Of a DNA stretch of 64,000 bases, positions 1-64,000 are shown in pieces. The notes beneath the pieces are model-generated. The model saw only the letters and a program-made list of their open reading frames with translations. It was not told where the DNA came from and ran no database searches. The position numbers and the translations under genes are program-made. Source of the DNA: Lingula anatina. Taxonomy: Eukaryota; Animalia; Brachiopoda. Numbering within the stretch: the stretch's first letter is position 1; the number at the start of each line of letters is the position of its first letter. The stretch is from NCBI GenBank assembly GCA_051362555.1, contig CM120649.1, positions 19,606,567 to 19,670,566 on the forward strand, given 5' to 3'.

Positions 1-356
1 AATACCGTGAAAGATAACAAAAATTAGAAGCAAAAAAGTACTTATGGATGCTTATGATTTTAAATTATATCATGAAGGCATTTAGCTCTTCCTTGTATTG
101 TTCAAACCTATGAAAAGTAGAAAAAGGAAAGGAAATCCCTATGTGGGAATTGCTGAAATTCAAAGCATTTTGTTTGCTTTGTTAATAAAGGTGTAAGTGT
201 GTGGATTAAGTTTGCATTAGTTGTGACGCATGACTGTTTCTTTGCAGAAATATTGTGCTTGCTGTGCCCACTGCAATGTTGTTGCCATGGACGTATATGA
301 TTGTGTTAGTTGAGATTCATTACAACAGCAGACTACAATGTGCATCTTGAACATAC

Positions 357-1471
357 TTATAGTGAAACTGGTCCACAGCTGGCGATAGGTGTTTAGGTGA
401 GGTGTCGTTTCCGCACACGTACATATTGCGGTCATTCTCCAACAACATGTCAACATCGTGGAAGATAACGCAGTCAAACCGGTAAGCCTTTCTACATTCT
501 AGAAATGCTGCATTCATTATTCTACCTTTGTTAAATATTCCATTTCCGTACTGAAAACAATGTCAGATAATAAATAAAGAAATAAATAAAGTTAATAAGG
601 CCACACTTTTTTATTTCTATGGATGACATCCTCTGGGGTCCCCGAAATCGGTGCGAGAGGGCAAAAAAAAAAAAAAAAAATGCTGCTTAAGTAAAGGAAT
701 GCTGTCAGTACACAGCTGGAAACACAAATTTACCACAGAAACATGTATCAAACTAACAATATGTCTTCATCCATGCTCTCAAAATATTAAAGCATTGTGA
801 ATACTTCGTAGAAAGGTAAAAAAAAAAGTCAGGAATAGACCGGCCCGTAACCAGGGGGTTCGAAAGAACCACCCCTTTTGCTGGGAAAAGGTCCACTCTG
901 GGTAAAATTTGATCTAGATACATTAAGTTTTTATGGAAAAATGGTCCACTTTTTCAAAAAAAAAAAAAAAAAAAAGAACCTCCCCCTTTTGAAATTGCTG
1001 GCTACGGGTCCATGCCCAATATCAATGGCATAACAATCCAAAACGACGGCCCCGTTCTCTTTATGACTTTATATAATTAATTGTCCTGTAATTTGAAAGT
1101 AATCCTAGAGATGAATTTGAAGGCAAAGCGGCCATATTTCCACGTGGCAGTAATACGCATGCGCAGAAAGCACATTTTCCGGCAAATTCAATAACGACGT
1201 TTGCGACAACCGACTTCGATGGGGGGGGGGGGGGGGGGGGAGATTTTTTTTTTTTTTTTGGAGAACGGACGAAAATCGGTGCGCGCGCAGGATGTCATCC
1301 ATAAAAATAAAAAAGTGTGGCCTAACAATAGATAAATAAATAGTTATCTAGAGTTGAAATCAGTCTGTTGATAAATTAACGGTCCTTTGTAGAATCTTAA
1401 CAACATTCTACCAAGGAATTGTATCGTAGCCTATACTCCCTCTCTCTCTCTCTCTCTCTCGGGCCTATATA

Positions 1472-1530
<59 letters not shown>

Positions 1531-3388
1531 ATAGTCTACGATATAATCCAGGGCCCTGAAGGAATGTTGTTAAAACCTCTAGCAAGCATGACGGTTCACA
1601 TAATTTTTCTTTTCAAAGTCTGTTAATTTTTTAATTCCTACCTGTTCAGTGACCACTACCCTATAATCCAAAAGTTGCCTCTTCAATATGGGATGATAAT
1701 GATGTAGCCACCTCTTGAGGTGATCTAGTCTGTCCCTATAAGGTATAATTATAATCACGCGAGATCTCGCTAAACAGTCACGTGGGGACCAGTGACCTCC
1801 GAGTTCAACATCGTGGTTTTCACCACTAGTTTCTGCCATCCGAACGGGAAACAAGTCAATTTTTAGAGAACCAACTGGAATAGGAAATTGACCAGGGACG
1901 TAAATAATAATAATAATAATAATAATTTACGTTTGTTTTGGACATAGGCGTGTCTGTTCGACGTGAGAATCCGTATGTTTTATCTAGAATACTCTTAAAT
2001 TTTTTTGTCATTAAGCTCTGTAATTTATCTATTCCTAATAATTGAGCTCTTAAGTAATTGTTTTATGTATATGTAAAGTCTTCTGAACATGTTATAATGG
2101 ATTTTAGACTCAAAAATAAATTTATTATTATTTTTTTTTATATAAATCGAATTCCCCTTTCCTTAGACATATCAACTAGAGTTATAATTATATGCTAGGT
2201 ATTAATAGCCAAATTATGTATTAGGGCCTATTTAACAAAACAAAGTTTTTAATCACAGAACTCTCTGTTAAATCTGAAAGCCTATGTTGAAGATATTTAA
2301 TCTCCCATTATCTCTAGGAGATTTTTGAATAACATCTTTATACCGGTACCGTGCCTTTGCCTCGGATTCCTTACAAGTCATCAGAGTCATCAGACGTCTC
2401 TCAATTTTCTTTTAGGTCAATGAAGACAACAGGTGGTACAAATAACATGCTTACGTTGTTAGCATAGGACTTCATCATCAACATTTTTGTCATCCAACGT
2501 CCCTTTTTATTAGTTTTTTTGATTAGTTTTATATTATTATTCAAAAATACTTCTTTGCTGACTTACCTAGTTTTTCAGGAGATTCGGAACACAGAGAACC
2601 ACGTGTTTGTCTCTCTGAAAGGTGGAATTGGACCGTGGTTTGGTTATCCTGAAAAAGTGGTAGCTTCCATTTTAATATGGTTTCATTTTACCATCATTTG
2701 CCATTGTACCGGTAGTAATTATAGGATGTTTTATATGCATTTTATATGCATTAAGCGAAACAGGGCTGAAAACAATACAAGATAAACAAGATACAGGAGG
2801 CACTGTATTTTATCTTATCAAATACACTGTAAAACTTTCAGCCTTCAAACAATACGGATCAACAACTGACTTGGTCTAAAATATCGTTTCAAAGTGTTAA
2901 TTTTACAGAGTTTATGGGACCATTCCCAGACCCTATCGTACTACCAGTGGATCGATGTATCTCCAAGGGGATTCTCGCTAAACTGCAATCAACCTAAGCA
3001 GCTTTGATGTAATTAACTATCGTTTAGCAGCTTCAGTAGGCGTGCCAGACATCTAGTACTTTAGCGAGAAACCCCTTGGAGATGGATCCATCCAGTTAGA
3101 TCGATCTAGGCATGGGAACCAAGTCTATGTTTGCAATCGGGTCTAGAACCACAGAAAATAAATATGTTAGACCTCAAGTCACCCCAGATTGATACTTACG
3201 ACAGCACCAGTAGAGTTTTCAGGATTCGTCACTAGATCCCTTGTATGAAATGACACATTCCCCGTTCCAGTGGCGAGCGGTCTACTCGAGTTACGAGTTT
3301 TATCTTCTAAGTGCACTATAATATACACAGCCACCACTACCTGGCAAGAGAGTAAAATCCGAAAAACGACCCTACTGCAACGCACCAT
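357..3388 (-). CDS. Beta-1,4-galactosyltransferase / beta-1,4-GalNAc-transferase (GT7, B4GALT/bre-4-like), 5' part; continues beyond the left edge
   Basis: Exons 3388-3200, 2648-2567, 1874-1642 and 550-357 join in frame with GT-AG ends. Type II anchor (RILLSCQVVVAVYIIV), stem ending CSESPEKLVG, then GT7 motifs GGHWSPRDC, IIIPYRDR, FNKGRIMNAAF, FDCVIFHDVD and PKHLSPAVDQFHYK. Confidence 0.93.
599..1322. mobile_element. Non-autonomous TIR element (PIF/Harbinger-like MITE) in a B4GALT intron
   Basis: About 35-bp TIRs GGCCACACTTTTTTATTTCTATGGATGACATCC ... GGATGTCATCCATAAAAATAAAAAAGTGTGGCC, flanked by TAA on both sides (596-598, 1323-1325). Confidence 0.8.
841..1010. mobile_element. Small MITE nested in the 599-1322 element
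   Basis: Imperfect TIRs GGCCCGTAACCAG ... CTGGCTACGGGTC; internal duplicated GGTCCACT and AAAGAACC-CCCCC motifs. Confidence 0.5.
1439..1524. repeat. (CT)n + (AT)n compound microsatellite
   Basis: Directly visible dinucleotide runs. Confidence 0.9.
2917..3127. mobile_element. Palindromic non-autonomous element related to the copies at 39896, 40682 and 63870
   Basis: Ends GACCATTCCCA ... TGGGAACCAAGTCTA; internal inverted repeat CTCCAAGGGGATTCTCGCTAA / TTAGCGAGAAACCCCTTGGAG; GATCGATCTA motif shared with the other copies. Confidence 0.6.
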
Positions 3389-6059
3389 TGCTAACTATAG
3401 TCTGAACTGTCTTGGGATTTTCCAGGCCTACGTTTGTGGATATCGAAGGCGTGTAATTCCTGGTGTTTGTTAGTCTAAGAGCCAAGTCCCTTGACGCCTG
3501 ATGTCATAGACGCCTTGTCAATTTTCTATAAGAGTCTATCGCTGTACATAATAACAACGCTAACGCTGCACGGTGCATGTATTTCATGTAGGCCTATTTT
3601 AAAAAATTCACTCGACCATTCTCTTCACACAGTTTTCGTCCTTGATGTTTTATCACAGTTGAAGGTATTGGAATATACTCGACACTGCTCCTTCAAAATC
3701 ACTAAATACTAGACTTAAAGAGATTCTCTTTGCAGGTTAAACTGCGGGTTAACCTATCAAAAATCAGGACGCTTCTCCGTTTGAGCACAACCTGGTCAAT
3801 ACTAGCTTTCAGAGTTTCTGTTTACAGGTAGGCCTACGATTTCCCGGTTTCACGACAAATACGTGCACACATGTCAAAAATTACTACTGTGGCAGAGAGA
3901 AAAATTACGTCCGGAAATCATCCCTGATACTTGCACGCGCTCACCCCTTGTGTTGCAGAAGAAGCGCCATATCAGCACTATCCCGGCTACGTGGCACCAG
4001 TCCCGAGACTTACTCCAGATTGATATACGCTACTACCTGTACGCTTGTTTTCCACGTTGGTTTCTTTCAGAATTTCTTTAGTGAACTTTTAAAATTCGTT
4101 CCATCTACTTTTACTTCACATCGACCAAGGTGGACAGAGAGCTCGTCGAACTGCTGCTACGTCTACAGGAGTTACTGTGTTTCGTGGTGGTATAGCTTTT
4201 CTTTGTAATCATCAGATTTTCCTGTTATCAAATAAATTGAAATCCTGTTTCGCATTAATAATTGGATGCTTCTATTATTTACATACAATTTCCGAGTGGA
4301 CGTATAACTTGTTCACGGAGACTAGCAGGCGCATGGAGTGAACATTTTACCTTTATACGGCAAGCGTTTTAAAAGACATGAAGTCTTTTCTATAGGAAGC
4401 CCTGTATAAAATCGGTAAATAATATCATATAAGACGCCAGGCTGACAGCTGGTTCCTCAGTTGAGAATGGGATAATCAGCAAAACAAACCAATGTCTCTT
4501 CAAATAATTCAGAACCCGCAGTTTCATATAGAATTGTACGATGAAAGATTAACGCGATGGGAAGCGTACGTTTGCAGGCTGCTTTTTGCAAACAGTGTCA
4601 CCATACGTTATAAACTTTGCAGATAGTGTCTGTATTGCGAAAATATCAGATCTGGTCAAAAGGTTTTAGGATCTTGCAGAGTCGTAGGCTAAGGGAGGAT
4701 GGGGGGAGGGGGGGGGGTTACCTCCCCTTCTGCTTTCGAGACATTTGAATATGTTTTTGGGATCGGTCATTATAAGTGCAAGTCCTTTACGTACTTTTTC
4801 CCAGTCCGGTCGTCAGAGGTTTTCCCCCTTTCATCCAGTGAGTGTCTGGATGAGTATTCCGGCTTGCAAGTAGGCTTCCTGGGAGTATTTTTGTAGACCT
4901 TCAAGTGCTCTCCAAGATTGCACTCCCCCCCCCCCCCCCAAATAAATAAATAAATATATATATATATATAAATATATATAAAATAAACAAATAATAATGA
5001 TCAAATGAACAATAAATGAAAAATTAATTCCCAGCCAACGAACCCATTTGTCCAAGAGTGACTGATCATAAGCGTGTAACTGAAGATGGTACATATATCT
5101 AGATACGTAGTCAAACGTCATAATATAATAAATAATATAATAAATTTATGTACATAATATAATAAATTTATGTCCAATATGTAGTCGGGCTATCACAACA
5201 GTGACGCTTTTCCTAGATGGCATTAATATATTAATTTTAATACGGGTTTTATTTCTGAAAAAAAAATTTTGCTTTACATTACACAGAAGTTTTATAAATA
5301 TTTTAAAAGAATACATGTACATACCATTTTAAAGCACATTCAAAACAAACTTAATTTTTTATTGGGAAACTTCAGTAAGGTATAGGTTGATAAAAACAAA
5401 AATTAAACGCTCCTTCACTCAATTTTTCTCACAATCCATGACGTTTAAATAATAAACAGTGAAATGACTGAAACAATATCACAATGTAAAGAACTAAGCC
5501 TAAACTACAACGGGTACACTGCACGAAGAGAGAAAGTCGTGATGACGCGCTTGCAACATGGTAAAGGCATAATCCCACTGGAGCTTTCCCTTGCCACTGG
5601 CTCTGTTGAAGACTGGGTGTCTGTCTGTTTTCTATAAAGTCAAGCTTTCTATTTTTACAGTATAGCCAGTCACTATTAATTTGACCACCAGCAATTGTGA
5701 CAATGTAAAGGCTTACGATGACCAATTTCCCGGGGTCAACTTTTGCCTACCATTGCACAAGTCTGTCTGTCTGCCAGTCAAAGTGGTGTCATAACACCTT
5801 CACAATGTACGGGTATATATGTGGAGTAGACACATACACATAACCCGAGAGGTCATACTATGTTCCATATTAAAACAATTCCACACATGGTACCATAAAG
5901 ATTAATTCTCTCTACTAAAAGTCATCTGGGCGATGGCACCGTTTTTTTAATGTTCTTGCTGAACACAATACTGATAAGTCCAAATAAACTGCCAGAGAAA
6001 TATCTAGTGAAAGGAATTCTCTCTGTAGCCATGGTATATTCCACTCAGTGTCATAAGCA

Positions 6060-6610
6060 AGCCATACCATGGCCATGGCACGCAAGGTACCATGATGCTG
6101 CCATGTGAGTTACCATGGAGATGTCATACACAGTACCTTAAGGATGGCATACTTGTATCATGAATATGTTCTGTAGAGTGTTTTGGAGATGCAATTCACA
6201 GTACAATGAAGATGCCCTGTCAGTTACCATGGATCATGAGCATTCCCTGTAAGGAAGTGCCATACACAGCACCATGAAGATGTCCTGTTACCATGGATAA
6301 GCCATAAAGTTCCCACAGTGTTGGAGATGGCATGCAAGGTTCCATACACGGTACCATTACGATGTCCTATGTTACCATGGAGAAGCCGTAAAGTTACAAT
6401 GAAGACGTCCTGTAAGTTACCAAGGGGATTCCATACACAGTATGTTGGAGATGCTATGCAAGGTCCCATACACGGTGCAATGAAGATATCTTATGTTACC
6501 ATGGAGAAGCTATAAAGTTCCCACGAAGATGTCTTATAAGTTGCGATGGGGATTCCATACACAGTGTTGGCGATGCCATGTAAGGTGCTGTGTTGATGCC
6601 ACACAGTCCA
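6060..6610. repeat. Degenerate tandem minisatellite (units about 50-60 bp)
   Basis: Recurring blocks GTTACCATGGAGATG, CCATACACAGT and ATGAAGATGTCCTGT, about 10 times. Confidence 0.75.
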
Positions 6611-6775
6611 GTCCCACATCCAGTGAAGTGTGAGGCTGTGGACGAATTGCCAGTCTATTATCCAGATGGTCTTCATACTGGCAATGGCCCTGGAACACAT
6701 GACATAACAGTAGTCTGTTAATCGTTTTACCTCTGGAGCTACAACCCATGTTAAATCTGGCCAGTGTCATATACA

Positions 6776-6875
6776 TCCCAGCAGACAATCGACATTGATT
6801 CACCATTGAATCAATGTTAATTTTGGTGGATCAACGTTGAATCAACGTAAAATCAATGTCGTTTGCCTGCTGGGA
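6776..6875. mobile_element. 100-bp hairpin MITE
   Basis: TCCCAGCAGACAATCGACATTGATT ... AATCAATGTCGTTTGCCTGCTGGGA inverted termini; internal TTGAATCAA repeats. Confidence 0.7.
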
Positions 6876-7456
6876 AATAACTATATGCCAGTTTTTTCTT
6901 TTTTTAAATTACATCCAAATTACCACTTGTCCCAATTAATACATGTAATTCACCCCCCTGCCCGGTAATAACAGAGATAAAATCCTTTCAGCATTCCAAA
7001 TTATATGCAATTGTTTCTTTCCTAAAAATCAACCCATTCCCCTATCACATTAAAGTGACAATTGTTTTAAAACATTGAAAATTCAATTCTACTTACAAAT
7101 ACAATACCTTCCAGGTGCAGAATTCTTCTGACCCCTAGAGCATGAAGAGTTCTTTTTCCCATGAAATCTGCCCTCAGAACTAACCTGGGCAGACAGCAGG
7201 TAATAATCCTAAAATTATTAAGATTTTAAATAAACTTTTGACATATTAAAAAACTTTATAATCTATGCAATGGCTTTTATTTTCAAAGTAGCTTTCTGTT
7301 TATCTGATAAGTTAAATTTAAAATTGCACATTATTAAAAAAAGTTACATCATTTTTTTAAAGTCATGGTTATCTGAGTCAATTTGCTACTAGTAGCACAT
7401 GCAAGGTCAAGAAATCTGGGTTTATGAAATACCGAATTTTGTTTATAGAAAAAAAA

Positions 7457-7496
<40 letters not shown>

Positions 7497-10308
7497 AGCC
7501 ATGAAATGGACATGTTACTGGCAAATTGCAGATGTTTGCACATACTCTTCTGCACATCAGGGTATGATATTTCTGGATTCCTCAACTACCCAGAGGTCAT
7601 AAAAAATATAAAGCCAAATGTTTATCTTTACATACTGGTATTGTTCACCATGGGCAGTAGTACAGGTGTCCAAGAATGTACCTTTTATTCAAATTTTCCT
7701 TTTAACAAAATAAAATGAGTGCAAAAAACTTCAGTTTTACTTTTACATGTTAGCATTCTAGCAGAAAAAAAAACTTGGAAAATCATAGATGAATATCTTG
7801 AGATTTTAAAGGTTAAGTGTCATTTTTGGAGTTCAGAATAAAATATAAAAATATTTTGTGTCATTGGTTGTGCTTCATCTCTAGATGTCGTTTGCAAAAT
7901 GGTTTAAAATACATTCTGTCAACACAAGTTATGTTCTGTTAACTTGGTCTTTTGTTAACTGGCTTGGTGAACATATCCAAGCTCATAAAAATCATGCATC
8001 TTTCCTCATGCTGCTCAGTGTTAGATGTGCTTTGTAAAGAGCAATTTTTCAGAGCACATTTTTTCTCTCAAAAGTGCTTTTTGTTTTGTTGAAGCAGATA
8101 ATATATATCCTGAATATAAATATACCTGATCATTTTCTGTTCTCATGTGTGACTGTGCTTATTAAAAATTGTTACAAAAATGTTTGCAAATTGTCAAAAC
8201 ATAGTTTTTAAGTTTGAGATCATCTCAAACATCAACTAAATACCTGTCAATGCTTAGTACCACTCCAAGTGAAAATCACGTTTTTGAAAAGTTTGAACAA
8301 CCATTTTCAAAAGACATTGATACCTTCCTGTGTGAATCTGTTGTCCTTGGATCTAGGGGTGTGGATAAGTTCTTCCTTATGCTTGCTACTGGCTCTGCTG
8401 GTGACTGGATGACTTTGCTTTCTGTCATGTTGACAAAATTTAAAACAAGTATTTGCTGAACATGGGAGAGGGGGGTGTGGGGAACTGTATTTGTCATCTG
8501 TAGAAAGATGTTTGTGATATGTCCAATCACAAACAGTTCTTTGATACATTGGTCCTCTTTCCTTTTTTATTTTCTTTTTGTAAAAATAACATCTTTTATG
8601 TGAGTTGGCTATTCAGTTTAAATATGCATTTTCAGATATCAATCTATCATTTTTATATTTGCAGGCCTTTGATAAATATCCAATGTAAAAACTTCTTTTT
8701 TTATGGGATTTAGTCAAAACCATTTTCATATATCATTTGACTTTTTTCAAGTTCTGTTCCCAGTTGTTCTGATGTACTGTTATCCCATTTTTGACTGACA
8801 ACAGTTTGTATGTATGTGCACATGTTGGGGTTTGAAAATAAATTATGTTCTTAAATAAATTATATTAAAGATAATAATCTACACAATAGCCATTTATCTT
8901 CTTACTTTGGGAATATGGCAAGTGAACAGGGTAAATAATTTAATTACTAGTAGTGACAGGATTAAAAAAAAAATCTTTGCAGAATCATAGTTTTGTTGAC
9001 AATGGTAATATGGTTTCTAGTCAATTGCTATCTTTATCTTTATATGCAGCTTGTGGGCAGCTGCAATCATTACAACATACTGAGAATTGCAGTCAAGTAT
9101 GCAATCATAATTCAGCCATGTCATGGTGATAACAGTCATTTATTACACAATATCCTGGAAAATATATTTGATACAAAAAAGCAAGAAAAGTTGTAGTCAT
9201 TCTGTACAAAAAACTTTCACCCATACACTGAGGGTAAAAGAAAACGAAATTGCGTTTGATAAAATCTTTTGTTTCAAGTTATAAAAACATCTCTGCTTGA
9301 GTTTATTGAAGTCTTCTCTGTAAGTGTTCTAATATGACTAGCTGTATAAAACTGTTAACAACAGGCTGGTTATTGACCCAAACCTGGAACAATGGTAGGA
9401 ATTGGCACCAACATTCAATGAAATTAAAGCAAAATTTTAATTCTGGGCTGGATCAAAACATCCAATGAAATTGAAGCAAGTTATTATATGCTGGGCTGCT
9501 CTCTATGGCCATAATGATCATCAATGACCTTAAAAACATATTGGGAAAATTTTCTTGAAACATATTCACTGTTCTGGTGAATTGTTTGGTTATAAATTCA
9601 ATATTCTTTTTAACATAGAGACAAGTGCCATTTTGCTTCCCTTGCAATGTTGTGAAAATTTGTACTCTTCCATGTGCAACAATGACGTTGAAATATCCAT
9701 TGTTTAAGCTGATTTGATCACTGTTAAGTGTCCATGAGGTACACACATGTGACCATCACTTAGCAGAATTATGCTGTGGATCTTAAACACAACAACCTTT
9801 CAATCTTGGCACCTTGGTATACTGGGGCTCAGTCCAGAAAAAAAAAAAACAAAAATATAAAAAAAAAAACTTAGACTGAGAATTTGCTAGTTGATCATCA
9901 GAACATCAATTAAACACTTATTTTATGAAATATTGTTCCCTGTGGTGACATATTTAAAAACAACACATATAAAAAAAAAAAATACCAAAAACTAGAAAGT
10001 GTTATACATCATCTGGGTATATCCAAAGGCAAGCCTCCTGTGGCTAAGAGCCTCTACTTCAAATTTCAGAATGTGTATATCTACTGCTCTGCTTCTTCAA
10101 CAACTGGCTTTCGTTTTGAAGTTTTACAACAATAACAATGAACTTTTCAGTGTTTTTTTTTTAAATCTTTGATAAGATTTTCATTTCTTTCAAGTGTTGT
10201 TGTTTTGTAGCAGTTTTCATTCCAGGAAGTGTTAATTTTTCTCTCAGCTGTAGAAACATCAGTGGACAACAAACTCCAACTCAAGTCTTTCACCTCATAG
10301 TGCCATAG

Positions 10309-17286
<6,978 letters not shown>

Positions 17287-17552
17287 AGTGCTGACTGTTC
17301 ACGCTAATAAATTTCATAAAAATGTATGTATACACATTATTCGGCATCAGTACCAGTGGAGTTAAGTTATCACTCGTGTCTGCTCAAAATTTTAAATGCC
17401 GGCTCGAAAACGGACAATAAAACGTTTCTAACAACAAAATATATAGCTCTAATGTATGTAAATATGAAAATCTCCAGTAGTAAACTCATAAAATATACAG
17501 AACACACAATATTTTCTGTAAAGAAGCACTAAATGCGTTTAGGACATACTAC

Positions 17553-17600
17553 CTTTGTCTGCTTGATAAAAATGGCGCGTGGGTAGCAGTACCGCACTGA
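17553..17600 (-). promoter_or_regulatory. Probable non-coding first exon / TSS region of RBMX with a YY1-type motif
   Basis: Minus strand reads ACGCGCCATTTTTATCAAGCAGACAAAG|gtagta: a CGCCATTTT core followed by a donor at 17552. Acceptors lie just upstream of the ATG exon. Confidence 0.5.
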
Positions 17601-18255
17601 AGGTGTATATCTAGTTTTATTTGCAAATATGAAATTTAATTCAATACTCTTTATAACTTTATACGTTTTTATTTCAGTGATTCACTATATATTTGCTACA
17701 TTTTGATATTGGAAAATTTGAAAATCATAGAAAAAATCTCAAGGAGAACTGCAGAGCGTTTGACTTCAGACTTGGAAAAGGGGCACGACAGGTCAAAAAC
17801 TGGCGGAAACGGCACCACAGGCCACAAGAAATACTGATAAAATGGCAGCACAGGCCAGTTGCTGATAGGTTGCAGTTCAGATGCCACTTAGCACATTTGA
17901 CCATTTAATTAGTAGCCCTGATAAATGATTAGTAAGTGCACGACTAGTACGTTACTTAGGCTCTCAGAGATTGCCGCGCCGGATGACCTGGGGACATAAA
18001 TGAAATTATAGGCTTTGCTAATAATTTTGAAAAAAGAAATTAAATTATAATGACAATTGTTTGACTGTGTGTGACTGTGAAATGTTTGACGGTGAAAATA
18101 GACAAAATCACAACATGCCAAACCTTTATATACACTGTTCATTGTAAAAGTCTAATATGGCTCTATATACGTAAAACAAAATTACCAGTAGAGCCTAATA
18201 ACAAATACTGATAATTTTATCTTTTGTATTTTTTGCAGATGATCCTGCATTAATA

Positions 18256-18312
18256 ATGGGGCAGATCCAGATATATTTTCTGACAGTCTTCCAAATTATC
18301 TTTGCTGATCCA

Positions 18313-18350
<38 letters not shown>

Positions 18351-18741
18351 GTCTTCCAACAGACGATATTAGATAGGCCCTACCTGTCAACGTAAATTTG
18401 AAAATCTGACCATCTTCTGGAAGACCCAGAAAACAGCCTCAATCTGCCGCTGAGTATTGTCCCACACATCCACACATACAAGAGAAGACCAACATACTTA
18501 ATTAACATCTTCAGCCAATAAGTCGGGCAAAGCAAAAAGAAGACCGAAGTGATGACATTAAATCGACCATCACCAGGGGCGGATTTAGGCCGTCTTCTGG
18601 GTCTTCCGGAAGACGGTCAGATTTTCAAGTTTACATTGACGGGTATCTGTTTTTTTCTGTCGGAAGACGGTCAGAAATGGAGGATGGATCAACAAAGATA
18701 ATTTGGAAGACTGTCAGAAAATATCTCTGGATCCGCCCCTG
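18256..18741. mobile_element. Two inverted copies of a CAGGGGCGGAT-type MITE (about 18256-18452 and about 18573-18741)
   Basis: The second copy has TIRs CAGGGGCGGAT ... ATCCGCCCCTG with ATCAC on both flanks. The first copy is its diverged reverse complement. Confidence 0.75.
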
Positions 18742-19179
18742 ATCACCGCCAGTTAAAGATGTATATTGGTCATCAGTACAATTCTTTAGACCCACAAAAG
18801 CTGGTCTAGGAGAAAAGTTACATAAAATGAATAAATATGCTGAAACCAGTTGTCCTAGTTACAATTTTATATAGTAGAGTGAAATCAGTGATGGCTTCTG
18901 TGAGAAAATACCGTAATACACCACCCCTCCCTCTCTTCTCTAGGATTAAAAAAAATACAATTTTTTCCCATTTACTTGTGCCCCACCACAAGTTTATAAC
19001 ATATAACTCCTTTTTACGCCACAAGACATGTTTCAATAGAGAAAGAAATTGCTCTGATTCATTAGACTGCACACAACAGGAAAATCTGGCCTTCCCCCTA
19101 TACAATTCATTAAAATAATAAGTGACGGTGCCTCAAACCAAATAATAATATTTCACTCAACAAATATATGCATACAAGA

Positions 19180-19469
19180 GCTGGAAGGGAGAGAGGTTTG
19201 CTTACAACAATAAAAAAGAGGCAGTTACTTTTTTTTTGGCATGTGATAAGGAAAGGAGGCTTGGAGTGTTTTAACACTTAAAAATGGTCACTGGGAAAAT
19301 CAAAGGAATGATAGGCAGAGAAAGACCGCCTGTCGGTTTTGTCAAGAGTTTAGGTCTATGGGTGGGTGTGTGCAGTGTGACAATTTTGGGATCATGTAAA
19401 GAAAGGGAGATGTGGAGGTCCATGACGGTCAATGTCCTACAAGGACAAGGTAATGAGAGAGAGAGAGAT

Positions 19470-19512
<43 letters not shown>
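19180..19512 (+). mobile_element. 3' fragment of an RTE-clade LINE with (GA)n tail
   Basis: Translation MVTGKIKGMIGRERPP...CKEREMWRSMTVNVLQGQG aligns with the RTE ORF C-terminus at 27183-27548 and ends in (GA)n. Confidence 0.7.
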
Positions 19513-19513
<1 letters not shown>

Positions 19514-21226
19514 AAGTAAATGGACGTATGCAGGTATCTAATACTTAGGTAGAATGCACCGAGAGGGGATCAATTCACTGTCTGTCACCAAGTATGAATA
19601 ATAGACAGTGAACATCCAACATGTCAAAGATGTATCCGGACGTGGAAGCGTTGAACGTCATAAGTCTGTACTCCACAATCAGAAGCATCTGTTGCTACTG
19701 GTAGATGTTTAATACATCCCTGTGCACTTGTCAAGCTCTTGGAAAAGTTTCAATGTTTTACTGATTTCTTTGTATCACTGTATTCTTTTAGGCAAACGTT
19801 AGAATAATGTTTTCTTGTAGTTTGCTGGTGGTCTAACCGATATGTAACCCTGTGGTTAAATTGTCAAAACGTCCTGTGTTAGCTGGGAGAAGATTTCAAA
19901 ATAGACCTAGCTTTGCTCCTCATGTTTGCCTAAAAGAATACAGCAAAATGGAGTGACGAAACTCGACGTTTGAGCAATCATTATTTCAGGCATATATATG
20001 TAGTACGTAGGCTACAGTTAAAATAAAGTCTTAAGTTTCCTCAGCATCAGTGTCGTGTGAAGCCTCCGCCGTTTATTGACAATAAGTTTCTTAAACTCTA
20101 TCACTCCATTCAATTACTTTTCCGTGACAGTTTGTAATCTGTAAAATTGTAAATTGTGCCTGACGACCATCAGACAGCAGACGGTCATTAAAGATGTACC
20201 ATCGCGGGGTATGTCATTTCTTTGACGTCACCAAAGCCTGCACCTAATAAACTTATGTACTTCCTTCTTTCTTCCAGTGAATAACCATGCTGTTGGTAGC
20301 ACTAGGATAGACAATATGGCAGCCAAAGCTCTTGCTTTGTGATTATCAAGATTAGTATTAAAATGGCCCTTAAAATAATGTCTTAAAAGTAAAATGTATT
20401 TTTGTTTCAGAAATTTGCAGAGTACAGCAAATATGTAAATGCCAAAGCTTTTTTTTTTTGCAAGATAAATATATTTTCATGTTTTTATTTTACTGAAGAA
20501 ACATTTCAGTATGTATAAGTTTTCCAAAAATATACGTTTTAGGGCCTATTTCTATTGTTCTGTATTTACAAAGTTTATCACAGATTTTATTTCACAAAAC
20601 ATATTTTCAGCCCTTTTCCTATAAATCTATCAACACACACCAAAGGCAAAGAAGGAGATGTGTGCGTTTAAAGTCATAGCAATGCAATTTTGATAAGTCT
20701 ATAGTGGGTATTAAAACATTTTTCTTTAACCCATCATATGGCTTATCTGAAGCAATTCATCTGATGTTCATTATTTTTTTTATTCAAATATATAGATTCT
20801 CAAGACTTGAAAAATGGTTTGATAAAAAAAAAACAAAAAACATTTGCCTAAAATTTGGTAAACTTATGATCCCGCATAAGAAAGCTAGTGGCTGCCAATA
20901 TCTTTCATGTAGATAGTGATAAGGTTGTTAATTTGTAGTTGATCTATGTTCACGTTACAGCACCACTGTGGACAATAACAGCAACAAGAAGAAGTGGAAC
21001 AATAATAATGATTATAATAAATGCCAACGTCCATTCATACAAAAGAAGAAAGAATCGACCAAGAACGCTTGTTGTTGAAGCAGATATGTGTCTTCTCAGG
21101 CTTCACAGTAGGCCAGCTAAAGGACTGTTGAATTATTTACTGACGACGACCATCAAACGGCAGATGGGTATTAAAGATGTACACATCGCGTGGGTTAATC
21201 TGTTCCTTGACGTCACCCGATGCACT

Positions 21227-21362
21227 ATAAAGCCACAATCAATCAAATCATCTTTTTAGTTATTCTTGTTAGAAAGGCTGGGGATATTTCAGTTTCTGGG
21301 GACATAGATAACTGTTGCCACCATTTTGCTGCTACCTACCTGAGTGAACCAACCCTGTAAGT
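21227..21362 (+). promoter_or_regulatory. Putative TATA box and non-coding first exon of paralogue 1 (equivalents near 29797-29928 and 38425-38560)
   Basis: TATAAAGCCAC preceded by TGACGTCA (about 21208), then a conserved block of about 100 nt ending CCT|GTAAGT. Each paralogue has an AG acceptor shortly before its ATG. Confidence 0.45.
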
Positions 21363-21930
21363 ACTGCTATTACCTGTGGAGGTATGGTCATATAAATACC
21401 AAAAGTTTGAAGTGGTTAACGAAATCATGATGGTAGGTTTTACAAAGCTGCAAAAGCAATTGGGATTAGTTTGTGAAATAGGTGTAGGGCTTTGAGTTTT
21501 TTTAAACATAACTGATATATCCCGGTTTTTTACATTGTGCTTCAAACTTTTGGTATTTTAAGACATTGGATTGAGTTCAGCTAGAGAACAATTTTGGCAT
21601 ACGGCACACAGCTACGTCAATTCTGCAGCATACATGCGCCTTTGGCATCTAAGCATCAGATAAAGAATTCAAGGAGCTTTGCTGATTTCAAAATTCGCAA
21701 GAACACAGTAATCATGACAAATTAATTTTGAACCAAAGGTATAAATTCTTTTCGGTCAGATATATGTAGAATATTTTAGATCAATAAAAGAAAGATTGCA
21801 AAAATGAGAACTACCAACAGCTCATAAAAATGGATGTTTTCAGGAAGACACGCCCAGCTTATCGGCCTTTTATTTCTTTTTTTTTACAGGAGGACATTGC
21901 ACCAGGTTATTTGCCAATTTGATATAAGCC

Positions 21931-23053
21931 ATGAAGAGTTACTCTGTTGGCTTTATTTTGACAATCGCCATGATGGCAGCCAGAGTGGTTTCCCAGGGTA
22001 AGTTACCAGTTCTTTTGTTATATTGTAACAGGAAGAAACAAACAGAAATACTGAAAAAGAAATGGTATTAAAACGGATTTTGTGTAGCATTATACTCGCT
22101 TTAGAGCACGTGTCGGTTTGTATTTGGAAGGAAACATCGGTAAGCTAACGGGCTTTTGTTCTGCTACCAGCGGTTTGAAATACATTTATCATGTCCATAC
22201 ACTCTTCTGCTTTGTTGAAAGCTTCACTCAAGGATTGTTTGACAGGGATGATAAACGTGCTACAAAATTCCTTGGATGTGGATCTTTTTAAAGGGCATCT
22301 TGTTTTTTCACAGGTTATATAAAATTGGGTTGCTGGGCTGACTCGTCAAACCGGGCCATTCCTCCTTTGGAGGGTAAAGATCCCATCCTTGACGGGGCAT
22401 ACTGGTTACGAACGAATGCAGTCGAGAAATGCTACCAAGCTGCAAGGAAACGCGGGTACAAATATTTTGCTTTACAGCACGGTGGATGGTGTGCCTCTTC
22501 CTGCAACGCTGGGCAGACATATATGAAATACGGGCCTTCTAATAATTGCCAACCAGACGGAGAAGGCGGTGGTTTTGCCAATCAACTTTACCAAATTACG
22601 GGCGGTAGGTGTTTTGGCACGTTTAACGTAGGTAACCAAAAGACAAATCTTTTGGGTTGATATTCACGATTGAAACTAACAATTTCAAGGCATTTAAAGA
22701 AACCTGTTATCCTAGCTGTTTTTGGTAACTTGACATTGACAACAATTAAATTGCACCGAGTCCGCTTGGACAAAAAGCCTGCATGTATGTTACAATGACA
22801 CTATTTAGCAAGCTGTTAAATCTATACCTAAAACTGTTAACGAATTAGGGTTGAAAACAAAAATTGATACCAGAATCTTTTGAAACGATAGAATTGTTGC
22901 AATATTTCATTATTTATGGAATTGGGTATAAAACGAAAAATACTATAGGCATAATAGAATTTGTACCCCAGCATTATGGCTGTGTGTGTGTGTGTGTGTA
23001 ATTTAACGTAGGTAACCACAAAACAAAAACTTTTGGGTCGTCGCTGCAGGGGA

Positions 23054-23125
<72 letters not shown>

Positions 23126-23634
23126 ATCTGAACTTATAAATCTTAACTGACATTCTTTTATCTTTTGACAAGGTGTAGGAACACACATTAGATACACAAG
23201 CCACTTTTTGTTGCTCTTGTCTCAGGTGGGGAGACACTTGATCATATTTTAACATACAAACGCCATGAACCAATGTGTCAAAAGCTACGTATATTTTCCT
23301 TATTTTAGGTTCAGAATGCGGGGACGGCAGCTACCCATATGCTGATAGTTTTGACTACCTGTGTTATCGCTCAGGTGTAAGAGACTGCGCTACCAATATG
23401 CCGTACTTCGATATGACCTCTGTTAATGATATATACGCCAAATGTTCTGAATTGTGTGGGTTTCCATTGACCGTCCAGTCTCTGCAAGAACTAATGCAAC
23501 TCGAACGACAGTTCACAGCGTTGGGTAGGTGAACGCTGGGTGATTTATAATTTGTAAACTTGAGACATCCTGTGACATGGGTCGTGCATGACTTGCTTAT
23601 ACTTACCCAATCTTTGCCTGGTCGTCGAAGAAAC

Positions 23635-23690
<56 letters not shown>

Positions 23691-23809
23691 GTTTTAGCGC
23701 CGTTTAACTGTACACAAGAGATGGCGACTACTGGTCAGGTGTCAGAGAATACCTCGGAGTACGCCGTGATCAAATATTTCCCCAGTTCCCAAGGTGAGGC
23801 TATTTATAT

Positions 23810-23875
<66 letters not shown>

Positions 23876-25134
23876 ATAAGCGCATTCAGAACAAATGATT
23901 CTCACACAAGCAGATTGAAATGGATATATATATACATTTATGTTTATTAATGTTGGCATTTATGTTCATTAATGTTGACATTAGGTATAATGTGTCTACC
24001 GTAACAATATTCCAGGCCAAATGGATTGGATCATCGACTTGCGCGACACGGAAATGACCTCCAGATTCATTAACCCACCAATCGAGGGAAGACATCTGAA
24101 GTTTGTGTTCCAGAATCAAGAAATGCGTTTGGATTTCCCTGCGTCGATTTCTGGCCAAGCTATCTGTGATATGCCGTCTAATGCAACAGTTACGGCGTCT
24201 GCACGTACGTATAGACATGATATAGGACAAAAATACCATTAAAGTTGAGGGTTTGATAGCACTCGTTGAAGACTTGCATCTTCTGTCGAAGTTCCTTATA
24301 TTGAAAAGCAATATGCTGTATGTACTGCTACTCCATAACAGGTTTTTTTAGTTTAAAAAGGAAAATCTTAGTTATTTATTATTTTACTTCACAAGCACTG
24401 ATGTCAATAATGATGTTCTTAAAAATGAAAGTGATTTGTACGTAGACCGAGAAAACACAGAAAAAAGCAAAAAAATAAAAACAAAATTTGAAAACTACCA
24501 TTTTCTCTTTTGCCAGCGGCGAAGTGTGTCATTGTTGGGGATCCCCACGTCACAAACTTAGATGGCAAACAACAATTACTGAATGCGGTGTGCAGGGTTA
24601 TTTTATCAGAGACTTGTGTGCCTACCAAACCTGGCGAAGCGCCTCTCCAACCGTTCTCAGTTACCGGAAGAAACAGACCTATTAAGCCAGGCAGCTCCAG
24701 AACATACATAGAGGAACTCACATTTAAAATGTTTGCTACCACTGCTGATATTAATGTCAACGGAGATGTGAAGGTACGCCGCTGAGAGTGGTAGTAGTTA
24801 TCGTTAGAGATTAAATAGAATGTGGACAGGAATTGGAAGTGTTATATTCTATTCTGTTCTGTTCTGTTGTTCTTTTCTGTTCTGTTCTGTTCTATTCCCG
24901 TATTTATAATATTAATTTCTTCATCAAAGGTAAATGGCGTGAATCGGACAGCGACAACCGCCCGTGTATACATTGGCAATGGCTTGCAGCTCTATCTCGC
25001 CAGTTTAACTAGAGGAAACCATCAACACCCTGCCGTTTTTGTTGAGGCCCCCAATGGTCTGAAGGTTGCCCTTACCGTTCCTGAGGGGGGAAACTTTAAG
25101 CCAGGACATCATGCCGAAATAACTACCCCAGGTA

Positions 25135-25177
<43 letters not shown>

Positions 25178-25476
25178 GAAATGACTTAACACGAATTCAA
25201 AGGTCAATGCGGATAAAAGTAACCATGCAAAAGATATGGTTTTTCCGCCAAAAACGTTACTCATACTTGACAGTGGTGATTGCTGGCGTGTTTCTAAAGA
25301 TATGTGTAAATCTAATTTTTGTTTATTTATGTATTTGTTAGCGGAATATGCAGGCAAGCTTTGTGGGGTTTGTGGAAATTTCAATGGTGATCCGAATGAC
25401 GATGACGAGGCTTGTTACGGACAATCTCCAGCAGACTGCGACATATGGCATCCATCGGATGGATCAAAGTAAGAGC

Positions 25477-25512
<36 letters not shown>

Positions 25513-25918
25513 ATTGTTTATCAAATTATAGAGGGTACCATTAAGTTATGTACAGTGATGCTTTGTTGTGAGTTCAGTTTGTTTTTATTATCTATAATCA
25601 TGACCGATGACATATTGTTTCCTGCGCTTTGTCAAGTGACATGTGACACGGGATGTTGTGTCTGGTCTTGCGCAGGATTCATACATAAAATGCACACAGA
25701 GAGAGAGAGAGCCCTTTCCCCCTCCCCGAAATAGAGAGTCCACTCTCCATTTATTGGTACAGGCAAACCTTGCCCTAGATTTTGACCCAATTAGGTCAGG
25801 CTAACCCTAACCATTATAACTATATGGAGGGCGAACTTTCTGTTACACGGACCCTCAGTTTCGTTACACCGGTATACACTCATTACATTGATTTACCTTT
25901 TTCAGTTGCCCAGCGTAA
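21931..25918 (+). CDS. Secreted WSC-like + atypical C-type-lectin-like + VWD protein, paralogue 1 (485 aa)
   Basis: Exons 21931-21997, 22314-22604, 23309-23524, 23698-23793, 24016-24204, 24517-24773, 24930-25131, 25342-25468 and 25906-25918 join in frame (1458 nt). Signal peptide MKSYSVGFILTIAMMAARVVSQ; WSC-like YIKLGCWAD...KCYQAA...GYKYFALQHGGWC; CTLD-like C..LCY...KCSELCGFPLTVQSLQEL...AICD; VWD CVIVGDPHVTNLDG...YAGKLCGVCGNFNGDPNDD. Confidence 0.88.
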
Positions 25919-27174
25919 TACCCAAACAGGCACTTAACCCGTATAACGGCCACGCCTTCACGATAGAACGGCTACGATATACGACAAACATACGAACTGA
26001 GAACAGACTACAACTGAGAACCTGGAGGACTACGGTTCTTGAATACAGTTAACAGGAGGTTTAATTAATGTTATATGGTGAACGACTATATCACTTGGCG
26101 GTGTTACTAAACTAGGCCTATATATATATTTGTCGTAAATGATATAGTTGATGGTGTTTCCTTAAATCGCTTGTTGTCCTTGTGAAATCGCTCAATTTGG
26201 TGGCTCTTTGGGGCGGCCTTTACATTTGTCCCTTGCTCAAAACCACTGCTTGTTGATCAATCGCGTTTGGTACGAACAAACAGGGCTTTACGGTTAGGTT
26301 ATTAAGTTTAGAGTGATAAAAGTGTAGTGTGACTATGGGAAATACTAGTAATACAAATTCACCATCGTCAGAAATCAAAAGGAGAAGAAAACGTATGATG
26401 TCTTCTCAGGAGACTTGTGATATTTAGAAGGAGTAGGATTGATGGTCATCCTGGATCTGAACCATTTCTGAACCAACAAAACGAATATTTTTTAATTAAA
26501 TCAAATAACAAAGGAAATGGGAGCTTGTGGCACGTGATATACAATGAGATATATTAGTGCTGCTATCGTCTTACTGTGTTTCAGACTTCAAGAAACGCCA
26601 AACTGCCTAGGTGGATTTAACACTATTATTGGGACACGCAGCTTTATACAAAGAGTATCTTAATATAAAAATTTGAAAGGTCGTTGTTTTTCCAGCTCTG
26701 TCAAATAACAGTAACTTTGTTGTTGGCTTTTATTGCTTTTGTTATTTTGCTTTTTTTTGTGTAATTTAAAGAACTTGGACTCTGATTTGGTCTTGATACA
26801 GCTGGTGAATAATATGTTTCACAACTGGATAGATTTGTTTCATATTATGCAAAATTAAACTTCATAATACACGGGTCATTTAAGAATGTGGTAATTATTT
26901 GGTTTGATGTTTTAACACTTCATTTTGTTTGAAGCACGCCTCTTTTTAAAAGTGTGCAGTCCGGATTTAATTGTTTAACAATGGCTTGTTCCATTTGCAG
27001 GAGGGTAATCTGCTGTCTTTGTAGATAAAAAGGAAATAAATGGTTTATGAAATGAAATAATTTTATTATTTTTGTGATGACTTTACAAACATCCCTGTCG
27101 CTTCATTTTTATATATTCATTTATTCACGCAGGCTTGGAGGGGAGGGAGGTTAAAGTGCCCCCTTTCCGATATC

Positions 27175-27579
27175 TCTCTTTCTCAAGTGCCCTGTCCCAC
27201 TAGGGCGTTGGCGATCATGGACTTCCACCTCTTCTTGTCCTTTGTGGTCTTCAACAGTTCTCGGTCCGCTATTCCTGTCCATCTACTTATGCTTGCTGTG
27301 TATTTTAATTTTTGCCTGCCCCTGCTTCGCTTTCCGTTGATCTTGCCTGTCACACTAAGATGTTTCAGCGCTTCCTTCCGCATTACGTGTCCCAGAAATT
27401 CCAACTGTCTCTTTCGTATGCCTTTTAGAAGGAAACGCTTTGTTCCTGCTCTCTCCAACACTTTTTGATTTGTCATTTTCTCTGTCCGAGATATTTTCAT
27501 CATTTTCCTGAGGAACCACATCTCTGCTGATTCTATTCGTTGTTCCATACCTTGGGATGTAGTACAGCATTCGCTACCA
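27175..27579 (-). mobile_element. 5'-truncated RTE-clade LINE insertion with 10-bp TSD
   Basis: ORF 27183-27548 (RIESAEMWFLRKMMKIS...KRQLEFLGHVMRKE...GKINGKRSRGRQK) is a typical RTE C-terminus. TTCCGATATC is duplicated at 27165-27174 and 27580-27589; the empty site is seen in the paralogous unit near 36785-36794. Confidence 0.9.
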
Positions 27580-27691
27580 TTCCGATATCACATATGATTA
27601 AAAAGTATTAATTGGGAAGTGAAAACTTTTCATAGGAATAAAAGGGAAAAATATTGAATCAACGAATTACGAAATAACAGTCATTGATTAA

Positions 27692-28030
27692 AGGGATAAT
27701 AACTCTTTGTTTTGGCCAAAAAATGAATTTTCCTGGAGTAAACAACAATCTTTCAGTACTCACCAATGGTTAATGAATCCATTTTTAATTTCAAAGGTAG
27801 TTCCTGGTTTTTTTTTTCTAAAAAATTGTTTTTTTGTTATAATCTCCTAAGAGATTATAACAGAGTAAAGCCATCAATGGAGGTCACGTGGTCTAAAGAC
27901 AAGCTCAGATATCAGAATAATAGCTATAACTGCCGATTTTCTTGTACAACAGAATGTATTATATTTCTATGAGTTGTTCACAATGATTTTATTGTGAAAT
28001 ATAGATCTCATACGAAGAGTTATTATCCCT
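27692..28030. mobile_element. TTAA-target MITE (Kolobok-like termini)
   Basis: TIR AGGGATAATAACTCTT ... AAGAGTTATTATCCCT with TTAA on both sides. The paralogous unit has a single TTAA empty site near 36892. Confidence 0.85.
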
Positions 28031-28489
28031 TTAAATGATGACGATCGGTCAATTCAAACTGAGTACTCATAATTTAAAAGAGAAAAGTGTCAGATACAAT
28101 GCTAACTTCAGCTTCAAATATAGTCTTAAAAGATACATTTTTTTATCCAAAAGATGTTAAAATACCTGAATGTGCAGAAATTTTCAACTGCTCTTTACTG
28201 CAGTCTTCCTCAGTGCTATTGTTTGACCACTAGGTGGAGTTGTGGTAAAAACAAAGTGCAAACTCAAAGGGACGTGCCACCCTGAATGTAAATGTACGTT
28301 GCAACAGATGTGTCTGATCACCCAGCCCCTCAAGCACAATAAAGAAAAGCAATATAAACCTGGCAGTTTTTTCTGTCGTGCACTGTGTTCTCTAAGTATA
28401 TCTGCCTGGTACTGTGTTTTTGGAGTTCACGATCCTGCACAGAAAACTTACTATGTTATGTGGTGCTTCAGTTAAGGAGTTGTCGTTTG

Positions 28490-28644
28490 GATTCAAAGGG
28501 ATGAAAGGCAGATAAAGACCACCTGTAGGCTTTGTCAAGAGTTTAGGGTTTTGGATGGGTGTGTCTGGTGTGACTATTTTGGGATCATGTAAAGAAAGGG
28601 AGTTGTGGAGGTCCATGATGGCCAACCTCCTGCAAGGGCAAGAT

Positions 28645-28680
<36 letters not shown>
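28490..28680 (+). mobile_element. Second copy of the RTE 3' fragment, duplicated with the tandem unit
   Basis: Homologous to 19300-19512 including the (GA)n tail and the downstream flank (28750-28880 matches 19572-19700). Confidence 0.7.
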
Positions 28681-28684
<4 letters not shown>

Positions 28685-29573
28685 TTAAGTACACACACGT
28701 ATACATGTCCCTAATACCTCAGCAGAATTAATGCACCGTTAGGAGATAAATTCACTGTCTGTCACCAAGTATGAATAATAGACAGTGAACATCCAACATG
28801 CCAAAGATGTATCCGGACGTGGTAGCGTTGAACGTCATAAGTCTGTACTCCACAATCAGAAGCATCTGTTGCTACTGGTAAATGTTTAAATGTTTTACTG
28901 AGAGGCGCCTTACATTGTATTCCGCCAGACAAACATGATGAGCAAAGCTAGGTCAATTTTGAAATCTTCTCCCAGCTCACACAGAACTTTTGGACAACTT
29001 AACCAAAGGGTAATATATATATATCGGTTAGACCACCAGCAAACTATAAGAAATCATTCTTCACTGTCACTGTTATTATCATTGACCCTAGAACATTGCC
29101 GTTATATATACACACAATCGACTAAGAAAAAAATTAGAAAAATTGTTATTTTGAATAATCATAAAACAACCATATGAGCTAAGGTAAAATTTAAACCGAA
29201 CATTGAGATATAATGCACCCACCATTATTTACATCTTGAAATTGTGTCAGGAAATGAATTATGTGGTACTTACATCAAGCATTTGACAGTTGGGGCGCAG
29301 TAAAATTTATGTGCTAGTACCTGACGACCGTCAAACGGCATACGGTTATTAAAAATGTATAGATTCTTAAGAGCCCAAAACATATTTTGACATAACAACA
29401 ACAACAACAAAAGTTGCTTGGTTTACTAATGATACCATGTAATAAACCTGGTAGTGTAGGTAGATAGTGTTAGAGATCGAGATCGAGATCAGTCAGTTAG
29501 GAGTTGATGTGTGCATTTGACAGCGCCATTGTGGACAACAACAACAATAACAACAATAACAACAACAACAACA

Positions 29574-29630
<57 letters not shown>

Positions 29631-31335
29631 GCAAAGTCATTTTATAAGGAATAAAAAAGAGTCGGTGAGAAATGGTTGTTGTTGAAGGAAATCTGATAAA
29701 TTATGTAATGTACTGGCGACTACCAAACGGCAGATTATGATTTAAGATGTACACATGGCGTGGGTTAATCTGTTCCTAGACGCCACCTGATGCACTATAA
29801 AGCCACAATCAGATCATCTTTACAGTTATTCCTGCTAGAACGCTGGGGATATTTCAGTTTGTGTTGGACATATAGAACTGTTGCCACCGTTTTGCTGCTA
29901 CCTACCTGAGTGAACCAGACCTGTAAGTACTGCTATTACCTGTGGAAGCATGGTCGTATAAATACCAAAAGTTTGAAGTGGTTAACGAATTTCGTTATTT
30001 GGGTGTCTAAATCATGAAGGTAGGTTTCACAAAGCTCAAAGCAATTGGGATTAGTTTGTGAAATAGGTGTAGGGCCTTGAGTTTTTGAACATTACCGATA
30101 TATTCCTGTTTGATACAGTACATTGTGTCTCGCCATGGAAGTGAAAATTGGGGTCACAATACATACATACAGTGTTGACATTTAATGCAGAATATTTTAT
30201 TTTGAAAGTTATGTCTAGGTAAAAGTGTAAATTATATTTCTGCCTTGTCTGTGTTACTGCTGCATTACGTAATGCGTGATGATTTCTTTGTGTAGTGCTC
30301 CTTGGGCTAGTCCAAGTATGACTATGGCAGAGCATGGTTATGCCCAAAAAGTCCCAATATTTCGGCAATGACTGGACATTCTTAAATTTTGCAAATATAA
30401 AAGCAGTGAATGTTAAAGAGCGTAAACTGAGCGAAGGAAAGTGTTACAGCATTGTTGCTCTGCGATGCTACGGCTGAAAACAGACAGACATTGTCAGACA
30501 GGTTTTTGTGTAGCAGAGAACGCTCCACACGCATATAAGACATTGGATTGAGTTCAGCTAGAGAACAATTTTGGCATGCGACAAACAGCTACGTTAATTC
30601 TGCAGCATACATGTGCCTTTGGCATTAGACAAGATTTCAAAATTTAAAAATCCCCGAGAACACAGTAATAATGACAAATTAATTTTCTACCAAAGTTTTC
30701 AATTCTTTTTGGTCAGATATTTATGAAATATTTTAGATCAATGGAAGAAAGAGTGGGAAATGAGAACAATCATCAACTCATGAAAATGAATATTATTATG
30801 TTAAAAAAAGCATTTCAAGAGAATTCAAACAAAGTGGCGAACGATAGCGTTTTTGGATACCACTTATCAAATTATCTTAATTGTTTGCAAGTTTATAAAA
30901 TAATAACAGATATAATGAATAAATTCCGAGCGGATTTATTATTAGAACATTCATAATCAAAATTTCAAAATTTACGGCAGTTGTATGGACTTTTGAAAGA
31001 AAGTAGTTGGAAAGACTTACCAACGCTGGTAAATTTTAAAAATATGTGTCGTTATCTTGTGGTTTAGCGGTATAAGGCAGAATTTATATAGTAAACATTT
31101 ATAATCATCCACCCTAGGGCAAGTGCACTAAAATTTCACAATGTCCATGCACATCCCAGTTGAAAGGTTTATCAATCCCCCGAAAATAAAAACCGGTGGT
31201 TGCCGGCATCGTTTTATTTCATACATTTTTAAGCGGCACTATTTTTTCATTCTATAATACAGGTGTCTGCTACGATCTTCAAAACCTGTGTTTATATTTT
31301 GAGGAAGACACGTCCAGCTTATCGGCCTGTAAACC

Positions 31336-33043
31336 ATGAAGAGTTACTCTATTGGTTTTTTCTTGACAGTCGCCATGATGCCAGCCAGAGTGGTTTCCCA
31401 GGGTTAGTTACCAGTTTTTTTATAGATAGAAATTCAGATTTTTAATAGAAAGCAACAACCCGAAATGTAAAAAAAGGAATGGTGTTAAAATTAATTTTGT
31501 TACAAGGCATTATATACGCTCTAGAGCACGTGTCGGTTTGTATTTGGAAGGAAACATCGGTAAGCTAACGGGCTTTTGTTCAGCTACCAGTGGCTACATT
31601 AGCGGTTTGAAATACATTTATCATGTCCATACACCCTACCGCTTTATTGAAAGCTTCACTCAAGGATTGTTCGACGGGGATGACAAACGTGCTCCAAAAA
31701 GTTCTTGGATGTGAACTTTTCTAAGGGCAGCTTGTTTTTTTCCCGCAGATTATATAAAATTGGGTTGCTGGGCTGACACGTCAAACCGGGCCATCCCTAC
31801 TTTAGAAGGTAAAGATCCCATCCTTGACGGGAGCTACAGGGCACGAAGGAACGCAATCAAGAAATGCTACCAAGCTGCAAGGAAACGCGGGTACAAATAT
31901 TTTGCCCTACAGCACAGTGGATGGTGTGCCTCTTCCTGCAACGCTGGGCAGACATATATGAAATATGGACCTTCTACTAATTGCCAAGCAGATGGAGAAG
32001 GTGGACCATGGGCCAACCAACTTTACCAAATTACTGGCGGTAGGTGTTTTGGCACGTTTAACGTAGGTAACCAAAAGACAAATCTTTTGGGTTGATATTC
32101 ACAATTGAAACTAACAATTTCAAGGCATTTAAAGAAACCTGTTATCCTAGCTGTTTTTGGTAACTTGACATTGACAACAACTAAAGTGCACCGAGTCCGC
32201 TTGGACAAAAAGCCTGCATGTATGTTACAATGACACTATTTAGCAAGCTGTTAAATCTTTACCTAAAACAGTTAACGAATTAGGGTTGAAAACAAAAATT
32301 GATACCAGAATCTTTTGAAACGATAGAATTGTTGCAATATTTCATTATTTATGGAATTGGGTATACAACGAAAAATACTATAGGCATAATAGAATTTGTA
32401 CCCCAGCATTATGACTGTGTGTGTGTGTATGTGTGTGTGTGTGTGTGTGTAATTTAACGTAGGTAACCACAAAACAAAAACTTTTGGGTCGTCGCTGCAG
32501 GGGACCAATATATATATATATATATATATATAATCTGAACTTATAAATCTAAACTGACCTTCTTTTATCTTTTGACAAGGTGTAGGAACACACATTAGAT
32601 ACACAAGCCACTTTTTGTTGCTCTTGTCTCAGGTGGGGAGACACTTGATCATATTTTAACATACAAACGCCATGAACCAATGTGTCAAAAGCTACGTATA
32701 TTTTCCTTATTTTAGGTTCAGAATGCGGGGACGGCAGCTACCCATATGCTGATAGTTTTGACTACCTGTGTTATCGCTCAGGTGTAAGAGACTGCACTAC
32801 CAATATGCCGTACTTTGATATGACCTCTGTTAATGATATATACGCCCGATGTTCTGAAATGTGTGGGTTTCCATTGGCCGTCCAGTCTCCGCAAGAACTA
32901 ATGCAACTCGATCGACAGTTCACAGCGTTGGGTAGGTGAACGCTGGGTGATTTATAATTTATAAACTTGAGACATCTCCTGTAACATGGACCATGCATGA
33001 CTTGCTTATACTTACCCAATCTTTGCCTGGTCGTCGAAGAAAC

Positions 33044-33087
<44 letters not shown>

Positions 33088-35290
33088 GTTTTAGCGCCCT
33101 CGTTTAACTGTACACAAGAGATGGCGACTACTGGTCAGGTGTCAGAGAAAACCTCGGAGTACGCCGTGATCAAATATTTCCCCAGTTCCCAAGGTGAGGA
33201 TATTTATGTCCACATATTTATATTTATATATATATTTATATCCATTAGCGCATTCAGAACAAATGATTCTCACGCAAGCAGATTGAAATGGATATATATA
33301 TATATACATTTATGTTTATTAATGTTGGCATTTATGTTCATTAATGTTGACATTAGGTATAATGTGTCTATCGTAACAATATTCCAGGCCAAATGGATTG
33401 GATCATCGACTTGCGCGACACGGGAATGACCTCCAGATTCATTAACCCACCAATCGTGGGAAGATATCTGAAGTTTGTTTTCAAGAATCAAGAAATGCGT
33501 TTGGATTTCCCTGCGTCGATTTCTGGCCAAGCTATCTGTGATATGCCGTCTAATGCAACAGTTTCGGCGTCAGCACGTACGTATAGACATGATATAGGAC
33601 AAAAATTCCATCAAAGTTGAGGGTTTTGATAGCACTCGTTGAAGACTTGCATCTTCTGTAAAAGTTCCTAATATTGAAAAGCAATATGCTGTATGTACTT
33701 CTACTCCAGAACAGGATTTTTTAGTTTAAAAAGGAAAATCTTAGTCATTTATTATTTTACTTCACAAGCACTGATGTCAATAATGATGTTCTTAAAAATG
33801 AAAGTGATTTGCACGTAGACCGAGAAAACACAGAAAAAAGCAAATAAATAAAAACAAAATTTGAAAACTACCATTTTCTCTTTTGCCAGCGGCGAAGTGT
33901 GTCATTGTTGGGGATCCCCACGTCACAAACTTAGATGGCAAACAACAATTACTGAATGCGGTGTGCAGGGTTATTTTATCAGAGACTTGTGTGCCTACCA
34001 AACCTGGCGAAGCGCTTCTCCAACCGTTCTCAGTTACCGGAAGAAACAGACCTATTAAGCCAGGCAGCTCCAGAACATACATAGAGGAACTCACATTTGA
34101 AATGTTTGCCACCACTGTTGATATTAATGTCAACGGAGATGTGAAGGTACGCCGTTGATAGTGGTAGTAGTTATCATTAGAGATTAAATAGAATGGGGAC
34201 AGGAATTGGAAGTGTTATATTCTATTCTGTTCTGTTCTGTTGTTCTATTCTGTTCTGTTCTGTTCTGTTCCCGTATTTATAATATTAATTTCTTCATCAA
34301 AGGTAAATGGACTCAGTCGGACAGTGACAACCGCCCCTGTCAACCTTGGCAATGACTTGCAGCTCTATCTCGCCAGTTTAACTAGAGGAAACCATCAACA
34401 CCCTGCCGTTTTTGTTGAGGCCCCCAATGGTGTGAAGGTTGCCCTTACCGTTCCTGAGGGGGGAAACTTTAAGCCAGGACATCATGCCGAAATAACTACC
34501 CCAGGTAAGGAGAGAGAGAGAGAGTGAAAGTGATAAAGGATCGAAGTAATCATGTAATAGAATTAGTTCCGCCGTCAAAAACGTAACTCGTACTTGACAG
34601 TGGTGATTGATGGCGTATTTCAAAACATATATGTGAATCTAATTTTTGTTTATTTATGTATTTGTTAGCGGAATATGCAGGCAAGCTTTGTGGGGTTTGT
34701 GGAAATTTCAATGGTGATCCGAATGACGATGATGAGGCTTGTTACGGACAATCTCCAGCAGACTGCGACATATGGCATCCATCGGATGGACCAAAGTAAG
34801 AGCCTCCTCTTCTCTCTCTTTCTCACACACACAACTGTTTATCAAATATGAATAGAAGGTACAATTAAGTTATGTACAATCTATGCATTGCTGTAAGTTC
34901 AAATAGAAGGTACTATTAAGTTATGTACACTCTATGTTTTGTTGTGAGTTCAGTTTGATTTTATTATCAGAAATCACGACCCATGACATACTGTTTACCG
35001 CGCTTTGTCAGGTGGCATGTAACGGGGGGAGGGGGGGAGGGGGGGCTGGGGGGGGGGGTTGTACCTGGTTTTGTGCAGGATTCATACTTAAAATGCACAG
35101 GGAGTGAGAGTCCCCCATGATAGAGAGTCTGCTTCCCATTTATTGGTACATGTAAGCCTCGCCCTAGATCTGGCCCACTTAGGTCAGGCTAACCGTAACC
35201 AATATAATTATGTGGAGGGCGGATTTTCTATTACACGGACCCTCAGTTCCACTCACCACATCAATTACCTTTTTCAGTTGCCCGGTGTAA
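31336..35290 (+). CDS. Secreted WSC-like + CTLD-like + VWD protein, paralogue 2 (486 aa)
   Basis: Exons 31336-31402, 31749-32039, 32717-32932, 33095-33193, 33388-33576, 33890-34146, 34303-34504, 34669-34795 and 35278-35290; same phases as paralogue 1, no stops seen. Confidence 0.86.
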
Positions 35291-38200
35291 TACCCCAACA
35301 GGGACCCAACCCGTATAACAGCCACGTCTTCACGATAGAACAACTACGATATACGACAAACATACGAACTGAGAACTTCGAGGACTACGATTCTTGAATA
35401 CAGTTAACAGAATATATATATTAATCAATATTATACGGTGAAAGACTATATCACTTGGTGGTGTTACTAGGCTTAATCTTCTCAAAAATGGTATACTTGA
35501 TGGTGTTTCTTTTAATCGCTTGATGTCCTTGTGAAATCGTTCATTTTGGGAACACTTTGGGGCGGCCTTAATTTTTGTCCCTTGATCAAAACCACTGTTT
35601 GGCGATTAATCGCGTTTTGCATGAACAAATGGGGTTTTCGGTTATTGAATGTAAAGTGATAAAAGTCACATGGAAATGGGAGTTTATGACACGTGGTATA
35701 CAATGAGATATATTAGCGCTATCATCTTACTGGGTCTCAGACTTTAAATAACTTCAAACTACATAGGTTAATACAACGCTACTGTTGAAACACGTTGCTT
35801 TATCCAAAGAGTATCTTATTATAAAAGTTGAGGAGCCATTGTTTTTTCCAGCTCTGTCGAATAACACCTACTCTCTCGTTGGCTTTTTTTTTTTTGGCTT
35901 TTGTTATTATTTTTTTTGTGTGTGTAATGTAAAGAACTCTGATTTCGCCTTGATACACCTGGTGAATAATGTGGTTCAAAACTGGACAGAATGGCTTCAT
36001 ATTACGCTGAGACAAACGTCCTAATACACGGACCATTTAAGGATGTAGTCATCATTTGGTTTAATGATTGTAAAATTCCTTTTATTTTAAGCACGTCTCC
36101 TTTGTAGGGCCGAAGGAGGTAATACTGGTTTAATTGTTTAACAATGGCTTATTGCATTGCAGTGGGGTAATATGCAGTCTTTGTGGATACAAAATAAGAA
36201 ATAAATGGATTGCGAAACTATACAATTGTATTATTTTTGTGACAAATTTGCAAACGTCCTCGTTGCTGCACTCTGATATATTCATTTGTTTATTTATTGT
36301 AAGGTCGGGTGCGGAATAATTTGCATAAAAAGCACTCATTTAAAGAATTAGCTCACCGCTCTTCTACTGTATCTCTCTCTCTCTCTCTCTGCTCAACAAT
36401 TTTAAACCGTAAATTTCGTGTTCTTAGTCAACAATGGACACTTTTCGTAAACATTCACTCACACAACCCGCTTTATTTTTGATACAAGACCCCCCCCCCC
36501 CCCCCCTTCATTTTCTTTAACAATTTCTATTACTGGTTCCCGGACCTGGTATTCAGATGAAATCTTTATCAACATAACGCGCTACATAGACGGTGTGCCG
36601 TTACCCATCACCACACGCTGCTTGAACGAGATAAGTGTACATACATAACATATATGGTCTGTTGCGTCGTTAAAATCTCAGTTGATGTTCGTTGTTAAAT
36701 CGACAATACAGAAATTAAAGTGGCTTGACAAGAAGAACGCAGGCTTGGTGGGGGGTGGGGGGGAGGAGGGGTAAATTGCTCCCTTTCTGATATCACATAT
36801 GATTACATAAGTGTATTGGGAAATGGAAACGTTTCATACAGGAAGAAAAGGGTAAAATTAAATCAACGAATTACGAAATAACATTCGTTGATTAAATGAT
36901 GGCGTATGGTTATTTCAAACTGAGTATTCATAATTTAAAAGAGAAAATTGTCAGATACAATGCTAACTTCAGCTTCAGATATAGTCTTAAGAGATTCATT
37001 TATTCATCCATAAGAGAGCGAGGCAAAAGATGTTAAAATGCTTATGTGTACAGAAATTTTCAACTGCTCTTTGCCGCACTCTTCCTCTGTGCTACTGTTT
37101 GACCACTAGGTGGATCGAGTTGTGGTCAAAATGAAGTGCAAACTCATGGGGAACCATGAAAGTAAAGTTATCACTTATGGAAATGTACGTTGCATCAGAC
37201 GTGCCGGATCACCCAGCTCCTCAAGCACAATAAAGAAAAGCAATATAAACCTGGCAGTATTTTTTCTGTCCTGCACTGTGCTCTCTAAGTATATCTGCCT
37301 GTACTGTGTTTTGGAGTTCACGATCCTGCACAGCAGAACTTTTAAGGTACCCACTTGTGGGCTTGATATATTATGAACGCATAGGTGAAATAGTGTTGTT
37401 GTTTGAAAAGCACAATACACTATAGTACCCTTGATTTAATGTAATTCAAAAATTAATCTCATATTTCATGTTTCAGGGGATTCGTTATGCACTGTGCCTG
37501 ACGACCACAAAACAGCAGATAGTCATTAAAAATGTACACGTCGCGTGGGTATTCTTTTTCTTCTCGTCACCTGATATCTTATTAAACCACACTAAATCAT
37601 GATGGTAGGTTTAACAAAGCTCAAAAACAATTGGGATTAGTTTGTGAAATAGGTGTAGGGCTTTGAAGTTTTGAACATTACTTGTAAATCCCTGTTTGAT
37701 GCATTAATATTGTGTCTATAGTTCTGCTCCATATGTCCGTCTTTTTCTCTCCGGTGGATAACCGTGGCGTTGGAGCACTAGGGTAGAAAATGTGTCAGCC
37801 AAAGCTCTTGATGTGTGATTATTACTATTACTAGTCACATTACCCTTAAAATAATGACTTAAAAAAAGTAAAATGTATCTTTGTTTCAAAAGTTTGCAAA
37901 GTAGAGCAAATATTTAAATGTCAAAGCTTTTTCGCAAGCTATATAGGATTTTGATGGAATGATTTAACTGAAGAAACAGTTTATTATGTATTTTAAAAAA
38001 TACGTTTTGGGACCTTTATAAAATTGTTCTATTTGTGAACAACAAACACAAAACAACAACAAGGATAACAACGACAATAAAAATGATAAAAGTGATACCA
38101 AAAAAAGCAAACCCCATTCACAAGTAAGAAGAAAAAATCTGCTAAAAACGGTTATTGCTGAAGTAAATGTGTCTTCCCAGGGTTCACAGTAGGTCGGCTA

Positions 38201-39691
38201 CAGAATTGTTGAATTATGTACTGTGCTTGACGACAACAAAACAGCAGATTGTCATTAAAGATGTACACATTGTTGAATTAAATCTGTCTTTTCGAGGTTC
38301 ACAGTAGGTCAGCTACAGAATTGTTGAATTATGCACTATGCTTGACGACCACAAAACAGCAGATTGTCATAAAAATTTTACACATCGCGTGGGTATTCTT
38401 TTTCTTGGCGTTAGCTGATATCCTATAAAGCCACAATCAATCAAATCATCATTTCAGTTATTCCTGCTAGAAGGCTGGGGATATTTCAGTTTCTGTTGGA
38501 CATAGATAACTGTTGCCACCGTTTTGCTGCTACCTGCCTGAGTGAACCAGACCTGTAAGTACTGTTATTACCTATGGAAGTATTGTCGTATAAATACCAA
38601 GAGTAAATAAAAAATTGTGTTATTTGGGTGTCATACTAAACCATGATGGTAGTTTTTACAAGCTCAAAAGCAATTTCGATTAGTTTTCAAAAGTTTGCAA
38701 AGCAGAGCAAATATTTAGATGTCAAAGCTTTTTTTGCACGCTATAGGTGATTTTGATGTATTGGTTTAACTGAAGAAGCAGTTTAGTATGTATTCTAAAA
38801 TATACGTTTAGGACCTTTATAAAAGTGTTCTATCGTTCTTTGTTTACAAAGTTTATCACAGATTCTATTTCGCAAAGCACATTGTCAACCCTTTTCTATC
38901 AACACATACCAAAACCAAAGAAAGAGATATCAACACCCGTTCAATTATTTCTCCAGTTAATGTGTAATTATTGGTTTCAACATCACCTACTTTTGAAAAT
39001 ACTTTGACATATGTATGTGTCTCATGTGTACAGTAAACATAGAAAATAGCTTGCATTGTTGTCAAAGGAAGTTTGGTCAGTCACATGGCTGGATTGTCCG
39101 TGCACGGAGATTCCAGATCAGTCAACTAGGGTAATAAACGTAGATATCAGACAGTTAGAAGTTGATCTATGTGCACTTTACAGCGCCATTGTGGACAACA
39201 AAACAACAACGAGGACAACTAGAACAACAACAACAATGAAAATGATAATAGTGATACCTTAAAAACAAAACCTCATTCACAAGGAAGAAGACAAAATTTG
39301 CTAAAAACGGTTGTTGTTGAAGCAAATCTGTGTCTTCTCAGGGTATTCACAGTAGGTCAGCTATAGAACTGTTGAATTATGTACTGTGCTTGACGACCAC
39401 AAAACAGCAGTAGTTTTCATATATTGATTGTAAGTTTTAAAATTGCAAATATATTGATTTTTTATTTTTAAAATCGCACAGTGCTCATGCACATCCCAGT
39501 TGTGTCGGAGTGCCAAAATCGTTTTAAAAAACTACTTTGTGGTTTCCGACATCGTTTTATTTCATAATTTTTTAAGCGGCACTAGTTTTTCATTCTATGA
39601 ATTAAAGGTGTCTGCTACGATCTTCAAAACCTTTGTTTTAGGAAGACATTGAACCTCATCCAGCTTATCGACCACTTTGCTGTAAACCACG

Positions 39692-42600
39692 ATGAGTTAC
39701 TATGTTGGTTTTATTTTGACCATAGCCATGATGGCAACCAGAGTGGATACCCAGGGTAAGTAACAAGTTACCAGTTTTTATATAAATAGAGATCAGTTTC
39801 GTTACAGATAGCGATAAACCAAATTGCTAAAAAAGGGAAGGTGATAAAGTTGATTTTGTTAAGTGACATTATATTCGCTAAAAAGCACGTGGAGGAGACC
39901 ATTCCCACAGAAATTTAGATCGATCTATCCCCCTGGGGAGTCTCACTAGATTGCTGTCAGCTTCATCGGCCTAAATGTCTTTGTCGCCTACTAAAAGCTG
40001 TAAGGGGGTAACTAACTTTCTTGCGCGCTCGGCTTCCGGAAGCTGACAGCAATTTAGCGTGAACGCCCAGGAAGTTAGGTCGGTACAGATGGATCGATCT
40101 AAATCTGTGGGAACCCAGTCTAAGTGTGTTTTTGGAGGGAAACAACGTGAGCTATTGGGCTTTTGTTCTGCTAGATTAGTGATTACATAAGCGGTTTGAA
40201 AGGAAATGTATTATTCCCATACACCCTGCGGTGTTGAATGCTTCACTGTAGGATTGTTCGACGGGGATGATAAACGTGCTCCAAAGTGTTCTTGGAAATG
40301 GAACTTTTCTAAACTCAGCTTGTTTTTTTTTTCTCACAGGTTATATAAAATTGGGTTGCTGGACTGACAGGGCACACAGGGCCATCCCTACTTTAGAAGG
40401 TAAAGATCCCATCCTTGACGGGAGTTACCACGTGAGAGAGGACCCAGTCGGAAAATGCTACCAAGTTGCAAGGAAACGCGGGTACAAGTATTTCGCCATA
40501 CAGTACGGTGGATGGTGCGCCTCTTCCTGTAACGCCGGGCAGACATATATGAAATATGGGCCTTCTACAGATTGCCAACCGGACGGAAAAGGTGGACCAT
40601 GGGCCAACCAACTATACCAAATAACGGGCGGTAAGTGTTTTGGTACATTGCACGTAGATTACCAAAAGACTATTTTAACATAGACCCCATTCCCATAGAT
40701 TTTAGATCGATCTATCCCCGTGGGGAGTCTCACTAGATTTCTGTCAGCTTAGCCGGCTTAAATATCTGTCCCGCCTCCTAAAAGCTGTAAGGGGGTAATT
40801 AATTTCCGTGCGCAGTTGGTTGACAGCAATTTAGCGTGAACCCCCAGGGACTTAGGTCGATCTAGTTGGATCGATCTAAATCTCTGGGAATGCGCTCATA
40901 AACACTTTGAACCAATCAGTCAAAAGCTAAGTATTTTTTTTCTCTTTCTTAGGTTCAGAATGCGGAGACAGCAGCTACCCATATGCTGATAGTTTTGACT
41001 ACCTGTGTTATCGCTCAGGTGTAAGAGACTGCGCTACCAATATGCCGTACTTCGATATGACCTCTGTTGATGACATATACACCCAATGTTCTGAAATGTG
41101 TGGATTCCCATTGACTGTCCAGTCTCTGCAAGAACTAATGCAACTCGAACGACAGTTCACAGCGTTGGGTAGGTGAACGCTCAGTGATTTATAAACTTGA
41201 TATTGCACAATGCGGTTTTCTTCTTCTTATTATTATTATTTTATATTTTAGTGTTTAACTGTACACAGGAGATGGCGACTACAGGTCAGGTGTCAGAGAA
41301 GACCGCAGAGTACGCCGTGATCAAATATATCCCCAGTGCCAAAGGTAAGGACATATGTGCAACATTTATATGTGCAGCAGCTTGCATAATGAAAAACGGC
41401 AAATGAGCGAAGTATTGATCCAGGTGCATCAACGTAAACCATTTTAATGAAAAATGTATGCGTTTATGTTACTTAAACACTGTCCGTTTCTATTGATAAT
41501 ATATAAAATGTGTCTATCGTAACTATTCCAGGCCAGGTGGATTGGATCATTGACTTGCGTGACAGGGCAATGACCTCCAGATTCCTAAACCCGCCAATCG
41601 AGGGAAGTCATCTTAAGTTTGTGTTCCAGAATCAAGAAATGAGTTTGGATTTCCCTGCGTCAATTTCTGGCCAAGCCCTCTGTGATGTAACGTCTTATGC
41701 AATAGTTACAGCTTCTGCGGGTACGTTTTGAGCGACTAAAGACATGATATAGAAGTAAAATTCCATCAAAGTTGATAGCACTTGCATCTTCTGTCGAAGT
41801 CCCGAGTATTGAAAAGCATTATCCTGTATGTTCTGCTACTCCAGCACAGGTTTTTTTTCAGTTTAAAGAGGAAAATCTTAGTCAGCTATTATTTCACTTC
41901 AACAGCACTGATGTCAATAATGATGTACTTAAAAATGTAAGTGATTTTTTTCGGAATGTACGTAGACCGAGAAAACACAGAAATAAAAAAGCAAATAAAT
42001 AAAAACAAAATTTGAAAACTACAATATTTATCCTTTACCAGCGGCGCAGTGTGTCATTGTTGGGGATCCCCACGTCACAAACTTAGATGGCAAACAACAA
42101 TTACTGAATGCGGTGTGCAGGGTTATTTTATCAGAGACTTGTGTGCCTACCAAACCTGGCGAAGCGCCTCTCCAACCGTTCTCAGTTACCGGAAGAAACA
42201 AACCTATCAGGCCAGGCAGCGCCAGAACATACATAGAGGAACTCACTTTTAAAATGTTCGCTACCACTGTTGATATTAATGTCAACGGAGATGTGAAGGT
42301 TCGCCATTGAGAGTGGTAGTTATCATCAGAGGTTTAATACAATGGGGACAGGAATTGGAAGTGTACTACTCTGTTCTGTTGTATTCTTTCCTTTCTATTT
42401 TGTATTGTTCTGTTCTGTTGTTCTGCTCTGCTCTGCTCTGTTCTATTCTATTCCTGTATTTATAATAATAATTTCTTTATCAAAGGTAAATGCCATGAAT
42501 CGGACAGTGACAACCGCGCGTGTCAGCATTGCCAATGGCCTGGAGCTCTATCTCGGCAGTTTAACTACAGGAAACCATCAACATCCTGCTGTTTTTGTTG

Positions 42601-43499
42601 AGGCGATCAATGGTGTGAAGGTTGCCCTTACCGTTCCTGAGGGTGGAAACTTTAAGCCAGGACATCATGCCGAAATAACTACCCCAGGTAAGGAGAGAGA
42701 GAATCGAAATAACTTAACACGAATTCAGAGGTCAAGGTGGATAAAAAATAATCGTGTTATAGAATTGGTTTCACCGTCAAAAACGCAACTCGTGCTAGCC
42801 AGTGATGAGTGCTGGCGTATTTCAAAACATATATGTGAATCTAATTTTTGTTTTTTATACATTTGTTAGCTGAATATGCCGGCAAGCTTTGTGGGGTTTG
42901 TGGAAATTTCAATGGTGATCCGAATGACGATGACGAGGCTTGTTACGGACAATCTCCAGCAGACTGCGGCATATGGCATCCATCGGATGGACCAAAGTAA
43001 GAGCCTCCTCTTCTCTCTCTTTCTCACACACACAACTGTTTATCAAATATGAATAGAAGGTAAAATTAAGTTATGTACAATCCATGCATTGCTGTAAGTT
43101 CAAACAGAAGGTACTATTAAGTTATGTACAATCTATGCTTTGTTGTGAGTTCAGTTTGTTTTTATTATCAGAAATCACGACCCATGACATACTGTTTACC
43201 ACGCTTTGTCAGGTGGCATGTGACGGGGGGGAGGGGGGGGGGCTGGGGGGGTTGTACCTGGTTTTGTGCAGGATTCATACTTAAAATGCACAGGGAGTGA
43301 GAGTCCCCCATGATAGAGAGTCTGCTTCCCATTTATTGGTACATGTAAGCCTCGCCCTAGATCTGGCCCACTTAGGTCAGGCTAACCCTAACCATTATAA
43401 TTATATGGAGGGCGGATTTTCTGTTACACGGACCCTCAGTTTCGTTACACCGGTATACACTCATTACATTGATTTACCTTTTTCAGTTGCCCAGCGTAA
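39692..43499 (+). CDS. Secreted WSC-like + CTLD-like + VWD protein, paralogue 3 (483 aa)
   Basis: Exons 39692-39755, 40340-40630, 40953-41168, 41252-41344, 41532-41720, 42042-42298, 42486-42687, 42870-42996 and 43487-43499; same phases, no stops seen. Confidence 0.85.
39896..40122. mobile_element. Palindromic non-autonomous element in intron 1 of paralogue 3
   Basis: AGACCATTCCCACAGAAATTTAGATCGATC ... GATCGATCTAAATCTGTGGGAACCCAGTCTA; absent from the homologous intron of paralogues 1 and 2. Confidence 0.8.
40682..40895. mobile_element. Second copy of the same element, in intron 2 of paralogue 3
   Basis: AGACCCCATTCCCATAGATTTTAGATCGATC ... GATCGATCTAAATCTCTGGGAATG; body nearly identical to the 39896 and 63870 copies. 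Confidence 0.8.
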
Positions 43500-45397
43500 T
43501 ACCCAAACAGGGACCCAACCTGTATAACGGCCACGCCTTCACGATCGAACGGCTACGATATACGACAAACATACGAACTGAGAACAGACTACGTCTGAGA
43601 ACTTCGAAATCTACGATTCTTGAATACAGTTAACAGAATTAATATATATATTAATCAATATTATACGGTGAAAGACTATATCACTTGGCGGTGTTACTAA
43701 ACTTAATATTTTTCTCGTAAATGATGTAGTTGATGGTGTTTCTTTAAAACGCTTGATGTCCTTGTGAAATCGCTGAAATTGGTGGCTCTTTGGGGCGGCC
43801 TTAACATTTGTCCCTTGATCAAAACCACTGTTTGTTGATTAATCGTGTTTGGTATTGAACAATATACTATAGACAAACTACGTAGGTTGATTCAATGCTA
43901 TTGTTGGGACAAGGAACTTTATCCAAACAGTTTCTTAATATATAAGTTGAGAAGTCGTCGTTTTTCCAGCTCTGTCAAATAGCAGTTACTTTTATTGCTT
44001 TTTATTATTTTGCGTTTTTGTGTTGAACTTGGAATATGATTTTGCCTTGATACACCTGGTGAATAATATGTTTCAAAACAGGATAGAGTTGTTTCGTATT
44101 ATGCAATGTTAAACTTCCCAATACACGGGCGATTTAAGAATGTGGTCATTATTTGGTTTAATGTTTGTACACTTCATTTTGTTTTAAACACACCTTTTTT
44201 AAAAGTGTGCAGTGGCTGTTTAACAATGGCTTATTACATTGCAGTGGGGTGATCTGCTGTCTTTGTGAAGGAAAAAAGGCAATAAATGGATTATGAAACC
44301 ATATAATTGTATTTTTTTTGTGACGAATTAGTAAACGTCCCCGTCGCTGCATTTTGATATATTAAAATTTAATAGTTGTAAGGTTTGGTATGGAATAATG
44401 TGCATAAAAAGGCGCTCGTAAAGTATTAATTTAACTCTTTTCTGCCGTATCTTTGTTAATTTCTCTCTCTTTCTTTCTTTCTCTTTGCTCAACTATTTAA
44501 ACCGCAAATTACACCATCTTTGTCAAGATTCTCGTTAATATTTACTCACACAACTCGCTTGATTCTTTATACAACCCCCCCCCCCCCCCACTTCATTTTC
44601 TTTAACAATTTCTATTACTGCCAGGCTCCCGGACCTGGTATTCAGGTGACATCTTTATCAACATCACGCGCTACAAAAGCGGTGTGCTATTACCCATCAC
44701 AACACTGGTAAAACGAGGAGATAAGAGTACATTGAGGGTCTGTTGCCTCGTTAAAATCTCAGTTGATGTTCGTGGTTAAGACAATGCACCAGCATGACAT
44801 GAAGGACGCAGGCTTGGTGGAAGGTTGGGTAAATTGTTCCCCCCCCCCTCCCCTCACCTAGTGATTTCACATGGAATGAAAACGCTGAACACAGAAATAA
44901 ACAGGAAAATATTGAATAAACGAAAAGGAAATTGTGGTCGTTGATTAAAAGATCGCGTTTGGTCAATTCAAACTGAGTCTTCGCCATTTAAAAGAAAAAA
45001 ATGCCAGATACAATGCTTACGTCAGCTTCGGATGGTTTAAAGTCAAACAGAACACCAGACACTCCCAACTAAGCAATTCCTTTTGTGACAGGTGAAGCTA
45101 CTAAAGGATAATATATAAATATTCTGATAGATATACTGGAAATACAAATTCTGTCAAATCAGTCAGAAAATTTTGGGTATAACTTCCCAAAGCCAAAGTA
45201 AATCTTCTGTTGTTTCTTTAGCTCTTTTGCAATTGTCATGATTGATGATGCAGAAAAACTTAATTATCAGCAATGAGTAAACAAATGAATTCATAGGAAA
45301 AAACCAACATCCGATAACCATCTAAGAACATCAATGTTCAGCCTTCCTATATATAACAACACTGTGTAATTGAAACAAATTTCTTTCTTTATATATA

Positions 45398-47270
45398 GGG
45401 GAGAGCGGGGTGGGTTGGAACGCGGGTAAGTTGGAACATTGGCTTTATTTCTTAAACCACAAGACCGATCATGTGCTCCTTCAGCATAAAAATGTCACTT
45501 GGTATGGCCATTCATCCGGTAAACTTTTGGAAGTTTCGAAAATGCAGAAAAAGTTTTATGCGAAAAAAACTCATTTTCGCTACTCGAAGTAAGTTTTCAT
45601 ATTTTTGACTCTCATCGTGCTGTAAACCAAAGTATAAGGATTATATCACTGAAATTGTGCATAGCGCTTAGGACCACCTTTATGTTCAAAAAGCTGTAGT
45701 TTATTTTAATCACCTCCCACGTGTTAAAGAAGTACAGTGTCATAAGTAGGCCATGACGTCATGGGGGTTGGTCGGAACATTTGACATGGGGCCAGTTGAA
45801 ACACTGTCAGGAGTGTTCCAACCCACCCCGCACGGTGCTTTTCATTTTTTTATCCTTCTAAATGTTTTATTTTCAACTTTAAAGATAGTAGTAATGTAGT
45901 AACCCAGTACAACTCCAACTGGAGACGAAATCCAGCTGGTAGAACATCTCCAAGATGCCGGAATGTACCGGTACATGCTTGTAGAAAATACAAGGGGGGA
46001 TGGTCACTGCTTGTTAAATGCAGTTGCTACCTGTTTGGTCGAAAGGGGTCTGCATGCCAGAAGTGATAGAAGTGGAAGAAAATGTCGATTATTACTCTGC
46101 ATTTCGCGGTAAAATGAAAATATTCTAGCTGAGAGCCTACGTTATGGATAAACTATACAACACCAATTCTGCCAATTGTTTTAAATGCTTTGTGTTATGG
46201 ATTGGGGATTGCTGTTAATGTTTAGTGAACGAGGGTACAAAATCCGCCAGAAAAGACAAACATTCACCTCGTAACTTAGGCAAAGTTTCAGCTGAAATCT
46301 TAGTTGCCCTCACCGGAAGAGGTGCTACAGCACACTATAGCGCACTTAAGAAAACCCCAAAACAGCTCAAGTCCAGCAATAATTGGGGTCACCGTCGCAG
46401 CCCAAAGATTAAAAGAAGAAAACGATGCAGTGCAGTTCTAACTGACACACCTGAAAAAGAGCTACTCGAAAATGAAAATACCAAGCCCAACAAAATTAAA
46501 AAGGAGAAGTGCAACAAAAATAAAAAAACAGTTAGATATTTCTAGTCGATAGAGAAAATCAAGAAAAAGGAAATTAAAAATGATCAGTGATTCTGAGTCA
46601 GAATTAGAAGAGAAATGGGTGAAATGCATTGTTTGTCTAAAGTGGTCACATGAAGACTGTACTAATTAAGTGTGACCGAGTGTGCATATGTCAGAAATGC
46701 GATTTTGATTCTGAGGTCTAGTTGAAAGAGATACAGTTTTCATTTGCAGGTCTAACATACTGTTGTTGATAGGTTATGTGATATTCAATTTCTTTTCTCT
46801 TAAACTACACCACTTTTGTTATCATTATGAAATGAAGTGTAACTGGATATGGTTTATATATCGAAAAGACTATTTGAAAGCTAATTGTAAACCTAAAAAA
46901 TGCTTACAAACTATGGAGATACGAATACAATGTAATACGTTCTTGTTGGGAAATTAATATAGATAAACCTACTCTTAAAATGAATTATACTTTGAATTTA
47001 TATGCAAGCGTTCCAACTCGCCCTCTTGTTCCAACTCACCCCACTGACTGTTCCAACTTACCCCGCGGTTGGGGTGAGATGGAACGTTTTAAGAGGCAAC
47101 TTTGAGTATTTATTACTCTAAAATAAAAACACCTACTTGATGTTTTATTTCATAGATGAGTGCGGCATATAATTATCTCCTATCAGTGTTTTTATTTTTG
47201 TCCCCAAAGCTTTGACTGCTGAGATATCGCAAAAAAGGTGAAAAGTGTTCCAACCAACCCCGCTCTCCCC
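45398..47270 (+). mobile_element. Decayed pogo/Tc1-mariner-like TIR element (1.87 kb) with OTU-like and PHD-like coding remnants
   Basis: TIR GGGGAGAGCGGGGTGGGTTGGAAC ... GTTCCAACCAACCCCGCTCTCCCC inside TA runs; subterminal GTTGGAAC/GTTCCAAC repeats. Remnants: KRRKRCSAVLTDTPEKELLE and WVKCIVCLKWSHEDCT (pogo-type C-terminus), and TRGDGHCLLNAVA. Confidence 0.82.
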
Positions 47271-47356
<86 letters not shown>

Positions 47357-47670
47357 TTCAATTACACAGTGTTGTTACTTCTACTACGGTTACATAAACA
47401 TTTATTTTTTGCTTTGATAATGACATGGAGTTTGATCCTCGTTTTTAGACCTCTTGGATCTGCGGCTATCTTAGTGAGAGGCGTAATACCGCTCCCCATT
47501 TCTGAATCACAGCGGATTTCTCGGAAACTCGCGCATGCGCAATGACTGTTTTGATTCATTCAGGAGTGTCAAATGAAAATAACGCACGCCGCGTGACTTG
47601 ATGACTCTTAAATATTGCTGACAGGATTAGATGTGCGTTCTTCTTTAGCGTTTTAACACCGTGAGGAGCA

Positions 47671-50600
47671 ATGGAGTTGAGTTCCGCTGTTATTTTACTT
47701 TGTCTTGTTGACGCTACACTTGGAATTCGTGAGTAAGTAGGCCTACTGCACTCTGTCATTTATTACTGAAAATATTCTTTTTTTACAAAACGAGGGACAT
47801 AATGTTAACATCCTTAATTAGCATTTACCTAAATTTTGTTTAACGTAGGTTTGTTTGGCATACTAGTTAAGGTACAGCTGCGACACTTGTGGGTCCTACT
47901 GATTGCCATAAACACTTTTAACTCAAAAGCTCTATCAAGCCCAAGCCCACTGTTGCCCATTTCTCATTCACACAAACCACAGTGATGGTCTTAGATAAGG
48001 GCAGTCGCTGAGTTGATTCGTAAATATCTAAGTATGGAGTTGTCAGGAGATAAAGCCAGGCATGCCAGCCTTCATTGTACGTGTTTATACTGATTCATTA
48101 ACCATATCAGCCACTTGGATGGATTAAAAGAAGTAAAGATAGTTCACAATGTTAAAGCGACAGTTTTAGCACAACATTTTTTTAGGAATATACCTTCATA
48201 TTATTGTGTGAAATTTTGAATAGTCTTAGAGCTCCAGGAGTTAAAAAAAAAAAAACACAAATAATATCGACTGGAAAATTTATGGGAAAAACCGTATGGT
48301 AAATGCATTCTTTATTATAACTGTTATCATTGTTATTATTGGTGAACCATTTTTGGATTTAAACTATAACATTTAGCAAAAGGTGCAGTGGAAACATTCC
48401 ACTAGAATGCCTAACTTGCATCATTTTCAATTCAGGGTAAAACCGGCCCACGAAACGCACGTTGTGAAAGCCAAGATAAATAAGCTTGATGAAAATCATT
48501 ATCAGTTTTACACGCCTAGCTTCACTATAATAATAATATGGTGTCTCTGCTTTTACATGTTTCAAAATGGGTTCATCGTGAATATAAGAAAGTTGAATTT
48601 CCCTCGTGAAGAAATATAATTATCATGTTGAAGCGTTTCAGAATGCAATTTTGTCATATAATGTCCAGTTCATAAAACGTTACTTTGAAACTTTTCATCG
48701 AATAAGCAGGACGACAGCTGCTTACAACAAAATTGCCCATAGTTCATTTTAACGTATTCTAGTTTGAAAAGAACACTACACGGGTATAATGGTGAACTGT
48801 TAGGTAGCGTGTTGGGATAGATAGAAACTCCTTTTGAACTCGGCTGGCTTTTAGTTTTCAGTTTGTAGTGGATTAGCCAATAAGCAGATAAGCCGATAAG
48901 CCGGTCACTAAAATTTAAAAACAATATAACAAATACAAATAAAGTTTAAAACAATAATTCTCATAAATTCATAAATTAAAGCAAACTTAGACACTTACTT
49001 AATTGTGGAGTCTATAAAGTCATAGCAGGAGAGCCATGTCCTTCTTCTTTCAGAGTCAAGTAGCAGTGTGTGATGTGCAGTAGATGTGGTCTTATGTTTC
49101 ACATGAGTGAGTGAACACATTTGCATGACTGATAAAGTGAACAGTTATCAGTATCTTGTAGAAATCCCAGAACAGGTAGAGATGATGTCTGCCATTCAAA
49201 ATCAGTTGTTTTTTTTTTAGTATCAAACCTAGGAATGTACAGGCCACATCACAGTCCAAGTGTTCAGTAACATCCACCCTCCTGGACATCCTGAAGAACG
49301 GCCTGAATGACCTGAAGCAGGACAATAAAAAGTTGGAAAGCAGATTCGATGATCTGGTGGACAAATATGCTAAGCTTCTACAGGCGACAACAACTTTACA
49401 GGTCAAATTTGCAAACTTCACCGCAGAAAATCAAGGCGGTGGGTTGCATTTTGTACAGCAATTAAATTCAATATTGCATATAAATAACATTTATATTTAT
49501 GTAAACTTTTGCAGCCGTCTTTTAGAAAATAAATGTCCTCTTTTAGAAATAACTCTATTCACTGAAATGGCGTAGGAATATGACGGAGATAGTATGAATT
49601 TAACGGAATGTGTCTCTTCTTCTTACAGCAGCTGGCCGGGACTGCGCTGAATTGTACATGAAAGGCGTGAAGTTGAACGGGGTGTATACCATAACACCAG
49701 ATAACAGCCCGAACGCATTTAACGTCTACTGTGACATGACCACTGACGGAGGAGGATGGACGGTAAGATTTTACTCAATAGCTATAATAAATCAATATAC
49801 TTCAAATGAGAGACAGTAGGCCTACTCTTTTTCAAATATTTTGGTTGATTTTAGACTTTTAGTTTTTTGGTCTCGAAATTTCTTTTGTGTGTGAGATGCA
49901 ATTTAATGAATGTATATGTACATGCATCCCAAACCTTCAGTCTCAAAACACTTATAATTGTCAAAATGATGAATATTTCATATTTACCGTTAAATGTGTC
50001 TTTTCTGCCGTTGAACAATAATGATATATTTTATATTTTTAAGCTGTTCCAGAAGCGCATGGACGGTTCCGTGGATTTCTACCGTGGCTGGCAGTCTTAT
50101 AAGGATGGGTTTGGAAATCTGAATGGAGAACACTGGTTAGGTAATATTCTTACTCTTCATTAAGTATTGTGTTAGGAATGTTGAAGATTGAAAACGAATG
50201 CCATATGAGTGTCAAAATTGCATTGAAAATATCATGATCTGTACCAGTTGTATTCCACCCTACATGCATTCATGAATTACCATAGGAATTAAAATACTAC
50301 AATATACACCTTGAACAATCGTCGCTGCAAAGTTAATACTGTTAATACTGTGTGATTCATGCATCTCAGGGGCGGATCCAGGATTATTTGAAGGGGCGGG
50401 GGGGTCTGCTGATTCGAAGCCGACCCTCCCCTACTTAGAGTGGGGTTCGGGGCCGTTTAAGGACCCCGAAAAATGGTCCTTTAAAGGGCGAATGGTGCCA
50501 TTTGATACGGTTTAGAACTATGATTCTAGTCAAAATTATAATTTCAAGATGGGACCATTGGTGTGATTTTTTTTTCAGAAATTGAAGGGGGGTCAGGACC

Positions 50601-51699
50601 CACCTGACCCCCCCCTCCTCTAAATCCGCCACTGCCTCTTTATATGCCAAAATATGTTGCGCTTTATCGTCATTTTAAAGAAATGTATTTCTCTGCTATT
50701 TGATGAATGGATAAGAGAGTCAATAAGGGGATTAAAACAATAATAACAATCCATTTTTCCACAGGGAATGACTTTATTAATGTCATCACCAACCAAAGAC
50801 GGTACGAGCTGCGTGTTGACTTGGAAGACGCCAATGGCATTAGGCGTTACGCCAATTACGACCACTTCGCTATCGCGTCGGAGAGAGCCAAGTACCAGTT
50901 GACTCTTGGGACTTACTCTGGAAACGCAGGTAGACACTTAACCTCTGTAATTTGTTTTGGAAGTCTTGCTGTAAGCATATTAACCAACAAAGAGGCGATT
51001 TAGAGGATAATGTATATACCTTTACCTATATTGTAACTTTTTTCATGTAATGCACTTGGATCTCTATTCTTGGTTTCTGTATGAAGAACTTATACATATG
51101 AGAAATCTGCTCAAATTCTGTTTTTAATTTTTTTACGGTTTAAGAGTTTTTATTGGGTACACAACTACATTTGTATAGCCACACGCGTACGTTTAACACA
51201 TCTTTACGTGAACGTGTACCGAGCCAGCCGCACGCACTTCGGCATTCATCGCAAGCAAAAGTTTCACTGGGCCAGCCATGTACTGTGTGCGATCTTATGT
51301 AGGGGCTGATAATCGAATGTACGTTACTCAGCCACGGTGGTCTTGTTTGAAAAGAGTTCACACAATATTTCAAATACCATTCTTTTTATTGTGATTTTTA
51401 ATTTGAATTTTATGAATTTAGGGGATTCCCTTAGTCAGCACAAGGGTAATGCTTTCACCACAAAGGACAAAGATAACGATGCAGATGGAGTTAATTGTGC
51501 ACAGAAATTCAAAGGAGCTTGGTGGTATTCCAATTGTCACCATTCCAATCTGAACGGCCTGTACCACCTGGGTGATCACAGCTCGTTTGCTGATGGCGTC
51601 AACTGGTATGCATTTAAAGGATACAAACACTCCCTGAAGACAACGGAGATGAAAGTTCGTCCTGTCGGCTTCAAAGCTGCTTCTAGCAGTAGTGGCTAG
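47671..51699 (+). CDS. Secreted fibrinogen-related (FReD) protein with N-terminal coiled coil (ficolin/angiopoietin-like/MFAP4 class)
   Basis: Exons 47671-47732 (signal peptide [18 protein letters not shown]), 49221-49438 (heptads [22 protein letters not shown]), 49629-49762 (RDC...GVYTI...[13 protein letters not shown]), 50044-50140 ([15 protein letters not shown]...GFG...EHWLG), 50765-50929 and 51422-51699 (FTTKDKDND...NCA...[15 protein letters not shown]). AATAAA near 51772. Confidence 0.92.
50368..50635. mobile_element. CAGGGGCGGAT-type MITE in a FReD intron
   Basis: CAGGGGCGGATCCAGG ... CTAAATCCGCCACTG termini, same terminal type as 18573-18741; flanks CATCT / CCTCT. Confidence 0.65.
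51142..51358 (-). mobile_element. Possible SINE-like insertion in a FReD intron
   Basis: GC-richer island flanked by an AAGAGTT direct repeat. Minus strand starts GACCACCGTGGCTGAGT (A-box-like) and ends AATAAA; the B-box is poor. Confidence 0.3.
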
Positions 51700-53125
51700 G
51701 CAGTGCTCGCATCTTTATCATAAGCAGAACTAATATATTCTCTTGAAGTTATGTAAGAGAAAAAGAAACACAAATAAATTGTTAGGTATTCAGTTTTTGA
51801 ATTTTATTGTTAATTTTAATATATTCTTATTCATTTCATTCATAATTTTGGCCAATGTACGCTTGAGAAAAAAAGAACTACCGGTATCTGTTGATAACAG
51901 TTCAGGTGGACATGTATCATGATATGTAACTTATGGGGTGTCTCAGTCAAAGAGATGTAGATTGGATTTCTTAACATTGTTATAATGAGGAATGACGACA
52001 GCAGTCTGGAGCTTTGAAACGTTTATTCACCGACTCACTCTTTTACAGAATCTACAAGTATTTATATTCTATTTTCCCAAAGAATTTCCCATTGTCATAT
52101 TACAAAACTCTATTCAAAATTTCCTAATTTTAGTAATTTAAATGAGACTTGCTTATTATTTAAAATATTTCCCGAATTACTCATTTTGGATCTTGTCCAA
52201 CTCGAGTATGCATGAGTTTTACGTGTTGTTAAAAACGTGCAAATGGATAGAAAAATTAACCAATAAGATCCAACTATATCTGACTCTGAAATGTTCCACC
52301 CTTTCTTGCTTCGAGAACAGTCTCTACACTCGTTGACACTTTAAGACATTTACATTGCACTCGATAACTTCCTACACATTTAATTCTGTTTTAATTGTTT
52401 TGTAATTGTCGAAAGTGTGCGTCATTTGCTTTACAACATTTTTAACAATTTCTTAACATCACCACATGGCTAACAGATAAGGGACCTAATAAATAGACAA
52501 AATATTAGATTTTTAAAAATTCTCATTTCAATGGGGTGCTGTCCTCTCCTCTGCCTTGACCGGAATTATACCTTTGAAAGCTGAAAGTAGCATTTTAGTC
52601 CACACTTTTCTTTTTAAACTATACATCAGAATGAATTCATTTAACGCGTTTAACCACAAACTTTAATTTTTTACATTCGTTGATTCAACATTTGACCTTT
52701 TTTCTTCTCTGAAAAGTTTGGTCAAAAGGGGAGGGAGGGAGGGTAGATCAATTTTACCCCCTCCCTACCAACCACATTTTTCATGTCTTTTAAGGACTGC
52801 TAATGTATTTTCTGTACTGTCAACCTAACCACAAACATCACCCGAGATTTAAACGCCGTAAAATACCATCTATGTTGTAAACGTACACCGTCAATACATT
52901 ATCTCCTCGCTCTAACAGCAAACTCTTATGGGTAACACGATACCGTTTCCGTAGGTCGTGATGTTGATAAAGATTTCAAAGAATAAAGTTACTTTGTCTT
53001 CAATCAACAGCTTAATATTGAAATAGCTTACCTGCAATATTTCGATGTCTAACAGAGCATCTTCATTGGGGCATGAAGCTATCCAGGTTTTAACATAACA
53101 CAGCTGATGAAATTCTTCTGTGATA

Positions 53126-53304
53126 AATAGACTTGTGAAGATTCTTTTTTTTGTCTATAGCTATTTATATTAGTTTGATCTTACCATCCAATATTTCATC
53201 TGGATACTGGATGGTAAGATCAAACCAAGGAGTTATAACAGATATAACTCCTTGATCAAACTAATATAAATAGCTATAGACAAAAGAATCTTCACAAGTC
53301 TATT
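53126..53304. repeat. Nested triple palindrome between the convergent FReD and CEP295 3' ends
   Basis: Outer near-perfect inverted repeat of about 50 bp; inner GTTTGATCTTACCATCCA / TGGATGGTAAGATCAAAC and CAAGGAGTTATA / TATAACTCCTTG. Confidence 0.85.
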
Positions 53305-54149
53305 ACAATAACATAGCTAATGAAACTGTTCTACACTATTCTGTGATAAAGATTTCATTTGAATACCAAACCCGGGAGACAGTAGAAATTGTTAAATAAC
53401 AAGATGATGACCTTTCCTGGTACCCAATGTAATGCTGGTTTTGTGACTAGTAAGTACGTTTAATGACATTCAAGTAAAACAATCGAATTTCGTGTTGATT
53501 CATACCGGCTCCAATGAAAACCCGTCGCTTCCAAGAAAAGTTAAAAAAAAAAATGACAGCAGAAAGGCATTTGTGTTGAGAGTTTTGAATTTATCAGTGT
53601 TTGCCAGTAACGAAGATGTGCACCAGACTATACCTTTAAATCGACAGGGAAAAATGTAGAATTCTCAGTACAATGTACAGAGAAACCACATAATCTACTA
53701 GGTAAATGAGTCTGTGGTCGGAGTGGTAAACTTTATTCAAGCTTGCATCTGCATGTCAACAAGGAAGAAACGACTACAGTTAAAGAGCAATAGTAACTTT
53801 ATTTTTATTAAACTTTAGTTACTACAAATTCACCTAAAAATGAGTAAGACAAAAATTTCAATTCCAAAAGTTTCGGCCTCATTTTTACCCCTGAAGCCTG
53901 CCCCAGAGGAGCTTTCACGTTCTCTGTGATCACATTCCCTGTTGACCATTTCCCATGAATAGCAAGGACAGGCCTCGGGCAACAGGCCTCCAGCCAACCA
54001 GGTCTCTGATGACTTGCCCTAGGGTTTTGTTTTCTTGTCAGTCATTGTTTCAAACAACGTGGCCTTGAACCCTGACCCTCAGGTTCGGCTGTCTATCAGC
54101 GTCTGCCACGTGTCAGTGACAAGTTTCTGAACACCAGTGCAATAACCTT

Positions 54150-57100
54150 TCACTCTTTGCTGCTGTCGCCTTCTTTTTTCCTTATTTTTGCCAGCGTTTT
54201 CTGCATTGGAAGAAAATTAAATATATTTTGCAATTATTCTTAATCAAAGACAGGATTTAGGATATGCACTTCTTTCTCACTGACAAAAATTAGTAAATTT
54301 GACCAAGAAATCTCACTTCTTACTTTCTGGAATTCTTTGGCTCTTTGTCTGTTAACTCTCCTCTGGTCCTCTCTTTCCTTCTCCGCTTTCTTCTGTTTCA
54401 CCTCTTCCAGTCCTTCATACAGTCTGTCAGTATAAATAACAAACATGAATCATATGCGGTAAACAAATCGGACTAAAAAAATTATTTAAAAAAAAAATTC
54501 AATGGGGAAAACTCATTAAATAAGTGAAAAAGCCAGAGTTCCCAATTAAATGAAAAATGAACCAACCTTCTGTTCCTGTCATACATTGCCTTGACGTCTT
54601 GTTGGCGGTCAGTGGTACTCTTAGTGACCACCTGGACCCTGCCCTCACTGGGCTTTAGGCTCTGGACGGGTGACTGCTGCTTTTCACTGGCTGAAATTAT
54701 GAATAATAATACTAAAACCAGTTATAAAAATAATCATGAAATTAAAAAAAAGAAAAAAAAAAAAATGGGGGAAAATTGTAAATTTTACAGATACTGATTT
54801 TTTAAAGCCATACATTATTAAAATTACAACCTCCCTATTGAGTGGAAGCAACAAAATTGAAAAACTGGCTACTCTATAGTTCTATTTTATGTAGTTAAGG
54901 CACCACAAATGCTACATAGGAATAAATATATATTTAAATTATTACAAAAATATGCTCCTGAAAGACTGATAATTTTTTAAAGATCGAGTCATTACGACTG
55001 TACCTTTAGCACTACGCAATTTCTTCCAGCTTGAGACTGTCTTGGCAAGCTGGGCATTCCTTGCTGCAGTGGGGCCCCCTGTCAGCGCTTTGGCATCTTT
55101 TTTACTCTCGATAGCTTGCAGCCTCTCCTTGGACTTCTGTGCAAAATCTGGCCTCTTTCTGGCAAAGGCTTCCTGTAGCGAAGCCTCTCTGCGGTCTCGG
55201 TTAGTTTCTGCAATGGTAGAAACACATCTTTACATTGAGATGGAATCGAGAGCTTTCACAGAAAACCACATTTCTAGTAGAAATTGACACATAATAACCA
55301 GGAGCCCTTCTATTGAGGGAGACAGAATTTGCTTAAATGCCACTTTGTCATGACATTCAACATGATAATTGAAACAAATTCAATGTTAAAGGGGAAAAGC
55401 ACTGAAGAGGATATGGGGTTTATATTCTGACTTCCCTGCTGAAATCTTGCACAGAAAGTATGAGTGTGTATGATATACATACCTTCCACTGCCCTTATCG
55501 GACAGGATGATGAACCCTCCAACCCAGCTCCACCACCCTCTGCTGGGGGTATAATCTCCAACCCATCTCTTCTTACCCCACCTTGCCCAGGAGTTGCTTC
55601 AGCTGAGGCTATTCTCATCTCATGTTGCTGGAAGGACCGCAGTGAATCCTCCATGCTGAGTGATTGGTCCAGATGCACGGAGGAGTCAGCAGTGGCGGGT
55701 TCAGACACGAGGGACACCAGAGTCAGATCCGGCTCCTCTGATATACCAGTCATCTCCTGAAACCAGAGGATGAGGAAATATTATCCTGCTAAAAAAAAAA
55801 AACTTGTTATCTAGGGTGTGTGTGTGCGTGTGTGTGTGTATGTGAGAGAGAGAGTGTGTTAGCATCCCCTTCTTTCTCAATCCCCATTCCTCAACTCACC
55901 TCCAAGCTATGCCATGCTCCAGGCTTCTCCTGGCCATCCTGTGGATGACTTGACCAGATGGACGTGTCCTGACTGGACGTTACTGACCCTCGTCCATCAT
56001 GCCTCATGTCAGCCAGTAGTTTGTTCTTCAAGAGTCTGGCTTCTTCCACCAGTGCCTCGTACTTCTCTGAAACTCTCCTTTCTGCTGGTGCTTCTTCATC
56101 GGTTCTTCTATCTGTGGAGGCAGAATTCTCTTCTGGGTCAAGGTCACTGGCCTTTTGGTCAAGGTCATCAGTCTCTTCTGTTCCCAACTGTTGTCTGAGT
56201 TGCTGGTTTAACTCTCTTGCCTGCAACAGGAGTTGTTGGTACCTATCATCCATATTTTCCGCTGCAGATGATCTTTCTGACTTAGAAAAGACGTTCCATT
56301 GGTCACTCCTGCCGTCAACAGCTGTCATAGTATTAACCTGTGATGGCTCCAATGAGACTGAAGTAGGAGGACATGTTTCAGTAAAGAGTTCCCTCACACC
56401 TTGCTCAATATTGCTGTTGTTGTTATTAGAACTTAAATCTCTCTGTTCCTGGGTACCAATGATCAAAGCCCCTGGTGAATACCCTTCCTGCAGTAGTAGC
56501 AGTTCGGACTGACTTGGTATCACACTGACAGGTTCAGCTTCCCTTCTGTGTTCTCCAGCTGTGGTGAACTGGTCAGTATCGTCCATGCCGGTCAAGGAAT
56601 GCTGGCTGAGGGAACGGTGGCTAAAGTCACTGACCATAGTGGACATGGACTGCTCTGGCAGTGAGACGGTTCTAAGAGGAAGCATAGCTCCTCTTGGTGA
56701 GGTGAAACTTCTGTTGCCCTCTGGTGGATACAAATCACTGTCTCCACCTGGTGACCAAACAATGCCTCTGGAACTTTGCCCAATCTCTTCGAACTCTGCA
56801 TGTACTGGGCTTAAACTGCCAAAGCCTGTATTCTGCTGCTGTAGCTGTGTCCAGTCCACAGTCTGTGGTTCTGGCTCACTGTGCACTCTGTGACCTGGGG
56901 TGTGACTTCCTGCGGCAGGACTGGGATCGTCTTGCATGTACACTGACGGCTCCTCTTGGAAGCCTGACAATGGGTACTGACTTGCCTCTGATATGTCACT
57001 GGTCAGAGGATGCTGGCTGACATCGCTGAGGAAAGATGCATTTTTACCACCTGGTTTTCCCATTCCCTGTGTCCCATGCAATACCAAGTTGTCCTTGGTG

Positions 57101-60100
57101 CTGAACAATTGCACAAGATTTGCATCAGGCACAATGGCCGCTTTGTTTGGAGGCACAAGACCACTTAAATCAGATGTGAGGGAGTGTTCAGCTGCCAGAG
57201 GTTTCAGCTCGCCAGAGACAATGCCTTCTTTAACAGAAGGAATCCCAGGATCAAAAGAAGAGTCTACACTTGGATAAAAACCCTTTTTTAAAAAGGGGAA
57301 AGACGTGGACTGTGTTCTGGACATTTCCATCTGGGCATGATACACGTCATAGCTCCTGCTGTGCTGAGAGTCATCACGACCTTGACCTTGGCCTTGACCT
57401 CTGGTCAGATCCATACCACCAGAGTCCACAGAAGGGGTGATGGGGTAATAGCTGAGACTGCTGCTGTCCACTACCTCTCTTTCTTCCAAGGCAGACCTGC
57501 CTCCAATTGTGGGAGAAAAGGAGGGTCTAAGGCCAGACTGGTGGTACTGTGGGAGAGAGGGCATGACTCCAGCACCTCCATATGCCCCAACCATGGCAGG
57601 TTCAGTGTCAGAGGACACGCCTCCAGTGGGAGCCACAGTGGCAGGAACGGCACCGTTTTCTGTTCTTGGAAAGTCCCCCCACCGTCCCCATGTCTCACTG
57701 TACCCTCCCCCTTGTTCTGGTCCACTATACTGTGGGTAATGAGGAGAGTCAGGCAGTGCTGGTTCTGAACCAAGTCTGCCTTGTGGGGCACCATACGTCC
57801 CACTGCCCACAGAATTACCATACGGAAACTGTGGCAAGCCAGGCTGTACTTGTAGGCCACCACTGTATTTATCATCATACTGTGCATGTGCGACATCAGC
57901 TCCTTGTGGACTGCCATGTTTGTCCCTATACTGGGAATACGACACATCGGCTGCAGAGGGCTTGTGAACACCGCTTACAAACTGTTTGTAACTGTCTAAT
58001 TCATAGTTAGGAGATGCGCCTGGGAAAGGCTGTTGGTGATAGAGCCTATTATCAGCCCCCTCAATTTCCCTTCTATTCACACCAAATTTTGATCCTTCTG
58101 AACCTGGGGACTGGTCTGTCTTGGCTGGTGTCACATCCTGCCCCCTAGTGTACTGTTGTGACAGTGTGCTGAGAGAGCCAGGTGAGGAGTCAGGTTTCAG
58201 GGGGGCCAGGGTGTTGTAACTTTCGTCTTGTCTGTGAAACTCTTGTTGTGGGTCAGTCAGAAGATTTTCTTCACTGCTCACAGGTCCTGGAACAGAAACA
58301 AATGCTCAATCTGTTGAAAATCAGTTTTTATGCCAATAGCTTTCACTTTGCATGTTTTTGAAAATCAACAGGAGGGGCACACTTGAAATGAGAACAAGTT
58401 CCTTTCTTTGGGGTTGAAGTTTGTATAAACTGTGCATCAAAATCTCATTGAAAAAATGGACAAAGACCTCCAAGAAAATAATTGTCAATACCCAATACTG
58501 ACAATTGCTCTTTAATGTTTGTCTAAATGAGCATGACCCCTTTTCATCAATAACTAGGTATCTCTAGAATTATGTATGTAATAAAACCTGTAGAAATGTA
58601 AAAATGTACCTGTAGAAATGGTGTTCTCATTGCTGGACACTGACCCTGGCCGTCCACTATGGTCTACTCCCCTGGTCACACCCTGGGGGTGCTCTGGCAC
58701 CTGAGGCTGTTAACAAAGTCCATCTATTAATACTTATTGGAAGATGGTTCAACAATTACTGTAAACATTGTATTTTTTTACACTTTCTTGACTTATCATT
58801 TTCAGACACTCACAACAATATACAATCTTACACAGATTCAAATAACTTTTCAGAAATATCTTCAGTGGAGAAAATTAATTTAAGTTTTTTTTTTAATAAG
58901 AGCAATTACTGCATGCCAAATATTAAGTAACAAAACATTGGCATAACAACACATGGGTTTGCACAGCATATTACAGCATATACAAGCCATGCACCTACTG
59001 CAATCAAATTATGATTCAGTAGTGTTCTGCTTCAACAGAATTACCCTAGCGTCAGGATACAACAGCACTCCTCTCCCAACATCAGTTGAATACAAAGGCA
59101 GCTCTCCAGCCTCAGCTGGAACTCCATGACTCACTGGAGCCACAGCAGACAGGGCACCTGCACCTTGGGAGAGAAACCTTGGGGGAGCTGGGGGACTTCT
59201 CCCATCGGACTTAGTTACCTGTACCTGGATGGGCTCATCTTGTTGTTGTAAATCAGCGCCTCCTGCTGGTAGACTGCCCCACTGCTGATATTGCCTGTCT
59301 ACAGGACTCTGAGGCCCTGGCATCACTGTGCTGACCCCAGGCACCCACTGACCTTGAGATCTGAAGGGATGACCTTGAGATGTGGGAGGATAACCTTGAG
59401 GGGTCAAAGGTGAGCCCAGGACACTCCCGCTTCCAGACTTCACACTCCTTGGAGTATCCACCTCTTGTATGGTGCTCAACTCGTGAGCCATGGAATCCTC
59501 CGTGAAACCAACCCTCTTCACTACTGGAGGTGGTCCTCTCACTTTGGAATGTCTATACACCTGACCTTCAACTTGACCTTCTGGTGACCTTTCACCTTGG
59601 TCTTCCAGTGACCTTTCACCTTGCAGACTTGACCTCTGCTCAATGCCATAACTGAGTGACCTTTCACCCTGCCCTCCAAGCGTCCTTTCACCAAGCATAC
59701 TAGATCTGTGAACTGGACCCAAACCAGGCCAATCTTCATCTGGGACATGGTCAGGCTGCATGGGCTCTTCAGGTGTCAGCTTCTGTGCACTGTTAGGGAA
59801 AAGACGCTGGTACCTTTCCCTTTGCTGGCGTAGCTGTTCCTCTGACTGCTGCTGGCGGAGTAACACCCTCTCTCTCTCTGCTCTGATGGCCTCCAGCTGT
59901 TGCTTCAGGTGTTCCAGCCTAGGGTTCTGATCACCTTGTCTCCATGTGGGAGAGGGTACTTGCTGTGCCATCTGGCGGCCACTGCTCCACTCTGAGCTGC
60001 TCCCCTCCTCCTCCTCCTCATCTCCTGTCCCCTGTGAGCTGAGAGCTGCCGTCTGGATCAGCTCCCCTGTCTGCCTGTTGTACACAACACCCTGGCCGAA

Positions 60101-63100
60101 CGGCACTGCCTCTGACCTGGGGAGCAGAGAAGGGGGTGGGAGCTGATATCCAGGCTGCCAAGGCATTTGGAGAGGTTGCTGCTGCTGTGGCTCTTCTGGC
60201 TGTCTTGCTTTAAGAAACTGCTGCTGCTGGAGTTTCTCTTGCTCCTGTTTCCTCAACTCCAACAGTCGTTGCTGCTCTTTCAACTGTTGTTGTTGTTGGA
60301 TCAGCTGTTGCTGCTGACGTAATCTTTCCTGCTGGAGCTGGTGTATTTCTTTCTGTTGTTTTGGTGACTGCTCTTCTTGTTGCTGTTGATGTGACACAGG
60401 GACTTGGATATGTTTTTCTTCCATTGGCTGACTCATTACTGGTTGCCTGGTTACAGCAGAAATGGGAGGGATTGAGGCTGAAGACACACTTGGATACTGC
60501 TTTTCAATTGGCTGGCTCACAGGTGGTTGCCTGGTTACAGTAGAAGAGGGAGGGACTTGAGAAGATACCGGAGGCTGCTGACCTTTTCCCTTGGTCTCAA
60601 TATCTCTGAATCCAAGTCCTGCAAATAATCCACACCAGTAAAAAATTTGACATGATGAAATTTGTGAACATAATAGTTCGAGCATCTCTCTAAGGTCTAT
60701 GTCCTCATGTTTTGGTTTTAAAAATAAACCACTTGTGTCATAAACAACCTAGAAAACAAACACCACCATCTGTAACCTGGTGGTCTGTCAACTTGTTTTT
60801 GTTTCACACAAAATTTAGCTTTCTAACACTAACAGAACTCAGTTTCAGGATTTAAAAAAAATTCTTTACTGACAAAACATGGACAAGAAATCACTCAATT
60901 TTGTTCAAATTTAGTTCACCTGGATTCTTCCCCATCAGGGCCTCACGTCTCCTCTCCAGTGCCCCTCTCTGGGCCTCTAACTCAGCCCTGCCCTGCGCAT
61001 GCCTCTCCAACAGCTGCCTCTGATAATCTCTGATCTTTCCCACCTGCTCCTCACTCCTATCAGCATAAAGGGAAGGCAGGTAAGTTGGGGCACTGCTCAG
61101 TCCACTGGTAGGTGGCTGTTTGTCTGACTGTGGCTTTTCCTCCTTGTCTGAAGAGGTCTGGTCTTCGCCAAGTGGTTGATCTGGTTGTGGAAGGCCACCA
61201 GGTGGTTGAAGAGGTTGAGGTGATGGTTGTGCCCCGACATCCCCAGTTGTATCTGTGTACCTGTAAGCTTCATAACCTGCAGGGCTTCTTCTGTCTTCAG
61301 CTCCCTGTGTTTTAGGGTCAGTTGGTGTTGGTTTGGCTGGTGTTGGTTTGGCTGGTGTTGGCTGGGCAGGTGTTGGCTGGGCTGGTGTTGACTGGGCTGG
61401 TGTTGGCTCTGATGAACAAAAAGACAAATTCTCATCTATTACATTGGGCCCACACTCAAGACCAGTTACACTGAACCTAGATCAATTAAATTCTGTACAA
61501 TTTTGTTATTTACTGGCTTTTGTTTCTGCTTTTGGCCAGCCAATTCTCTGTAGTTGTCTTGAAGAACTAAAGACCAAAAACATTCTGGCAATTATCCCAT
61601 CAGTTAAGTACTTAATATAATCAACACCAACTATGAACATAATTTGCAGTTAAACACACTAAGAAAATTCAAATCCCAGCTTATTTATTATTCTTAAAAT
61701 GACAATAAAACTACATATATACCGGTTTCAATTCCTTCTCTCTCCTCCAAGTGTTTTCTTCTATCTTCCAGCTGCTGCTTCCTCTCTTCTATTTCTCTGA
61801 TATACTGCTCCAGTTGCAGTCTTTGTTGCCTGTAAAAATGAAGTGAACATTTCTTCAAATGGACAACTAATTAAAAAGATAGCATTGGGAACATAAAGTA
61901 TCCCCCTTTCTGACGAAAGTTTATATAAAAAGTCTACATTTATTCTCAGTGGATTATTTTACCTCAGATGTTCTTGCTGTTGTGCAGCTTCTTCCTTCAT
62001 TTTTCTGTTGGTCTCGGCTATCAATTCTGTTGGCACTTCCTTATCAGCCATAGGTGGTGCTGTTGCTGGAACCTGGAACAATTTAACATGACAAAGATGC
62101 ACACAAGAAATAACAATGTTTTTTGTTAAACAAAAACCACCTACAGTTTTTTTAGCACACAGAACTGATAAACTGGTGCAAATTAAACATCTCAGGACTA
62201 TTGCTACCTGCTGCTTCGCTTCTACCTCCGCCCTCTGCCGTGCCGCATGTGCACGCATTCTGGCTGCTTCCTCCAGTGGATGACGCAGTGTTTCTGGACT
62301 GCCAGCCAGGATAGGCTCCTCTTGAAATTCAGGAACATCCATATCTGTTTGCTTTGGCACATCCAAGCCACCTACGTCAGTGTGTGGCTGAGGACCAGTG
62401 GCTCCATCTTCAGATGAGTTGCTGGTGATGGTATGCTGGGATAGGGTGGCCGTTGAGGTGACACCTGAGCTAGAGGATTCTGGGGAAAATACACCATTCT
62501 GTTATTTAATACTGTACTTCCACTGTTTTCTTAGGACATGATTTACCAAAGAACTCAAGACAATAGCATATCATCAATCAGATGACAACATCTGATGACA
62601 GAAATGTTGCAACTTGAAATCAATGTGGACAGCTGACATTAAAGCATTACAATATAAAATAGGACAACTGCTGACTTTTGCCTTCAGTTTATATTTTGAC
62701 TTCCAGATATCAGCCAGAGTAAATAACTGACATTTATTCCTAAAGTTCGAAAATATATGTCAACTTTGCCAATATGTTAAATCATCAGTTGCCTGTTGCA
62801 GGAAAGACACCTACCTGATGTCTTCAGAGGTTTTCTGAGTGTCTCAGAGTCTGGTTCTGGCAGGTCTGCTCTGGTCTTCCAGGAGTCCCTCTGACTTTTG
62901 ATCTTTTCCATCAGCTTTTTCAACATGCTTTCTGAATATGGAGAAAAAGAAAGGTTCAAAAGATCAACATGCATTAAAGATTATGCCCCATCTTTCCAGT
63001 GTTCTCAAGGATATCCAAGCTGAAGAAGATGACTGTCTTTTACAGACAGTTTGTAATGGGTTATTCATGCAAGGTATTTTCAATGCACAAAGAACTAAAA

Positions 63101-63314
63101 CATCAGCAGTATGTTTCTGTCCAGCAGGTTTATCTAACGAAAAGCAGAAATCGTTCTTTTTATTAACATTTATTTTTTTCCCTTCTTATTTATAATAAGC
63201 ACAAAGTTAAGGCGCCTACATGTCATTTTCATAAACATCAAAACTGAACTAACAGACATGAGGGAAAATGTAGGCAAAGATAGACCCCCCCCCCAAAAAA
63301 AAAAAAAAAAAAAA

Positions 63315-63345
<31 letters not shown>

Positions 63346-63834
63346 ATATACTAAAATAAAATGACGACATAGCTGGGATAACGCTAACACTCGCCAATTT
63401 AGCCAAATGCTAAAATTGACTTAAATTGGCTAAAGAAAAAGGGCTTGATTTGACATGTTTTAGCCAAATTATAACCATTTTGGTAACAAAATGACAAAAA
63501 TGTGGTGATTTGGCTAAGCGAAAAAAAATTGTTAGCGCTACCCCAGCATAGTTATTACCATTTTTCTGATCCCGACTCATTTTTTCTGCTAGAGGGACAT
63601 TGGTGACATCTTGTAGAGCAGGTACCCTGGAAGCAGCAGCCTGTGGCCTGGGGTAAGACTGTGGAGGAGTGACCCTGGACCTGGGGTAGGCCTCGGGGCC
63701 TGTCTGAGTAGGCTGCAGTCTGGGGTAGGTCTTGGGTCCTTCTTCCACCTCTGATAAATCCAGGCTGGCAGTGGTGGAGGGGGTGTCAGGTGGGGGGTGG
63801 GGGTCCAGAGCCAAGGTCACGTCCCCTGTGTAGT
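54150..63834 (-). CDS. CEP295: CEP295-like (KIAA1731/Ana1) centrosomal protein with C-terminal ALMS motif, 3' part; 5' end lies beyond the right edge
   Basis: Approximate exons 63834-63559, 62931-62815, 62479-62208, 62072-61963, 61829-61723, 61408-60920, 60618-59045, 58706-58610, 58286-55900, about 55788-55483, 55207-55004, 54690-54567, 54423-54324 and 54200-54150. ALMS motif SLQEAFARKRPDF..KSKERL ... RLYEGLEEVKQKKAEKE...NRQRAKEFQKKTLAKIR, plus CEP295-type blocks IRDYQRQLL, HELSTIQEVDTP and GISEEPDLTLVS. Confidence 0.8.
61320..61408 (-). repeat. Coding 15-bp minisatellite (PTPAQ/PTPAK, about 6 units) in CEP295
   Basis: GGCTGGTGTTGG repeats translate to PTPAQSTPAQPTPAQPTPAKPTPAKPTP. Confidence 0.85.
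63373..63546. mobile_element. MITE with 5-bp TSD in a CEP295 intron
   Basis: CTGGGATAACGCTAACA ... TGTTAGCGCTACCCCAG flanked by CATAG (63368-63372, 63547-63551); internal TTAGCCAA/TTGGCTAA repeats. Confidence 0.75.
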
Positions 63835-63869
63835 CTGCAAATATGTAATGTCAAAATAAGTCAAGTCTA

Positions 63870-64000
63870 AGACCCCATTCCCACAGATTTTAGATCGATC
63901 TTACCCTGTGGGGAGTTTCACTAGATAACTGTCAGCTTAGCCGGCTTAAATGTCTGTCCCGCCTACTAAAAGCTGTAAGGGGGTAATTAACTACCGTGTG
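63870..64000. mobile_element. Another copy of the AGACCCCATTCCCA palindromic element, cut by the window edge
   Basis: Nearly identical to 40682-40810. Confidence 0.8.

What the first reader, a model, noticed from the sequence alone, without database searches (positions are those of the whole stretch)
21931..43499. Tandem triplet of secreted WSC-like / CTLD-like / VWD proteins beside a fibrinogen-domain gene: candidate undescribed recognition-and-polymerisation system
Seen: three intact 9-exon genes with identical exon phases, a signal peptide, no transmembrane segment, and three modules. Established: WSC-type domains bind glycans, CTLD folds are recognition modules, and VWD domains (here with GDPH and CGxCG) drive disulphide-linked multimerisation in VWF, mucins and FCGBP. 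Inference: a small secreted family that couples a glycan sensor to an assembly domain (agglutinin, mucus, adhesive or matrix protein), clustered with a FReD gene about 4 kb downstream on the same strand. I do not recognise this domain order in a named family.
Basis: partly seen in the sequence, partly recalled or inferred. Interest (0 to 1): 0.8.

Follow-up and report, generated by a model that had tools for sequence, protein, structure and literature searches.

The report
Lingula WSC–VWD secreted protein triplet
Three intact neighbouring gene copies in a lamp-shell (Lingula) genome join a WSC domain to a single von Willebrand D domain through an unassigned middle part, and likely make a secreted, sugar-binding, self-clipping surface or mucus protein rather than a polymer-forming system.

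The parts
21931..25918 (+). Gene 1, 9 exons (21931-21997, 22314-22604, 23309-23524, 23698-23793, 24016-24204, 24517-24773, 24930-25131, 25342-25468, 25906-25918), 485 aa
   Evidence: 245 of 246 aa identical to RefSeq XP_013398606 and 461 of 485 to XP_013398607
31336..35290 (+). Gene 2, 9 exons (31336-31402, 31749-32039, 32716-32931, 33095-33193, 33388-33576, 33890-34146, 34303-34504, 34669-34795, 35278-35290), 486 aa
   Evidence: spliced reads 31401->31748 and 34502->34667 in run X7
39692..43499 (+). Gene 3, 9 exons (39692-39755, 40340-40630, 40953-41168, 41252-41344, 41532-41720, 42042-42298, 42486-42687, 42870-42996, 43487-43499), 483 aa
   Evidence: 7 of 8 introns among the joints shown in runs X7-X9
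21931..21997 (+). Exon 1 of gene 1: predicted signal peptide (aa 1-22)
   Evidence: hydropathy maximum at the N-terminus; cleavage site inferred by eye
22314..22604 (+). Exon 2 of gene 1: WSC-fold domain (aa 23-119) of a marine-invertebrate subfamily; extra Cys86; variable segment aa 51-60
23309..24204 (+). Exons 3-5 of gene 1: unassigned middle module (aa 120-286), 7 Cys; weak C-type-lectin-like and discoidin-like resemblances
24517..25918 (+). Exons 6-9 of gene 1: lone C-terminal VWD domain (aa 287-485) with GDPH at 294-297, 8 Cys, no C8/TIL/E; exon 9 supplies the terminal Cys483
47671..51699 (+). Neighbouring FReD gene, 6 exons, 317 aa: hydrophobic N-terminus, coiled-coil-like segment, fibrinogen C domain; probably not functionally tied to the triplet
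   Evidence: exons 1-2 nearly without reads in X7-X9

Best explanation
A tandem array of three intact Lingula genes encodes a WSC-fold domain, an unassigned middle module and one VWD domain, and the product is likely a secreted, glycan-binding surface or mucus protein that is predicted to clip itself at GDPH and stay a disulphide-held two-chain monomer or dimer. Shown: gene structure, purifying selection, splicing of at least one family member, and the two folds. Inferred: (1) secretion; (2) Asp295-Pro296 self-cleavage in the secretory pathway into about 30 and 20 kDa chains held by Cys290-Cys450, making the domain protease-resistant as in FCGBP; (3) the basic WSC head binds microbial or host glycans; (4) the VWD docks the protein non-covalently on mucins or matrix; (5) gene conversion or unequal crossing-over homogenises exons 3-8 while the WSC exon stays divergent, giving variant binding heads.
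For: Intact paralogues with dN/dS 0.34-0.49. Spliced reads in X7-X9 and next to none on the exons in X1, X2, X4, X5, so expression is sample-restricted. WSC and VWD folds. GDPH with Cys at D-5 and D+17 as in FCGBP; Asn at D+14 where FCGBP D10 has the helper Gln. C320/C447 co-vary in 11 of 11 homologues. This WSC subfamily keeps D32, R36, Y52, R55, Q77 and N112 nearly invariant over 264 domains from 95 proteins. It sits beside lectin-type domains in 29 of 93 proteins (hand tally). Fungal WSC proteins are described as beta-glucan-binding (PMC9252488, passages). Exon 2 differs more between copies than exons 3 and 5-8 (33/291 vs 32/991 nt for genes 1-2, Fisher p 4e-7). Eight of 10 positions in aa 51-60 vary, against 16 of 87 elsewhere.
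Against: No binding, cleavage, secretion or tissue data exist for this protein. Among the closest solved animal WSC matches is KREMEN1, which binds proteins (recalled). dN/dS in exon 2 is 0.26-0.31, so there is no sign of positive selection. The variable positions are also the family's variable ones, and segment 51-60 was picked after looking. The lectin-neighbour tally has no background rate and includes isoforms. A third of the protein is unassigned. The reads are mostly 88-95% alike and carry one predominant sequence, so expression of each of the three copies is not shown. One Cys in WSC, one in the middle and C464/C472 have no assigned partner.
Confidence: 0.5

Rival explanations
1. Structural or adhesive matrix protein with no defence role: the WSC head binds the animal's own chitin or matrix glycans (chaetae, pedicle cuticle, periostracum, egg coat) and the VWD links it to matrix proteins.
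For: Sample-restricted expression. The VWD's closest sequence relatives are zonadhesin and FCGBP. Two FCGBP-like Lingula genes are mantle-enriched in PMC4595640's supplement, though they cannot be mapped to this locus.
Against: The three RefSeq accessions are absent from the 2026 shell-proteome supplement while a control accession was found 16 times. The 2015 shell tables list VWD proteins of 7124-21010 aa only and no WSC domain. This argues against shell matrix only, not other matrices.
Confidence: 0.22
2. One reading: glycan recognition followed by disulphide-linked polymerisation through the VWD, working with the neighbouring FReD protein.
For: FCGBP's lone C-terminal VWD does form a disulphide dimer (PMC11796319, passages). 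Cys86 is Lingula-specific and the middle has an odd number of Cys. C464/C472 are extra, and the C-terminal loop 466-482 is low-confidence in the model.
Against: No C8/TIL/E or other D-assembly partner. The FCGBP dimer uses cysteines that lack their usual partners; here Cys483 keeps its partner Cys312, and I see no Cys in the matching loop. FCGBP itself is reported not to form disulphide polymers (PMC10880436). The total of 20 Cys is even. FReD exons 1-2 have depth 0-0.7 against 50-180 on gene 3 bins in X7-X9.
Confidence: 0.12
3. Secreted modulator of protein ligands, like RGM or BMPER (lone or partial GDPH-VWD) combined with a KREMEN-like protein-binding WSC.
Confidence: 0.12
4. Uncollapsed haplotypes or an assembly artefact.
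Against: The proteins differ by 9-16%; aligned intron identity drops to 67-90% in most pairs with gene 3; the copies carry different insertions. RefSeq lists three models, each on a 22,467-nt contig, with neighbouring accessions.
Confidence: 0.04

Closest known systems
FCGBP / zonadhesin GDPH-type VWD domains
   Same: Best sequence and structure relatives of the VWD; GDPH, Cys at D-5 and D+17, and terminal W...C conserved; FCGBP also ends in a lone VWD.
   Different: One VWD instead of 7-13; no C8/TIL/E; the terminal Cys keeps its intrachain partner, unlike FCGBP's dimerising last VWD; WSC head instead of IgGFc-binding N-domain.
Gel-forming mucins and VWF
   Different: No D assemblies and no PTS or cystine-knot region in a 485-aa protein, so the known polymerisation machinery is missing.
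Fungal WSC lectins, Wsc1, KREMEN1
   Different: Only 19-24% identity; four invariant Cys; scores under the Pfam cut-off; belongs to a separate marine-invertebrate subfamily with no solved member by sequence.
Uncharacterised marine-invertebrate WSC mosaics (amphioxus P0059: WSC-VWD-C8-TIL-tectonin-VWA; unnamed P0077: 5xWSC-VWD; amphioxus WSC + C-type lectin proteins)
   Same: Same WSC subfamily (about 50-70% identity) fused to VWD or to C-type lectin domains.
   Different: None carries the Lingula middle module; none has this three-part order.
RGM proteins and BMPER
   Same: GDPH-cleaved VWD outside a full D assembly.

Membership tests
Gel-forming mucin / VWF | VWD followed by C8, TIL and E (D assembly), in tandem | tested here: not met
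   Pfam on P0048 gives one VWD and no C8 or TIL; the protein ends 23 aa after the Pfam match
Gel-forming mucin / VWF | PTS-rich region or C-terminal cystine knot | tested here: not met
   absent from all three translations
Gel-forming mucin / VWF | Disulphide-linked polymers | not testable with these tools
   needs non-reducing gels; the complex predictor was unavailable
FCGBP | VWD with GDPH and a Cys tethering the first strand | tested here: met
   GDPH 294-297, C290 and C450 align with homologues; cleavage itself untested
FCGBP | Multiple D assemblies | tested here: not met
FCGBP | Last VWD with two partnerless Cys that form the dimer | tested here: not met
   C312 and C483 both present; no Cys between 320 and 447 (PMC11796319 passages)
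WSC domain | WSC fold | tested here: met
WSC domain | Pfam PF01822 gathering score | tested here: inconclusive
   24.2-25.8 bits against 27.8, E about 1e-5; the three-repeat Lingula relative P0016 passes
WSC domain | Carbohydrate binding | not testable with these tools
   only guilt by association and fungal literature
C-type lectin domain | Profile match | tested here: inconclusive
   No Pfam hit. A local 26-domain HMM gives 0.3-4.1 bits, with shuffles up to 7.9. Block test: 6-18 of 300 shuffles reach the score. ESM features: top hit 0.85 with Lectin_C on 29% of members, 125 of 256 features shared, a lead only.
C-type lectin domain | CTLD fold | tested here: inconclusive
   aa 124-285 pLDDT under 50 in the alignment-based model; helices 158-169 and 178-189 recur in both models
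C-type lectin domain | Inner C2-C3 disulphide and EPN/QPD plus WND calcium-sugar motifs (motifs recalled) | tested here: not met
   no Cys between 196 and 274; Ala266 at the C-x7-C position, Arg261 for the Trp, Asp263 kept
F5/8 type C (discoidin) domain | Profile match over the whole domain | tested here: inconclusive
   Only the C-terminal motif matches: 6-14 bits against a shuffle maximum of 6.2, and 3-12 bits against 6.9 without the seed hit; hhalign probability 28% and 2%. Predicted helices in exon 3 do not fit.
Fibrinogen-related protein (neighbour gene) | Fibrinogen C domain after a secretion signal and coiled coil | tested here: met
   three exon pieces each above the Pfam cut-off; intact 317-aa model

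The most novel reading that the evidence does not exclude
The middle module is a new domain (a C-type-lectin derivative that lost both inner cysteines and gained an insertion), and the protein is a covalent glycan tag. The variable WSC head picks a target glycan, GDPH cleavage leaves a reactive Asp anhydride on the WSC-bearing chain that esterifies to glycans as inter-alpha-inhibitor heavy chains do, and the Lingula-specific Cys86 links chains into multivalent agglutinins whose heads are reshuffled between copies. It would also be the first functional handle on an uncharacterised WSC subfamily shared by ctenophores, corals, brachiopods, hemichordates, amphioxus and tunicates.
Probability: 0.1. 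Interest if true: 0.75.

Novelty: new variant of a known kind. Interest (0 to 1): 0.36.

Why it matters
Modest as it stands: marine invertebrates shuffle lectin-like and VWD modules freely, and these genes already sit in RefSeq as uncharacterised models. Two things give it value. It is a small natural single-VWD GDPH protein, suited to asking what GDPH cleavage is for, which PMC10880436 calls unresolved. And its first exon module belongs to a strongly conserved animal WSC subfamily that scores under Pfam's cut-off and for which I found no functional study; a glycan-array test would show whether animals have an overlooked lectin module.

Tried and rejected
No own genome was held, so copy number elsewhere, read depth and the FReD family size were not checked. 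Single-sequence folding failed (mean pLDDT 36.9) and was not searched. Alignments A1, A2 and A5 misplaced the VWD rows and were discarded. A6 was folded although the first 9 residues of its 11 VWD rows sat on aa 98-106, and it had only two near-identical rows over most of the middle. The complex predictor was not available, so there is no verdict on self-association. No CTLD or discoidin structure is among the 50 VIA rows or the Foldseek rows shown, which says nothing because the middle was unfolded. The LRR hit to the middle (E 7e-4) was rejected as repeat-summed noise. The discoidin reading was not adopted (motif only, chosen after a search). A transmembrane segment in gene 3 (hydropathy 1.53 at aa 274) was rejected: it is the linker plus first VWD strand and scores 0.77 in genes 1 and 2. 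Retention of intron 8 (as in XP_013398606) was rejected as the main form: about 200-340 reads per run splice 42996->43487. Earlier scan findings: none by sequence or by words. Literature searches listed no paper on this domain order. The Lingula immune-gene survey (PMID 29278680) is not held and may mention these genes.

Full report
Observation. I rebuilt the three genes from the sequence. Each has nine exons with GT-AG introns, phases 1,1,1,1,1,0,1,2, and an open frame of 485, 486 or 483 aa with 20 cysteines at matching places. Identities are 442/485 (genes 1-2), 419/483 (1-3) and 407/483 (2-3), with dN/dS 0.49, 0.34 and 0.36. The duplicated units, about 9.4 and 8.3 kb, include flanking DNA. 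No fourth copy lies in the window. An intact six-exon FReD gene begins 4172 nt after gene 3.

Organism and independent record. Exon 2 found Lingula anatina XP_013398607 (P0048, 485 aa). Its cluster holds XP_013398609 and XP_013398606, all on a 22,467-nt contig. They are 86-99.6% identical to the window's proteins and are mosaics. P0048 follows gene 2 over exons 1-2 and gene 1 further on; P0095 follows gene 2, then gene 1 and gene 3 in the VWD. The window is therefore very likely Lingula, and the array is unlikely to be uncollapsed haplotypes. The mosaics suggest gene conversion or unequal crossing-over, though chimeric assembly of the older scaffold is not excluded.

Expression. Seven of nine listed RNA runs were laid. 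X7, X8 and X9 (one study) cover the exons at about 50-180 per direction and show joints for 7 of gene 3's 8 introns among the rows displayed. The exon 3-4 joint lies beside a skipped repeat and is not shown; the exon 8-9 joint is exact. X1, X2, X4 and X5 cover repeats but give almost nothing on the exons. The reads are mostly 88-95% alike with differences in nearly all reads, so they come from a diverged population with one predominant transcript; expression of each copy is not shown, and tissues are unknown. In the same runs the FReD's exons 1-2 have depth 0-0.7, and reads on its fibrinogen exons look like paralogues (30 replaced letters at a joint). Divergence above 12% in those exons could also explain the gap.

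Module 2. Residues 120-288 have no Pfam hit. Among 1.84 billion representatives, three passed E 0.001: P0048 itself, an amphioxus F5/8C repeat protein (3e-7, summed over four stretches) and an LRR protein. For a C-type lectin reading: by eye the N-terminal half lines up with C...CY and the first helix, and the end keeps D-x-x-(A)-x7-C with both inner cysteines lost; helices 158-169 and 178-189 recur in both models; the ESM feature search puts a Lectin_C-bearing cluster first (0.85, 125 of 256 features, a lead only). Against it: a local HMM gives 0.3-4.1 bits with shuffles up to 7.9, hhalign probability is 0.4%, and 6-18 of 300 shuffles reach the block score. A discoidin C-terminal motif in exon 5 scores as well or better but covers only a part. 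The region has pLDDT under 50. It is unassigned; if it is a CTLD it lacks the calcium-sugar motifs (motifs recalled).

Mechanism. Most likely (0.5) a secreted, GDPH-clipped, disulphide-held protein whose WSC head binds glycans at a surface or in mucus and whose VWD docks non-covalently, with recombination among copies varying the head. Secretion, cleavage, glycan binding and docking are all inferred. Rivals: self-matrix or adhesive protein (0.22), covalent polymer system with the FReD (0.12), protein-ligand modulator (0.12), artefact (0.04). A shell-matrix role has no support. The three accessions are absent from the PMC13425148 supplement with a control found (main text seen as passages), and the PMC4595640 shell tables hold no small VWD protein and no WSC domain (supplement parts 8-9; main text seen as passages).

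Novelty. Full-length and middle-plus-VWD searches found no other protein with this order, but other brachiopods and phoronids are thinly sampled, and the word-based searches have length limits. WSC+VWD and WSC+CTLD pairs already occur in uncharacterised amphioxus and unnamed proteins. Nine literature searches listed nothing on this domain order; passages of PMC10140915, PMC4890752 and PMC10855680 mention WSC only in other architectures. The Lingula immune survey is not held, and bioRxiv supplements are closed; either could bear on the claim. Verdict: a real, lineage-restricted new variant of the shuffled lectin-like/VWD extracellular proteins of marine invertebrates; interest 0.36.

Noticed in passing
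P0016 and P0057 (Lingula RefSeq proteins): Lingula also has a secreted-type protein made of three of these WSC modules only (one repeat carries the extra Cys86), and a protein with a WSC module inside a COLFI-like region.
   Followed up: partly
The WSC subfamily is 50-70% identical across ctenophore, corals, brachiopod, hemichordates, amphioxus and tunicates, occurs in long tandem arrays in corals, often scores under Pfam's cut-off, and has no solved member by sequence; a candidate overlooked animal lectin module.
   Followed up: partly
window 323-1926, - strand: Exons of a glycosyltransferase family 7 gene (Glyco_transf_7N).
   Followed up: partly
window 10312-16858, - strand: RRM gene with RGG-rich and low-complexity exons (RRM_1 hit); looks hnRNP G/RBMX-like (recalled).
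   Followed up: partly
window 54945-62501, - strand: Large gene with an 804-aa open exon and an ALMS-motif exon (27.8 bits, just above the cut-off).
   Followed up: partly
window 39895-40023, 40682-40810, 63870-63998: A repeat element inserted in introns 1 and 2 of gene 3 only, with a third copy at the window's end; heavily covered by reads in all four runs. MITE-like by appearance.
   Followed up: no
window 27186-27587, - strand: ORF fragment resembling the end of a LINE reverse transcriptase (recalled; no Pfam hit), between genes 1 and 2 only.
   Followed up: partly
window 16074-16379 and 18258-18739: Nested long inverted repeats (arms 65-81 nt, 83-92% complementary), probably hairpin transposon remnants.
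   Followed up: no
P0096 (XP_013398606): The RefSeq model lacks the N-terminal half and reads through the intron-8 donor, losing the terminal Cys; RNA joints support exon 9 instead.
   Followed up: yes

What the first reader, a model, noticed from the sequence alone, without database searches (positions are those of the whole stretch)
22314..40630. The WSC-like exon is hypervariable between paralogues while neighbouring sequence is nearly identical
Hand counts over the 97-aa WSC exon give about 14 differences (copy 1 vs 2), 20 (1 vs 3) and 19 (2 vs 3), against 3-5 of about 86 aa in the first VWD exon and 5-6 of 72 aa in the first CTLD exon. Changes cluster in patches: DSSNR/DTSNR/DRAHR, AYWLRTNAVE/SYRARRNAIK/SYHVREDPVG, QHG/QHS/QYG and GGGF/GGPW/GGPW. 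All cysteines are kept. The following intron is almost identical between copies 1 and 2 (22605-22980 vs 32040-32415), so the exon is more diverged than its downstream intron. Inference: diversifying selection on a ligand-binding surface, or exclusion from gene conversion.
Basis: partly seen in the sequence, partly recalled or inferred. Interest (0 to 1): 0.75.

Follow-up and report, generated by a model that had tools for sequence, protein, structure and literature searches.

The report
Patchwork of three brachiopod lectin-like genes
In three neighbouring copies of a predicted secreted, likely sugar-binding gene of the lamp shell Lingula, one exon looks unusually variable mainly because the DNA behind it was likely made alike again by gene conversion, although a ten-codon patch inside it changes faster than nearby non-coding DNA and likely borders a binding pocket.

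Summary
The three copies are intact 9-exon genes (signal peptide, WSC-like domain, unidentified middle domain, VWD) of Lingula anatina. The counts 14/20/19 of 97 are right, but the comparators were selective: other exons reach 12-24%.

The whole exon is not hypervariable. Synonymous divergence is raised more than non-synonymous (dN/dS about 0.3). Between copies 1 and 2 the exon (33/291) differs as much as the intron upstream (38/314). The anomaly is a 3%-divergent tract from 22585 to 25215 between flanks at 13-14%: a step, best read as gene conversion. Two RefSeq genes show the reverse pattern (WSC 2/97, body 25/366).

A real residue remains. Codons 29-38 differ at 33-53% of bases, above the intron rate (corrected P 4e-4). 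RNA from other animals carries a fourth version. Copy 1's 18-base GGF block turns up on a different background. The variable loops likely cluster at one end of the fold. A site-model signal (p 0.03) vanishes when multi-base changes are allowed (p 0.47).

Verdict: a conversion mosaic with short block swaps, likely with local selection on one loop; a known kind of evolution in an unstudied gene.

The parts
21931..25918 (+). Copy 1 gene, 485 codons. Coding exons 21931-21997, 22314-22604, 23309-23524, 23698-23793, 24016-24204, 24517-24773, 24930-25131, 25342-25468, 25906-25918
   Evidence: GT-AG introns and an open frame; reads of a related form cover the exons and show joints across introns 1, 2, 4, 5 and 6
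31336..35290 (+). Copy 2 gene, 486 codons. Coding exons 31336-31402, 31749-32039, 32716-32931, 33095-33193, 33388-33576, 33890-34146, 34303-34504, 34669-34795, 35278-35290
39692..43499 (+). Copy 3 gene, ATG one codon later than in copies 1 and 2. Coding exons 39692-39755, 40340-40630, 40953-41168, 41252-41344, 41532-41720, 42042-42298, 42486-42687, 42870-42996, 43487-43499
   Evidence: reads of a related form cover exons 2-4 and join exons 2 and 3
22314..22604 (+). WSC-like exon of copy 1, symmetric phase 1-1, 97 codons
   Evidence: fold of the copy 2 domain matches Kremen1 and yeast Wsc1
31749..32039 (+). WSC-like exon of copy 2
40340..40630 (+). WSC-like exon of copy 3
22585..25215 (+). Low-divergence tract shared by copies 1 and 2 (70 differences in 2310 positions, 3.0%), between 84/660 (12.7%) and 134/961 (13.9%); inferred gene-conversion or unequal-crossover tract
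   Evidence: change-point fit; per-segment table
34544..35248 (+). Second low-divergence tract, shared by copy 2 and copy 3 (42746-43441); intron 8 differs at 19 of 474 bases, against 54/359 for copies 1/2 and 42/375 for copies 1/3
22397..22426 (+). Hot patch, exon codons 29-38 (copy 2 31832-31861; copy 3 40423-40452); 10, 16 and 15 of 30 bases differ pairwise
   Evidence: a fourth version in RNA reads
22565..22582 (+). GGF block private to copy 1 among the three copies: 8 changes in 18 bases, 4 of them synonymous; the same block is seen on another background in a minority of reads of run X19
39899..40113 (.). Short element with terminal inverted repeats (MITE-like) inserted in intron 1 of copy 3
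40682..40890 (.). Second copy of the same element in intron 2 of copy 3, so that the copy 3 WSC-like exon is bracketed by the two insertions

Best explanation
These are three intact tandem genes for a predicted secreted, likely mucus-associated recognition protein, and their WSC-like exon stands out because a likely gene-conversion tract made the DNA behind it alike again, while short blocks inside the exon are likely swapped between copies and one loop beside a predicted pocket is likely also under local diversifying selection. Steps. (1) Shown: the three copies differ at about 10-21% in most alignable introns and flanks. (2) Shown: copies 1 and 2 differ at only 3% from 22585 to 25215, and copies 2 and 3 at about 4% in intron 8; inferred: long conversion or unequal-crossover tracts. 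(3) Shown: the WSC-like exon lies 5' of the first tract, at background divergence and under purifying selection overall. (4) Shown: two short blocks carry dense changes that include synonymous ones (copy 1 codons 85-90; copy 3 codons 29-38), and the first occurs on two backgrounds; inferred: short-tract conversion, for copy 3 from a more distant WSC-type exon (donor not found). (5) Shown: for copy 1 vs 2, codons 29-38 have an excess of amino-acid-changing but not of silent differences; inferred and weaker: selection for new binding specificity. (6) Inferred from fold homology and covariation: the patches rim a conserved site (Asp10, Arg14, Gln55, Trp59, Trp88, Asn90, exon numbering) that would bind a glycan or another surface ligand.
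For: Step profile with change points 22585 and 25215 (2dLL 153 over one rate) and exon equal to intron 1, p 0.80. Fourfold sites in the exon 5/34, 6/32, 5/31, like non-coding background 0.14, 0.15, 0.11. dN/dS 0.26-0.31. RefSeq P0050 and P0089 differ at 2/97 in WSC but 25/366 in the body; P0050 has a copy-2-type WSC (2/97) on a copy-1-type body (6/366). GGF block: pS 0.89; 25 reads of X19 (2 in X18, 1 in X20) carry it joined to a 3' end of the other type, with the other type's letters at codons 78 and 92 in nearly all reads. Copy 3 has 12 of its 31 private changes in 30 bases (p 0.0005), with pS 0.69-0.74. Patch above the intron-1 rate, P 5e-6, 4e-4 after 88 windows; copy 1 vs 2 pN 0.36 vs intron 0.12 (p 0.004, window chosen after looking), pS 0.24 (p 0.20). 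Fold matches WSC (Z 11.5, rmsd 2.0, 83 aligned). Loops L1, L2, L4 and L5 cover one end of this fold (PMC9024836, passages), and covariation pairs 31-56, 36-58, 14-88, 10-55, 55-90 link the patches to that site.
Against: The tract begins three bases after the GGF block, which selection against overwriting it would also give. The RefSeq mosaics could be assembly chimeras across the near-identical intron 2; not tested. The read tables are cut to 40 rows (199 and 45 rows hidden), so the expressed form is known only in part, and it comes from one study. No donor exon was found at DNA level. With the exon's own dS as the neutral rate the patch is not significant after correction (P 0.008; 0.08 for 10 windows). 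The site-model signal disappears under multi-base or rate-variation nulls. Variable sites fall in columns that vary across the whole family (2.16 vs 1.27 bits, p 0.0008), which plain tolerance also predicts. No ligand is known, and residue coordinates of the model were not available.
Confidence: 0.6

Rival explanations
1. Selection keeps the whole WSC-like exon different between copies and purges conversion tracts that cross it, as for exon 5 of human red and green opsins; each copy has its own ligand specificity.
For: The copy 1/2 tract stops at 22585, right behind the GGF block. The block also persists in another lineage with different flanks. M1a vs M2a p 0.033 and M8a vs M8 p 0.009 in the exon, no signal in exons 3-9. 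Under this model raised dS is expected and is no refutation (PMC3924837, passages).
Against: No peak: exon 1, intron 1 and upstream flanks are as divergent as the exon. Two RefSeq neighbours share almost the same WSC exon. The signal is lost with multi-base changes (p 0.47) or site-rate variation (p 0.47). Outside the two patches pN is 0.03-0.07. A dense block of mismatches can also stop a tract mechanically (own knowledge).
Confidence: 0.17
2. Nothing adaptive and no block transfer: the exon is merely older than the converted body, and its surface loops drift, with a few multi-base mutations.
For: Nearly neutral model with multi-base changes has the best AIC of six (1329.8). Variable sites are family-variable columns. 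Fourfold sites sit at background. A multi-base patch also occurs in exon 3.
Against: All three copies pile private changes into codons 29-38 (7/24, 6/13, 12/31 in a tenth of the exon), above a wholly unconstrained stretch at the intron-1 rate. The same 8-change GGF block on two backgrounds needs recombination.
Confidence: 0.16
3. The low-divergence tract or the mosaics are assembly artefacts (collapsed or chimeric repeats), so the contrast between exon and body is partly technical.
For: Near-identical tandem repeats are prone to mis-assembly (own knowledge); no long reads or whole genome were available.
Against: The tract still holds 70 differences and different microsatellite lengths. All splice sites and frames are intact. 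A RefSeq contig of 22,467 bases also holds three related gene models. Raw RNA reads, not assemblies, show the GGF block on another background.
Confidence: 0.07

Closest known systems
Concerted evolution of tandem duplicates by gene conversion; selection-kept 'peak of divergence' (human red/green opsin exon 5; review PMC3924837, passages read)
   Same: Tandem paralogues, homogenised introns, one divergent exon next to them.
   Different: Here divergence is high on the 5' side as well (a step), so the opsin signature is not met; orthologue-versus-paralogue trees could not be built.
Short-tract (micro) gene conversion at MHC peptide-binding exons (recalled, not from a call)
   Same: Short blocks with linked silent and amino-acid changes move between backgrounds in the exon that likely carries the binding surface.
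   Different: Secreted WSC-fold protein of a brachiopod; ligand, immune role and balancing selection are all untested; only one block is seen on two backgrounds.
WSC domain PF01822 (Kremen1 5FWS, yeast Wsc1 7PZ2, fungal beta-glucan-binding WSC proteins named in PMC9024836)
   Same: Same predicted fold: Foldseek E 2e-4, TM 0.61; VIA Z 11.5 and 9.8.
   Different: Four family-conserved cysteines instead of eight, no CGG motif, Pfam score below the cut-off; belongs to a marine-invertebrate subfamily (corals, amphioxus, hemichordates, tunicates) with no solved member by sequence.
FCGBP / mucin-type VWD proteins
   Same: VWD passes the Pfam cut-off; best solved relative is FCGBP, E 8e-56; GDPH motif present (its self-cleavage role is recalled).
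   Different: One VWD only, behind a WSC-like and an unidentified middle domain; residues 115-485 found no other protein of 266-849 aa among 1761 candidates, and none of the 150 best hits spans the middle domain.

Membership tests
WSC domain (PF01822) | Pfam profile at gathering score | tested here: inconclusive
   E 1.3e-5 to 4.1e-5, 24-26 bits against a cut-off of 27.8; only family hit
WSC domain (PF01822) | WSC / PAN-type fold | tested here: met
   Model pLDDT 96; the four rows with Z 8 or more are Kremen1 (two entries), yeast Wsc1 and a fungal glyoxal oxidase region; Foldseek top six rows Kremen1 and Wsc1
WSC domain (PF01822) | Eight cysteines in four disulfides and the CGG motif (PMC9024836) | tested here: not met
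   Four cysteines conserved in 215 family domains plus one odd one (codon 64); EGG in place of CGG. Hence 'WSC-like'
C-type lectin domain (PF00059), middle domain | Profile match | tested here: inconclusive
   No Pfam hit; a 42-sequence profile of my own scores it no better than 200 shuffles; Atlas lead at 0.86, 125 shared features, Lectin_C on 29% of the cluster; single-sequence model too poor (pLDDT 37)
C-type lectin domain (PF00059), middle domain | EPN/QPD and WND sugar-calcium motifs (motifs recalled) | tested here: not met
   Absent from the translations
VWD domain (PF00094) | Pfam profile at gathering score | tested here: met
   55.7 bits against 22.9, E 9e-15, on P0050
Selection-kept divergence island (opsin type) | Divergent exon between two homogenised introns | tested here: not met
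   Intron 1 38/314 with 8 indels, intron 2 9/616
Selection-kept divergence island (opsin type) | Orthologues closer than paralogues in the exon only | not testable with these tools
   No relative genome held; expressed form known only from cut read tables
Gene under diversifying selection | Site class with dN/dS above 1 that survives multi-hit and rate-variation nulls | tested here: inconclusive
   p 0.033 and 0.009 under standard models; p 0.47 under both alternative nulls; three sequences only
Short-tract gene conversion | Same multi-change block on different backgrounds | tested here: met
   GGF block in copy 1 and in 25 reads of X19 with other flanking letters; allele or paralogue not told apart
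Short-tract gene conversion | Donor sequence identified | not testable with these tools
   No genome or DNA of the other Lingula WSC genes on hand

The most novel reading that the evidence does not exclude
A germline, MHC-like diversifier in a brachiopod: a mucus protein whose WSC-fold head keeps a fixed pocket while the loops around it are renewed by short-tract conversion from other WSC exons in the genome and kept diverse by selection, with old variants such as GGF versus GPW shared between diverged Lingula lineages. It would make this widespread, uncharacterised marine WSC-like subfamily a variable recognition domain with ready-made natural specificity variants.
Probability: 0.25. Interest if true: 0.6.

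Novelty: new member of a known kind. Interest (0 to 1): 0.32.

Why it matters
Mostly it is a caution: a divergent exon beside a near-identical intron in a tandem array is what a conversion boundary looks like and is no evidence of selection by itself. What is left is modest but usable. The variable loops and the conserved residues they surround point to the likely binding site of a WSC-like subfamily that is common in corals, amphioxus, hemichordates and tunicates and for which my searches found no characterised member. Four natural variants of a 96-residue domain make its ligand and specificity directly testable.

Tried and rejected
Whole genome: none held, so no search for donor exons. Whole-exon positive selection: rejected. 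An exon older than its flanks: suggested by counting-method dS (0.28-0.52) but not by fourfold sites or by the exon outside the patches (pS 0.17-0.28 vs intron 0.12-0.21, p 0.17-0.20). Silent changes clustering beside amino-acid changes across the exon: not seen (7/22 vs 13/48, p 0.78; third-position clustering p 0.16). Three-segment change-point fits for pairs with copy 3 only picked out poorly alignable introns and were not used. CTLD identity of the middle domain: not supported. Full-length model of P0050 without alignment: unusable, not searched. Sequence search of solved structures with the WSC-like domain: 0 hits. Run search: no RNA holder listed in the index; runs X12 and X15 gave next to no reads on the coding exons, apart from a few X15 reads of what looks like another, tandem-unit WSC gene. 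Earlier findings of the scan: none. Literature: 'Lingula' with 'WSC domain' 0 papers; 'WSC' with 'brachiopod' 5 papers whose listing shows none on this gene; searches listed none on it either. The protocadherin conversion paper was not held and is not relied on. No supplements were read.
Full report
WHAT IS THERE. Self-comparison of the window shows three direct copies of a unit of about 9 kb. Each holds an intact nine-exon gene with GT-AG introns: 21931-25918, 31336-35290 and 39692-43499. The products are 484-486 residues: a signal-peptide-like exon (judged by eye), the 97-codon exon in question (phase 1 on both sides), a middle domain in exons 3-5 and a VWD domain in exons 6-8. A named protein 98% identical over the domain is from the brachiopod Lingula anatina (P0050, XP_013398607.1); its cluster holds two more models from one 22,467-base contig (P0089, P0090). 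No whole genome is held. RNA runs X18 and X19 cover the exons and show splice joints; X12 and X15 give next to nothing on them (4 runs laid). The expressed form is mostly 90-95% alike, so it comes from another lineage under the same species label; L. anatina is reported to diverge among localities (PMC8146825, abstract). Expression of these exact copies is not shown.

THE OBSERVATION. The counts are right: 14, 20 and 19 of 97. The comparators were the two quietest large exons (first VWD exon 3, 6, 7 of 86; exon 3 6, 5, 8 of 72). Exon 5 differs at 5, 11 and 15 of 63, exon 7 at 8, 10 and 12 of 67, the signal exon at 4, 6 and 10 of 22. Against exons 3-9 together the WSC-like exon is more variable for pairs 1/2 (p 0.023) and 1/3 (p 0.017), not for 2/3 (p 0.15). 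Intron 2 of copies 1 and 2 is indeed nearly identical (9 of 616), but intron 1 is not (38 of 314, 8 indels).

THE WHOLE EXON IS NOT UNDER DIVERSIFYING SELECTION. dS in the exon is 0.28, 0.52 and 0.35 against 0.044, 0.14 and 0.18 in exons 3-9; dN is 0.085, 0.13 and 0.11 against 0.031, 0.052 and 0.063; dN/dS is 0.26-0.31, below 1 in all three pairs (p 0.001 or less). Fourfold-degenerate sites differ at 5/34, 6/32 and 5/31, like pooled non-coding sequence (0.14, 0.15, 0.11). Along copies 1 and 2 the best three-segment fit is 84/660 (12.7%) up to 22585, 70/2310 (3.0%) to 25215 and 134/961 (13.9%) beyond. The exon equals intron 1 (33/291 vs 38/314, p 0.80). So the exon is at background and the body is the anomaly. 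A second low stretch joins copies 2 and 3 around intron 8 (19/474). Tracts with different partners are what ectopic gene conversion or unequal crossover gives (inference from established knowledge). Selection against conversion should leave a peak between two homogenised introns, as at opsin exon 5 (PMC3924837, passages); this is a step. The RefSeq genes show the reverse pattern: P0050 and P0089 differ at 2/97 in the WSC-like domain and 25/366 behind it, and P0050 joins a copy-2-type WSC to a copy-1-type body. That may be a real recombinant or an assembly chimera; I could not test which.

WHAT REMAINS: TWO PATCHES. Codons 29-38 differ at 10, 16 and 15 of 30 bases. A wholly unconstrained stretch at the intron-1 rate reaches that sum with P 5e-6 (4e-4 for 88 windows); at the exon's own dS, which the patch itself inflates, P is 0.008 (0.08 for 10 windows, 0.70 for 88). 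Private changes in the patch are 7 of 24, 6 of 13 and 12 of 31 (densest-30-base p 0.056, 0.034, 0.0005). In pairs with copy 3 both classes are raised (pN 0.45-0.47, pS 0.69-0.74), which suggests an imported block; in pair 1/2 only pN is (0.36 vs intron 0.12, p 0.004 uncorrected; pS 0.24, p 0.20), which looks more like selection. The second patch, codons 85-90 of copy 1, has 8 changes in 18 bases, 4 silent (pS 0.89).

RNA READS ADD A FOURTH FORM. On copy 3, three runs of one study show 24 listed differences in this exon (40 rows shown, 45 hidden). Read by hand, 20 of the 24 equal the letter of copy 1 or 2, 3 are new and 1 sits in a shifted alignment; on copy 1, all 12 listed exon rows of X18 carry the copy 3 letter (199 rows hidden). 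Its patch reads GYRSRTNAIE and lies 6, 5 and 15 bases from copies 1, 2 and 3, so the copy 3 patch is the outlier. That patch (REDP) resembles the RENP of three WSC-like units in another Lingula protein (P0020), and X15 holds a few reads of a tandem-unit gene at least 85% alike, so near donors likely exist; none was identified. The form also loses the odd cysteine at codon 64. In X19, 25 reads (2 in X18, 1 in X20; 184 X19 reads show the main joint) carry copy 1's 18-base GGF block joined to the other form's 3' end, while letters at codons 78 and 92 are of the other type in 411/411 and 373/376 reads. The block therefore sits on two backgrounds within about 44 bases: direct evidence of short-tract exchange, whether between alleles or paralogues.

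SITE MODELS. My own GY94 fits on three sequences give a class with dN/dS about 6 at 10% of sites (M1a/M2a p 0.033; M7/M8 p 0.032; M8a/M8 p 0.009) and none in exons 3-9. Allowing double and triple changes fits better with no positive class (AIC 1329.8, best of six), and adding the class then gains nothing (p 0.47); the same holds against site-rate variation (p 0.47). Such false positives are documented (PMC10336034, abstract). Three recombining sequences cannot separate repeated selection from block changes.

STRUCTURE. With a 93-sequence alignment the domain folds at pLDDT 96 and matches Kremen1 (Z 11.5, rmsd 2.0, 83 aligned) and yeast Wsc1 (Z 9.8) (Foldseek). Pfam WSC scores just under its cut-off, and the domain has four conserved cysteines, not eight: WSC-like. 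In Wsc1 the long loop L5 with loops L1, L2 and L4 covers one end of the domain (PMC9024836, passages). By secondary structure the variable stretches 11-13, 29-38, 56-57 and 77-88 fall in or next to the matching loops, and covariation in 465 family domains (effective 267) ranks pairs 31-56, 55-86, 10-55, 36-58, 10-90, 55-90, 14-88 and 14-59 among its top 45. The 23 variable positions are family-variable columns (2.16 vs 1.27 bits, p 0.0008), which fits tolerance as well as specificity. WSC domains elsewhere bind beta-glucan or proteins. The VWD is closest to FCGBP among solved structures, which suggests a mucus protein (inference). The middle domain is not shown to be a C-type lectin.

HOW IT LIKELY WORKS. 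Long tracts keep resetting the bodies of neighbouring copies to near identity. The WSC-like exon of copies 1/2 lies just outside the latest tract, and that of copy 3 is bracketed by two inserted elements and a replaced intron 2, which would hinder pairing. Short tracts move blocks within the exon, likely also from other WSC exons. Purifying selection holds the core, and selection likely favours new residues in the loop at 29-38. I give this 0.6; selective exclusion of the whole exon 0.17; pure drift 0.16; assembly artefact 0.07.

NOVELTY. Conversion mosaics in tandem arrays and block swapping in binding exons are known kinds. My searches found no paper on this gene or on a WSC domain in Lingula (listings only), and no earlier finding of the scan. 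The headline claim falls; a small, testable lead on an uncharacterised domain family stays. Interest 0.32.

Noticed in passing
window 39899-40113, 40682-40890, 63870-63998: Three copies of a short element with terminal inverted repeats; two bracket the copy 3 WSC-like exon. RNA reads pile on it more than 1000 deep with varied flanks, so it is a common repeat.
   Followed up: partly
window 21274-21358: RNA reads begin at 21274-21277 and join to about 21842: a non-coding first exon of the gene, with homologous stretches before copies 2 and 3.
   Followed up: partly
window 37485-39410: The upstream region of copy 3 holds several partial repeats of the promoter and first-exon region.
   Followed up: no
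window 23437-23442 (copy 1), 41081-41100 (copy 3): Exon 3 has its own small variable patch: AK, AR, TQ in the three copies, EL plus a three-base insertion in the RNA form.
   Followed up: partly
window 22502-22504 and homologous codons: A fifth cysteine (codon 64) not seen in the rest of the family is kept in all three copies but is tyrosine in the RNA form.
   Followed up: partly
window 23309-24204: The middle domain has no confirmed family and no relative outside this gene cluster; only a weak C-type-lectin lead.
   Followed up: yes
window 25709-25875: Part of intron 8 is a repeat that draws many RNA reads with unrelated flanks in all four runs.
   Followed up: no
window 27183-27587, minus strand: A 134-codon open stretch that looks like the end of a LINE-type reverse transcriptase (resemblance recalled, not tested).
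   Followed up: no
window 10300-15640, minus strand: Exon-like Arg/Gly/Ser/Pro-rich open stretches, resembling an RNA-binding protein (recalled, not tested).
   Followed up: no
window 55310-63850, minus strand: A gene with very large low-complexity exons (open stretches of 804 and 579 codons); not identified.
   Followed up: no
window 16074-16379 and 53126-53304: Long imperfect palindromes, likely further small mobile elements.
   Followed up: no
proteins P0004-P0088, P0197: The same four-cysteine WSC-like unit occurs in corals, amphioxus, hemichordates and tunicates, beside lectin domains or in arrays of up to 38 units; no solved member by sequence.
   Followed up: partly
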